Assembly: GCA_014382805.1 (NCBI GenBank)
Contig: JACNIZ010000227.1
Span: forward strand, 1-53,165
Direction of reading: 5' to 3'
DNA: 53,165 bases
Origin: Planctomycetota bacterium
Lineage (GTDB): Bacteria; Planctomycetota; UBA1135
Numbering within the stretch: position 1 is the first letter of the stretch; every line of letters begins with the position of its first letter. The notes below the pieces were generated by a model. It had not been told where the DNA came from. It ran no database searches and saw only the letters and a program-made list of their open reading frames with translations. The translations under genes were made by a program, and so were the position numbers. This document shows positions 1-53,165 of this stretch, one piece after another.

Positions 1-136
1 CAGGAGTGCCTGCTGGGCGAGTGCAATTGGGAAACTTATGTCCCCAGTAGCCGATTAGAGTGCAAATAGACCCGCGCATGTTGCACATGGAACGCAATAT
101 GCGAGACAAAGAACGAAACGTAACGGAGATCGATTC

Positions 137-1009
137 ATGAGCATGCTGAGCATCAAAGGTCTGAGTAAAACCTACGGCAACGGCACTCGCGCCTTGGATC
201 AGGTCGATTTAGAAATTCCCAAAGGCTTATTCGGCCTACTCGGTCCAAACGGTGCAGGCAAATCGAGCCTGATGCGAACTGTCGCCACTCTGCAGCGGCC
301 GGATTCTGGGAGCATTTATTTTGAAGGAATTGACGTGCTGGCGCAGCCTCACGAAGCGCGCCAAATCATGGGTTATTTGCCGCAAGAGTTTGGCGTTTAT
401 CCAAATGTAGGAGCGGAAACCTTGCTGAATCATTTGGCCATTCTCAAAGGCTTGGTGAAGCGCGGAGTACGTCGCGATTGTGTGCATGCTTTGTTGCTTC
501 AAACCAATTTATGGGACCACCGACGCAAAGCAGTGTCTGGATTCTCTGGCGGCATGCGGCAACGTTTTGGTGTGGCTCAAGCGTTATTAGGAAATCCAAG
601 GTTGCTCATCGTTGATGAACCAACCGCGGGTTTGGATCCTGCTGAACGTCAGCGTTTCTTGGATTTGATTTGCGAGGTAGGGGAGCAAGTTGCAGTAATA
701 TTCTCCACCCACATGGTGGAAGACGTGCGGGAGTTGTGCCCCAACATGGCCATACTCCATCAAGGCAAAGTGTTGCTACGCGGCCGCCCCGAAGAGTGCA
801 TTCAGCAGTTGGCGGGTCAAATATGGTGGCGCACTTGTGAGCGCGCGGAATTACCAAAACTAAAACAACAGCATCACATCATTTCCACCAAACTGCGCTC
901 GGGCAAGGTCTTATTGCATGCGATGGCGAATCAAGCTCCAGCTGGATTTGAACCGGCCGAAGCAAACCTGGACGACGTCTATTTTTCGACCTTAGCCACC
1001 TATCCTTAG
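137..1009 (+). CDS. ABC transporter ATP-binding protein (ABC-2/NatA-like); no permease gene adjacent
   Basis: 290-aa ORF; Walker A GPNGAGKSS, ABC signature SGGMRQR, Walker B LLIVDEPTAGLD, H-loop FSTH. Confidence 0.9.
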   Translation: MSMLSIKGLSKTYGNGTRALDQVDLEIPKGLFGLLGPNGAGKSSLMRTVATLQRPDSGSIYFEGIDVLAQPHEARQIMGYLPQEFGVYPNVGAETLLNHLAILKGLVKRGVRRDCVHALLLQTNLWDHRRKAVSGFSGGMRQRFGVAQALLGNPRLLIVDEPTAGLDPAERQRFLDLICEVGEQVAVIFSTHMVEDVRELCPNMAILHQGKVLLRGRPEECIQQLAGQIWWRTCERAELPKLKQQHHIISTKLRSGKVLLHAMANQAPAGFEPAEANLDDVYFSTLATYP

Positions 1010-1059
1010 CAACCCATCCTTAGGGATAAACAATTGACGTCGAAAAACTGGAGTTGTTT

Positions 1060-2247
1060 TCAAAGGTCCGTGATATCCGGAATCGTGCGGCGCATGAACT
1101 CGTCAAACAGTGGCACTGAAAATGCAGTATCGCCGTGATTCGGGCTCCAGATCATGCCTTTGTGAATGAGTTTGCTACGCGTCGGGGCAAGAGAGGAAAC
1201 TTCACGTTTTAACCCCATCGCGACGTCGCCCGATCGGTGTGGACCGGGGCCTAGCTCCGCCATTGCTCTTAGGTAGCGCTTTTCGGATGGGGTCAAGCGA
1301 TCAAAACGCACGCGGAAGAAACTTTCGTCTAGTGCGGCAATCGCTGACTTCGAAGCTGCTTGGACATCGCTTAAAGTTATGGGTGATTCGGTTGCTGCGT
1401 CCCAAGCATGAGAGCCCCATTCCTGCAAAAAGTATGGGTAGCCTTGAGTGCGGTCGACTATTTCCGCAAGGGCGTCGTTTTGGATCTCAATACCTTCATT
1501 CGCAAGCGGATTCCTTATCGCCTTTTCGGCGGCTTCTGCTGGCAATGGCTTGACTACCTTAAATTCAAAAAGACGTTCCGCATATGACTTAGCTTTACCC
1601 ATTTGACCCGGCAATTGCGGCAAGCCGGCGCCGACCAAAACTACCGGCATTTGGCGCTGAGCCGTGCCGTGGAGGGCTGTGATCAATGCTGCCATTTGGT
1701 CCTCAGGGACATACTGGAGTTCATCAACAAACAACGCCAACGCGGTGCCGCCAGCTTTCGCCGCTGCACCTACACTTTCCAACAGCGCCTTGAGGTCGTA
1801 TTCCAAGTCGCCGTTGTCGGCTAAACCGGGCTCGGGGTCAAAATCGAAGCCAACTTCGATGTCAGAGTATTTCACCTTCAGTGCCTTCGCGAAACCGGCC
1901 AAAGCCTGCAACGCTCTTTTCGCCAATTTCGACGCCTTGGCAGTCCGCGAAAGCCTGAGCAGGCCTACCCGTAACTCGGGCGCGAGCATAGCTGGCAAGG
2001 ATCGACCCTCAGGGGCTTCAGTGCGGACCGTTTGGATGCCGTCCCCCTCGGCGAGGTCTCGCATTCGATCCAATAGCACCGTTTTACCCACCCCGCGTAA
2101 ACCCAATAAAATTAAGCTTTTAGCGTGTTTTCCTGCGCGGATTCGAGCGAGAGCAATCCTTGAATCTTCGATTAGATTGTCTCTGCCTACCAACTCTGGA
2201 GGAGGTGTTCCAGCGCCGGGTGCGAAGGGGTTTCGAACAGGGTCCAT
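1060..2247 (-). CDS. STAND/ORC-Cdc6-like P-loop ATPase (archaeal-ATPase/AAA_16 type) with C-terminal winged-helix-like region
   Basis: 395-aa ORF; Walker A GLRGVGKT, Walker B ALFVDELQ, GYPYFLQEWG motif; family assignment from memory, not searched. Confidence 0.75.
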   Translation of the reverse strand: MDPVRNPFAPGAGTPPPELVGRDNLIEDSRIALARIRAGKHAKSLILLGLRGVGKTVLLDRMRDLAEGDGIQTVRTEAPEGRSLPAMLAPELRVGLLRLSRTAKASKLAKRALQALAGFAKALKVKYSDIEVGFDFDPEPGLADNGDLEYDLKALLESVGAAAKAGGTALALFVDELQYVPEDQMAALITALHGTAQRQMPVVLVGAGLPQLPGQMGKAKSYAERLFEFKVVKPLPAEAAEKAIRNPLANEGIEIQNDALAEIVDRTQGYPYFLQEWGSHAWDAATESPITLSDVQAASKSAIAALDESFFRVRFDRLTPSEKRYLRAMAELGPGPHRSGDVAMGLKREVSSLAPTRSKLIHKGMIWSPNHGDTAFSVPLFDEFMRRTIPDITDL

Positions 2248-2255
2248 GTAGGGTT

Positions 2256-2312
2256 TATACCAAAGTTATCCTAAATTACCAAAAAACGATAACCTGGGAT
2301 AACTTTGGTATA
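2256..2312. promoter_or_regulatory. 16-bp perfect inverted repeat (candidate operator) in the divergent ATPase/ParD intergenic region
   Basis: TATACCAAAGTTATCC (2256-2271) and exact reverse complement GGATAACTTTGGTATA (2297-2312), 25-bp spacer containing a third GATAAC hexamer (2288-2293). Confidence 0.6.
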
Positions 2313-2382
2313 GAACGGATTTGATTTTGTTGTGAAATCCCCTCTCGGTGGGATTCTGTGCTACAAAGTCCTACACGAGGTC

Positions 2383-2661
2383 ATGATGGCGAAGCGTCAC
2401 AACATCAGCATTTCATTCACGCCGCAGCAGGCTAGTTTCCTTGCGGATTGCGTGGAATCCGGTCGTTACCAAACCGCGAGCGAGGCCGTTCGTGAAGGTA
2501 TACGGTTATTGCAGGATTATCAGGCTCGATTCCAAGCTGAAATAGAAAGAGTAAAGTTTTTGGTTCGAGAGGGATCCGAGCAAATTGACCGGGGGAAAAT
2601 GGTCGACGGAGAGACCTTTTTCGCTGAATGGGACCGGGAAACTGACGCGTACTTGGCCTAG
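2383..2661 (+). CDS. parD: ParD-family (COG3609) ribbon-helix-helix antitoxin; no cognate toxin gene
   Basis: MAKRHNISISFTPQQASFLADCVESGRYQTASEAVREGIRLLQ matches the ParD signature (SGRY-x-[ST]ASE-x-R-x3-RLL). The ORF track starts at GTG 2332, but ATG 2383/2386 gives the canonical N-terminus. Confidence 0.85.
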   Translation: MMAKRHNISISFTPQQASFLADCVESGRYQTASEAVREGIRLLQDYQARFQAEIERVKFLVREGSEQIDRGKMVDGETFFAEWDRETDAYLA

Positions 2662-4964
2662 TCTGATTGAGTGTTCAATTTCGTTGCCAACTCGGCGTCG
2701 GGATCTAATCCCAACTTCTGCCATACATGTTTGAGGTTGCGCAGCGTATTCGCAGTATCCGGATGACCTTCACGCAGTTTGCTGCGCCGGGTTTGCCAGG
2801 CTTGCAGAAGCAAATCCTCTGCTTCCTCTAAGCGATCGGTTTCTGCCAGCAATATGCCCAAATTATGCTTGGCCGCCGATGGCGTCTGGTGGTCATCGGC
2901 GTAGGTTATTTTGCATGAAGCGAGGATCGAGCGGTAAATGGCTTCGGCTTCTTCGAGTTGATCTAAATCTTTGATTGCCGCGGCTAGTAATGAGCGCGCA
3001 GAAATGGTCGCCGGGCTGTGCTCGCCTTCGCTGGCGGTTCGGCGTGCGACGACTGCTCGCAACATCGGAACCGCTTCGGCCGGCTTTTGATTTGCCACCA
3101 AAAACGCCGCCAAATTGCTGCGCGCTGACCAAGTGTGGAAGTGATCATCACCCCATTCGGCCATGGTGCCACGCAAGGAATTGCGTAACAACGGCTCGGC
3201 CTCTTCCAAGCGTTTTTGGCGCCAATATAAAAAGGCCAAGTTGCCTTGATTCTCCAACGCCTTCGGCGACTCGGCGCCATACAGTTCATCGTGGCCACGT
3301 TGCGCTGCCAAATAATGCTGCTCGGCTTCCTCAAATTTGGCTCGGCCAACCAACAATTGCGCCAGTTGATTGTGTGCCTTCAGCGTGCGCTGATCCATCG
3401 GGCCGATGTACTGCTGATGCATTTTTAATGCGCGCGTCAAATACCGCTCGGCGCGCTCGTTATGACCCAAACCCGCATGCAGCGACCCTAGCGCCATCCA
3501 CAACCCTGCCCGCACTGCTGGTTCATTCACCAATTGACTCTGCTTGTCGCCTGCCGACGCTTCCAATTCCTGTTCCGCCATCTCCAACAACTCCAAAGCT
3601 GGTGTTTGTAAATTGGTTTCGCCGCTCGGGCCCATGCGCGAAAACAGTCCGGCAAAAAACGCTTCAATGCGTTCCGCCGTTTGCTGCCGTGCGACCGCAA
3701 TCGACGCTTCCTCTTCTGCACGACGCCACCCCGTCTGCGCATAAATTGCCAGCGCCGCTAACAACACCATCGCCACTCCAGCCACCACCAACCCCGCCGA
3801 CGCCGATGGATGCCGTCGCATCCATAGACTGGCCCGCATCCAAGTGCCAGCCGGACGTGCTTGAACGCTGCGACCATTCACATAACGGTTCAGGTCGGCA
3901 CCGAAATCGGCCATCGACGCGTATCGATCGGCAGGTTTTTTGCGCAACGCTTTCAAGCAAATCAACGCCAATTCGCGCGGCACCCTGGAGCGATGCATGC
4001 GTGGTGCAATCGGTTCATGCAAACGAATGTTCTGTACGATCTGCTCGCGAGTATCGCCCGGAAATGCGCGATGCAGAGTCAGCGCTTCGTACAGCGTGGC
4101 GCCCAAGGAAAAAATATCGCTGGCCGCTTCCACCGCTGAACCGGCCAACTGCTCCGGACTCATATAGGCTGGCGTGCCCAACACGTCGCCGGTGCGAGAC
4201 AAACCAGGCAAGTCGGAGGCAAAAGCTAATCCAAAGTCCGCCACCTTGACCTGCTCGCCATCCAACAAAATATTCCCTGGCTTCAAATCGCGATGCACCA
4301 CTCCATGATCATGCGCGTTCTGCAGCGCGTCGGCCAAAGTCGCAAACATGGTGGCCAGCGCCGCAAAGTGCCCAGACGGCAAGGCTTCGTCCGGATCTTC
4401 TTCACGAATTCGGTCGGCTAAGGTGCGCCCGCCAGCCACTAGCTCTTGCACGATGTACGGCGTGCCCTCGGCTTCACCAACGCCGAGAACTTTGACGATG
4501 GCAGCATGGTCCAAGCGCTGCGCCAATTCTGCTTCGCGTTCAAAGCGCTGCCAACTGGTACCGGAAATTCCCAGGAACGGGTGCAGCATTTTGATCGCCA
4601 CTTGCAGCGGACGCGGCTGCGATTTGTTGACTGCGCCGAGCGTGGATTCAGTCGCCGAATTCGCCGAAGTCGGCGCGCCCATTCCTTCGTCCACCGCCTC
4701 CCAAACCACGCCCATGCCGCCGCGTCCAATCTCGCGCACCAAACGATAACCAGCAACCTCGCCATGGCCAGCTGGACCGGCAAAAACCGCATGCGAAGAC
4801 GGCCGACCTAGTTGCAGGGCGCGGTAGTCGTCGACGATTTGTAAATACAACTCCCGGACCTCAAGGGTCTCACCATTCAGCAACGATTCCGCCGCCAAAT
4901 CCGGAACTTTTTGCAGCGCTTCGATCCAATCTTCGAACAACTGTTGGGCGCGGCGAGTGCTCAT
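2658..4964 (-). CDS. Ser/Thr protein kinase with one TM helix and C-terminal TPR repeats
   Basis: GRGGMGVV glycine loop, VAIK, HRDLKPGNILL, DFG, SPEQ; TM LVVAGVAMVLLAALAIYA; TPR-like repeats to the C-terminus. Start taken at ATG 4964 (MSTRRAQQ), which overlaps the sigma-factor stop as ATGA; the ORF track extends to 5063. Confidence 0.9.
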   Translation of the reverse strand: MSTRRAQQLFEDWIEALQKVPDLAAESLLNGETLEVRELYLQIVDDYRALQLGRPSSHAVFAGPAGHGEVAGYRLVREIGRGGMGVVWEAVDEGMGAPTSANSATESTLGAVNKSQPRPLQVAIKMLHPFLGISGTSWQRFEREAELAQRLDHAAIVKVLGVGEAEGTPYIVQELVAGGRTLADRIREEDPDEALPSGHFAALATMFATLADALQNAHDHGVVHRDLKPGNILLDGEQVKVADFGLAFASDLPGLSRTGDVLGTPAYMSPEQLAGSAVEAASDIFSLGATLYEALTLHRAFPGDTREQIVQNIRLHEPIAPRMHRSRVPRELALICLKALRKKPADRYASMADFGADLNRYVNGRSVQARPAGTWMRASLWMRRHPSASAGLVVAGVAMVLLAALAIYAQTGWRRAEEEASIAVARQQTAERIEAFFAGLFSRMGPSGETNLQTPALELLEMAEQELEASAGDKQSQLVNEPAVRAGLWMALGSLHAGLGHNERAERYLTRALKMHQQYIGPMDQRTLKAHNQLAQLLVGRAKFEEAEQHYLAAQRGHDELYGAESPKALENQGNLAFLYWRQKRLEEAEPLLRNSLRGTMAEWGDDHFHTWSARSNLAAFLVANQKPAEAVPMLRAVVARRTASEGEHSPATISARSLLAAAIKDLDQLEEAEAIYRSILASCKITYADDHQTPSAAKHNLGILLAETDRLEEAEDLLLQAWQTRRSKLREGHPDTANTLRNLKHVWQKLGLDPDAELATKLNTQSD

Positions 4965-5710
4965 GAACCGACGCCTCCCTGACGTGCCCGCGCCAATGCT
5001 CGTTGCACCGCTTTGCGCGCACTTTCCGGTTGCAGACCGTTGGCCTCCGCCAGCTCCGCCCAACTCATACCATTCAGGTGGCCGCGCACTAACTCCCGGT
5101 CACGCTTATTCAATCGCGCCAAAGCCAGCGCCGTTTGTTGCCATTCTTCGGCGCTGACCAATTCCGTTGCAGGCCCGGGTTGATCCACCGCCAACAGATC
5201 AGCGTCGGTATTTTTACGCAGATCCTCGCGACGTTTGCCAGCCTGCAGCCGACGTGATCGGTCGCTGGCCTTCCAGCGTAGGCGGGCGGCGAGTAAGGCC
5301 AAGAAGGCGTCGCGACTCTCGAATTTCAGTTGCGCCATGTCTGGCCACAGGTCGCCGAGCACTGACTGCACCAAATCGCCACTATCTAAAAAGCGGCGTA
5401 AGCCGGGGCCTAATGCACCGTGGCCGAGGCGGGCGAGGTCGGCTAAAAAGAAGCTGAGGAACTCGTCGGCGAGTCCATTGCAATGGGTAGGGGCGGCCGA
5501 GGTTGCCGGGCGAACCGGATCTCCAAGGCGACTATGAATGACCGCCAAAACCGCATTTCCCAAGGTCGCTCCGCCACGCATTCGAGCCACAACCAAGGCC
5601 TGCGGTGCCGGATCGTGCATCAGTTCGCTGCTGCACGGACCCAGCCGCTCGGCGGCAAAATCTACCGCTGCGCTTGCCACCTCAGTGGGTGTAAGGTCCG
5701 CCTCGGCCAT
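4961..5710 (-). CDS. ECF-type RNA polymerase sigma factor with N-terminal extension
   Basis: 249-aa ORF; region 2-like LVQSVLGDLW and region 4 HTH LNGMSWAELAEANGLQPESARKAVQRALARAR; 4-bp ATGA overlap with the downstream kinase. Confidence 0.8.
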   Translation of the reverse strand: MAEADLTPTEVASAAVDFAAERLGPCSSELMHDPAPQALVVARMRGGATLGNAVLAVIHSRLGDPVRPATSAAPTHCNGLADEFLSFFLADLARLGHGALGPGLRRFLDSGDLVQSVLGDLWPDMAQLKFESRDAFLALLAARLRWKASDRSRRLQAGKRREDLRKNTDADLLAVDQPGPATELVSAEEWQQTALALARLNKRDRELVRGHLNGMSWAELAEANGLQPESARKAVQRALARARQGGVGS

Positions 5711-5731
5711 TCTTCCAGGCTAACAGCCGCT

Positions 5732-6244
5732 ATGCTGGAGAGCCTAATTCCCGTTTTGAGCATCCATCAACTTCGTCCCCGTTTCCAGCTCGACGTGGCG
5801 CTTCCTCCACAAGAAGTCATCCAGCGTTTGAGCGATCTCATTCAAAACCCTTCCAGCCCTTGCACTGGCATGGTGGCGGATTTGCAAGGCCATATCGATT
5901 TGCAAATTGCTAAAGATGAGCGCCACACTTGGTCTCCGAGCATGAGCATCAACGTGGAGGCGAAGGATGCGGGCAGCTATCTTCGAGTTTTGATCGGGCC
6001 CAATCCTGGGATTTGGACCGCGGTGGCCTTTAGTTATTTGGGGCTAATCACGGGGATATTGTTTTTGGTGATTCTGGGTAGTGTGCAGTTATTTTTGAAC
6101 AAAGATGCATGGGCCTTCCAGATCGTGGCTGCGTTTACTGTGCTCTTGATAGGGGTTTGGATTGCGTCGCGAGTCGGCTCCAGATTGGCAACGCCTCAGA
6201 TCGTTCAATTGCGTGGTTTATTGGATTCGGTACTCAAGGAATAG
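5732..6244 (+). CDS. hypothetical membrane protein (soluble N-domain plus two C-terminal TM helices)
   Basis: ATG 5732 (MLESLIPV), 170 aa; TM segments WTAVAFSYLGLITGILFLVILG and FQIVAAFTVLLIGVWIA. The ORF-track N-terminal extension overlaps the sigma gene and is rejected. Confidence 0.55.
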   Translation: MLESLIPVLSIHQLRPRFQLDVALPPQEVIQRLSDLIQNPSSPCTGMVADLQGHIDLQIAKDERHTWSPSMSINVEAKDAGSYLRVLIGPNPGIWTAVAFSYLGLITGILFLVILGSVQLFLNKDAWAFQIVAAFTVLLIGVWIASRVGSRLATPQIVQLRGLLDSVLKE

Positions 6245-6429
6245 TCATTGTCCGATCCCCTAAGTAGTTATTTTGTAAGCTATTAGGGAGTGGGAGGGCA
6301 AATGTCATTCGCCCTGTTTAATAGTATTGTTTGCAAAATTGGCAACTCTTTTGAATTTCTCCCTTTCCATTTTGAGGACAGGCATTAATCCTGGGTACCC
6401 CTTTTACTCAGACTGGGAAAAACACACGC

Positions 6430-8841
<2,412 letters not shown>

Positions 8842-8852
8842 GAAGGCAAAAA

Positions 8853-9062
8853 ATGGAAGACCTATTACTCCGTGACCATTCCATCTTTAAGGTGGCTAGC
8901 ACGCTGTTTTTCGTGCTGTTTTTCGCTGCGATGTGCATCTGGTTGATGCGCGGCGCCAAGGAACAATTCCGGGCAGACTCGGAAATCCCGCTGCAGGACG
9001 GCCGCCTGGCCAACAAAAATTTGAAAAGCTCGGACGCCCAAGGAGGTGGCCTCAATGACTGA
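8853..9062 (+). CDS. ccoQ: CcoQ/FixQ-like small membrane subunit of cbb3 oxidase
   Basis: 69 aa, single TM STLFFVLFFAAMCIWL, positioned between ccoNO and ccoP; AGGAAGG Shine-Dalgarno upstream. Confidence 0.65.
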   Translation: MEDLLLRDHSIFKVASTLFFVLFFAAMCIWLMRGAKEQFRADSEIPLQDGRLANKNLKSSDAQGGGLND

Positions 9063-9699
9063 TTCCAATAACCCAACTCAAGGTCAGGCACCTCAGGAAG
9101 ACAACCTCACTGACCACAGCTACGACGGCATTCAGGAATACGACAACCCACTACCAGGCTGGTGGGTGGCCATTTTCTGGGGCTCGATCGTTTGGTCATT
9201 CTTCTACTTCGGCTGGTACACCGCCGGCCCTGGCGACAGTTGGTTGGATACTTTCAACCAGGAAGTCGAGGCCCTAGCCGAGCAAAAGGACGCTGCCGCC
9301 AAAGAGCAGCTGTCGTCGCTGGGCGAAGTCTCCGGTAGCGCAGCCTCTCTGATGAGAATGGCAGCCAACGCCGACCTGATGGAATCGCAAAAAGCCCTTT
9401 GGGCAGTCCGTTGCGCAGTCTGCCATACGGCTGATGGTCGCGGCATGGTTGGGCTCGGTCCGAACATGAAGGACGACCATTACCTCAACGTCAAGACGAT
9501 TGAAGACATTCCAAAAATCGTGACCGAGGGTATACCAGGCAAGGCAATGACTCCGTTCAAGGGATTGTTGACCGAGCAAGAAATCCTGACGATTTCCGCT
9601 TACGTCGCCAGCATGCGCGGTTCTGCGCTGGATCCGTCCATCACCATGCCGGTTAAAGAGGCGGAGGGCGAAGTGATCCCTCCATGGTCGGCCGAATAA
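9055..9699 (+). CDS. ccoP: cbb3-type cytochrome c oxidase subunit III (CcoP), monohaem form
   Basis: FixP N-terminal motif YDGIQEYDNPLPGWW and a single CxxCH (CAVCH). Start at ATG 9055, preceded by AGGAGG (9041-9046), overlapping the ccoQ stop. Confidence 0.85.
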   Translation: MTDSNNPTQGQAPQEDNLTDHSYDGIQEYDNPLPGWWVAIFWGSIVWSFFYFGWYTAGPGDSWLDTFNQEVEALAEQKDAAAKEQLSSLGEVSGSAASLMRMAANADLMESQKALWAVRCAVCHTADGRGMVGLGPNMKDDHYLNVKTIEDIPKIVTEGIPGKAMTPFKGLLTEQEILTISAYVASMRGSALDPSITMPVKEAEGEVIPPWSAE

Positions 9700-9752
9700 T
9701 TTCGGATCGAATCTGAACAAAAGCTCTGGTCGCTAGCCGGCTGGAGCTTAGT

Positions 9753-11174
9753 TTGGTAAAACTAAAACTGTCGCCCGATGGCATGAGTGATCCAACCCCA
9801 TTACTAGACCCTGATGAACGCGTTCTGTCTACGCTGAACCAGGACGGAAGCCGCCGCTGGCTACGCCCAAAAGTGGCGCATGGTAAATGGTGGAAACGAC
9901 GTGCCATCGTCGGCTATGGACTCATCGTCCTGTTTAATTTGCTGCCTTGGATCCATATCAACGGTAAGCCGATTCTGCTGCTGGACGTGATGCACCGGCA
10001 GTTCACCTTTTTCACGGTGACCTTCCGCCCAACGGAGACCCTGCTATTGGCATTTTTAATGCTGGGTCTGTTTGTCGGTATCTTTTTCATCACCTCTATG
10101 TTTGGACGCGTTTGGTGCGGCTGGGGTTGTCCGCAAACGGTTTACCTGGAGTTCCTATACCGACCGATTGAGCGCTTCATCGAGGGCCCCAATGGTCAAA
10201 AAGGCAAGCCGGTGGCGCTGCCGCGTAAGGTGTTGAAGTACGTGATTTACATCGCGGTGAGCTTCCACCTCGCCCATACCTTCCTGGCTTACTTTGTGAG
10301 TCCGAAGGTGCTGTTTAGTTGGACCCTTGGCAACCCTTTTGAACACCCAACGGGCTTTGGAATAGTCGTCGGCGTTACCGCGCTGATGGTTTACAATTTC
10401 GTATGGTTCCGCGAGCAAATGTGCATCTTGGCGTGCCCATACGGCCGTCTGCAATCGGTGCTTTTGGACCGGAACTCTCTCATCGTCGGCTATGACGAAA
10501 AGCGGGGCGAGCCGCGCGGCAAAAAGAAGAAAAAGGATGCCAATGCTGCCCTCGGAGATTGCATTGATTGCAACTGGTGCCGCGCCGTTTGTCCGACCGG
10601 GATTGACATTCGCCACGGACTGCAAATGGAGTGTATTCACTGCACCGAATGCATTGATGCTTGCGACAACATCATGGAAAAAATCGGGCGGCCAAAGGGG
10701 CTGATTCGCTACACCTCGCAACATGGTTTGGCGGGCGACCCGATTAAATTTCTGCGGCCACGCACCGTGCTTTACCCACTGGTCATCGGGCTCGCCTTGC
10801 TCGCCTTTACCTGGCGGTTGACGTCGCGGGAATCGGCGCTGATTACCCCGATGCGGGTCCAGTCCGCCCCTTTTGCTGAACTCCAAAACGGTGCGATTCG
10901 TAATACTGTCGCCTTCCGCATTGAAAACCGCAGTGTAGAGGTGCATACCTACAAAGTGTCATTGGAAGAGGGCCATCAACTGACAGCGCCGTCGTTCCCG
11001 ATGACCCTGAACCCCAGTCAAGCTCAAGAATTCACTTTGATTGTGGAATCGCCGCTACAGTCCTTCTCCAAGGGCCAAGCGCGGGTCACTTTCCTCTTCT
11101 CAGATGAAGCCGATTTCGAAATCGAGGTCGACCGAACTGTGCTTGGCCCATTCACTCTCAGCTCCACGCAATAA
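9753..11174 (+). CDS. ccoG: cytochrome c oxidase accessory protein CcoG/FixG (4Fe-4S ferredoxin-type)
   Basis: CGWGCPQ, CILACPYGRLQ, CIDCNWCRAVCP, CIHCTECIDAC motifs; start uncertain (GTG 9753 or ATG 9783). Confidence 0.9.
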   Translation: MVKLKLSPDGMSDPTPLLDPDERVLSTLNQDGSRRWLRPKVAHGKWWKRRAIVGYGLIVLFNLLPWIHINGKPILLLDVMHRQFTFFTVTFRPTETLLLAFLMLGLFVGIFFITSMFGRVWCGWGCPQTVYLEFLYRPIERFIEGPNGQKGKPVALPRKVLKYVIYIAVSFHLAHTFLAYFVSPKVLFSWTLGNPFEHPTGFGIVVGVTALMVYNFVWFREQMCILACPYGRLQSVLLDRNSLIVGYDEKRGEPRGKKKKKDANAALGDCIDCNWCRAVCPTGIDIRHGLQMECIHCTECIDACDNIMEKIGRPKGLIRYTSQHGLAGDPIKFLRPRTVLYPLVIGLALLAFTWRLTSRESALITPMRVQSAPFAELQNGAIRNTVAFRIENRSVEVHTYKVSLEEGHQLTAPSFPMTLNPSQAQEFTLIVESPLQSFSKGQARVTFLFSDEADFEIEVDRTVLGPFTLSSTQ

Positions 11175-11176
11175 CC

Positions 11177-11641
11177 TTGGCTACTACGGGCAAATTTTGG
11201 ATGTGGGTGCCGGTCGTCTTACTCAGCATGTCGCTGATTATTGGCGGCATCACCGTTTACTTTGCGGTTAACGATCCTTCGTTTGCGGTCGAGGAAGATT
11301 ATTACCAGCGTGGTTTGGACTGGGATCAAACCATGGCGCAAAAACGCCTCAATCAGCAGCTAGGTTGGCAGATTCAAGCGGCTGTGGTCAAAGGCCAATT
11401 GCAACTGGAAATCACCGACGCGGAGTTGCAGCCTTTGGCCGACGCCGACGTCGATTATGTGGTCTTCCATAACGCACGCGCTGCGCAGCAACTCGAGGGC
11501 AAAGCGACCACCACACCGCAAACCCTCGGTTTCTACTCCGCCGACGTTAATTTTGATCGCGCCGGCAAATGGGTGGTGCGTTATCGCATTCAACACGGCG
11601 ATGATTTGTACGTCGGCGAAACGCGTATGGAGTTGAACTGA
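11177..11641 (+). CDS. ccoH: FixH/CcoH family protein
   Basis: 154 aa, N-terminal TM WMWVPVVLLSMSLIIGGITVYF then DPSFAVEEDYYQRGLDWD typical of FixH; start TTG 11177 or ATG 11201. Confidence 0.75.
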   Translation: MATTGKFWMWVPVVLLSMSLIIGGITVYFAVNDPSFAVEEDYYQRGLDWDQTMAQKRLNQQLGWQIQAAVVKGQLQLEITDAELQPLADADVDYVVFHNARAAQQLEGKATTTPQTLGFYSADVNFDRAGKWVVRYRIQHGDDLYVGETRMELN

Positions 11642-12456
11642 TGGGAACTTTGCTGGTGGCGGTTTTTGTTGCCAGCTTGGCAGGCAGTTTGCATTGCGTC
11701 GGCATGTGCGGAGGCTTGGTTGCTTTTGTGGCCGGAGCCGGAACCAAAGCTGGTGACGATAGGCCCAAATCATTGCTAGGAGTGCACGTGATTTATCACG
11801 CCAGTCGGGCGGTGACCTATGTATTGCTGGGCATCATGGCCGGGGTGGTCGGCGCGGCCGTGGACTTCAGTGGTAGCGCCTTGGGATGGGGGCGCGGGGC
11901 GGTCATTTTGGCTGGCCTGACCATGGTGCTATTCGGCGTACTGGCGTTTTTGCGCAATTTTGAGGTGCGACTGCCTAGGCTCGGCATGCCCAAGTTTCTG
12001 AGCCAGGCGTTTGCTCGCGGGCATCGTTTGGCGGTCGGACGCGGTCCTATTTTTCGCGCTGCTTTGGTTGGCGGCTTGACCGCTGCGCTGCCCTGCGGTT
12101 GGCTTTACGCTTTTGTTTTGACTGCGGCGAGCACCTCGCACCCATTGTCTGGCGCTATGGTGATGTTGGCCTTTTGGGTGGGCACGGTGCCGGTATTGTT
12201 GGGGGTCGGCTTGGGTGCACAACAGTTGGCCGCGCCGTTGGCTAAACACCTACCCAAAGTGGCTCCCTTAGTTTTAGTCGCCGTCGGTTTGTCCGCGTTG
12301 ACTGGTCGTTTCACGCCACCCACCTTTGCCGGCAAAATGCCGATAGCCGCCAGCCCCGAGGCGGTTAAAGAATTAGCGCACCAAGAACCGCCTTGTTGTG
12401 CTGAAACACCCATCCTCGATGAGCAAGCTGAGCCGTCCGCAGATAAAGAGCATTGA
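11641..12456 (+). CDS. TauE/SafE- or DsbD_2-like membrane protein associated with cbb3 maturation genes
   Basis: 271 aa polytopic; N-terminal SLHCVGMCGGL motif; start overlaps the fixH stop (TGATG). Confidence 0.65.
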   Translation: MGTLLVAVFVASLAGSLHCVGMCGGLVAFVAGAGTKAGDDRPKSLLGVHVIYHASRAVTYVLLGIMAGVVGAAVDFSGSALGWGRGAVILAGLTMVLFGVLAFLRNFEVRLPRLGMPKFLSQAFARGHRLAVGRGPIFRAALVGGLTAALPCGWLYAFVLTAASTSHPLSGAMVMLAFWVGTVPVLLGVGLGAQQLAAPLAKHLPKVAPLVLVAVGLSALTGRFTPPTFAGKMPIAASPEAVKELAHQEPPCCAETPILDEQAEPSADKEH

Positions 12457-14911
12457 GGTCAGTTGTGACCACTGCAATTTGCCGGTTCCGTCTGGGTTAA
12501 TTGAGCCTGAGGCGGAGCTGCAGTTTTGCTGCGCGGGCTGCAAAGCGGTGTGGCAGGCGATTCATGGTTCGGGCTTGGGCAATTATTATCGTTTGCGCGC
12601 TAGCCAGGGCGTCGACGGCACCAAGGTCAGGCTGACGGGTAGGGGATACGTCGAATTTGATGATCCTAGCTTTGAAGAACTGCATGTCGAGGAACTCGAC
12701 GACGGCACCAAGCGCACGGTGTTTTTGTTAGAAGGCGTGCACTGCGCGGCGTGTGTTTGGTTAATTGAAAAGTTCCCGAGCATTCACGCTGGTGTGTTGG
12801 AAGCGCGTTTGGATTTTGGTCGGCGTACCGCCGAAGTGCGCTGGCAGCCGGAGCAGGCCAAGTTGTCGGCGATTGCTCATGGTTTGGATCGCTTGGGCTA
12901 TCCGCCGCATCCGTTTCGGGGTGGCGAGGATGAAAAGCAGCGCCGGTTAGAGGTGCGCGGACAGTTGATTCGGATCGGCGTAGCCGGGGCTTTGGCCATG
13001 AATTGCATGCTGTTGGCCTTTGCACTTTATGGTGGTTGGTTTCACGGTATGGACGCCAAATTCCGCGACTTTTTCCGCTGGATTTCTTTTGGCCTCGCGC
13101 TTTTGTCGGTGGTTTGGCCGGGACGGGTTTTTATGCGCGGCGCGGCGGCTGCGTTGCGAACCCGGACCGCGCATATGGATCTGCCAATTGCCATCGGCTT
13201 GCTGGCAGGCTTGCTGGGTGGAGCATGGAACACCTATACCGGTCAGGGTGAAGTCTATTTCGAATCCGTCACCACCTTGGTTTTTTTGCTGTTGGCCGGT
13301 CGCTTTTTGCAACAACGGCAGCAACGTCGCGCTTATGACGCGTTGGCGATGTTGTATTCGCTGACTCCGGGCAATGCGCGCTTGATGGATGGCGATCAAA
13401 TTCGCGAAGTACCGGTGACGTCGCTGCAATGCGGCAACCTGCTGGAAATCCGCTCCGGCGATTCGGTGCCCGCAGATGGCGTTTTGCGAACGGGCAAGGG
13501 TAGTTTTGATTTATCCCTGCTCACCGGGGAATCCAAACCGGTGCGGCTAAAGGTGGGGGATCGGGTGCATGCGGGCACCGTCAGCTGTAGTGATCGAGTG
13601 GTCATGGAAGTCGAACGGACTGGTGCTGAAACCCGCTTGGGTCGGTTGATGCAATTGGTGGAACGGCATTCCAACCGCGCTGCGCCGATTGTGCATCTTG
13701 CGGATCAATGGTCGGGTTGGTTTGTGATGACAGTGCTGGTTTTGGCGGTGGCGAACTACTTTTTTTGGCTGCAAACGTCGTCGGCATTGGCGTTGGAATA
13801 CACCATGGCCTTGCTGATCGTGGCTTGCCCGTGCGCGCTAGGATTGGCGACGCCGCTTGCAGTTGCCGCGGCGGTCGGACGGGCGGCGCAAAACGGCATA
13901 TTGGTCAAAGGCGGCGACGTAGTGGAGCGCTTATCTCATCCCGGAATTCTGCTGTTGGATAAAACCGGCACGTTGACACGCGGTGAAATCAGCGTGGTTG
14001 ATTTTGCTGGGCCAAAACGCGCCAAATCGCGGATTGCGGCTCTAGAAAGCCATTCTTCTCACCCTTATGCCAAGGCGTTGATGGACGCATTTGGCGCGGC
14101 CGAACGAAACATTACCGATTCTACCGCTGGGTCCGATGGCGGTGATTCGCACGTTGACACTAGGGAAGAAATTCAAGGCTCGGGCATGCGCGGAGTGATC
14201 GATGGTCAGCTTTGCTTGCTTGGCTCGATGCGATTTATGAATGAGCAACAGCAGCATTTACCGGCCGAGTTAAAACACGCGGTAGAGCAATTTTTGGATC
14301 GAGCGCTGACTCCAATTCTGTACGCCGAAGATGGGCTAGTTATCGCCGTCGCTGGGTTGGGCGATGCGCTGCGCGAGGACGCGAAGGAAAGTTTGCAGCA
14401 ACTCAAGGCGTCGGGATGGGAGATCGGAATTTTGTCCGGCGACCACCCCCGAATCGTCGCCGCCATCGCCAAAGAATTGGGCTTGCAGGCGAGCCAATGC
14501 CACGGCGCGGTGGCACCGGAAGAAAAGTTGCAATGGATTCATAAACACCAATCCGACCCTAACCGCCCTGTCGTGATGGTTGGCGATGGCGTGAACGACG
14601 CCGCCGCTTTGGCTGCCGCTGGAGTGGGGGTTGCCGTCCAAGGTGGCGCAGAAGCTTCCCTCGCCGCCGCCGACGTTTTTCTCGCCCGCCCAGGATTGAA
14701 ACCATTGGTTGAACTCATTCAAGGCTCATCGCGAACGGTCACCGTCATCAAAGGCAATTTGCTGCTATCCCTGGGTTACAACACCCTCGGCGTGATCTTG
14801 GCCATGGGCGGCATGCTATCCCCAGCCCTGGCCGCAATTCTGATGCCGGTCAGTTCATTGACGGTAATATCAACCAGTTACCGTGCGCGCACCTTCCGGG
14901 CGGCCGAATGA
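12419..14911 (+). CDS. ccoI: copper-translocating P1B-type ATPase (CcoI/FixI)
   Basis: CPCALGLATP, DKTGTLT, GDGVNDAAAL, TGES; N-terminal Cys pairs. Start taken at ATG 12419 (MSKLSRPQ); the ORF track gives 12398. Confidence 0.9.
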   Translation: MSKLSRPQIKSIEVSCDHCNLPVPSGLIEPEAELQFCCAGCKAVWQAIHGSGLGNYYRLRASQGVDGTKVRLTGRGYVEFDDPSFEELHVEELDDGTKRTVFLLEGVHCAACVWLIEKFPSIHAGVLEARLDFGRRTAEVRWQPEQAKLSAIAHGLDRLGYPPHPFRGGEDEKQRRLEVRGQLIRIGVAGALAMNCMLLAFALYGGWFHGMDAKFRDFFRWISFGLALLSVVWPGRVFMRGAAAALRTRTAHMDLPIAIGLLAGLLGGAWNTYTGQGEVYFESVTTLVFLLLAGRFLQQRQQRRAYDALAMLYSLTPGNARLMDGDQIREVPVTSLQCGNLLEIRSGDSVPADGVLRTGKGSFDLSLLTGESKPVRLKVGDRVHAGTVSCSDRVVMEVERTGAETRLGRLMQLVERHSNRAAPIVHLADQWSGWFVMTVLVLAVANYFFWLQTSSALALEYTMALLIVACPCALGLATPLAVAAAVGRAAQNGILVKGGDVVERLSHPGILLLDKTGTLTRGEISVVDFAGPKRAKSRIAALESHSSHPYAKALMDAFGAAERNITDSTAGSDGGDSHVDTREEIQGSGMRGVIDGQLCLLGSMRFMNEQQQHLPAELKHAVEQFLDRALTPILYAEDGLVIAVAGLGDALREDAKESLQQLKASGWEIGILSGDHPRIVAAIAKELGLQASQCHGAVAPEEKLQWIHKHQSDPNRPVVMVGDGVNDAAALAAAGVGVAVQGGAEASLAAADVFLARPGLKPLVELIQGSSRTVTVIKGNLLLSLGYNTLGVILAMGGMLSPALAAILMPVSSLTVISTSYRARTFRAAE

Positions 14912-14930
14912 GCGTGGCCGCCAGCAGCCG

Positions 14931-15128
14931 ATGAACCTGATTTACCTCATTCTGCCGATCGCCCTGCTCATTGCAGCCGGCTTCGTTTTTGCCTTCGTTT
15001 GGGCAACGCGGCAAGGCCAATTCGACGATATGGACACCCCATCCATGCGAATTTTGGGCGAGGATGACGAGATCGATGTGGGTCCGGCCAAAAAGGTTGA
15101 AAGCAATTCACCCGGAACGACCGATTAG
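14931..15128 (+). CDS. ccoS: cbb3 oxidase maturation protein CcoS/FixS
   Basis: MNLIYLILPIALLIAAGFVFAFVWATRQGQFDDMDTPSMRIL is the CcoS signature; start at ATG 14931. Confidence 0.85.
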   Translation: MNLIYLILPIALLIAAGFVFAFVWATRQGQFDDMDTPSMRILGEDDEIDVGPAKKVESNSPGTTD

Positions 15129-15294
15129 GTAACAGGTTGTACCTTTTTTGAGGGCTCAATCCTCATCAGGAATTCACTGCTGAACTTGACAAGCGTGGTA
15201 TATTTCTCCCCCCGGGAGTATGCGCACGACCTGTCCAGTGTGTAAAGCCTGTACCAAAACAGCAGCAGAACCCGCCCAAACCTAGGAAACAGAT

Positions 15295-16692
15295 ATGTCT
15301 CCCGAATCCCAGAGTCCGGCCAAAGACCACGCCCACCCGCTTTCGACCACGCACACGCTGGCCGCCAATCCGGACCTTTCGTTTTCGGTAGAGGCTCTGC
15401 TCCGCCGGATCGAAAACAAGACTGCAATCATTGGTGTGGTTGGCCTGGGTTATGTCGGTCTGCCGCTGGCTGTAGAGCTGGGTAAGGCCGGTTTTTCGGT
15501 GGTTGGAATTGAGATTGATGAAAAACGCGCGGCCGAGTGCAATGCGGGCAACAGCTACATCACCGACATCCCCAGTGCAGAGCTAAGAACGGTAGTCAAT
15601 ACCGACAAGTTGAAGGCCTATACCTCGTTTGAAGCTTTGGCCGGAACTGACGTCATCGTGGTGTGCGTGCCGACCAACCTAGGTGCCGACGGTAACCCTG
15701 ACCTGCGCCACGTTGAAGCTTCTGCCGAAGGAATTTCCAGCATTTTGAAGCCTGGTCAAGCGGTGATTTTGGAGTCGACCAGCTTTCCGGGCACGACCGA
15801 AGAGATCGCCAAGCCGATTTTGGAAGCGATGAGCGGCTTGGTTTGCGCCAAGGATTTTTTGCTCGCGTTTTCGCCTGAGCGCGTGGACCCAGGCAACAAA
15901 ACTTACACCGTTCACAATACGCCGAAGGTCGTTGGTGCATCCGACGTAGCTTCGCTGGACGTGGCGGTGATGTTTTATAAGCAGGTCGTTGGCGAGGTCG
16001 TGCCGGTCAGTTGCAGCCGCACTGCCGAAATGGTCAAGATGTTTGAAAACGCGTTCCGCGCGGTGAACATCGGCCTGGTGAATGAAATGGCGCAATTGTG
16101 CGACCACATGAACCTGGATGTTTGGGAAGTGCTCGATGCGGCTTACACCAAACCGTTCGGCATCATGCCGTTTTACCCCGGCCCGGGCGTCGGCGGTCAC
16201 TGCATTCCGGTCGATCCGGTTTACTTGGCTTGGAAGGCCGAAAAGCTCGGATTTGATTCCGACGTGGTGTGGCTGGCCGCAAAAACCAACCGCGAAATGC
16301 CGCAATGGGTGGTCAGTAAAGTGGGACGTCTGCTCGAAAAGCAGGGCTCGTCATTGACCACGGGCAAAATCGTAATTCTGGGCGTTTCTTACAAGAAAGA
16401 CGTGCCAGACTGCCGCGAATCGCCGCCAATTTACATGATTGAGCAGCTGCAAGAAATGGGCAGCAACGTTTCCTTCCACGACCCCTTTGTCGACGAGATC
16501 CGCGTCGGCGCGGGCAAGATGAAGAGTGAAGATTTGGAAGACGCGTTGGCGTCGGCCGACATCGTGGTCCTGGCCACCGACCACTCCTGCTACGACATGC
16601 GCGACATCGTGCGCAAGTCTAAGCACGTGCTCGATACGCGCGGCATGACGCGCAAATTCGGCGAGCACTTCGAAAACGTAACGCTGCTTTAA
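15295..16692 (+). CDS. nucleotide-sugar dehydrogenase (UDP-glucose/UDP-N-acetyl-hexosamine 6-dehydrogenase family)
   Basis: Rossmann motif GVVGLGYVGLPLA, catalytic-Cys motif GGHCIPVDP. Confidence 0.85.
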   Translation: MSPESQSPAKDHAHPLSTTHTLAANPDLSFSVEALLRRIENKTAIIGVVGLGYVGLPLAVELGKAGFSVVGIEIDEKRAAECNAGNSYITDIPSAELRTVVNTDKLKAYTSFEALAGTDVIVVCVPTNLGADGNPDLRHVEASAEGISSILKPGQAVILESTSFPGTTEEIAKPILEAMSGLVCAKDFLLAFSPERVDPGNKTYTVHNTPKVVGASDVASLDVAVMFYKQVVGEVVPVSCSRTAEMVKMFENAFRAVNIGLVNEMAQLCDHMNLDVWEVLDAAYTKPFGIMPFYPGPGVGGHCIPVDPVYLAWKAEKLGFDSDVVWLAAKTNREMPQWVVSKVGRLLEKQGSSLTTGKIVILGVSYKKDVPDCRESPPIYMIEQLQEMGSNVSFHDPFVDEIRVGAGKMKSEDLEDALASADIVVLATDHSCYDMRDIVRKSKHVLDTRGMTRKFGEHFENVTLL

Positions 16693-16700
16693 TGCACGAT

Positions 16701-17168
16701 CTAGTAGCGCAATTGAATGCGATTGCTAGCGCTGCAGTTGGATAAATCGACGGCTTGAAACCAGATGAGTCCAGCTGCGGCTGATGGAACTCGGCGTGGC
16801 CCTGGACCAACCACCGCTTCACCATTGGCATCGGTATCAACGATTGCCACCTTGCCGAGGTTTGAGTTGAGATTCATCATCGTGCCCGAGCACGGTAAGC
16901 CGTTGGGAATAGGAGAGGGACCACCTCTGCCCTTAGCCCACATCAACATGACCTGGCTGTTTGGAGTTGCTCCGGTCATTTTGGCAACCATGTAGTGTCC
17001 AGTGTTTCCAATGAATGTTCCTAGGCAGGGATTTGGATCAATGGACCAAAGGTCGCCATTCAGGCCTAAGGTGAAGACCTCCTGGCCCTTTGCATTGGAA
17101 ATGGTGACTGAAAGTGCAAAAAGAATCCAGAAGCCAAAAAACCAGGAGTTAAGAGTCGGCTGGCGCAT
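16701..17168 (-). CDS. hypothetical secreted protein
   Basis: 155 aa with N-terminal signal-like WFFGFWILFALSVTISNAKGQ; no recognisable domain. Confidence 0.45.
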   Translation of the reverse strand: MRQPTLNSWFFGFWILFALSVTISNAKGQEVFTLGLNGDLWSIDPNPCLGTFIGNTGHYMVAKMTGATPNSQVMLMWAKGRGGPSPIPNGLPCSGTMMNLNSNLGKVAIVDTDANGEAVVGPGPRRVPSAAAGLIWFQAVDLSNCSASNRIQLRY

Positions 17169-17241
17169 TTCTTGAAGTTCGTATCTTAAACATTACCGCG
17201 CTTTTCCCACCTGAGGCCCAAAACACTTCCAGGAATACTCG

Positions 17242-17285
17242 AAAGCGGCGGTCAGTCTCGAGACTGACCGCCGCTTTATTTTTCC
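17242..17285. terminator. 36-bp perfect palindrome (18+18) with T-tract; intrinsic-terminator-like, stronger on the + strand
   Basis: AAAGCGGCGGTCAGTCTC|GAGACTGACCGCCGCTTT (17242-17277) followed by ATTTTT on the + strand; on the - strand only TTT follows. Confidence 0.6.
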
Positions 17286-17323
17286 AGCCGCTCTTTCGGT
17301 TGGTTGTTGGTAGTTAAACCTGA

Positions 17324-18295
17324 TTAATTGGGCTGCTTGCTGCGTTCGTGATCGATCACTGCGGTCAGGATTTGATCCAAGTTGTTCTGCGGAGCCCAAC
17401 CGAGCAGATTGCCAATTTTGGTGTTGTCTGGCTTGCGGCGGGCGATGTCTTCGAAATCAGCCGAGTAGGCTTCGGCGAAGGGAACGTACTTGATTTCAGA
17501 GGTTGAACCCGACAAGGCAATGACCCGAGTAGCCAAATCATTGATGGTGACTTCTTCGGTGGTGCCCAGGTTGTAAACCTGGCCGTACGCCTCGTCCTTA
17601 TCGACGATGGCGACCAAAGCGCGGCAAACGTCTTCCACGTGGCAGAAGCAGCGCGATTGGGTGCCGTCGCCAAATACGGTGATGGATTCTCCCTCCAATG
17701 CCTGACGCACGAAGTTTGGAATCACCATGCCGTAGCGGCCGGTCTGTTTAGGGCCAACCGTATTGAACAAGCGCACCACGATGGCGGGCAGTTTGCGCTC
17801 TTGGTAGAAAGCTAGCGCCAGGAATTCGTCGACCATCTTTGAGGCAGCGTAACTCCAGCGGCTGCAAGTGGTTGGGCCGAGAAGTACGTCGCCGTCTTCG
17901 CGGAATGGTACGTCCAAGCTCTTGCCGAATACTTCCGACGTCGAGGCAATGACCACCTTGGTTTTGTACTTGTCACAGGCCTCGAGCACGTATTTGGTGC
18001 CCATAATGTTGGCCTCGATGGTGTAGAGCGGTCTTTCGACCACCAATTGCACGCCGACAGCCGCCGCTAGGTGGTAAACCAAATCGACCTTAGCAACCAT
18101 TTTTTCCAGCTTTTCGACGTTCGCAATCGTGTCGATTTCGACGCTGAAATTAGGATTGTCGGTCAGGTGCTGGATGTTGTCCATCGAGCCGGTAGACAAA
18201 TCGTCGATCACATCGACGGTGTGGCCCAGGTCCAGCAGGTCTCCAGCCAAGTGAGAGCCGATGAAACCAGCTCCTCCAGTAATCAGAACGCGCAT
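17324..18295 (-). CDS. NAD-dependent epimerase/dehydratase (SDR; UDP-glucuronate decarboxylase-like)
   Basis: MRVLITGGAGFIGSHL, catalytic YAASK; start at ATG 18295. The ORF-track extension to 18478 is rejected. Confidence 0.85.
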   Translation of the reverse strand: MRVLITGGAGFIGSHLAGDLLDLGHTVDVIDDLSTGSMDNIQHLTDNPNFSVEIDTIANVEKLEKMVAKVDLVYHLAAAVGVQLVVERPLYTIEANIMGTKYVLEACDKYKTKVVIASTSEVFGKSLDVPFREDGDVLLGPTTCSRWSYAASKMVDEFLALAFYQERKLPAIVVRLFNTVGPKQTGRYGMVIPNFVRQALEGESITVFGDGTQSRCFCHVEDVCRALVAIVDKDEAYGQVYNLGTTEEVTINDLATRVIALSGSTSEIKYVPFAEAYSADFEDIARRKPDNTKIGNLLGWAPQNNLDQILTAVIDHERSKQPN

Positions 18296-18466
18296 TTTTG
18301 GTCGTCGGGGGTGATCTGAGCGCGGGGTGTGGCCCAGGAAGCCGAATATTCTACTTTCGCCGTCGAAATGAACCGAGGGAAAAGAGTGTGCGTTCCTGCA
18401 ACACCGAGTACGGCACCCAACTGTTATCGGCGAAATAAACATCGAACTGCTAGGATTACTGAAACC

Positions 18467-20545
18467 ATGTTTCTTCATAAACGCCCCACAGCCTTAATCG
18501 GCCTCCTTTTACTCGCATTACTGGTCCTCGCCAGCTGCGGTAATCCGATCAACAAGCGCGGACGTCAAAATCGCGATGGTAATGACACTACTGGCCAGCA
18601 AGTCGAGCAACCTGACGACGGCAGCGATGCTGGTTCAGGCACCGACGACGCAAGCGACAACCCTGGGGACGACGACATCGTCGAGCGTGGTGGCCGCGGC
18701 GCTCAAAGCAAAGGTGGCGGTGGAGGTGGTAATACTTCCAACTCTGGCTACAACGGCGAGTCCGCCAAATCTTTGCTGGCCGCAATGTCGGATGAGCATC
18801 CGCGCCTCATGTTGGACGATACCCGATTGGCCAAATTAGATCGCCAACGTAAAGGTGACAAGGTACTCAGTAAATTGATTCGCGATGGCATCAATAGTGC
18901 CAATAAATATCTGAAAGCGGCGCCAGTTAAGTACACATCCAAAGGGCCGCAAGCATTACAGCAAGCTCACGAGGCATTGAAGCGATGCTATGCCTTGGGC
19001 TTTGCATGGCGCGCGACCAAAGATGAACGCTACGTTAAAAAGTTGGAAGAAAACCTGCTCAATATCTGTGGCTTTAAAAACTGGACGCCGGATCACTTCT
19101 TGGCCACTGCTGAGTTCGCCCATGCCGTCGGTATCGGTTATGACTGGGGCTTTTCTGGCATTAGTAAAGAATCTAGAGCCAAAATTCGGGCTGGCCTGCT
19201 GAAGAACGGCCTCAACCCCGGTTTGAAAGATATGAAGAGTGTGCCCATGGTGGATTGGGTGAAGACTGAGTACAACTGGAACTTCGTTTGCAACGGTGGT
19301 TTGGTTATTGGCGCGTTGGCAATTGCCGAGCACGAACCAAAAATCGCTGAGGAAATTCTAGATTTTGCCAAGGACAACTTGGTGAAGACTTATGAAACTT
19401 ATGGCCCTGATGGCGCTTGGCCGGAGGGTCCTGGTTACTGGTCTTACGCAACCCAGTACGCGGTTTACACCCTTGCCGCAATGCAAACCTGTTTGGGCGC
19501 CGACTTCGGCCTGTCTTCGATCAAAGGCTTTGCCGATACTGGTTTGTTCGCCGTGTCGATGACGTCGCAATCGGGCAATTTGGCCGCGTTTGCCGACGTT
19601 GAGGGCGGCGCATCACGTAAGGCCATTCCAGTATTGTTTTGGTTGGCGGAGTTCTACGACAAGCCAGAATTGGCGGCTGAAGAGCTGGCATACATTGAAC
19701 ACAACAAGGGTTCCATTCAGCACATACTGTGGTACCCAGGCGTCAACGCGATCAAGGCGGATCGTCCGCGTCCGGAGTTGGATACTTGCTATGACGGCAA
19801 AGTTGAGTTGATGTTTATGCGCGGCGGTTACGACAAGATGGATTTGTTTGTACCGTTCAAAGCTGGCTTCAACAAGGTTCACCACGGTCACCTTGACTTG
19901 GGCAACTTTGAACTGGAAGCACTGGGCGTGCGCTGGGCGCGTGACTTAGGCAGTGATAATTATGGGCTGCCTGGTTACTGGGAAAGCCGTCCGGGTGGAC
20001 GGCGCTGGAGTCATTACCGCCTCGGTTCGTTTAGCCATAACGTGCTTACCTTTGGCGGCGAGCAACAACAAGTGAAGGCCACCTCAAAGTTCATTCGTCA
20101 AACGCCAGGTAAGGCTGACCCGTTTGGAATCGTCGAAATTACGGACGCTTACCCTAGCTTCACAGGCAACATTCAGCGCGGTGTGCGTTTGATTGAGGAC
20201 CGCAAAGCTGTGGTGGTGCAAGACGAATACAAGCTTTTGAAGAGCACCGAAGTGACCTGGGGCATTACCACCGATGCGGAAATTACTTTGCAAGGGAATA
20301 AGGCGCGCCTCAAGCAAAAGGGCAAGAACATGGTTGTGACCATTCTTTCACCAAAGGGTGCGACCTTCACCACCGAAGCCGCACCGACCAAGTCCGGCGC
20401 CAAGTCCAACAAAGGCGTTTCCCGCTTGCTGATGAAAGTGAAGCAGGAAACTGGCGCACAAACCATTGTGGTTCAATTTTCGCCGGTTTGGCCCACCGGT
20501 GGTGAGGTTAAATTGGCGAATGTAGTACCACTGGCAAAGTGGTAA
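18467..20545 (+). CDS. heparinase II/III-family lipoprotein (polysaccharide lyase-like)
   Basis: Start ATG 18467; lipobox LLVLASC; Gly/Asp-rich linker; DHFLATAEFAHAVGIGYDW and HHGHLDLGNFELEALG motifs typical of heparinase II/III-like proteins. Confidence 0.75.
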   Translation: MFLHKRPTALIGLLLLALLVLASCGNPINKRGRQNRDGNDTTGQQVEQPDDGSDAGSGTDDASDNPGDDDIVERGGRGAQSKGGGGGGNTSNSGYNGESAKSLLAAMSDEHPRLMLDDTRLAKLDRQRKGDKVLSKLIRDGINSANKYLKAAPVKYTSKGPQALQQAHEALKRCYALGFAWRATKDERYVKKLEENLLNICGFKNWTPDHFLATAEFAHAVGIGYDWGFSGISKESRAKIRAGLLKNGLNPGLKDMKSVPMVDWVKTEYNWNFVCNGGLVIGALAIAEHEPKIAEEILDFAKDNLVKTYETYGPDGAWPEGPGYWSYATQYAVYTLAAMQTCLGADFGLSSIKGFADTGLFAVSMTSQSGNLAAFADVEGGASRKAIPVLFWLAEFYDKPELAAEELAYIEHNKGSIQHILWYPGVNAIKADRPRPELDTCYDGKVELMFMRGGYDKMDLFVPFKAGFNKVHHGHLDLGNFELEALGVRWARDLGSDNYGLPGYWESRPGGRRWSHYRLGSFSHNVLTFGGEQQQVKATSKFIRQTPGKADPFGIVEITDAYPSFTGNIQRGVRLIEDRKAVVVQDEYKLLKSTEVTWGITTDAEITLQGNKARLKQKGKNMVVTILSPKGATFTTEAAPTKSGAKSNKGVSRLLMKVKQETGAQTIVVQFSPVWPTGGEVKLANVVPLAKW

Positions 20546-20555
20546 ATTCGTTCCA

Positions 20556-20593
20556 AGCAGTACCGTTATCTGCTTACAGTTAACGGTACTGCT
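20556..20593. terminator. 13-bp perfect-stem hairpin between or overlapping convergent gene ends (no T-tract)
   Basis: AGCAGTACCGTTA (20556-20568), 12-nt loop, TAACGGTACTGCT (20581-20593); the right arm lies in the last codons of the FG-GAP gene. Confidence 0.35.
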
Positions 20594-22284
20594 ATGGACA
20601 CCACGCGCAGGCCAACGCCCGGATCGAAGGTGACTGCGCAAGCCCAATAGGTATGCCCAATTTGCCCAGTTAGCTGCGCGGGTGACCATTGGTAGCTAAA
20701 GCTGCCCTCGCCGGCGGCATCTAGTACGCCGGTCGGATTGCGGAACAGGCTTGGGTAATTACCCTGGGTGGTAGCCCAAAACATTGGGTCCAGGCTCAAC
20801 GGCACAAATTGATTGAGGTACTGCGCCGGACCAGCGCCGGTCTCGGAAAGCAGCACGGCGTAGGGCATATTGGCTTCGCTGATCGGGAAGTGAAGATCGG
20901 AAGTAAACGATCCACCAGCCGATGCCGACGCCACTGTAGCGCCCGGAATTAGGTGTGGGTCCCAAGTCATCACTTTGACCGAGCCGTTGCCGACTATCCA
21001 AACGCCGTCTTCGATCGAGCCGACCAGAAGTTCACTGCGGCCGTCGCCATTAAGATCCTCGCCGTCGGCGAGGGAATAACCGAATTCTTCTTGGATAATG
21101 GGGCTGTCGTATCTCCACAGCAGGCGCGCATCGCGTCCGGAATAAACACGCACGCCGCCGTCGTCAAAGTTGACCGGTAGGCCGACGGCTAGATCGGGAG
21201 TCCCGTCGCCGTCGAAATCATCCAGCTTGCAAATCGCGCTGCCGAAATCGCTATACATGCTGTCGCCGTAAAGCGTGTGCAGCACTTCGCCGGAGTGACC
21301 CGAAAAAATGCGCACCGCGCCAGCAGAGTGCAAATACGGCAGAATGCGTTCAAGCGGCGAAGAAATGGCGACGTCGGGGTATCCATCTTGATCCCAGTCG
21401 CCGACGCTACAAATCTCGGTGCCGAAAGCGCTCACTTCTGAGCCGTAATCGCTGCCGCGCAAGAGTCTTAGCTCTAGACCCGTTGCGCCCGAAAAAATGT
21501 GCACGGTTCCCTTCGGCAACATGCCACCGCCTCTGCCGCTGGCGCAAAAATCAGGCGTGCCATCACCGTCCAAATCGCCAACCGCGGCCAATGAACCGCC
21601 CAAATAATCAAAATCGTGGTTGCCTTTTTGATTCCAAATTACGCTGCCATCGACGCCGGACAACAGGTAAACCATGCCCTTGGCGTTGTAATAACTGCCG
21701 ATGTCGGCCTCTGGAGCGCTAACCAGAACGTCAGGCGTACCGTCGCCGTTGACGTCGCCCGTGCCGACGATTTCGCGACCGAACAACCAGTAGTTGCCTT
21801 GCCCAAAGACATCCCAAATCATCTGGCCGGTGGCACCCGAAAAGGTCCAAACCGCGCCAGTGCGACGCCCACCGGGTCGATCTTGCCACGGGATGCCGAT
21901 GGAATAATCATTGACCGAGTCGCCGTCCAAGTCACCTACGTTGGCGGCGGCAATCCCGAGTCGTCCACCATAAGAAGTTCCTTGGTGCTCGCGGATCAAA
22001 GAGCCGTCAGCGCCGGAATAGATGTATGCACGCCCGAATGGGCCGTTAAACGCATCGTCGGCGTAGGGGGCGGAGGTGAGATAGTCGGCAATTCCGTCTT
22101 GATTGACGTCGCCTAGGGAGGTGACCATCCAGCCCATTTTGCTGCGATGGGTGGGGCCGTCGTGTTCGCGCAGCACGGACCAGGTGCCAAAATCTTGGGC
22201 CGAGCTGGGTGCAGTGGAAGCACAAACATTGGCAATCATCACGCTTGCCAAAGCCAAAGGGAATCGAGGATGGACGAAGGACAT
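20566..22284 (-). CDS. FG-GAP repeat (integrin-alpha-like beta-propeller) secreted protein
   Basis: Signal peptide; seven Ca-binding-like repeats including GDVNQDGIADY, GDLDGDSVNDY, GDVNGDGTPDV, GDLDGDGTPDF, GDWDQDGYPDV, DDFDGDGTPDL, EDLNGDGRSEL. Confidence 0.85.
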   Translation of the reverse strand: MSFVHPRFPLALASVMIANVCASTAPSSAQDFGTWSVLREHDGPTHRSKMGWMVTSLGDVNQDGIADYLTSAPYADDAFNGPFGRAYIYSGADGSLIREHQGTSYGGRLGIAAANVGDLDGDSVNDYSIGIPWQDRPGGRRTGAVWTFSGATGQMIWDVFGQGNYWLFGREIVGTGDVNGDGTPDVLVSAPEADIGSYYNAKGMVYLLSGVDGSVIWNQKGNHDFDYLGGSLAAVGDLDGDGTPDFCASGRGGGMLPKGTVHIFSGATGLELRLLRGSDYGSEVSAFGTEICSVGDWDQDGYPDVAISSPLERILPYLHSAGAVRIFSGHSGEVLHTLYGDSMYSDFGSAICKLDDFDGDGTPDLAVGLPVNFDDGGVRVYSGRDARLLWRYDSPIIQEEFGYSLADGEDLNGDGRSELLVGSIEDGVWIVGNGSVKVMTWDPHLIPGATVASASAGGSFTSDLHFPISEANMPYAVLLSETGAGPAQYLNQFVPLSLDPMFWATTQGNYPSLFRNPTGVLDAAGEGSFSYQWSPAQLTGQIGHTYWACAVTFDPGVGLRVVSIAVPLTVSR

Positions 22285-22315
22285 GAATCTAGTTTGAGTA
22301 AGAATGGTTGATGAA

Positions 22316-23350
22316 TTAATCTAGGGCTTTTAAGTATTCTACAGCGCGCAGGATTTCACTGTTTTTACCTGCAAGTACCTCCTCTGGCACGGCTTCAACG
22401 ATTGTGTGCGGCTTAATGCCATTAAATTCAATCGGTTCGCCATCCGGACCAAATCGGCTGCGGGTTGAGAATTTCACTGTCGCAATGCCGGACGGAAATT
22501 GCCACTCTTTTTTCGACGACGACGATCCAGCCGTGGGCGTGCCAATAAAATGCGCTTCGGCGTAGCGAATGAAGTCGCGAATCAGCGTTTCTCCGGCCGA
22601 AATGCAGCCTGCATCGCCAATAACGACGATCGGTTTTTGCACCGCTTTGACCTGGTCGATCAGTTCGTCGCCATAACCACCTCCAGAATTTCCGCGCAGG
22701 TCGATAACCCAACCAGGCACGTCGGGATATTTGGCCAAGGCGGTTTTCATGCCTTCGGCAATGCTGGAATCCACGCGCCGTAAATACATAAATCCATAGC
22801 CGGAATCCAATTGGGAATAGTAAAACGATTTACCAACTTTTACTAAATCTGCCGGCATGTTGTAGCTGCGGGCCCAACCATCCATTTCGGTGCGGCAGGA
22901 CAGCTTCACCTTTTTTTTCTTCTTGCCATCCATGCAAAGCAATTCATATTTTTCGCCGCGTTCATCGGAAAGAGCGGTGCGATATTCAAATAAAGCGGCT
23001 CGCTGCGGACTGGAAAATCCACCTCCTTTTTTCCAGGTTTCTTCGCCGCGCTCATCCAAAAACTTGCGCGCATCCTTGCCATTAATCGTCAGCACAACGG
23101 ATCCGGTTTTCAACGAAGCACCTTGTCCATCTGGCGGGTACATGACAATGACCCGGCCTTCCGTAGCCGGCAGCAAACTAATTCCGCTGTAATAAGATGG
23201 TTCCCCGCGTGGCATCTCAATTTTGCACTCGGTGAGGTACATATGCGCGTCACGCAAGTAGCCAATGCCTTCCCAAATGAGGCCGATGAACTCAGCGTCA
23301 GTCTTGCACTTTTTGGCGCGTTTTTCCAAATCCTTGCGGGTGGATTTCAT
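22316..23350 (-). CDS. S41-family (C-terminal processing/tricorn-core-like) serine peptidase domain; lacks its own signal peptide
   Basis: DLRGNSGGGYG and GCISAGE motifs; start ATG overlaps the stop of the upstream signal-peptide ORF (ATGA). Confidence 0.75.
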   Translation of the reverse strand: MKSTRKDLEKRAKKCKTDAEFIGLIWEGIGYLRDAHMYLTECKIEMPRGEPSYYSGISLLPATEGRVIVMYPPDGQGASLKTGSVVLTINGKDARKFLDERGEETWKKGGGFSSPQRAALFEYRTALSDERGEKYELLCMDGKKKKKVKLSCRTEMDGWARSYNMPADLVKVGKSFYYSQLDSGYGFMYLRRVDSSIAEGMKTALAKYPDVPGWVIDLRGNSGGGYGDELIDQVKAVQKPIVVIGDAGCISAGETLIRDFIRYAEAHFIGTPTAGSSSSKKEWQFPSGIATVKFSTRSRFGPDGEPIEFNGIKPHTIVEAVPEEVLAGKNSEILRAVEYLKALD

Positions 23351-23568
23351 TCTTTACGCAGGCCTTTGAGGTCGAAAAATGGATAGTTGCTCTGCGCTTC
23401 CTTGAGGAAAGCCTCCATGTCGGAAGCATAGGTTTTTTTATAAGCCGCGTCATTGGCTTTTTGCGCGGCGGCGGGCGGAGTCAGCAGCGCCGCGAGTAAA
23501 TACATCACCATCCAAAGGAAGGGAGTTCTGAATTTAGTGGCGGCAGGTGCGGATGCGATATTGACCAT
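23347..23568 (-). CDS. signal-peptide-bearing N-terminal fragment, probably the detached 5' part of the S41 peptidase gene
   Basis: MVNIASAPAATKFRTPFLWMVMYLLAALLTPPAAAQ signal peptide, ends ...YPFFDLKGLRKE*, 4-bp overlap with the next ORF. Confidence 0.45.
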   Translation of the reverse strand: MVNIASAPAATKFRTPFLWMVMYLLAALLTPPAAAQKANDAAYKKTYASDMEAFLKEAQSNYPFFDLKGLRKE

Positions 23569-23662
23569 GATCCAGATTTTAGCGAATGGGTCGTTAAGCG
23601 GGTGTCGTTCAAAGCGAAATCCCCGGCTAGAATCGGTGGGTCGATCCCCGATAAACGCCACC

Positions 23663-25822
23663 ATGTCTCCTTTCTCAGCCTCCTCTCGTGGAGCGGTTTC
23701 GCCGCGTCTGCTGTTCCTGCTTGGCCTTGTCTGCCTAACCGCTGGCGCATTTACTGCCCGCGCTCAACAGCAGGCGGTGGATCGTTTTGCCCAATTGCGC
23801 GAAGCCATGCCGTCGCCGAGTACTTATCGCACTGCCTCTGGGGCACCGGGGCATGAGTATTGGCAGCAGAACGTGAGCTACAAAATCGACGTCAAGCTGG
23901 ACCTGCCGAATCAGCGCTTGATTGGTCATGAGGAGATTCGTTACGTTAATAATTCACCGGACAATTTGACTTATTTATGGCTACATTTGGAACCAAACCG
24001 ACGCACTCCGGAGAGTCATTCCAATTTGTCGCGCACCGCGCCAGACATGGAGACCCTTAGCTTGCGGCGGATGACGTCGGAATGGCAGAAGGATCAATTC
24101 GACGGCTCGTGCAAAATTGAAAACGTGCGTTTGGCCGACGGCACGCCGTTGAAGTGGACCGTGGTCGGAACCACGATGCGGATTGATTTGCCGAAGCCAC
24201 TGGCGCCGGTGAACCATGCCCGCAGCCTGAATGGCGGCAGCGGACCTGGTGGCAGAGCCCCGCAATGGATGGATTTTGAATTGGATTGGAGTTATGAGAT
24301 CAACAACGTTTCCAAGGTGCGCGCGCGCAGCGGCATGGAAGTATTGAAGGATGGCGCCAAGATATTTGGCATCGCCCAATGGTTTCCGCGTTTATGCGCA
24401 TACACCGACTACACCGGCTGGCAGCACAAGGAGTTTTTGGGCGGTGGCGAATTCGCACTGGAGTTCGGTAATTACGACGTCAGCATTACTGTTCCTTCGC
24501 ATCACACGGTGGCCTCGACCGGCGTGCTGATGAATTCGACCAAGGTGTTGAGCGCAGTGCAGCAGCAGCGATTGAGTGCGGCCAAGGCGGCGTCGGAACC
24601 GATGCTGATTGTGACTCGGGAAGAAGCCGATGAACTACGTAAATTAGCCGGCGACGGCAGCATGAAAACGTGGCGTTATTCTGCTCAAAACGTACGCGAT
24701 TTTGCCTGGGGCAGTTCGCCAGCATTTTTGTGGGACGCGATGGGATACCCGGTAAATGGGCAAAAGGAGCCGGTTATGTGTATGTCGTACTGGCCGCGCG
24801 AAGGCGATCCGCTGTGGGGAGAGCTGTCGACGAAGGCCGTCGCGCATACCGTTGAAGTTTATGGGCGGCGCTTGTTTGACTACCCGTATCCAGTGGCGAT
24901 TTCGGTCAATGGGGTCGTCGGCGGCGGCATGGAGTACCCGATGTTGTGCTTCAACGGACCGCGCCCACAGCCGGATGGCAGCTATACCGATCGTCTGCGC
25001 TATGGTTTAATTTCGATCATCATTCACGAGGTAGGGCATAACTGGTTCCCGATGATCGTGAACTCCGACGAGCGCCAGTGGGCGTGGATGGACGAAGGTT
25101 TGAATACTTTTGTGCAGTCTTTGGCGGAGCGCGAATGGGAAAAGGACTATCCGTCGCGTGCGGCCAAGTCGCAACAAATCGTGGGCTATATGAAGTCGGA
25201 CCGTCAGGTGCCGATCATGAGCAATGCCGATACTTTGCTGAATGGCGGCGCCAATGCCTATAACAAGCCTTCCATCGCGTTGAATATTTTGCGTGATACG
25301 GTGATTGGAAATGAGGGCTTCGACTTTGCGCTGAAAACTTATGCGCAGCGCTGGAAATTCAAGCGGCCTGAACCCGCCGACTTTTTCCGCACCATGGAAG
25401 ACGCCAGCGGTGTGGACTTGGACTGGTTTTTCCGCGGCTGGTTTTACACCACCGATCACGTCGATCAAGCCATTGCCGACGTCAAAAGCTACCAGTTGAA
25501 CCCAGCTGAGGTCGAAGCCAGAGGTCCGGATCAGCAGGCAGTGTTGGATTCCAAGCTACGCTGGTACGTAGTTGATTTGACTAGCAAAGGCATACCGATG
25601 CCGGTCATTTTGCAATTGGAATACCTGGACGGCACGACCGAGATGGTGCGCCTTCCGGTTGAAATTTGGCGCAAAAACGCTCAAAAAGTATCCAGGCTCA
25701 TCACCTGTGATCGCGAACTGAAGGGCGTGGTGCTGGATCCGCTCCAAGAAATCGCCGACGTTAACCACGGCGATAATAGCTGGCCAGCCATCCCGTCAGA
25801 AGCACCGCAGCTGCAGGAATAA
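23663..25822 (+). CDS. M1-family zinc metallopeptidase (aminopeptidase N-like), secreted
   Basis: Start ATG 23663 with signal peptide LLFLLGLVCLTAGAFTARAQQ; HEVGH-x18-E zinc motif (HEVGHNWF...WMDEGLNTF). Confidence 0.9.
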   Translation: MSPFSASSRGAVSPRLLFLLGLVCLTAGAFTARAQQQAVDRFAQLREAMPSPSTYRTASGAPGHEYWQQNVSYKIDVKLDLPNQRLIGHEEIRYVNNSPDNLTYLWLHLEPNRRTPESHSNLSRTAPDMETLSLRRMTSEWQKDQFDGSCKIENVRLADGTPLKWTVVGTTMRIDLPKPLAPVNHARSLNGGSGPGGRAPQWMDFELDWSYEINNVSKVRARSGMEVLKDGAKIFGIAQWFPRLCAYTDYTGWQHKEFLGGGEFALEFGNYDVSITVPSHHTVASTGVLMNSTKVLSAVQQQRLSAAKAASEPMLIVTREEADELRKLAGDGSMKTWRYSAQNVRDFAWGSSPAFLWDAMGYPVNGQKEPVMCMSYWPREGDPLWGELSTKAVAHTVEVYGRRLFDYPYPVAISVNGVVGGGMEYPMLCFNGPRPQPDGSYTDRLRYGLISIIIHEVGHNWFPMIVNSDERQWAWMDEGLNTFVQSLAEREWEKDYPSRAAKSQQIVGYMKSDRQVPIMSNADTLLNGGANAYNKPSIALNILRDTVIGNEGFDFALKTYAQRWKFKRPEPADFFRTMEDASGVDLDWFFRGWFYTTDHVDQAIADVKSYQLNPAEVEARGPDQQAVLDSKLRWYVVDLTSKGIPMPVILQLEYLDGTTEMVRLPVEIWRKNAQKVSRLITCDRELKGVVLDPLQEIADVNHGDNSWPAIPSEAPQLQE

Positions 25823-27080
25823 GGTCGGCGCTGTTGTGCCAAGCCATCATCACCGATAGCGACGTCACCGCTGCTAGGAACAGCAGTGGCACCCACGGAT
25901 AGCCCGGGATCGGTACGCTTTTTTTGCCGAGGTCGCGGCGCAGCATCATCAATCCGACCACCGAAAGCGCAGTGCAAACGCCCAGCAGCCAGCCCAAGTT
26001 GGTGAGCTGCTGGCGCAGGCCGGAGCCCCACAGCAGCGCGATGGCCAGCACCGCCTGCAGGAAAATCGAGCGGCTGGGTGTGTTGCCGCGGAATGAGAAA
26101 AATTTCGGAAAGACGCCGTCGTCGGCCATTTGCGCGTAAATGCGTGGACCGATCATGATCATCGACGAGATGGACGTCAGCATGGCCAGGGCGAGGCCAA
26201 AGCGCACGACGCTTTCTAAAGCCGGGTTGCCTAATGCAGCTGTGGCAGCAGCGGCGATGTCTTCGCGACCGGCAAGTTCGCTGATGGGTGCGGCATATAC
26301 AAATACATAATTGAGAGCGAGGTAAAGCGCGGTGACCAACAGCGTGCCGATCAGCATGGCGCGCGGAATATTGCGCTGCGCATTTTTGGCTTCGCCAGCC
26401 ACGTAAACCGCCGCGTTCCAACCTGAATAACTGAGTGAAACCCACATCAAAACCATGGCAAAGCTGCCCCACTCCCATGGCTTGAGCGTCGGAGCGACTG
26501 CGGCGGTTCCCATCGTGGTATTGCCGCCCGCGATTTCGGCCGGGGCAGTGGTTTCCGGTAGCAAAAGCCAGCCCGCGATAGCCAGCCCGATCAACAAAAT
26601 CACTTTAAAAGTGACCGCGACATTTTGCAGCAATGCGCCGGCACTGAGGCGGAATGCGTGCAATAGCGCCAAAGCCAGAATCAAAATAGTGCCGACGACG
26701 TCGGCGGGGAAGGCGTCGGGGAGATAGGGCTGGATATACGCCTGTAGGGTCTCGGCGGCAAAGGCAATAGCGCCGGAGAACCCGGCGCAGAGGGAAATCC
26801 AACCTGCCAAAAAGCCGACCCGCGGGCTCATGGTGCGCGATAAAAATAGGTATTCGCCGCCGGAAATTTGCAGATGTCGAGCAAGCGCGCCGTAACACAA
26901 GGTTCCAAGTAAGGCGATGGCGCCGCCAACCACCCACGCCAGCAATACCCGCTCTGGACTGCCGAGATCAAATAACGCAAAACCTGTAGTGGTGAAAATG
27001 CCAGCACCAATCATATTGGCGACGACGATGGCAGTCAGGCTGGCAAGGCCGAACCGCCTTCTATCTGCAAGTGCGTTCAT
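25761..27080 (-). CDS. APC-family amino acid permease
   Basis: 439 aa, approx 12 TM, N-terminal LTAIVVANMIGAGIFTTTGF signature. Confidence 0.85.
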   Translation of the reverse strand: MNALADRRRFGLASLTAIVVANMIGAGIFTTTGFALFDLGSPERVLLAWVVGGAIALLGTLCYGALARHLQISGGEYLFLSRTMSPRVGFLAGWISLCAGFSGAIAFAAETLQAYIQPYLPDAFPADVVGTILILALALLHAFRLSAGALLQNVAVTFKVILLIGLAIAGWLLLPETTAPAEIAGGNTTMGTAAVAPTLKPWEWGSFAMVLMWVSLSYSGWNAAVYVAGEAKNAQRNIPRAMLIGTLLVTALYLALNYVFVYAAPISELAGREDIAAAATAALGNPALESVVRFGLALAMLTSISSMIMIGPRIYAQMADDGVFPKFFSFRGNTPSRSIFLQAVLAIALLWGSGLRQQLTNLGWLLGVCTALSVVGLMMLRRDLGKKSVPIPGYPWVPLLFLAAVTSLSVMMAWHNSADLIPAAAVLLTGWLASYYRRG

Positions 27081-27092
27081 TCGATGAGAGCT

Positions 27093-27794
27093 TTATTTTT
27101 TGCCTAAGCGCAAGACGTAGTTTTCTTTCAGCTCACTCATCTGTACGTCTTCAAGCAGCTCAAAGCCGGCAGTTTTTAGCTCGACTAGGATTTCCTCTTT
27201 GCCAGCGCGAACGTGGTCGAGGATCCACTCGCGGGAAACTCCAGGAATGCGTTCAAAATCAATAATCAGCACTTCGCCGCCCTTGCGCAGCGCCTTGTGG
27301 ATGGATTTCATGGTGCTGATCGGGTATTCAAAATGGTGATAAGTGTCGATGCAAACAACCCGGTCGACGCTATTCGGCTTCAGCTCGGAGGAGCGCTCGC
27401 TGCAATGCACGACCTCCACTTGATCCATCTTGGTTTCGCTGGCGCGTTTGCGTAGGTGATCGATCATACCTGGGGAAATGTCGACGGCGTAAACCGCGCC
27501 GTTACTACCGGTGGCAGACGCCAGCGCAGGAATCATCATGCCGGTTCCAGCGCCGATGTCCGCAACACCCATGCCAGGTTCGATATTCATGGTTTTGGCG
27601 ATCAATTGGCGATTGGCAAATACCTCGCGGCTTTCACCTTCAAACCGCTTTACCCAGGATTCTGGGTCCATGGTTGGATCCATGAAGTTGTCATTTACAC
27701 CTGGCCGCACGCTCTCTTCGGGCGGGGTCGTGGCGCAACTTGGGAACAGGCTGAAACCAGTCAAGGCGAGGAGGGGCAGCAACGCAATTTTCAT
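27093..27794 (-). CDS. class I SAM-dependent methyltransferase with lipoprotein-type signal peptide
   Basis: MKIALLPLLALTGFSLFPSC lipobox-like N-terminus; motif I VADIGAGTGMM. Confidence 0.8.
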   Translation of the reverse strand: MKIALLPLLALTGFSLFPSCATTPPEESVRPGVNDNFMDPTMDPESWVKRFEGESREVFANRQLIAKTMNIEPGMGVADIGAGTGMMIPALASATGSNGAVYAVDISPGMIDHLRKRASETKMDQVEVVHCSERSSELKPNSVDRVVCIDTYHHFEYPISTMKSIHKALRKGGEVLIIDFERIPGVSREWILDHVRAGKEEILVELKTAGFELLEDVQMSELKENYVLRLGKK

Positions 27795-27833
27795 GTGGAG
27801 AGATTAACAATGCCTTGCGCACAATGAGATTGT

Positions 27834-27855
27834 GTGATATATATCTGTATATCAC
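27834..27855. promoter_or_regulatory. 8-bp inverted repeat, candidate GntR/YtrA operator
   Basis: GTGATATA-TATCTG-TATATCAC, 14 bp upstream of the GntR start, in the 74-bp divergent intergenic region. Confidence 0.55.
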
Positions 27856-27868
27856 GCAAGTGGTGACC

Positions 27869-28264
27869 ATGCAGATTCAAATCAACCCCGCCGATGAATT
27901 GCCGATCTACCGGCAAATCATCCACCAAATTCGCGACGCGATTGCGACAGGGGACCTGGCTCCAGGCAGTAAGTTGCTTTCTCACAGAGACTTATCTGCA
28001 CAGATTGTGGTCGCTCCGCTGACCGTCAAAAAGGCTTACGACGAATTGGAGGCCAGCGGTTTGCTCGAAACACGGCGTGGGAAAGGAACTTTCATCAGTC
28101 CGCGGCCGCCGCGAATGAGCGCCGCCAGCATGCGCAAACGCGTCGGCGTAGCGGCGAATCGATTGCTCACCGAAGCCCGCTTGGCCGGATTGGATTTGGA
28201 TGAAGTGTGGGATTTGCTGAAAGCCCTGGATGAATCCCTAATAAACAAGGAGGATCGTAAATGA
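27869..28264 (+). CDS. GntR-family transcriptional regulator, short YtrA-like subfamily
   Basis: 131 aa from ATG 27869; LPIYRQIIHQIRDAIATGDL...LLSHRDLSAQIVVAPLTVKKAYDELEASGLLETRRGKGTFI winged HTH; short C-terminal domain. Confidence 0.85.
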   Translation: MQIQINPADELPIYRQIIHQIRDAIATGDLAPGSKLLSHRDLSAQIVVAPLTVKKAYDELEASGLLETRRGKGTFISPRPPRMSAASMRKRVGVAANRLLTEARLAGLDLDEVWDLLKALDESLINKEDRK

Positions 28265-29139
28265 AACCGATCATGAAATTTGACGACGTCAGTTACAGCT
28301 ACCGGCCTGGCCCGGCAGTGCTACGCGGGGTTGATTTGTCGGTAGAGGCGGGGGAAATCGTCGGCTTATTGGGGCGCAACGGGGCCGGTAAGACGACCAT
28401 GCTGCATTTGGCAATGGGCTTGCTGAAACCAGCGAGCGGCGAGGTCCGCGTATTTGATTTGGCGCCACATCAATTTGGCGTGGAGATCAAAAAGCGCATC
28501 GGCTTTGTGTCTGAGCAGCAAGTTTTGCCGCCAGCCATGACAGTGGCCCAGGTCATGGATTATCACCAAGCGCTGTTTCAAGATTGGGACGTCGATTTGC
28601 AGAAAAAACTGCTGCGGCGCTTTCCCCTGCAACCGAATGCTCGAGTGCGCACTTTGAGTAAAGGCCAGGCGCGGCAGCTGGCCCTACTCTGCGGAATTTC
28701 ACACCGGCCGGAGTTGCTGATCTTGGACGAACCTGGCGGTGGCTTGGATCCAGCTGCGCGGCGCGAATTTTTGGAAGCTTCCATTCAACTGTTAAACGAA
28801 TCCGGCACCACAATTTTCTTTTCGTCGCATCACATGACCGACGTCGAGCGCATGGCCAGCCGCATTGTTTTGGTGGAAGATGGTGCGGCGTTGATCGACG
28901 TAGCCATAGATGAGTTGCGTGAGAATTTCTGTCTAGTTTCGGTGCCCATTGACGGTCAATGGAATGAAGAAAACCTAACGGCTTTGGATTCATGCTTGCG
29001 CGTTCGCACCCGCAATTCAGCGATTCACGCGGTTTTTCGAGGTTCCAGCGAAGAAATTGGTGCTGGCATGCCCGGCGCACGCTGCACCGCACTGCCGCTA
29101 GAAGAGATGTTTGTTGAACTCCTCGGAGCGAGCTCATGA
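28261..29139 (+). CDS. ABC transporter ATP-binding protein
   Basis: Walker A GRNGAGKTT, signature LSKGQARQ, Walker B LLILDEPGGGLD; ATGA overlap with the GntR gene. Confidence 0.9.
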   Translation: MKPIMKFDDVSYSYRPGPAVLRGVDLSVEAGEIVGLLGRNGAGKTTMLHLAMGLLKPASGEVRVFDLAPHQFGVEIKKRIGFVSEQQVLPPAMTVAQVMDYHQALFQDWDVDLQKKLLRRFPLQPNARVRTLSKGQARQLALLCGISHRPELLILDEPGGGLDPAARREFLEASIQLLNESGTTIFFSSHHMTDVERMASRIVLVEDGAALIDVAIDELRENFCLVSVPIDGQWNEENLTALDSCLRVRTRNSAIHAVFRGSSEEIGAGMPGARCTALPLEEMFVELLGASS

Positions 29140-30572
29140 GCTCGACTTTCGCCCTAGCCCGACGTGACCCGGCGATGGTGAAAATGCCATTTTTTATGGC
29201 GCTAAGCGTGGCGTTCGGTGCAGCCGTTGGGGCGATGGTCCTGCCGCCTGAACAAGACGTCGGCATGGCTGGGGCGCCGCTCTTTTTTCGCATTTTGATC
29301 ATTACTGATTTGGTGGTGGTATTGGCCATTTGGACTGACTTAGTCGCCCAATTCCATACCAAGGCTTATCCATTTCAATTGAACTTGCCAGTCGCCAATG
29401 TCCAGTTGTGGAAATCGCGATTATTGGCTTCTTACGCAGCCACCTTTGGGCCGATTATTATTGGTACTCTGGTATTTAGTTTGATTTCAGGTGATTATTT
29501 CACTCAAAGTTTTCAACTTTGGGTGCGCACAGTACTGATCCTGGCAGTGTTGCCCGTTGCGGTGCATTTTGCCGGGTCCATCAAGCGCTCTTCCTATTTT
29601 TTGGTAGCCACGCCGTTAAGGATTGCCGTCGTGGCAATCGTTTTGGGTTTGGAATGGATAGGCGCTTGGCTGCAGCCTTCGATCTGGCTAACGTCGTTAT
29701 TAGTGGCGGCTGCGATTGCTGCGATGGTGGTTGCGGTTCGTCGCAGTTTGCCGCAGCAATTCCAGCTGGGTGGACTGACGCCAATGTTTAGCAGCAAAGG
29801 TCGTTTGCAGGATCATTCTGAGCCTCTGGCCAAACCAGTTGTGATTCCGGCGCTATTGGCGATTCCAATCATTAGCCCGGTCGCCAAGCTGAATCGCTAT
29901 TTGGCGGCCGATATCTGGGTGCGGAGCAATATGTACGTGGTGATTTTGGGTGCCATCATGATGGTTTGGACGTCTACCCTGATCGATAATTCTTACGCCA
30001 TTTTTGAATTGGCCTTGGTGCAAGGCTTTTATTTGGTGTTTGCTATTTTTGGCCTGCCGCGGGTCGCATTTTTGCCCATCCCAAGATGGCGCCTGTTTTT
30101 GCAAGGCGCGGGGCAGGGCCTGTTTGTAGTTTTGCTTTGTTTGATCATGCTTGCAGCTTCAGGTCGTTTGCCCATTCCGGATGAAGGCCTGCTTTCTGCT
30201 GAGGCGGCTGCAATTGTTTTGCTTTGGTGTGTGGCGTGGCTACTTTCGATGACGGCATTTATTCATTTTTTCCTAACTTATCCAGCGGTTTTTTGGCAAC
30301 GATTGTGCGGCATTGGACTCAAAATTATCCATGCCGCGGCTGCAATCGTTTTAACTTTCTGGGCCATGCCCGGAGACTTGTCCGAGCAAACAAATCAATG
30401 GTTGCCTGACATCGCCCAACTGCATCAACTAGTAGCAATTTTGCTGCCGAATGGTGTCTCTGCGTGGTTCATCGTCAGCCCGGTCGCGGCGTTGTTCTAC
30501 TGGGTTACATTGCAGCTTTTTAAGCGCATTCAAGTAACTCGACTTAAAGACCGTCTGGTGAAATCAAAATGA
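29136..30572 (+). CDS. polytopic membrane protein of unknown family (putative permease partner)
   Basis: 478 aa, more than 10 hydrophobic segments, ATGA overlaps at both ends. Confidence 0.6.
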   Translation: MSSTFALARRDPAMVKMPFFMALSVAFGAAVGAMVLPPEQDVGMAGAPLFFRILIITDLVVVLAIWTDLVAQFHTKAYPFQLNLPVANVQLWKSRLLASYAATFGPIIIGTLVFSLISGDYFTQSFQLWVRTVLILAVLPVAVHFAGSIKRSSYFLVATPLRIAVVAIVLGLEWIGAWLQPSIWLTSLLVAAAIAAMVVAVRRSLPQQFQLGGLTPMFSSKGRLQDHSEPLAKPVVIPALLAIPIISPVAKLNRYLAADIWVRSNMYVVILGAIMMVWTSTLIDNSYAIFELALVQGFYLVFAIFGLPRVAFLPIPRWRLFLQGAGQGLFVVLLCLIMLAASGRLPIPDEGLLSAEAAAIVLLWCVAWLLSMTAFIHFFLTYPAVFWQRLCGIGLKIIHAAAAIVLTFWAMPGDLSEQTNQWLPDIAQLHQLVAILLPNGVSAWFIVSPVAALFYWVTLQLFKRIQVTRLKDRLVKSK

Positions 30573-32398
30573 GACTAAAGCAAATTCTCTGGCTGTTGCT
30601 TTTGATTGGACTCGCGTTGTTCCTGTTTACAACTGAGACAAAATCCCAAACGAGACCTATTACTCAGGCTGCAACTAAGTCGCAAAGTTCACAAGATCTC
30701 AAACAGGGAGCGCAGCAGTTGTCGGTAGTGTTGGCTGATTATGTGGCGGATCAAAAAATTGTGGGTGCGGAACTCTTGGTCATTCACAAAGGTCAAGTAT
30801 TGGTTGCCGATGCTTACGGCTGGATGGATAAAGAAGCCGAAAAGAAGCTCCAGCCCGATACCATTTTTAACATTCGTTCCATGACTAAACCCGTTACCGG
30901 GGCAGCAGCACAATTGTTGATTGATGAAGGCAAGCTGGATTTGAAGGCGCCTGTCTCAAAATACCTGCCTGGTTTCGCAACTGGACCAGGACAGGACATT
31001 TTGATTCAGCACTTATTGGAACATCGATCCGGTTTGCCGATGACCATGTTTGTGAGTTCGGTGGATGAATTTAAAAGCCTAAACGCAGTCGCAGACGCCG
31101 CCGCTGCGGCGGAATTGCATTTCACTCCTGGTAGCGACTTTTCATATTCAGACGCCGGTTCCGACGTGCTTGGAGCCGTCGTTGCTGCCGCTTGTGGCAT
31201 GTCCTTGGATGCGTTTATTCAGAGCCGTTTGCTGGATCCGTTGGGGATGAAGGATAGCTTTTATGAGTTGCAAGAAAATGACCCACGAGCACCTCGCTTG
31301 GCCAGCTTGTACGTCGGCTTTAGTGGTAGTTGGCTGCCTCATTGGAAAGCCCAAGGCGAGGTGATGTACCCTTTTGCTTGGGGATCGCAAAGCTTGTATA
31401 GCACAACCCACGACTATGCACGTTTTTTGCAAATGTGGATGGACGGCGGCGTGGTCAATGGAAAAACTTTGCTCAGTCCTGAAGCCATTCAGCGCACGTT
31501 GACGCCGGTTTCGCACATGTTGATTGGCAATAGCGACAAAGAATATCCAACCGGATTCCCAAACTTGGCTATGCACTATGGCCAAATGTCGGTGCTGTAT
31601 TGCGATGCTGACGCTGATTCAAACGCCGACGCAAATAGCTCGGTTCGAATCATCGGTCACAGTGGTTCAGATGGCACTTTGGCATACGCTTGGCCGGACC
31701 GAGATTTGATTTTGTGCATGTTTGCTCAATCGCGTGGCATGAGTTTGGTGCACCGATTTGAAGCCGACATTCAACGCCTGCTGCTCGCTCCGGAAACCAA
31801 CACCCCTCCGCCAGTTGAGCTGGTCCCGCTATTGGGCTACTACTTACCTGAATCCGGAGCGATGCGCGGCCGTCGCGTGGAAGTTGTCATGTTGCACCAA
31901 AAGTTAGCCGTCGACATTCCGGGCCAAATGGTTTTCGAACTCAGCGAGCCCGACGCCGACGGTTGGCGCTACATGCTTTTTGAGCCACGCTCCAAACTCA
32001 AATTCGAGCAAAGCGGCATGGAAGAAGCCACAGCTATCCTATTCCAGCCTCCAGGCTCGACCGAAATCGAACGCGTGCCGCGCATGCCAGACGTCGGCGA
32101 GCAGGTCGCTGCTAAATTGCCCGAAAAATTCCAGCGCTACTTCGGCTACTACTGGGACGAGGATGGTCAAGCCGAAGTCAAGTTTTACCAATTAGAAGGT
32201 GCCTTGGCGGCATCTCACCCGAAAGTGCCGGTGCCACTAAAATTCAGTGGACCAGACGCCGTAGGTTTTTGGACGATGGATTTGAATCCGACGGTACGGA
32301 TTCGATTTGTAGAAGGTGATAGCGGCGAAATCACCAGTTACGAGGTCCACGTTCAAGACCAAATCGTCCCGCGTAAACGCTTACGCGGATTGCTGTAA
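30569..32398 (+). CDS. beta-lactamase-fold serine hydrolase (class C/PBP4*-like) with extra C-terminal domain
   Basis: Signal peptide; SxxK = SMTK, YSD, HSGSDG (KTG-equivalent). Confidence 0.8.
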   Translation: MRLKQILWLLLLIGLALFLFTTETKSQTRPITQAATKSQSSQDLKQGAQQLSVVLADYVADQKIVGAELLVIHKGQVLVADAYGWMDKEAEKKLQPDTIFNIRSMTKPVTGAAAQLLIDEGKLDLKAPVSKYLPGFATGPGQDILIQHLLEHRSGLPMTMFVSSVDEFKSLNAVADAAAAAELHFTPGSDFSYSDAGSDVLGAVVAAACGMSLDAFIQSRLLDPLGMKDSFYELQENDPRAPRLASLYVGFSGSWLPHWKAQGEVMYPFAWGSQSLYSTTHDYARFLQMWMDGGVVNGKTLLSPEAIQRTLTPVSHMLIGNSDKEYPTGFPNLAMHYGQMSVLYCDADADSNADANSSVRIIGHSGSDGTLAYAWPDRDLILCMFAQSRGMSLVHRFEADIQRLLLAPETNTPPPVELVPLLGYYLPESGAMRGRRVEVVMLHQKLAVDIPGQMVFELSEPDADGWRYMLFEPRSKLKFEQSGMEEATAILFQPPGSTEIERVPRMPDVGEQVAAKLPEKFQRYFGYYWDEDGQAEVKFYQLEGALAASHPKVPVPLKFSGPDAVGFWTMDLNPTVRIRFVEGDSGEITSYEVHVQDQIVPRKRLRGLL

Positions 32399-32427
32399 CG
32401 ACAAGAATAGGGGATACTGGCCAGTTC

Positions 32428-33591
32428 ATGTCCAGAACCACTTTCCCCTCAATCTTGGCGTTGCTCCTCATCGGGGCTGGCCTGACCTCCTTCGCACCGG
32501 CCCAGCAAGAGCAGCGTCTGTCTCAAGCCACAATGGATAGTGCGAGTGCCATCGGCATCACATTGCCGGCCACCATCCCTTCGGATTGGCGCGCCATCCC
32601 GACGCCGAAACCTGCTCCGCCCCATGCGTCGACTATGGCGCCGTGGCCGACCATCGACTGGACCGAGGCGACCCCCGCATCACAAAACGTCGACAAGCAG
32701 AAGTTGATCCCAGCATTCCGCTATGCCAGTCGCCACGGTTCCAAAGCGGTCTTGGTGATTCGCAACGGCTATTTGATCGCCGAGGGCTACGCCAGTGGTT
32801 GGAATCGCTACACCGAGCAAACTGGTTATTCCATCGCCAAAAGTTTCACTAGCGCTCTGTACGGAATGGTGATCGGCGACGGCACTTTGAGCGACGAATC
32901 GGAATTGGTTGCTAGCTATATTCCAAGTTGGAATGACGCCAATCATGGTGTCGTCGAAATAAAAGACTTGCTTAGCATGCACTCTGGTCTGCATTGGGAC
33001 TTTTTTAGCGACTACGTCCTGATGCCGGCTAGCCCCAACCAAAATAGCTTTGCCGTCGGCCAGGACATGGACACCACTCCCGGCGCAACCTGGGTGTACA
33101 ACAACATGGGCGTGCAAGTGCTGTCACGCACTTTTCAATCCGCCACTGGCATGCAGCCAGCGGATTATGCGACGACGCGCTTGGCTGGAGTCATTGGCAT
33201 GTGGAACGCGAGTTGGCGCACGGACCAACGGGGCAATACGCTGACCTACCAATCGGTGATCGCTAACGCGCGTGAATTCGCCAAATTCGGTTATTTGTTC
33301 CTGCGCAATGGCGAATGGGACGGCCAGCAGGTGGTACCACAAAACTGGGTCAGCAAGTCCACTCAGCCGTCGCAAAGCCTGAATCCGTTTTACGGTTACC
33401 TATGGTGGCTAAATACAGGCGGGCTAGAAATGACCGACGTGCCAGCCGACGCCTTTTACGCTGCCGGTTTGAATGAAAGGCGCATTTACGTCGTGCCGAG
33501 CAAGGATCTGGTGGTTATCCGCCTAGGCTCAGGCAATTCAAGTTGGGATGACAACGCCTTCTTGGGCCAGATTTGTGCAGCGGCGAACTAA
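32428..33591 (+). CDS. beta-lactamase-fold serine hydrolase, secreted
   Basis: Signal peptide ILALLLIGAGLTSFAPAQQ; SxxK = SIAK; YNN-like region VYNNMG. Confidence 0.75.
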   Translation: MSRTTFPSILALLLIGAGLTSFAPAQQEQRLSQATMDSASAIGITLPATIPSDWRAIPTPKPAPPHASTMAPWPTIDWTEATPASQNVDKQKLIPAFRYASRHGSKAVLVIRNGYLIAEGYASGWNRYTEQTGYSIAKSFTSALYGMVIGDGTLSDESELVASYIPSWNDANHGVVEIKDLLSMHSGLHWDFFSDYVLMPASPNQNSFAVGQDMDTTPGATWVYNNMGVQVLSRTFQSATGMQPADYATTRLAGVIGMWNASWRTDQRGNTLTYQSVIANAREFAKFGYLFLRNGEWDGQQVVPQNWVSKSTQPSQSLNPFYGYLWWLNTGGLEMTDVPADAFYAAGLNERRIYVVPSKDLVVIRLGSGNSSWDDNAFLGQICAAAN

Positions 33592-33606
33592 CATAGTCGG
33601 CTGACC

Positions 33607-35865
33607 ATGCGTGACCCACTCCACAGGCTGTCGGTAAAGTTCAAGCTTGCATTTGGATTCGTCGGCCTGTGCGTGGGTGCGTTTGGCATTGGTGGCTTTT
33701 TCATCTCGTCGGTTGCGCAGACCGCGCTGACCGACGAAATTATGGCGCGCTTGGATTTTCAAAGCCAAGCCTATGCAACCGATTTGCACGCCAGTTTGGA
33801 AATGCTGACGCGGCGCTCGGAAGACTTCGCCTCCGACGGCTACATCCGCGAGCACCTAGCGAGCATGGTGTCCGAGACGGATGAGGTGGTCATCGCACAA
33901 TTGAAAAAGGAATTGCACCGCCACCTGCGGGTGAACAAATTGCCATTGGAGCCGGCATTTATGGATTTAGCGGTAGTTTCCGCCGTCGGCGAAATGCAAG
34001 TGGCGGTGCTGGATGAAACCAGTGATACGGCGCTGCATTTGGCGAAATGGTCCATCACCCAAGAAACTTCAGCCTCAAGCGAGGTCTTGCCAGGGTCGGC
34101 CAGTCGATCTCCAGGGCTGGTCGTGGCGACGCCAATTTTGGGGCTGCGCTCGGGCCAACCCATCGGCCGCTTGTTGGCGACTATCCGGGCTGGAGTTTGG
34201 GTGACTTTGGCTATGCGCAATGCGCGAATCGGCCGCGATCGCACCATGGAAGATGTCGGCTTGCGGCTTTATGACAATAGCGGTGGCTGTTTGGTCGTGC
34301 CGCCGCGGTTTCTAAATTATGGAGCCGACGGCACCATGTCGTTGCAGGTTCAGGAGGGGCAGGGCTTGGCCGTTTTAGGGCCGTCCGAGGTGCATAATTT
34401 GTCGCGAGCCGGCGTGCGCGGCCAGGACGTCTTTCGCAAGCAATTCCCGATTGGCAATAGTGGTTGGAACGCGGAAGTTTCGATTCACTCGCAGCGAGCA
34501 TTGGCCCCGGTTTCTAGTTTGCAGAGTGATTTTTTCTTCGTTGGCCTAGTTTTGGCCGCGGCTTCGATTTTCTTGCTTTATTTTCCATTGCGCTATTTGG
34601 CCAAGCCGATGGCGATGCTGCGGGATGCGGCGTTGAGTATTCGCGAAGGTGATTTTTCAACGCGCGTGGAAGTGGACTCGGAGGACGAAGTGGGGGATTT
34701 AGCGAAATCGTTTAACTTGATGGCGGCGGCAGTGGAAAGTCGAAATGCTGAATTGGAAAAGAATGCCGCCGACCTTCGGGAACGCCAATTGGAAGTGCTT
34801 GCGCAACGCGATCGTTTGGACCGGGTGATCTCAACCTTGCGCGATGGATTGGTCGTGTTTGGTGCGAATGGAGAGGTGCTGCTCTCGAATCGCGCCGCCA
34901 AGCCGTTATTGGAATTTATTCGCCAAACTCAAGGCGGTGCCAAACAACATCGCAACCGCCGCCAATGTCCATCTGCACAGATTCAATTGGAGGACCATGG
35001 TTGCGAACTGTGTTTGGGCGGCACTAACTTTGATAAGCCACAAACTTGCATGTTGGAGTTTGGTGACCGCATTTTTGACATTCATGCCACGCCACTCCCG
35101 CTCGGCGAAAGCGGCGACTTCGGACGCATTCTGTCGGCCCGCGATATTACCTTGCGAGTGGCCCGAGATGAACGCGAAATCCACCAAGAGCGCTTGGTCG
35201 TATTGGGTGAAGTGGCGGCGGTGATGGCGCATGAATTAAATAATCCGCTTGCTTCGATCAGTATGTTTAATCAATTGATGGAGGCGAAGCTGCCCGCGGA
35301 TTCGGAATTGCACGAAAACATTGATGTGATTAAGCGCAACACCGAAACCTGTAAGCGGGTGATCGGTGAACTGCTTAGTTACGCCAATGACACGACGCCT
35401 GAACTATCATTGGTGGATATACACAGCGTGCTTCAAGACGTCGGCCGGTTCTTGAGGCCGGTGGTAGATCGCAGTCGAGTTGCGTTGAATTTAGAGCTGG
35501 AATCGGAGAATCCTTGGGTGATGGGCGACGAGGTTCAACTGCGCCAAATTTTCGTCAACCTGGTGATGAATGCCACTCAGGCGGTGGCGGCGGGCGGGAA
35601 AATTGACCTGAAATCCTTTGATCAAGGCAGTCAGCTGATCATCGCGGTACGCGACACCGGCAGCGGAATCCCTGCCGACGCCCAGAAAAACATCTTCCGC
35701 GCCTTTTTCACCACAAAAGCGCGCGGCGAAGGCACGGGGTTGGGCCTGCCGACCGCAAAACGAATTGCCGAACTGCACGGTGGCGGAATTGAGTTGATGC
35801 AATCGGACGACCAAGGCACACTCTTCCACGTCCGCTTGCGCCCCTCCCTTGAGGTTTCTGCATGA
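33607..35865 (+). CDS. sensor histidine kinase: TM, approx 270-aa periplasmic domain, TM, HAMP, PAS with 4-Cys insert, HisKA, HATPase
   Basis: TM1 FGFVGLCVGAFGIGGFFI, TM2 FFFVGLVLAAASIFLLYF, HAMP LAKPMAMLRDAALSIREGDF...VGDLAKSFNLMA, H-box AHELNNPL, N-box NLVMNA, G1 DTGSGI, G2 GTGLGL; Cys454/466/469/481. Confidence 0.9.
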   Translation: MRDPLHRLSVKFKLAFGFVGLCVGAFGIGGFFISSVAQTALTDEIMARLDFQSQAYATDLHASLEMLTRRSEDFASDGYIREHLASMVSETDEVVIAQLKKELHRHLRVNKLPLEPAFMDLAVVSAVGEMQVAVLDETSDTALHLAKWSITQETSASSEVLPGSASRSPGLVVATPILGLRSGQPIGRLLATIRAGVWVTLAMRNARIGRDRTMEDVGLRLYDNSGGCLVVPPRFLNYGADGTMSLQVQEGQGLAVLGPSEVHNLSRAGVRGQDVFRKQFPIGNSGWNAEVSIHSQRALAPVSSLQSDFFFVGLVLAAASIFLLYFPLRYLAKPMAMLRDAALSIREGDFSTRVEVDSEDEVGDLAKSFNLMAAAVESRNAELEKNAADLRERQLEVLAQRDRLDRVISTLRDGLVVFGANGEVLLSNRAAKPLLEFIRQTQGGAKQHRNRRQCPSAQIQLEDHGCELCLGGTNFDKPQTCMLEFGDRIFDIHATPLPLGESGDFGRILSARDITLRVARDEREIHQERLVVLGEVAAVMAHELNNPLASISMFNQLMEAKLPADSELHENIDVIKRNTETCKRVIGELLSYANDTTPELSLVDIHSVLQDVGRFLRPVVDRSRVALNLELESENPWVMGDEVQLRQIFVNLVMNATQAVAAGGKIDLKSFDQGSQLIIAVRDTGSGIPADAQKNIFRAFFTTKARGEGTGLGLPTAKRIAELHGGGIELMQSDDQGTLFHVRLRPSLEVSA

Positions 35866-37274
35866 ACAGCGAAATCTACGAAGCCATCGATATTTCAGAA
35901 CTTCGCGTCCTGGTTGTGGATGACGAAGCGGATATTCGTTTGGGCCTGTCGCTGCTGATGGAAACGATTGGTATTCAGGCAACCCAAGCCGCCGACGGTC
36001 GGGAAGCGCTGAACTTGTTCAAACAGCGAGAATTCGACCTAGTGCTTACCGACTTGATGATGCCGGAATTGACCGGCGCCGAGTTATTGGTTGAGGTCAA
36101 AAAGATCAAGCCCGAAGCTGCGGTGGTGCTGTTGACGGGCTTCGGTTCGGTGCAATCGGCGGTGCAATGCATGCAAAATGGAGCTTCGCATTTTCTGAGC
36201 AAACCGTTTGAAAATGCTGAGGTGGTGCGGCTGGTGAAACGCCTAGGATGCCATTTAATCGCCCAACGCAGCCAACCTCAGCAAGGCGTGCAGGTGATCG
36301 CGGAAGACCCCGCAACTCTGCGCATGTTGGAGCTAGTGCGGCGGGTTGCCCCGCGGCCTGTGCCAGTGATGATTGAAGGCGAAAGCGGCGCAGGTAAAGA
36401 AGTTGTGGCGCGTGCGATTTATGAATGGAGCAGTGTGAGTGAAGGACCGTTTTTGGCCGTCAACTGTGCTGCTCTGCCGGACACTCTGCTGGAATCAGAG
36501 CTATTTGGGCATAAAAAAGGCGCCTTCACCGGTGCCGACCGCGACCGTACCGGCGTTTTCGTCAAAGCCCAAGGCGGCACCGTTTTTCTCGACGAAGTGG
36601 CTTCCATGTCGCCCGCCTTCCAGGGCAAACTGCTGCGCGTACTCCAAGAAAAAGTAGTTCGGCCCGTCGGCAGCGATTACGACGTAGCCGTCAACTTCCG
36701 TTTGATTGCGGCGACCAATCGCGACTTAGAGGCATTGGTCAAGCAAGGCAAATTCCGTGAGGATTTGTTCTTCCGCTTGATGGTGGTGCGCATCCATATT
36801 CCGCCGTTGCGCCATCGACCCAAGGACATCCTGCCACTGGCGCTGCACTTTCTGCGCAGCCAATGCCTGATGTGTTTGGGGCCAGGAGCATCAACACCGG
36901 AATTCGCCGAAGATACTATTCAGCGGCTGCTTCGTTACGACTGGCCTGGGAATATTCGCGAATTGGAAAACGCCATCCAACGGGCGTTGATCACCTGTTG
37001 CGGGGAGCGTGTATTGCCTTACCACTTAGGCTTGGATGAGAACGGCTGGCAGTCAGTATTGTCTCAGCCCAGTGAAGAGGTTGAAAGTGAAACTTACGCC
37101 GACGCCAAACGTCGGTCGCTGGAAGCGTTCCAACGTGAGTTCGTGAGTCGCGCCCTGGAAAATTCGCAGGGCAATGTTTCACAAGCGGCAAGCAAGTGTG
37201 GTTTAACACGAGCGGCCTTCCAAAAAATTCTTCGTCAGTTGGATATCGATCGCGAATCCTTCTTGCCTGAATAA
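35862..37274 (+). CDS. sigma-54-dependent response regulator (NtrC family bEBP)
   Basis: REC domain (VVDDE, TDLMMP); AAA+ GESGAGKE, ESELFGH, intact GAFTGA; C-terminal Fis-type HTH GNVSQAASKCGLTRAAFQKILRQL; ATGA overlap with the kinase. Confidence 0.9.
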   Translation: MNSEIYEAIDISELRVLVVDDEADIRLGLSLLMETIGIQATQAADGREALNLFKQREFDLVLTDLMMPELTGAELLVEVKKIKPEAAVVLLTGFGSVQSAVQCMQNGASHFLSKPFENAEVVRLVKRLGCHLIAQRSQPQQGVQVIAEDPATLRMLELVRRVAPRPVPVMIEGESGAGKEVVARAIYEWSSVSEGPFLAVNCAALPDTLLESELFGHKKGAFTGADRDRTGVFVKAQGGTVFLDEVASMSPAFQGKLLRVLQEKVVRPVGSDYDVAVNFRLIAATNRDLEALVKQGKFREDLFFRLMVVRIHIPPLRHRPKDILPLALHFLRSQCLMCLGPGASTPEFAEDTIQRLLRYDWPGNIRELENAIQRALITCCGERVLPYHLGLDENGWQSVLSQPSEEVESETYADAKRRSLEAFQREFVSRALENSQGNVSQAASKCGLTRAAFQKILRQLDIDRESFLPE

Positions 37275-37312
37275 GCTTTTCGTTGCATCGAGTTCCTGCA
37301 CCTCCAGCGCAC

Positions 37313-38692
37313 ATGAATCCTGACTTTGAACAACAAATCCTGCGCTTAGCTCAGGAATTTTTGGACCCCAGCACCTCAGCCGGCAAGCCGGTGGCTCAAC
37401 TGCAACCGCCGCGTGCGGTTTCTAAGCAAATGGGTTTGCATGACGCCATCCATCAGGGCGTCGGACGGGAGGGTACGCTGCGCATACTGAAGGATTATTT
37501 GGACCGCACGACGCGGGTTCGTGATCCGCGCTTCATGGCTCACCAAGTGGCGGTGCCCTACCCCGAATCGGCAATGGGGGAGATGCTGCACAGTTTGACT
37601 AATAACGGCTACGGCACTTATGAAATGGGCCCTCAGGCGGCGGCGTTGGAGCTGGAGTTGGTGGATTGGTTTCTGCAGAAAATCGGCTGGACGCAGGGTA
37701 GCGGACTTCTGACCCACGGTGGATCACTTGCCAACTTGACTGCATTGCTTAGCGCTCGCGCAGCCACCTTTCCACAGGCTTGGCAGGATGGGACGCCATC
37801 GCAAGCGATAATGTTGGCGCCTGAAGTCAGCCATTATTCGGTGCAGCGCTCAGCAGCAATGCTCGGTCTAGGCACCAAGCAGGTGTGGAGCATTCCCGTC
37901 AACGATCGCGGCATGGTTTGCCCCGACGGCTTGGACCGCTTACTCCAAACCGCCGCAGCGCAAGGCAAGCAGGTGATGGCCGTAGTAGCCAACGCCTGTG
38001 CGACGGCAACCGGATTGTTTGACCCACTTCCCGAAATCGTTGCTTTGTGTAAGCAGTATCAAGTTTGGTTACACGTCGACGGCTGTCATGGTGCTTCGGT
38101 TTTGCTGTCGGATAAGCATCGGCATTTGGTGGTTGGTATCGATGGCGCCGATTCAGTGAGTTGGGATGCGCATAAATTATTGGGCTCCAGTGCGCTGTGT
38201 GCGGCGGTGCTTTATCGAGAAGAAGTTTCCGCCTACCGTACCTTTGATCAAGATGAAAGCTATTTATCTAGTGGTGCGGCGGGGGAAGAGCTGCCGTTTT
38301 TGCGTTCGGTGGAATGCACAAAAAGCGGCTTAGGCATGCGTTTGTTCATGGTACTGGCCGTCCATGGTGAACAAAAACTGGCCGCCGATTTGGAGCGGAT
38401 GTTCCAAAATGCACAGGACCTTTATCAACTCATGCAGCAAAATCCTGAGCTTGAGGTCGCGATGCAACCCCAATCCAATATTGTTCTCTTTAGGCCAAAT
38501 GTGCCAAATTCGGCTATCGAGCCTATCCGTCGGCAGTTAATTGATAATGGTAATGCATACCTTTCCGCCGCTGATTTCGACGGCAAGCGTTGGTTGAGAG
38601 CTTGTTTGATGAATCCGGAAACCGGCATGAACCAATTCACTAGCCTGAGCATGGAAGTTTTACGGTTGGCAAAAGCAGTGGGAACTGTGTGA
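37313..38692 (+). CDS. group II pyridoxal-phosphate-dependent decarboxylase
   Basis: GGSLANLTALLSAR, HVDGCHGA, PLP-lysine motif SWDAHK; start ATG 37313 preferred over TTG 37283. Confidence 0.8.
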   Translation: MNPDFEQQILRLAQEFLDPSTSAGKPVAQLQPPRAVSKQMGLHDAIHQGVGREGTLRILKDYLDRTTRVRDPRFMAHQVAVPYPESAMGEMLHSLTNNGYGTYEMGPQAAALELELVDWFLQKIGWTQGSGLLTHGGSLANLTALLSARAATFPQAWQDGTPSQAIMLAPEVSHYSVQRSAAMLGLGTKQVWSIPVNDRGMVCPDGLDRLLQTAAAQGKQVMAVVANACATATGLFDPLPEIVALCKQYQVWLHVDGCHGASVLLSDKHRHLVVGIDGADSVSWDAHKLLGSSALCAAVLYREEVSAYRTFDQDESYLSSGAAGEELPFLRSVECTKSGLGMRLFMVLAVHGEQKLAADLERMFQNAQDLYQLMQQNPELEVAMQPQSNIVLFRPNVPNSAIEPIRRQLIDNGNAYLSAADFDGKRWLRACLMNPETGMNQFTSLSMEVLRLAKAVGTV

Positions 38693-38802
38693 CACGATTT
38701 TGTGGTTAGTTTCAAAATTTTGGCGCTAGATTTCCAAAGAACTCGTTTGCCTGGACGTTGTACTTTTTGTCTACGGAAGCTTGTTCTGCAAATCACCACC
38801 AA

Positions 38803-39816
38803 ATGAGAAACGTTTTTCTACTAGCCAGTGTGGCTTGGACATTTGCCGCCACCGCTACTCCTTCTACTTCACAAGAATCATCCTTAGTTAAAGCTGCCAA
38901 GCAACGAATTGAAGAAATCAATTCCGACCTTTCAAATCCAGCATTCGAATTCACCTACCTTTGCGACCAACGCCTTGCGGTAGTTCATCCCAAGTGCCAC
39001 GATTTAAAATTATTTCTTCCTACCCAAGGGGGGGCCAGTAAGGAAACCGTGCACTTGCAAGATGCGTTCAAACCGATATTTGAATGGTTAGATCAAGATT
39101 ACATGCAGTCTTCGCAATCATTGGCGGCTGAGGCCAGCAGTAAAGACAAAAAGGTGGAAGCGCCGTTGGTTTTGCTTCTCGTTGAGCGCTTGGACCACCG
39201 CTTGCAGTTCAATGTGCGCTACTCCGACGGCGTTTTGCTCGATGACATGCTGATGCATTATTTACTGCCATTGGGCCACGAAGATTGTTTGGGTGTGCCA
39301 TGCGCTTACCCAGGCTCGTGCGCCGATGCCACCAGTTGCCAGTGGGAAATTCATGTTCCTGTGTGCGAGCTTGTGAACCGTGGCACGGCGGAATTGCTGG
39401 AAAAAAAATATGGTGAGCTGCCGCCAGCCATTTTGGGATTGGCCGAGATCGTTGAGGTCGGCGTGACCGGTGGCCACTACGCGTATCGCCATTGGGGCAA
39501 TCAAAATCCGATTCTGCCCCATTCGGAGCGAAATGGCTACGCTGACGAATTCCGCTCAGTTTTGAAAAAACGGTATGCAAAGAAGAAGCTGCGCGAGCCA
39601 TTTTTATTAGAGCTACTGGGCTGGAAAGGCGGATATTTCAGCACCGACAAGTACGCTGCTAGCTGGGGTCTAGGACAAATCTTGCTGGGCCATTTAAAGG
39701 AAACTGGTAGGGGCGAGGATAAGCGCAATTTGGGCGATTTGCTGCTGGCCATAGGGCAGCTAAAAAAAGCAAGTCCGCAGGCTGTGCTCGATGAGATTTT
39801 GAAATTTGATCCCTAG
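38803..39816 (+). CDS. hypothetical secreted protein (Cys-rich central segment)
   Basis: ATG 38803, signal peptide MRNVFLLASVAWTFAATA; CLGVPCAYPGSCADATSCQWEIHVPVC; no domain recognised. Confidence 0.55.
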   Translation: MRNVFLLASVAWTFAATATPSTSQESSLVKAAKQRIEEINSDLSNPAFEFTYLCDQRLAVVHPKCHDLKLFLPTQGGASKETVHLQDAFKPIFEWLDQDYMQSSQSLAAEASSKDKKVEAPLVLLLVERLDHRLQFNVRYSDGVLLDDMLMHYLLPLGHEDCLGVPCAYPGSCADATSCQWEIHVPVCELVNRGTAELLEKKYGELPPAILGLAEIVEVGVTGGHYAYRHWGNQNPILPHSERNGYADEFRSVLKKRYAKKKLREPFLLELLGWKGGYFSTDKYAASWGLGQILLGHLKETGRGEDKRNLGDLLLAIGQLKKASPQAVLDEILKFDP

Positions 39817-39912
39817 TTTGAAAGCACCTTCAAAAAGAAAATTTCGACAAAATATTCTAAAAATTTGCATCGATTGCTATTCGATTGAGTCCAGCTGAAT
39901 GCACTTTTTTGC

Positions 39913-39940
39913 AGCGGTGCATGTTTCAGTATGCACCGCT
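39913..39940. promoter_or_regulatory. candidate upstream activator site 1: perfect 10+10 bp dyad
   Basis: AGCGGTGCAT-GTTTCAGT-ATGCACCGCT; core TGCAT-N8-ATGCA; about 172 bp upstream of the -24 element. Confidence 0.55.
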
Positions 39941-39982
39941 AAGTGGCGGGTTTCCGCCGGTTTTGAGCATGATTGAGCAAGG

Positions 39983-40004
39983 GATGCATATTTAAGTATG
40001 CAGC
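39983..40004. promoter_or_regulatory. candidate upstream activator site 2: TGCAT-N8-ATGCA dyad
   Basis: GATGCAT-ATTTAAGT-ATGCAGC; same core and spacing as site 1, spacer 6/8 identical; about 105 bp upstream of the -24 element. Confidence 0.5.
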
Positions 40005-40097
40005 TGGTATCGGGGAGTTTGCTTTTCTGGATTTGCGTAAATTTCGTAACCTGTTTTAATTTAAAGACTTGGGTTGTTTTGATCTGCGCACGCGCGT

Positions 40098-40114
40098 TGG
40101 CACAAGGGTTGCAT
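40098..40114 (+). promoter_or_regulatory. sigma-54 (-24/-12) promoter in front of the nar operon
   Basis: TGGCAC-AAGGG-TTGCAT matches TGGCAC-N5-TTGCW at every conserved position; followed by GGAGG (40125-40129) and a TTG start at 40138. Confidence 0.6.
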
Positions 40115-40137
40115 TGCGCGCAGCGGAGGCCCAAATC

Positions 40138-40962
40138 TTGCGCTTACTTAGTACTGCCCTCATCTCCCTACTGACGCTCTGCCCGCCTGGATTCAGCCAG
40201 GAACCCGATGCAGAAGCTTTCTTCAAAATCCAGTGTGTTGCCTGCCATAACATCGGCTCGCCGGGCATTCTTGGCCCGGACTTAGCCGGGGTTACCGAGC
40301 GCCAAACACGCGAATGGTTGGTCCCATTCATGATGGACCCGCCAGCCGTATTGGCTAGCGGTGATCCATACGCCCAGGAATTGCTCGCTGCTGCGAATAA
40401 CGTGCAGATGATCAAAATTCCGGGACTGGATGCAGCGATGGCCAACGCGCTGTTGGATTACATCGAAGCTCAGTCGGGTGCAGATCCCAAGCCCGCGCCA
40501 GTCGTTGAGACTGAGCCCTTCACCGCTGAAGAAATCAATAGCGGGCGTGAATATTTCACCGGAGCAAAGAGCTTGGAGAACGGTGCTCCTGCGTGCACCG
40601 CTTGCCACACCACCTACGACATTGGTTCGTGGGGCGGGGGTCGCTTAGGTCCAGACCTAACCCACGTTTCCCAGCGCTTGCAAGGCCGCGCTGGACTGCA
40701 AGCCTGGCTCACTATGCCGGCATCGGCGGTGATGACACCGATTTTCAGCAAGCAACGCTTGACGAAATCAGAAATCCGCGACTTGGTCGCATTCCTTGAA
40801 TCGGAAAACGAAAAGAGCCCAAGTGAGGCTCCGGCAGTAACCGCTTCCTTCTTCAGCGCGGGCGTAATAGTCGCCATTCTGCTTCTGGTCATGTTCGGAC
40901 TCATCTGGAAGAACCGCTACCGTTCCACCCGGATCCCAATGGTGGAGAGAGCTAAACGATGA
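40138..40962 (+). CDS. narC: membrane-anchored dihaem c-type cytochrome, NarC-like first gene of the nar operon
   Basis: Two CxxCH (CVACH, CTACH), N-terminal signal peptide from TTG 40138 ([15 protein letters not shown]), C-terminal [26 protein letters not shown] overlap with narG. The ORF-track start at 40069 would lie upstream of the promoter and adds a non-signal-like extension. Confidence 0.7.
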
Positions 40963-43900
40963 ACACTGATAACTCCCTTCCTTGGATTAAAGACTCCGCC
41001 GAGCCCGAAACGCGCGCTTGGGAAGAGTTTTACCGCAACCGTTGGCAGTACGACAAGATCGTACGCTCAACTCACGGTGTGAACTGTACCGGGTCGTGCT
41101 CGTGGCAGATTCACGTTAAAGATGGAATCGTCACCTGGGAACTGCAGGCGATTGATTATCCGAAGATTGATAAGAACGTTCCGCCGCACGAACCACGCGG
41201 TTGTCAGCGCGGAATTTCTTACTCATGGTACTTGTACAGCCCGTTGCGGGTTAAGTACCCATACGTGCGTGGTGCGTTGTTGGACTTCTGGCGTACTGCC
41301 AAAACTGCTCATAACAACGACCCGGTTGCTGCTTGGGCTTCGATCCAAAATGATCCGGAAAAACGCGCTCGTTATCAGCGCGCTCGCGGCAAAGGCGGAT
41401 TCCGTCGCACTTCTTGGGATACTGCGAAGGAAATCATTGCTGCGTCGGCCGTTCATACCATTAAGGATTACGGTCCTGACCGCATCGCTGGTTTCTCGCC
41501 GATTCCTGCCATGTCGCAAGTTAGCTATGCAGCTGGCGCGCGCATGTTGCAGTTGATGGGTGGTCTGTCTCTGTCCTTCTACGATTGGTACTGCGACCTT
41601 CCAAGTGCATCGCCAGAGACTTGGGGCGAGCAAACCGACGTCAACGAATCAGCTGACTGGTACCACGCCAAGATGTTGGCGGTCATGGGTTCCAACCTGA
41701 ACATGACGCGCACACCTGACGTGCACTTTGCTGCTGAAGCGCGTCACAACGGCACCAAAATGGTGGTGTTCTCGCCGGACTTCAACCAGGTTGCTAAGTA
41801 CGCCGACGAATGGGTGTCCTTGAACGCTGGTCAAGATGGCGCTTGGTGGATGGCAGTCAACCACGTCATCCTCAAGGAGTTCCACCACGAGAAGCAAACC
41901 CCGTACTTCATTAATTACTGCAAGAAGTACACCGATTCGCCTTACTTGGTCGAGCTGACCGAGAAGAATGGATCCTGGGAACCTGGCCAAATGCTGCGTG
42001 CTGGTCGCATGGCTGAGTACGCCGATGAAGAGAATGGCGAATGGAAGTTCCTGCAATGGGACGCCGGCGACGACAGGCCGAAGATGCCGATGGGCTCCTC
42101 TGGTCACCGTTGGGCTGAGAAGAAGGGTCAATGGAACTTGCTTCCTAAAGACGGCAAAGACGGTTCAGACATCGATGCCGAATTGACCTTCCTGGAAGTT
42201 TGCGACGGCATCAAACAAGTCCGTTTTGATGACTTCGCCGAAGGTGAATCCAAAAAGCGCGGCGTGCCTGTGCGCACCGTCAACACCGCCGACGGTCCGG
42301 TTACCGTCGCAACTGTTTATGACTTGCTGATGGCGCAATACGGCATCAGTCGCGGTTTGGATGGGGACTACCCAACCAGCTACGACGACGACATGGTTTA
42401 CACCCCGGCGTGGGGTGAGCGTTACTGTGGTATCGACCGCTCCAACATCATCAAGTTCGCGCGCGAATGGGCGTCGACTGCTGAACATACGAATGGTAAG
42501 TGCACCGTCATCATTGGCGCTGGTATTAATCACTGGTACCACGGCAACTTGATGTACCGCGCGGCGATCAACGCGTTGATGTTCTGCGGCTGCGTAGGCG
42601 TCAACGGTGGTGGTTTGGCTCACTACGTGGGTCAGGAAAAGCTGGCTCCGGGCGAACCTTGGGGCAACATTGCTTTTGCCAAGGACTGGGTGCCTGCGGT
42701 GCGTTTGCAGAATGCTCCGTCTTGGCACTACGTCAACACCGACCAGTGGCGTTACGAAAAGAGCTTCCGCGATTACCACACGGTGCCGGAAGATCATCCC
42801 GCAGGCAGCATTTCCGTCTGCCACACCATTTCCGTTCCATTGCGTTCGGTCAAGAACGGCTGGATGCCTTTCTACCCGCAGTTTGATCGCAGTCCGATTA
42901 CACTGTGCGAAGATGCGCGCAACGCCGGCGCCATGGATGAAGCTGGCATTGTTAACTACGTGGTCGACAAACTGAAGAGCAAGGAGCTCAAGTTTGCGGT
43001 TGAGAAGCCTGACCACAGCGAAAACTGGCCGCGTTTGTGGTTCATCTGGAGGGGTAACGCTCTGATGAGTTCGGCCAAGGGCCACGAGTACTTCCTGGAC
43101 CACTACCTCGGCACGCACAACAATAAAATCGCTGAAGAACTTGCTGAAGGCAGCGTTAAAGCGGTTGAGTTTTTGAAGACTGCGCCGAAGGGCAAGATGG
43201 ACCTGGTAGTCGACTTGAACTTCCGCATGGATACGTCGGCGCTGTATTCGGACATCGTTCTGCCTGCCGCAACTTGGTACGAAAAGGATGACCTGAACAC
43301 CACCGACATGCACGCTTACGTGCACCCACTTTCGGAAGCAGTTCCGCCATGTTGGGAATCTAAGTCGGACTGGGACATCTTTGCGGAGATCTCCAAAGAG
43401 TTTGCGAAGCTGGCTGGTGAAGCCTTCCCGGGCGAAGTGGAAGACATCGTCGCTTCTCCGCTGGCGCACGACACTGCTGCCGAAATCGCGCAGCCACAGA
43501 TGTTGGATTGGGACAAGGGGCAGTGCGAAGCCATCCCTGGCAAGACCATGCCTGGCTTGAAAGTAGTCAAGCGTGATTACAGCAAGCTATACCACCAGTT
43601 CATCGCTTACGGTCCGCTAGCTCGGGAAAAAGGAATTGGAGCTCACGGCACCCACTACCACATTGACGATTTCTACGATGAAATGGTCGAGCACGGTCGT
43701 ACCACCGAGTTCGATGGCAAAAAATACCCATCACTACTGACTGGTAAGGACGCTTGTAACGCCATCTTGAACCTAGCGTCGGTAACCAATGGTGAACTTG
43801 CTTATCGCTCCTACAAAAACATGGAGGAGAAAGTTGGTTTCCCACTGGCGGATGAGCTAGCTGGCAAGACGCGTTCCGTGCGCATGCAATTTGAAGACAT

Positions 43901-44615
43901 TCAAGCGCAGCCACGACGTCAGCATAACTCGCCGATGTGGTCGGCCAAGATCGACGACGGACGTACTTACTCACCGTTTAGCTACAACATCGAGCACATG
44001 GTTCCATGGCGGACGTTGACGGGTCGTCAGCACTTCTACTTGGATCACCCGGGCTACATTCAGTTCGGTGAACACGTGCCGACTTACAAGCCGAAGCCAT
44101 TGCCAGTTCAATACGCTGACATGCGCATGTCGGATGACAGCGGTATCGAAAAGGGCGACACGCTGTGCTTGAACTACTTGACTCCGCATGGCAAGTGGCA
44201 CATTCACTCGACCTACGGGGACAACCATCGCATGACAACTCTGTCACGCGGCGTGGAGCCGTTCTGGATTAACGATAAGGAAGCGAATTCCATCGGCATC
44301 AACGATAACGATTGGGTTGAGGTGCACAACGACCACGGCGTAGTGGTCACGCGAGCTGCAGTCAGCGCGCGTATTCCAAAGGGGATCTGCATCATTTACC
44401 ACTCTCCTGAAAGGACTTACTCAGTACCTAAATCGCCATTGCGCGGCAAACGACGTGCTGGTGGCCACAACAGTCTGACCCGTACCAGACTCAAGCCGAA
44501 CTTGTTGATCGGTGGTTACGGACAGTTCACTTACCACTTCAACTACTGGGGACCGATCGGTTGCAACCGTGACACCCACGTGTTGGTTCGCAAACTCCCC
44601 AAACTCATCTGGTAA
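40959..44615 (+). CDS. narG: respiratory nitrate reductase alpha subunit (cytoplasmic type, no Tat signal)
   Basis: 1218 aa; [26 protein letters not shown]0 motif and overall NarG-like sequence. Confidence 0.97.
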
Positions 44616-44633
44616 CGCTAGGAGGGAATAAAA

Positions 44634-46121
44634 ATGGACGTCCGCTCACAAGTTTCGATGCTGTTCCACATGGACAAATGCATCGGTTGCCATACCTGCA
44701 GCATCGCCTGCAAAAACATCTGGACTGACCGCAAAGGTACTGAGTACATGTGGTGGAACAACGTGGAGACGAAGCCGGGAACCGGTTATCCGACGCGTTG
44801 GGAAGACCAGCTTAATTACAAAGGTGGTTGGGAAGTCGTTGATGGCGAATTGCAGCTGAAATCAACCAGCCGCAGCAAAATCATCCCCAACATCTTTCAC
44901 AATCCGTCCATGCCGACCATGGACGATTACTACGAGCCTTGGACATATAAGTACTCGGATCTGTTCGACGCCCCTGAAGGCGACGACCAGCCGACTGCGA
45001 TGCCCATCTCGATGGTGACTGGCGAATACATCGACGTCAAAGCCGGCCCAAACTGGGACGACGACCTCGGTGGCTCGCAAGTCTACGCAGAAAACGATCC
45101 GAACTTGGAAGCGCTCACTCCGGAGCTGCGCCAGCAAATGTTTGAGATCGAGCGGTTGGCGTTTTTCTACCTGCCGCGCATGTGTAACCACTGCTTGAAC
45201 CCTGCGTGTGTAGCTGCATGTCCGTCCGGCGCGTTGTACAAGCGTGGGGAAGATGGCATTGTTTTGGTTAACCAAAAGCAGTGTCGCGGTTGGCGCTCCT
45301 GTGTGCCGGCTTGTCCTTACAAGAAGGTTTACTTCAATTGGTCGACCGGCAAGTCGGAGAAGTGCATTTTGTGCTATCCACGCCTAGAGACCAAGCAGCC
45401 GCCAGCTTGCCACCACTCTTGCGTCGGTCGGATTCGTTACTTAGGCAACGTGCTTTACGACGCCTCGCGCATCGAAGAAATCGCAGGATGCCCTGAGAAT
45501 GAATTGATCAGCAAGCAGCGCGAACTGATTTTGGATCCGAACGATCCGGAAGTCATCGAAGCCGCTAAGGCCAATGGCATTCCGGACGACGTGATTACCT
45601 CGGCGCAGCAATCACCAACTTACAAGTTCGTCATGGAGTGGGGGCTGGGCTTGCCATTGCACCCTGAGTTCCGCACCTTGCCGATGTTGTTCTACGTTCC
45701 GCCGCTTTCGCCGGTACTGTCGTCGCGCAACGGCGAGGCAACCCGCAACAACGGCACCGACCTGCTGCACGAAGTCGACGAGGCACGCGTACCGATTCAA
45801 TACCTCGCCGAGATCTTTGGTGCCGGTAACACCGAGCCGGTCCGCTACGCCCTGCGCAAGCAATACGCAGTACGCATGTGGCGACGTCACGTCACCGTTG
45901 GCGACGTCGATGAAGCTACTGCCAAAGCCGCGCTGGTCGAAGCCGATTGCACTGTAGATCAAGCTGAAGCCATCTACCGCTTGACCTCTTTGGCCAAGTA
46001 CGAAGAGCGTTTCATCATTCCACCGACGCACCGCGAGCAAGCCATGGAGTTGTTGAAAGACCCCATGGAAAACAAGCAGGACACTGGTTTCGGTTTCATT
46101 GAACCTCCAATAAGAGTGTGA
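44634..46121 (+). CDS. narH: respiratory nitrate reductase beta subunit
   Basis: CIGCHTCSIAC, CNHCLNPACVAACP, CRGWRSCVPACPY, CILCYPR Fe-S motifs. Confidence 0.97.
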   Translation: MDVRSQVSMLFHMDKCIGCHTCSIACKNIWTDRKGTEYMWWNNVETKPGTGYPTRWEDQLNYKGGWEVVDGELQLKSTSRSKIIPNIFHNPSMPTMDDYYEPWTYKYSDLFDAPEGDDQPTAMPISMVTGEYIDVKAGPNWDDDLGGSQVYAENDPNLEALTPELRQQMFEIERLAFFYLPRMCNHCLNPACVAACPSGALYKRGEDGIVLVNQKQCRGWRSCVPACPYKKVYFNWSTGKSEKCILCYPRLETKQPPACHHSCVGRIRYLGNVLYDASRIEEIAGCPENELISKQRELILDPNDPEVIEAAKANGIPDDVITSAQQSPTYKFVMEWGLGLPLHPEFRTLPMLFYVPPLSPVLSSRNGEATRNNGTDLLHEVDEARVPIQYLAEIFGAGNTEPVRYALRKQYAVRMWRRHVTVGDVDEATAKAALVEADCTVDQAEAIYRLTSLAKYEERFIIPPTHREQAMELLKDPMENKQDTGFGFIEPPIRV

Positions 46122-46657
46122 TCATGACCATCGATCAATCCATCTATGGTTCGCTGGCTCGGCTGCTGGATTACCCAGCCGCCGGCTACTGCGAAGCCGC
46201 TGAAGAGTGGATCGCCCAAATCGGCAATCAATGCCCCGTTGCTGGCGAGGCGCTACAACCGTTTTTGGCCTTCGTCCGTGAACGCAGCGCCGAGAAGTTG
46301 GAAGAGCTGTACTGCATCACTTTCGACAACAGCCAAACCGCGGCATTGGAGCTAGGTTGGCATGTTTATGGGGAAACTTATGAGCGCGGTGCATTTTTAG
46401 TTCAAATGCGCGCGCTGCTTCGCGAACACGGCGTACCCGAGCGTTCCGAATTGCCCGACCACCTCAGTTTGGTTTTGCAGGCCATGAGCCTTTGCAGTGA
46501 GGAGCACGCGCTGAAACTGGCCGCCGACACGGTCAAACCTGCCGTCCGCAAGATCCTGGTCAGCTTGGCCGCGGATCAAAACCCATACGAACCAGTGCTG
46601 GACGCCGTGCTTCAAGTCACCCGCCAACACGCCCAGCAATCCTACAACCACAGCTGA
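46118..46657 (+). CDS. narJ: nitrate reductase molybdenum cofactor assembly chaperone
   Basis: 179 aa TorD/NarJ-like, positioned between narH and narI; start GTG 46118 (overlaps the narH stop) or ATG 46124. Confidence 0.85.
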   Translation: MIMTIDQSIYGSLARLLDYPAAGYCEAAEEWIAQIGNQCPVAGEALQPFLAFVRERSAEKLEELYCITFDNSQTAALELGWHVYGETYERGAFLVQMRALLREHGVPERSELPDHLSLVLQAMSLCSEEHALKLAADTVKPAVRKILVSLAADQNPYEPVLDAVLQVTRQHAQQSYNHS

Positions 46658-46660
46658 TCC

Positions 46661-47350
46661 ATGTACGACATCCTCTTCTTCGTAGCCTTGCCCTACGTGG
46701 CTTTGGTTTTGTTCTTCCTGGTCGGCATCACCCGCTACCGCCGACGTCCGTTTTCGGTTACTAGTCTGTCATCGCAGTTCCTAGAAAACCGCAAGCACTT
46801 TTGGAGCACGGTTCCCTTCCACTACGGAGTGATTGGAGTTTTGCTACTGCACCTTGCTGGCTTGATGATTCCTGACACGATGCTGGCATGGAACGCCGCC
46901 CCGGTGAGGTTGGTGGTCTTGGAAGTCACAGGATTGGCACTCGGCTTGATGGCATTGTTTGGCTTGGTCAACTCGATGATTCGGCGGGTGCAAAGCCCGC
47001 GCATACGCATCATTACCAACAAGTCCGATTGGGTGCTGCTGGCCTTGCTGCTGATTCAAATCGTGCTTGGCATCTTGGTGGCCATCTACAACGGCTGGGG
47101 CAGCTCTTGGTTCGCAGCCAGTGCCACACCTTGGTTGTGGTCTTTGTTCACCCTCAACCCGGACTTGAGCTACGTGGCTGGCATGCCATTGCTCGTCAAG
47201 CTGCACATCATTAATGCCTTCTTGATGATCGGCTTCTTCCCGTTCACCAGGTTGATACACGTCATCGTGATTCCTAACCCTTACCTCTGGCGCAAAACTC
47301 AAGTTGTGCGTTGGAACCGCGATCGTAAGCGCCTCCGCATCCGCGACTAA
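46661..47350 (+). CDS. narI: respiratory nitrate reductase gamma subunit (dihaem b)
   Basis: 229 aa, 5 TM, conserved His pairs (FHYGVIGVLLLH, KLHIINAF...RLIH). Confidence 0.95.
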   Translation: MYDILFFVALPYVALVLFFLVGITRYRRRPFSVTSLSSQFLENRKHFWSTVPFHYGVIGVLLLHLAGLMIPDTMLAWNAAPVRLVVLEVTGLALGLMALFGLVNSMIRRVQSPRIRIITNKSDWVLLALLLIQIVLGILVAIYNGWGSSWFAASATPWLWSLFTLNPDLSYVAGMPLLVKLHIINAFLMIGFFPFTRLIHVIVIPNPYLWRKTQVVRWNRDRKRLRIRD

Positions 47351-47366
47351 TCGATTTACTTAAACA

Positions 47367-47393
47367 ACTGCCCGGTCCATATGACCGGGCAGT
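47367..47393 (+). other. 11-bp perfect stem-loop between narI and narK1 (no T-tract)
   Basis: ACTGCCCGGTC-CATAT-GACCGGGCAGT, 17 nt after the narI stop. Confidence 0.6.
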
Positions 47394-47451
47394 ACGCCAC
47401 CACGCCACCACCAACAAACACTCTCCCCCCAACCTGGAATGGAGTTCGGCG

Positions 47452-48957
47452 ATGTCCGCAAGTACGAAAAAATTTAACCCGACGCAATTTTTGTCATTCA
47501 AGGGTCCATACAAGATCCTGCATATGACCTGGTTTGCGTTCTTCCTAACCTTCATGGCTTGGTTCAACATGGCGCCTTTAGCGGCAGCCATGAAGATTGA
47601 TCTTGGCTTGACCGACGGCGACCTGAAGGTCTTGATGATCTGTAACGTGGCTCTGACGATTCCAGCGCGAATCATCATCGGCATGCTGTTAGATCGTTTT
47701 GGGCCGAGAAAGGTTTTCTCCGGCTTGTTGATTGTGATGTCTATACCGTGTTTCATATTCGCGGTATCGAACACCATGATCCAGTTGGTCATTACTCGAT
47801 TGCTACTGGGCATTATTGGTGCCGGCTTCGTCATCGGCATCCGCATGGTTGCAGAGTGGTTCCCACCGAAAGACGTGGGGGAGGCAGAAGGTATTTACGG
47901 TGGCTTCGGAAACTTTGGTTCCGCGGCTTCGGCGTTCACCTTGCCTACCATTGCAGTTCTGGCCACCACCTGGTTTGGCGCAGAGCAAGGCTGGCGCTAC
48001 TCCATCGGCTTGACCGGTGCCATGTGTTTGATTTATGGCTTCATTTACTACGCAAGTGTAAGTGACACGCCTCCAGGTAAGACTTATCACAAGCCGAAGC
48101 GCGCTGGCGCAATGGAAGTCACTTCGATGCCGTCGTTGTATGGTTTGATTTTCATGCAGGTGCCGATGATTTTGGCTTTGGGCCTTTTGGTGTGGAAACT
48201 CCACAACTTCGGCTTCTTGCCGACCCAAGGCGCGCACATTGGATACGGTGCTTTGGTCAGCATTTTGATTTTCCAGGCCTACAAGGCATGGACCGTCAAT
48301 GCGCCGCATATTCGCGAAGGCTATAGCGAAGGCGACAAATACGAATTCCGTCAAGTCGCCATTTTGGACCTTGCTTACTTCGTGACATTCGGCTCGGAAT
48401 TGGCTGTGGTTTCCATGCTGCCGCTTTTCTTCAAGCGAACCTTCGACCTTTCTCTGGCTCAAGCAGGCATGATCGCGGCATCCTTCGCGTTCATGAACTT
48501 ATTCGCCCGTCCGATGGGTGGCTTTCTTTCCGACCGGTTGGGTTCGCGTCGCAAGACTCTAACTTTCCTGCTTGCAGGTTTAGCCGTCGGTTACTTCCTA
48601 ATGAGCCGTATCAATAGCTCCTGGCCAATTCCATTGGCTGTTGGCGCAACCATGTTGTGCTCCTTCTTCGTGCAAGCGGGTGAAGGCGCAGTATTCGCAG
48701 TGGTTCCATTGGTCAAGAAACGCGTCACTGGTCAAATCGCCGGCATGGTAGGTGCCTACGGCAACGTTGGCGCGGTGGTATTGCTGACTGTGTTCAGCTT
48801 TGTCACACCGGATCAATTCTTCTTAACCATCAGCGGTTGTGCCATCGTGTGCATGATTGCATCCATGGCGTTGAAAGAGCCCAAAGGTTCCTTCGCTGAC
48901 GCCCACCATGACGAAGCAGCTCAAAACGATGCTGCTGTAACCGGAGTAACCGGATGA
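47452..48957 (+). CDS. narK1: MFS nitrate/nitrite porter (NNP family, NarK1-type)
   Basis: 501 aa, 12 TM, NNP signature GGFGNFG. Confidence 0.9.
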   Translation: MSASTKKFNPTQFLSFKGPYKILHMTWFAFFLTFMAWFNMAPLAAAMKIDLGLTDGDLKVLMICNVALTIPARIIIGMLLDRFGPRKVFSGLLIVMSIPCFIFAVSNTMIQLVITRLLLGIIGAGFVIGIRMVAEWFPPKDVGEAEGIYGGFGNFGSAASAFTLPTIAVLATTWFGAEQGWRYSIGLTGAMCLIYGFIYYASVSDTPPGKTYHKPKRAGAMEVTSMPSLYGLIFMQVPMILALGLLVWKLHNFGFLPTQGAHIGYGALVSILIFQAYKAWTVNAPHIREGYSEGDKYEFRQVAILDLAYFVTFGSELAVVSMLPLFFKRTFDLSLAQAGMIAASFAFMNLFARPMGGFLSDRLGSRRKTLTFLLAGLAVGYFLMSRINSSWPIPLAVGATMLCSFFVQAGEGAVFAVVPLVKKRVTGQIAGMVGAYGNVGAVVLLTVFSFVTPDQFFLTISGCAIVCMIASMALKEPKGSFADAHHDEAAQNDAAVTGVTG

Positions 48958-50672
48958 GTACCCTAGAAAAGTGGGATGTCGAAGACCAGGCATTCTGGGA
49001 TTCCACCGGCAAAAAGGTAGCCACGCGCAACCTTTGGATCTCCATTCCCAGTTTGCTAGTCGGATTTGCCGTCTGGTTGATGTGGGGCATCATTACGGTG
49101 CAAATGAAAAACCTGGGTTTCACCTTCGGCAAGTCGCCGGAGGAGGCAATGGGTTTGCTGTTCATGTTGCCAGCAATTGCTGGCCTGACCGGCGCCACGC
49201 TACGCATCCCTAGTACCTTCTTCATTCGCCTGGCGGGTGGTCGAAACACCATCTTCTTCACCACGGCGCTGTTGATGATCCCGGCACTGGGTGCGGCCTT
49301 TGCGCTGCAAAACCCTGAAACGCCGTTCAGGGTTTTCATGCTGCTGGCATTCCTGTCAGGCATCGGCGGTGGCAACTTTGCCTCTTCCATGTCCAACATC
49401 AGCTTCTTCTACCCGAAAAAGGTACAAGGTTACGCGCTGGGCATGAATGCGGGCTTAGGCAACTTCGGTGTGACCACCATGCAGATCTTGATTCCGCTGG
49501 GCATGACTGCGGCAATTGTCGGCCCGTTAAGCGGTGAACCGGGCAAACTCGCAACCACCAGCGGTACTATCTTCAAGCAAGTCGCGGCCGGTTCCGACAC
49601 CTGGTTGTCCAGCGCCGGTTGGGTTTGGATGTACTGGTTGATCCCGCTGGCCTTTTTCGGTTGGTTCAAGCTCAACAACATCAAAACCGAAGCCGTCACT
49701 CCCGGCCTCAGGTCGCCGATGGTTTCTTTCGGTCGCATCACTTGGCTGCTGTTGATCGGTTTTGCTACTGCTGCTGCTGGCCTGTACTTCATCCTGACTT
49801 ACCTCACGATGACTTGGGTGAAGTGGATTGTGTTGCCATGCGTCATTGCCGCAACCGTTTTCTTGATAAAGGCTTTGTCGCCAGGCGAAATTAAGGGCAA
49901 CCTTGATCGCCAGTACAAGATCTTCAACAACAAGCACACCTGGGTTATGACCGTCATCTACACGATGACCTTTGGTTCATTCATCGGGTTCTCCGCTGCC
50001 GTTGGCCTGGCCATCAAATTCATCTTTGGTGTCATGCACTATGAGGTGGCAGGCTTGAGCGAAAAGATTGCCGCAGGTGCTGGCGTCTTTGTCGACCCTA
50101 AGGTCGTGGAAGCCGCCCAAAAAGCATTGGCTACCGCTACCGAAAACGGCGACGTCTGGATTCACATCAACAACCCGAATGGTCCCGCTACATTCATGTA
50201 CGTTTGGGTAGGCGCCTTCGTCGGTGCTCTGATTCGTCCGGTTGGTGGCATGATCGCTGACAAGGTTGGTGGCGCAATTGTGACCCAAGTGGTTGCCGTC
50301 GTCATGACCCTTTCTGCGGTTGGCGTTGGCTACTACTCATCGCTGGCGTACCAGGCGAACGCCCCAGAAGAGTTTTTCATACCCTTCTTCGTGCTGATCG
50401 TAGTTCTCTTCGCAGCCACTGGCGTCGGCAATGGCTCTACCTTCCGCACCATTTCAATGGTCTTCAACGCAGAACAAGCTGGCCCAGTGTTGGGTTGGAC
50501 GTCGGCAGTTGCAGCTTACGGCGCCTTCTTGGTTCCAAAGCTAATCGGTGAGCAAATGAAAGCAGGTGCTCCCGAAATTGCGATGTATGGCTTGGCGGTG
50601 TTCTACGCCATCTGTGCCATACTCAATTGGTGGTACTACCTCGGTCCTAAGGCTGAGTTTAAGAACCCTTGA
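48954..50672 (+). CDS. narK2: MFS nitrate/nitrite porter (NarK2/NarT-type), unusually long
   Basis: 572 aa, N-terminal KWDVEDQAFWDSTGKKVATRNLWISIPSLL, NAGLGNFG signature; ATGA overlap with narK1. Confidence 0.9.
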   Translation: MSTLEKWDVEDQAFWDSTGKKVATRNLWISIPSLLVGFAVWLMWGIITVQMKNLGFTFGKSPEEAMGLLFMLPAIAGLTGATLRIPSTFFIRLAGGRNTIFFTTALLMIPALGAAFALQNPETPFRVFMLLAFLSGIGGGNFASSMSNISFFYPKKVQGYALGMNAGLGNFGVTTMQILIPLGMTAAIVGPLSGEPGKLATTSGTIFKQVAAGSDTWLSSAGWVWMYWLIPLAFFGWFKLNNIKTEAVTPGLRSPMVSFGRITWLLLIGFATAAAGLYFILTYLTMTWVKWIVLPCVIAATVFLIKALSPGEIKGNLDRQYKIFNNKHTWVMTVIYTMTFGSFIGFSAAVGLAIKFIFGVMHYEVAGLSEKIAAGAGVFVDPKVVEAAQKALATATENGDVWIHINNPNGPATFMYVWVGAFVGALIRPVGGMIADKVGGAIVTQVVAVVMTLSAVGVGYYSSLAYQANAPEEFFIPFFVLIVVLFAATGVGNGSTFRTISMVFNAEQAGPVLGWTSAVAAYGAFLVPKLIGEQMKAGAPEIAMYGLAVFYAICAILNWWYYLGPKAEFKNP

Positions 50673-50720
50673 TTGGAACATAGCGTCGGTGGGGAAACTC
50701 ACTGTTGCGTGTATGCGTGT

Positions 50721-50758
50721 ACCTTCGGCGGAGCTTCGGCTTCGTCGAAGGTTTTTTT
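50721..50758 (+). terminator. rho-independent terminator of the nar operon
   Basis: ACCTTCGGCGGAGC-TTCG-GCTTCGTCGAAGGT (14-bp stem with two G-U pairs, TTCG tetraloop) followed by a T7 run. Confidence 0.8.
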
Positions 50759-50786
50759 CAGGGGTATTTTTTTTGTTTGTTCTGGT

Positions 50787-50862
50787 GTTGCGTGGGGGGA
50801 TCCCCGGCGGCAAGGATTCCGCTTCGCTCCATCAAAAGCCGCCGGGGATCCCCCCACGCAAC
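50787..50862. repeat. hairpin element 1: 24-bp perfect stem around a 28-nt conserved loop
   Basis: GTTGCGTGGGGGGATCCCCGGCGG (50787-50810), loop CAAGGATTCCGCTTCGCTCCATCAAAAG, exact complement 50839-50862. Confidence 0.9.
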
Positions 50863-51038
50863 TCACATTAATCAGATATCGTTGAACAGTTTAATCGTTG
50901 GACGAAGGGAGCACCTGTTGGGTGGAGATAGGTTTAATGCGGTTCATGATTGAGGATTTATTGCGTTAATCCTCCCCTCGGTGAACTACTTTTTGGGTCT
51001 GAGTCCTCTGTTCCTGTGGCAGAATATGTGAGTATGTA

Positions 51039-51110
51039 TTTTGAGTAGTATTTCCGGCGACTTTTGATGGAGCGAAGCGGAATCCTTGCCGCCGGAAATA
51101 CTACTCAAAA
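51039..51110. repeat. hairpin element 2: 21-bp perfect stem around the same loop in reverse orientation
   Basis: TTTTGAGTAGTATTTCCGGCG (51039-51059), exact complement 51090-51110; 51061-51088 is the exact reverse complement of the element-1 loop; 41/42 identity over CCGGCGG-loop-CCGCCGG. Confidence 0.9.
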
Positions 51111-51153
51111 GACACCCCACCAAATCCACCCATAAACCCTGCTAAGATCCAGC

Positions 51154-53165
51154 ATGACCACCCACCGTCGATTGTTGATTCTTGTGATAGTTTTGGCGGT
51201 GGTCATTGCGGGATGGAAGGGGTGGGGGTTTTATCGGGGGTTGTTGGAGGGCGGACTTCCGCAGCGGGGTGGGGAAGCGCGGTTGGTGGGGTTGAAGGGT
51301 GATGTGGTGGTGCAGACGGATGAGTGGGGGGTGCCGTATTTGAGTGGGGAGAGTTTGGAGGATGTGGTTAGGGCTATGGGATGGGTGCATGCGAATGATC
51401 GATTTGCACAGATGGAGTTGAATAGGCGTGTGGTGTCGGGACGGTTGGCCGAGGTTATCGGGGAGGCTGGATTGGAGATGGATCGGACTATGTTGGAGTT
51501 GCGAGTGCGGGGGATTGCGGAGAAGGCTGTTGCTGGGATGCGTGCTGATTCTTTGGAGTTGTTGAAGATTTATGCGGAGGGAGTGAATGCATGGTTGGAT
51601 TCACGGGGTGAGGATTTGCAGCCGTTCTTTCAGCTGACTGGCTTGCAGCCTGAGCCTTGGACGCCGGTGGATTCAATGTGTGTGCCGGCGCTGTTGGCCG
51701 TGAGCTTGTCGTTTATTACTAAGCGTGCAGAGGAGGAGCGGTATTTGGTTTTGCGGGAATTGGGGGTGGACGCGGCGATGGATTGGATTGGTGAGGAAGT
51801 AGAGGTGCCGGAGGGGTTGTTGGATTTGGCTTATGAGCCGGAGTGGTTGGCTGGTGTTGAATCGGTGCCGTCAGCTGGTGGATCGGGGAATGCGGCGCAG
51901 GCTTCGCCCGGGAGTACACCGGGAGGGAGTAATAACTGGGCGGTTTCGGGAGCGTTATCTGCGAACGGGTCGGCGTTGGTTGCTAATGACCCGCACTTGG
52001 GATTGCGGTTGCCGTCGATTTGGTATCAGATTCATTTGCGCTGTCCACAGATGGAGGTGGCGGGGATGAGTATTGCTGGGGTGCCGGGGGTGGTGCTGGG
52101 GCATAACCAGAATTTGGCGTGGGCGTTTACTAATGTGATGATGGACGATAATGATTTGTTGTTTGAAAAGGCGAATGAGGATTTGACGCAGGATTTGACG
52201 CAGGTTTTGCGCGACGGTGAGTGGGTGGATGTGCGGCGAAGCAGTAAGGAAATTTTGGTGGATGGAGGGAATCGTGTTGAGGTTTTGATTTATGAGACTG
52301 ATCTTGGGCCCATGTTGCCGCCGGATGCGGAAAGCGGATTGCCGGCGCGGACTTTGCTGTGGTCGGCGTATCACTTGACCGATCCGATGACACCGTTTTT
52401 GGATATGGGGAGGGCGTCTACGGTTGAGGAAGCGATTGCGGCGGCGAATCGATATCAGGCGCCGGCGCAGAACGTCGTAATTGGGCACACGGATGGGCGC
52501 ATCGCTTGGACTATGTTTGGGCGATCGCCACTGCGCAATCGTGAAATGGGGCGTCTGCCTTCGCCTGCTTGGAATAAGAGTTATCGCTGGAGTGGATTGG
52601 CGGAGCCGGCGATGAATCCTGTGATTCAGCCTGGGCAGCGGGACTCGATAGTGACCGCGAATAGTTTGGTGGAGGGCGGCGGTGAATCTTTGCAGGCTGA
52701 TTACGACACGGCGTTTCGGCGCCAGCGCATTACGGAGTTGTTGCAGGGTAAAAGTGGTTGGTCGGCGGAGTCGTTGAGTGGTCCGCAATCGGATGTGCAA
52801 AATTCTTACGCGTTGTATTTATTGGCTGCATTGCCTAGCGAAATTCCCGATGACATTGACAAGGATGCGCAGGAAATCCTTGATGAATTGCGCCAATGGG
52901 ATGGTGTGGATGAAGTCGAAGGCCCTGCCGCTTTGTTTTGGTTATTTGAGCGCGAACTATGGTCGGCAATATTTGACGACGAACTCAAAAAGCACCACAT
53001 TCCAATGCCTTGGACTTTTTTGCAGCGTCAAAAACTGCTGCGGGTATTGGAAGGAACGGCTCGCCACCCGTGGGCCGATAACGTCGACACCGTGGAAGTC
53101 GAAACTTTGAATCTGAAGATTATTTTCCTTGGATCCAACTCGAATCATACTCTGGACATCATGAA
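51154..53165 (+). CDS. penicillin acylase/AHL acylase family (Ntn hydrolase, S45), 3'-truncated by the window end
   Basis: Not in the ORF track because there is no stop in the window. My translation from ATG 51154: MTTHRRLLILVIVLAVVIAGW..., DEWGVPYL, HANDRFAQMEL, nucleophile motif GGSNNWAVSG, ANDPHLG; the frame stays open to 53165. Confidence 0.85.
   Translation, partial: MTTHRRLLILVIVLAVVIAGWKGWGFYRGLLEGGLPQRGGEARLVGLKGDVVVQTDEWGVPYLSGESLEDVVRAMGWVHANDRFAQMELNRRVVSGRLAEVIGEAGLEMDRTMLELRVRGIAEKAVAGMRADSLELLKIYAEGVNAWLDSRGEDLQPFFQLTGLQPEPWTPVDSMCVPALLAVSLSFITKRAEEERYLVLRELGVDAAMDWIGEEVEVPEGLLDLAYEPEWLAGVESVPSAGGSGNAAQASPGSTPGGSNNWAVSGALSANGSALVANDPHLGLRLPSIWYQIHLRCPQMEVAGMSIAGVPGVVLGHNQNLAWAFTNVMMDDNDLLFEKANEDLTQDLTQVLRDGEWVDVRRSSKEILVDGGNRVEVLIYETDLGPMLPPDAESGLPARTLLWSAYHLTDPMTPFLDMGRASTVEEAIAAANRYQAPAQNVVIGHTDGRIAWTMFGRSPLRNREMGRLPSPAWNKSYRWSGLAEPAMNPVIQPGQRDSIVTANSLVEGGGESLQADYDTAFRRQRITELLQGKSGWSAESLSGPQSDVQNSYALYLLAALPSEIPDDIDKDAQEILDELRQWDGVDEVEGPAALFWLFERELWSAIFDDELKKHHIPMPWTFLQRQKLLRVLEGTARHPWADNVDTVEVETLNLKIIFLGSNSNHTLDIM

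Follow-up and report, generated by a model that had tools for sequence, protein, structure and literature searches.

A putative sigma-54-dependent promoter and enhancer upstream of a planctomycete respiratory nitrate reductase operon

Introduction

Denitrification begins with respiratory nitrate reductase, which also stands at the start of nitrite supply to anammox. To our knowledge, almost everything known of nar regulation comes from Proteobacteria, Firmicutes and Thermus, and in every known case housekeeping-sigma promoters are used. Literature searches linking sigma-54 or RpoN with narG or nar returned no paper describing a sigma-54-dependent nar system. A review from 2021 on how nitrate respiration is controlled transcriptionally makes no mention of RpoN, NtrC or enhancers, and in the accessible part of a 2025 cross-phylum survey of sigma-54 regulons, nar is not among the Planctomycetota targets.

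The closest described systems share some aspects with the locus considered here. In Nitrospira, the nxrAB operons adjoin sigma-54-dependent regulators, a link drawn from genome data; no conserved enhancer architecture at nxrAB is reported in the available sections of these papers (PMC6606698, PMC7522533). NorR acts with sigma-54 at norVW/norAB, where it binds tandem inverted repeats upstream of a –24/–12 promoter (PMC1274295). In Brucella, the NtrC-family regulator and HAMP–PAS kinase of the NtrYX pair are needed for narGHIJK expression, according to work cited in PMC9409073, and over-expressed AtoC gives ChIP signals near narG and narZ of Escherichia coli (PMC3118216). The PAS domain of NreB holds an O2-labile [4Fe–4S] cluster (PMC8139620). 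In the Thermus narCGHJIKT operon, the gene encoded first specifies NarC, a membrane-bound periplasmic diheme cytochrome c (PMC7694296).

Here, we examine a 53,165-bp stretch of DNA from a Planctomycetota bacterium (contig JACNIZ010000227.1; the entire stretch is referred to as the window). A preliminary description had placed a sigma-54 promoter and two upstream dyads in front of a nar operon in this DNA. Our comparison of orthologous loci indicates that the 321-bp region preceding narC is likely a sigma-54-dependent promoter with an enhancer, controlled by the neighboring pair of a histidine kinase and an enhancer-binding protein (EBP).

The narC–nar operon and its neighboring regulators

The genes concerned are all encoded on the + strand:

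33607–35865, +, sensor histidine kinase, 752 aa (TM1, double-Cache, TM2, HAMP, PAS, HisKA, HATPase)
35862–37274, +, NtrC-type response regulator/bEBP, 470 aa (REC with D64, AAA+ with GAFTGA, HTH_8)
between the activator gene and narC, +, PLP-dependent decarboxylase gene
between the activator gene and narC, +, gene for a 352-aa protein without a family match
40138–40962, +, narC-like gene, membrane-anchored periplasmic diheme cytochrome c, 274 aa, first gene of the operon
40959–44615, +, narG (Pfam, NCBIfam)
44634–46121, +, narH (Pfam, NCBIfam)
46118–46657, +, narJ (Pfam, NCBIfam)
46661–47350, +, narI (Pfam, NCBIfam), completing the narGHJI respiratory nitrate reductase
47452–48957 and 48954–50672, +, two NarK-family nitrate/nitrite transporter genes (NCBIfam TIGR00886; conserved synteny)

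The downstream genes had been described as a respiratory nitrate reductase operon headed by a cytochrome, and the Pfam and NCBIfam assignments agree. The narC-like gene opens at the TTG at 40138, and its product has a signal peptide, two CxxCH motifs and a C-terminal transmembrane helix; the heme-motif residues C33/C36/H37 and C153/C156/H157 are invariant. The narC stop overlaps the narG start, and narC is translationally coupled to narGHJI–narK–narK, and the two narK genes are probably the end of the operon. Compared by features rather than by sequence, the gene order with a diheme cytochrome in first position is that of a Thermus-type narCGHJIK operon.

The activator has the domain content of a bEBP (PF00072, PF00158, PF25601 and PF02954), its C-terminal HTH being of the Fis type. 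Its translation contains the phospho-acceptor aspartate, the Walker A sequence GESGAGKE and the sequence KKGAFTGAD, and G[AST]F[TS]GA is retained in each of 26 activator orthologues. The EBP gene overlaps the kinase stop by 4 nt. Both regulators fall below the curated NCBIfam equivalog cut-offs of the named families: the activator scores 373.8 bits against 558.6 for ntrC, 371.6 against 714 for AtoC, 335.9 against 760 for ZraR and 314.9 against 600 for NtrX, and the kinase scores 200.6 against 646 for AtoS. The kinase and activator belong to an unnamed family; on the kinase side, it comprises about 90 full-length orthologues and has sharp limits.

The 2.8 kb separating the activator gene from narC consists of the two inserted genes listed above, which are found only in the subclade comprising the window, L001 and L081–L086. 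In L087, whose NarC is 65% identical, the activator gene lies directly upstream of narC.

A probable sigma-54 promoter element precedes narC

Two features mark the proximal end of the intergenic region:

40098–40114, +, sigma-54 (–24/–12) promoter TGGCAC-AAGGG-TTGCAT (motif scan, conservation)
40125–40129, +, GGAGG as ribosome-binding site, 8 nt ahead of the TTG codon; six close loci all have GGAGGC

As had been noticed beforehand, the promoter element is an exact match to TGGCAC-N5-TTGCW; it is the single exact match in the window, where shuffled sequences lead one to expect 0.16. The GG and GC dinucleotides are exactly 10 bp apart, as the sigma-54 spacing demands, and the element is on the correct strand and correctly positioned, ending 24 nt before the narC start codon. 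Counting from C(–12) at 40112 gives a predicted transcription start near 40124; this position and those of the ribosome-binding site and the TTG codon agree with the earlier assignment. Relaxing the pattern to one mismatch yields seven matches in the window compared to 3.4 expected from shuffles. The six additional sigma-54-like matches (1111, 9891, 11678, 19277, 28409 and 46935) were rejected, being close to chance in number and mostly within long ORFs.

The element is also conserved. It is kept as TGGCAC(G)-N4/5-TTG(C/T/A) in 28 loci, and a TGGCAC-N5-TTG element is found 35–96 nt before narC at every locus with the kinase–EBP pair. All of the pair-bearing loci except L090 and L092 have at most one mismatch to the –24/–12 element; the L090 promoter has two, and in L092 the automated pick is poor and TGGCAT-N5-TTG is the better element. 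The consensus compiled over orthologous loci, TGGCACG-N4-TTGCT, is a textbook sigma-54 motif. In about one-third of these loci, however, T or A stands in place of the –12 C (TTGT/TTGA), which we count against the sigma-54 reading.

No Sigma54 domain (rpoN) is present among the scanned ORFs of the window, and the GAFTGA-bearing EBP leads us to infer that the genome has an rpoN gene. A search for the FNR box TTGAT-N4-ATCAA, which in the E. coli model is located near –41.5 of a sigma-70 promoter, gives no match with two or fewer mismatches in 39817–40137, and no Rfam family matches the intergenic region.

Could nar be transcribed mainly by read-through, or from an unrecognized housekeeping-sigma promoter, with the –24/–12 element being auxiliary or non-functional? 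The genes from the kinase to narK lie on one strand with short gaps, a point in favor of read-through. A promoter scan of 39500–40400 finds no sigma-70-like promoter, but planctomycete housekeeping promoters are poorly defined, so this negative result is weak evidence. Against this explanation, 28 loci from different phyla keep the –24/–12 element, always at a fixed short distance from narC, but not the DNA on either side of it, and hairpins and terminator-like structures intervene between the upstream gene and the promoter. We therefore regard predominant read-through or housekeeping transcription as very unlikely and favor the sigma-54 promoter.

Paired dyads form a candidate enhancer

Upstream of the promoter lie the following candidate activator sites, none of which is assigned a strand:

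39913–39940 (core dyad 39918–39935), putative distal upstream activator site AGCGGTGCAT-N8-ATGCACCGCT, centered at –173
39985–40002, putative proximal upstream activator site TGCAT-ATTTAAGT-ATGCA, centered at –106
39896–39913, TGAATGCAC-N5-TTGCA, a third and weak candidate site that differs from the dyad at two positions, centered at –195

The two exact TGCAT-N8-ATGCA dyads reported in the preliminary description are the only exact copies in the window, and both are in the intergenic region upstream of narC. Shuffles predict 0.10 exact dyads, and none of 100 shuffled sequences contains two. The distal dyad is, as had also been recorded, embedded in a perfect 10+10 palindrome (39913–39922/39931–39940). 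The reported separation of 67 bp between dyad centers holds, whereas the distances to the promoter are 173 and 106 bp when measured from the GG, rather than 172 and 105 bp.

Aligning the window with five close loci (NarC 65–77% identical) leaves only the dyads, the –24/–12 element (TGGCAC-N5-TTGC), the GGAGGC and the start codon as conserved blocks. The GGTGCAT/ATGCACC of the distal dyad is invariant in all six loci while its spacer varies, and the proximal GTGCAT-N8-ATGCA is likewise invariant, again with an unconserved spacer. The weak third site is partly kept in sister loci as TGAATGCA-N6-TGCAC. The consensus of 35 compiled sites is G-n-TGCAT-N8-ATGCA-n-C. Counting sites with up to two mismatches, the dyads are 66–70 bp apart in 14 loci; in L008 they are 79 bp apart. 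This spacing is wider than in textbook NtrC-type enhancers and no conserved sequence lies between the dyads, points that count against the enhancer assignment. [quoted passage not shown]

The distribution of the dyads is highly uneven. The 4,048 bp of intergenic DNA between EBP and narC contain ten exact copies, versus three in 1.24 Mb of other fetched sequence, an enrichment of about 1000-fold. Two of the three outside copies also precede nar, in L001, a contig not long enough to reach the regulator. Where genes have been inserted between EBP and narC (the window, L005/L006, L081–L085 and L089), the dyads adjoin the promoter rather than the EBP gene. Because they stay with the promoter, the dyads would act on nar rather than in autoregulation of the kinase and EBP genes. 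In L091, a second promoter of this kind, with dyad and –24/–12 element, is seen ahead of a transporter gene. The arrangement is that of bEBP upstream activator sites: inverted repeats about 70–200 bp upstream, co-occurring with a cognate EBP gene. The pattern on its own, outside its promoter and gene context, is unspecific and thus uninformative about additional regulon members. A metagenome scan for TGCAT-N8-ATGCA-N46–54-TGCAT-N8-ATGCA produced at least 120 matches; among the matches listed, almost all are AT-rich simple repeats or tandem arrays and none is associated with nar.

The distal palindrome also has the character of an RNA structure. It folds to a stable hairpin (–29.9 kcal/mol, z = –4.9, RNA fold) and is followed by T5–T7 in L081, L083, L085 and L001, and a terminator scan on L081 and L085 flags it as terminator-like. 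These features would suit a mere intrinsic terminator of the upstream gene, leaving only the proximal dyad, or neither, as an activator site. In the window, however, no T-run directly follows the palindrome. The stem GGTGCAT/ATGCACC is invariant instead of covarying and equals the proximal site, which has no T-run, and dyad pairs 66–70 bp apart but lacking a T-run are found elsewhere, some of them directly behind the EBP gene itself (L012, L039, L087 and L077). A terminator-only role is highly improbable on these grounds. We take the enhancer role of the distal dyad to be primary because the stem is invariant and identical to the proximal site and because the dyad pair exists without a T-run. 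Within the subclade of the window, ending the upstream transcript may be a second function of the distal dyad, and such a dual role is plausible.

The remaining intergenic features have less to recommend them:

39944–39966, +, small GC hairpin GGCGGGTTTCCGCC followed by GGTTTTG; not conserved and not flagged by the terminator scan

This hairpin is a possible weak terminator of the upstream gene. The TTGAGCA repeat (39963 and 39973) and the CCAGCTG/CAGCTGG bracket (39891–39897 and 40001–40007) pointed out in the preliminary description are present, but neither is conserved in any sister locus of the six-locus alignment. Both were rejected as functional parts, and are probably chance occurrences, for this reason. 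The tract between enhancer and promoter is AT-rich with few conserved bases (GTAA, TTTA), and inspection by eye reveals no convincing match to the IHF site WATCAA-N4-TTR between them.

Promoter and dyads co-occur with the regulator pair

A profile search for the narC-like cytochrome in contigs representing one genome per species retrieved 80 loci; Planctomycetota MAGs account for most of them, and Acidobacteriota, Bacteroidota and other groups for some. In about 70 of the 80, narG or narGHJI comes next after the cytochrome gene. Several related MAGs bear names pointing to the oxygen-minimum zones of the Arabian Sea and the eastern tropical North Pacific. Orthologues of the kinase and EBP are located upstream of narC in 17 loci, directly so in most; in L010, the regulator copy is incomplete, at the contig edge. 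Further loci were added, eight via close narC homologues and four via distant kinase homologues, and the kinase–EBP–narC linkage is found in all eight and all four. The distant kinases are only 34–44% identical (40% for that of a Marinimicrobia MAG) and are still followed by EBP–narC–narG. Three of these four loci have the same promoter and dyad layout; L090 is weak in both elements.

The co-occurrence of the cis elements with the regulator genes is strict. TGGCAC-N5-TTG precedes narC in 27 further narC–nar loci with the kinase–EBP pair, most of which also carry a single GTGCAT-N8-ATGCAC dyad or two of them. Among the pair-bearing loci of the genome collection, the promoter is found in 17 of 17 and the dyad in 13 of 17. 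As controls, we considered 41 narC–nar loci without the pair, each having 3.5 kb or more of DNA upstream, none with an EBP-like gene in the locus. Not one of the 41 has a dyad, even allowing one mismatch, and the combination of promoter and dyad is absent from all of them. The preliminary description had proposed that the NtrC-type activator probably binds the dyads, making nar sigma-54 dependent, and had said that the idea would fall if orthologous nar upstream regions lacked the motif. The opposite is seen, with promoter and dyads recurring together, and the comparative co-occurrence lends support to the proposal.

The near-invariant recognition helix of the EBP (CGLTRAAFQKILRQL, 26 orthologues) fits the invariant dyad half-site. 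A dyad within one mismatch is nevertheless lacking at L002, L009, L036, L054 and L090 although the promoter is present (weakly in L090), and this counts against the model. Covariation of the HTH with the dyad was considered and rejected as an explanation for L002, L009, L036 and L054, given that the recognition helix is nearly invariant.

It is also conceivable that the dyads are operators for another factor, for example an Rrf2/NsrR-type protein responsive to nitrogen oxides, with the EBP acting elsewhere. NsrR half-sites also contain ATGCAT, an Rrf2 gene is directly upstream of the kinase gene in L089 and a hemerythrin gene occupies that place in L090. Most loci, however, have no Rrf2 gene nearby. 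The dyads are seen only with the kinase–EBP pair, at none of the 41 loci otherwise, and their location 60–215 bp upstream of a sigma-54 promoter is an enhancer rather than an operator position. The NsrR spacer is short and AT-rich, whereas the 8-nt dyad spacer is variable in sequence, and the recognition helix that matches the half-site is that of the EBP. Ownership of the dyads by such a factor is thus highly improbable, and the EBP is the preferred candidate for the protein that binds them.

The kinase has two predicted sensory domains

To consider the input to this system, we examined AlphaFold2 models of the kinase built on a 55-sequence alignment. The periplasmic region (residues 36–306; mean pLDDT 92.2) is modeled as a double-Cache fold between two transmembrane helices, the organization of a dCache sensor kinase. 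Foldseek matches it with probability 1.00 to the double-Cache sensors KinD, DctB, PctA/B and TlpC, and some kinase orthologues match PF02743 directly. R70, D73, F74, S76, D77, G78, R81, H106 and K111 of this domain are invariant among the 55 sequences. Because conserved basic residues are present, the domain seems suited to an anionic ligand; nitrate or nitrite would be our guess.

The cytoplasmic region (residues 385–525; mean pLDDT 85.5) is modeled as a PAS fold with matches to the LOV, FixL and SrrB PAS domains. C454, C466, C469 and C481 are invariant in 55 of 55 sequences, at identities down to 35%. By analogy with NreB, this quartet may hold a redox- or O2-sensitive metal or Fe–S center. 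Note that the cysteine spacing in NreB differs from the C-x11-C-x2-C-x11-C of this kinase. Based on the two modeled folds and the conserved residues, the kinase probably combines a periplasmic small-molecule input (dCache) with a cytoplasmic O2 or redox input (PAS), and sensing of both a periplasmic ligand and O2 or redox state is plausible.

A model for activation of nar transcription

We infer regulator binding, sigma-54 dependence and the signal in the following scheme. Sigma-54 RNA polymerase would bind TGGCAC-N5-TTGCAT (40098–40114) as a closed complex. The co-transcribed histidine kinase (33607–35865) would phosphorylate the NtrC-type response regulator (35862–37274), whose dimers are proposed to occupy both GTGCAT-N8-ATGCAC dyads (–106 and –173) and possibly the weak third site at –195. 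The regulator would then oligomerize, contact sigma-54 through DNA looping and open the promoter with ATP, and transcription is expected to proceed from near 40124 through narC–narGHJI–narK–narK. On the strength of these genomic patterns, a sigma-54 two-component nar switch would represent a canonical mechanism applied to a new regulon in several mostly uncultivated phyla.

A broader proposal is tentative, and we consider it less likely than not: that the kinase–EBP pair is a widespread master switch governing nitrate respiration across uncultivated members of several phyla, Planctomycetota and Marinimicrobia among them, and also in lineages of oxygen-minimum zones, and that one kinase integrates nitrate/nitrite (dCache) and O2 (four-cysteine PAS Fe–S) with output via sigma-54. 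All-or-none, leak-free control is typical of enhancer-dependent promoters. If the proposal is correct, nar would be under such control and a single protein would cover the jobs of FNR and NarX. A dedicated sigma-54 switch would work by another control logic, in which the off-state is tight and activation requires ATP. The promoter, the two operators and the kinase domains offer handles for predicting the onset of nitrate reduction in these organisms, and the locus suggests an annotation rule for the approximately 90 kinases and partner activators that now bear generic names only.

Comparison with known systems

The regulatory pair is most like NtrB–NtrC/glnAp2, DctBD, ZraSR and AtoSC, in which a REC–AAA+(GAFTGA)–HTH_8 activator is encoded beside its kinase, and the dyads are similarly placed about 100–200 bp upstream of a TGGCAC-N5-TTGC promoter. 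The NtrC site, TGCACC-N5-GGTGCA, and the window dyad have the half-site core GTGCA/TGCAC in common. The differences are (i) the target, here a respiratory nitrate reductase operon, (ii) the 18-bp dyad TGCAT-N8-ATGCA, (iii) a separation of 66–70 bp between strong sites in the nar loci, as opposed to about 30 bp in NtrC-type systems, and (iv) the kinase, with its dCache and four-cysteine PAS domains.

The preliminary description had called the arrangement undescribed. This stands for nar in the literature that we searched, but Nitrospira nxrAB is a genomic precedent. In both cases, a molybdoenzyme interconverting nitrate and nitrite is genomically linked to sigma-54 activators. The Nitrospira enzyme is, however, a periplasmic NXR of a nitrite oxidizer, whereas the window encodes a cytoplasmic NarGHI, and the Nitrospira regulators are NifA-like or other EBPs whereas that of the window is of the REC type with a dCache kinase. 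NorR is similar in being a sigma-54 activator at an operon for nitrogen-oxide respiration or detoxification, but it senses NO directly through a GAF domain, has no kinase, recognizes three copies of GT-N7-AC and targets NO reductase. In the case of NtrYX, the window regulator scores below the NtrX cut-off and NtrY is without a dCache domain. NtrX is not known to have a functional GAFTGA, and we know of no –24/–12 promoter documented at Brucella nar.

The characterized nar regulators (FNR and NarXL in E. coli, NreABC in staphylococci and DnrST with DrpAB in Thermus) operate with housekeeping sigma factors and CRP/FNR-, NarL- or NreC-type activators, unlike the system proposed here. Other aspects connect the locus to these systems. 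The operon content matches that of Thermus narCGHJIKT and the four-cysteine PAS domain recalls the [4Fe–4S] O2 sensor of NreB. The nar logic itself, induction by anoxia plus nitrate, is probably common to the window and the characterized systems.

The narC start and the region upstream

The automatic ORF call starts narC, the dihaem cytochrome c gene, at TTG 40069, as does the public protein cluster P0001 (297 aa), and this would place the promoter within the gene. The start at 40138 is favored by the lengths of homologues (274–277 aa), the ribosome-binding site and the signal peptide.

Between the activator gene and narC (37283–39816), the window carries an inserted PLP-dependent decarboxylase gene and a gene for a 352-aa protein without a family match. 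The two-gene insertion is confined to the window's subclade (the window and related loci L081–L086 and L001); in most relatives outside this subclade, narC lies directly downstream of the activator gene.

The distal putative activator dyad forms a stable hairpin in the window (within 39913–39966) and in sister loci L081 (7774–7801) and L085 (7772–7799). In the sister loci the hairpin is followed by T5–T7 and is terminator-like by scan; the window instead has, by 39966, another small GC hairpin and then TTTT in place of this T run. The distal dyad may thus combine two roles, enhancer site and terminator, in a single element.

Sigma-54-type promoters at related loci

In locus L091, which lies on a 6.5 Mb contig, sigma-54-type promoters occur at two places (11792–12216 and 14013–14187), one before an MFS/DoxX transporter gene and the other before narC. 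Both are accompanied by a dyad near -61; the regulon can therefore include a second transcription unit. Four other narC–nar loci, which lack the kinase–activator pair (L057, L064, L074 and L078), have a different sigma-54-like element, TGGCACG-N4-TGTGC, 100–240 bp upstream of narC, and L078 encodes a divergent enhancer-binding protein (556–2138; identity only 33%). Sigma-54 control of nar may have had more than one origin.

Flanking genes

A complete cbb3-type cytochrome oxidase cluster lies in the same window.

Content of the cbb3 cluster
6430–14911: fused ccoN–ccoO, ccoP, ccoG, FixH, DsbD_2-type protein, FixI-type P-ATPase

The presence of this cluster alongside nar gives the organism both high-affinity O2 respiration and Nar. 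Neither the dyad nor an exact -24/-12 element was found in 6430–14911.

Downstream of narK are two hairpin-forming stretches (50790–50870 and 51040–51110). A common inner stretch of ~40 nt, ggcggcaaggattccgcttcgctccatcaaaagccgcc, occurs in both, inverted in one relative to the other; the two could represent either a small repeat element or a terminator pair. Beyond them, a strongly G-rich ORF (51155–53165; GC skew +0.3 to +0.4) runs past the window end and contains an SNNW motif, typical of penicillin-acylase-type Ntn hydrolases; being open-ended, this ORF is absent from the automatic ORF calls.

The sensor kinase

In three distant relatives, the genes just upstream of the kinase are all linked to NO or O2.

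Genes just upstream of the kinase
L089, 7548–7979: Rrf2-family regulator
L090, 7245–7961: hemerythrin
L091, 5806–7964: divergent COX1 and cytochrome c pair

The kinase PAS domain itself contains four cysteines, C-x11-C-x2-C-x11-C (residues 454–481; window 34966–35049). Their invariance across 55 orthologues, at identities down to 35%, suggests that the quartet holds a metal or Fe–S centre. The arrangement is reminiscent of the cysteine quartet of NreB, but the spacing of the cysteines is different.
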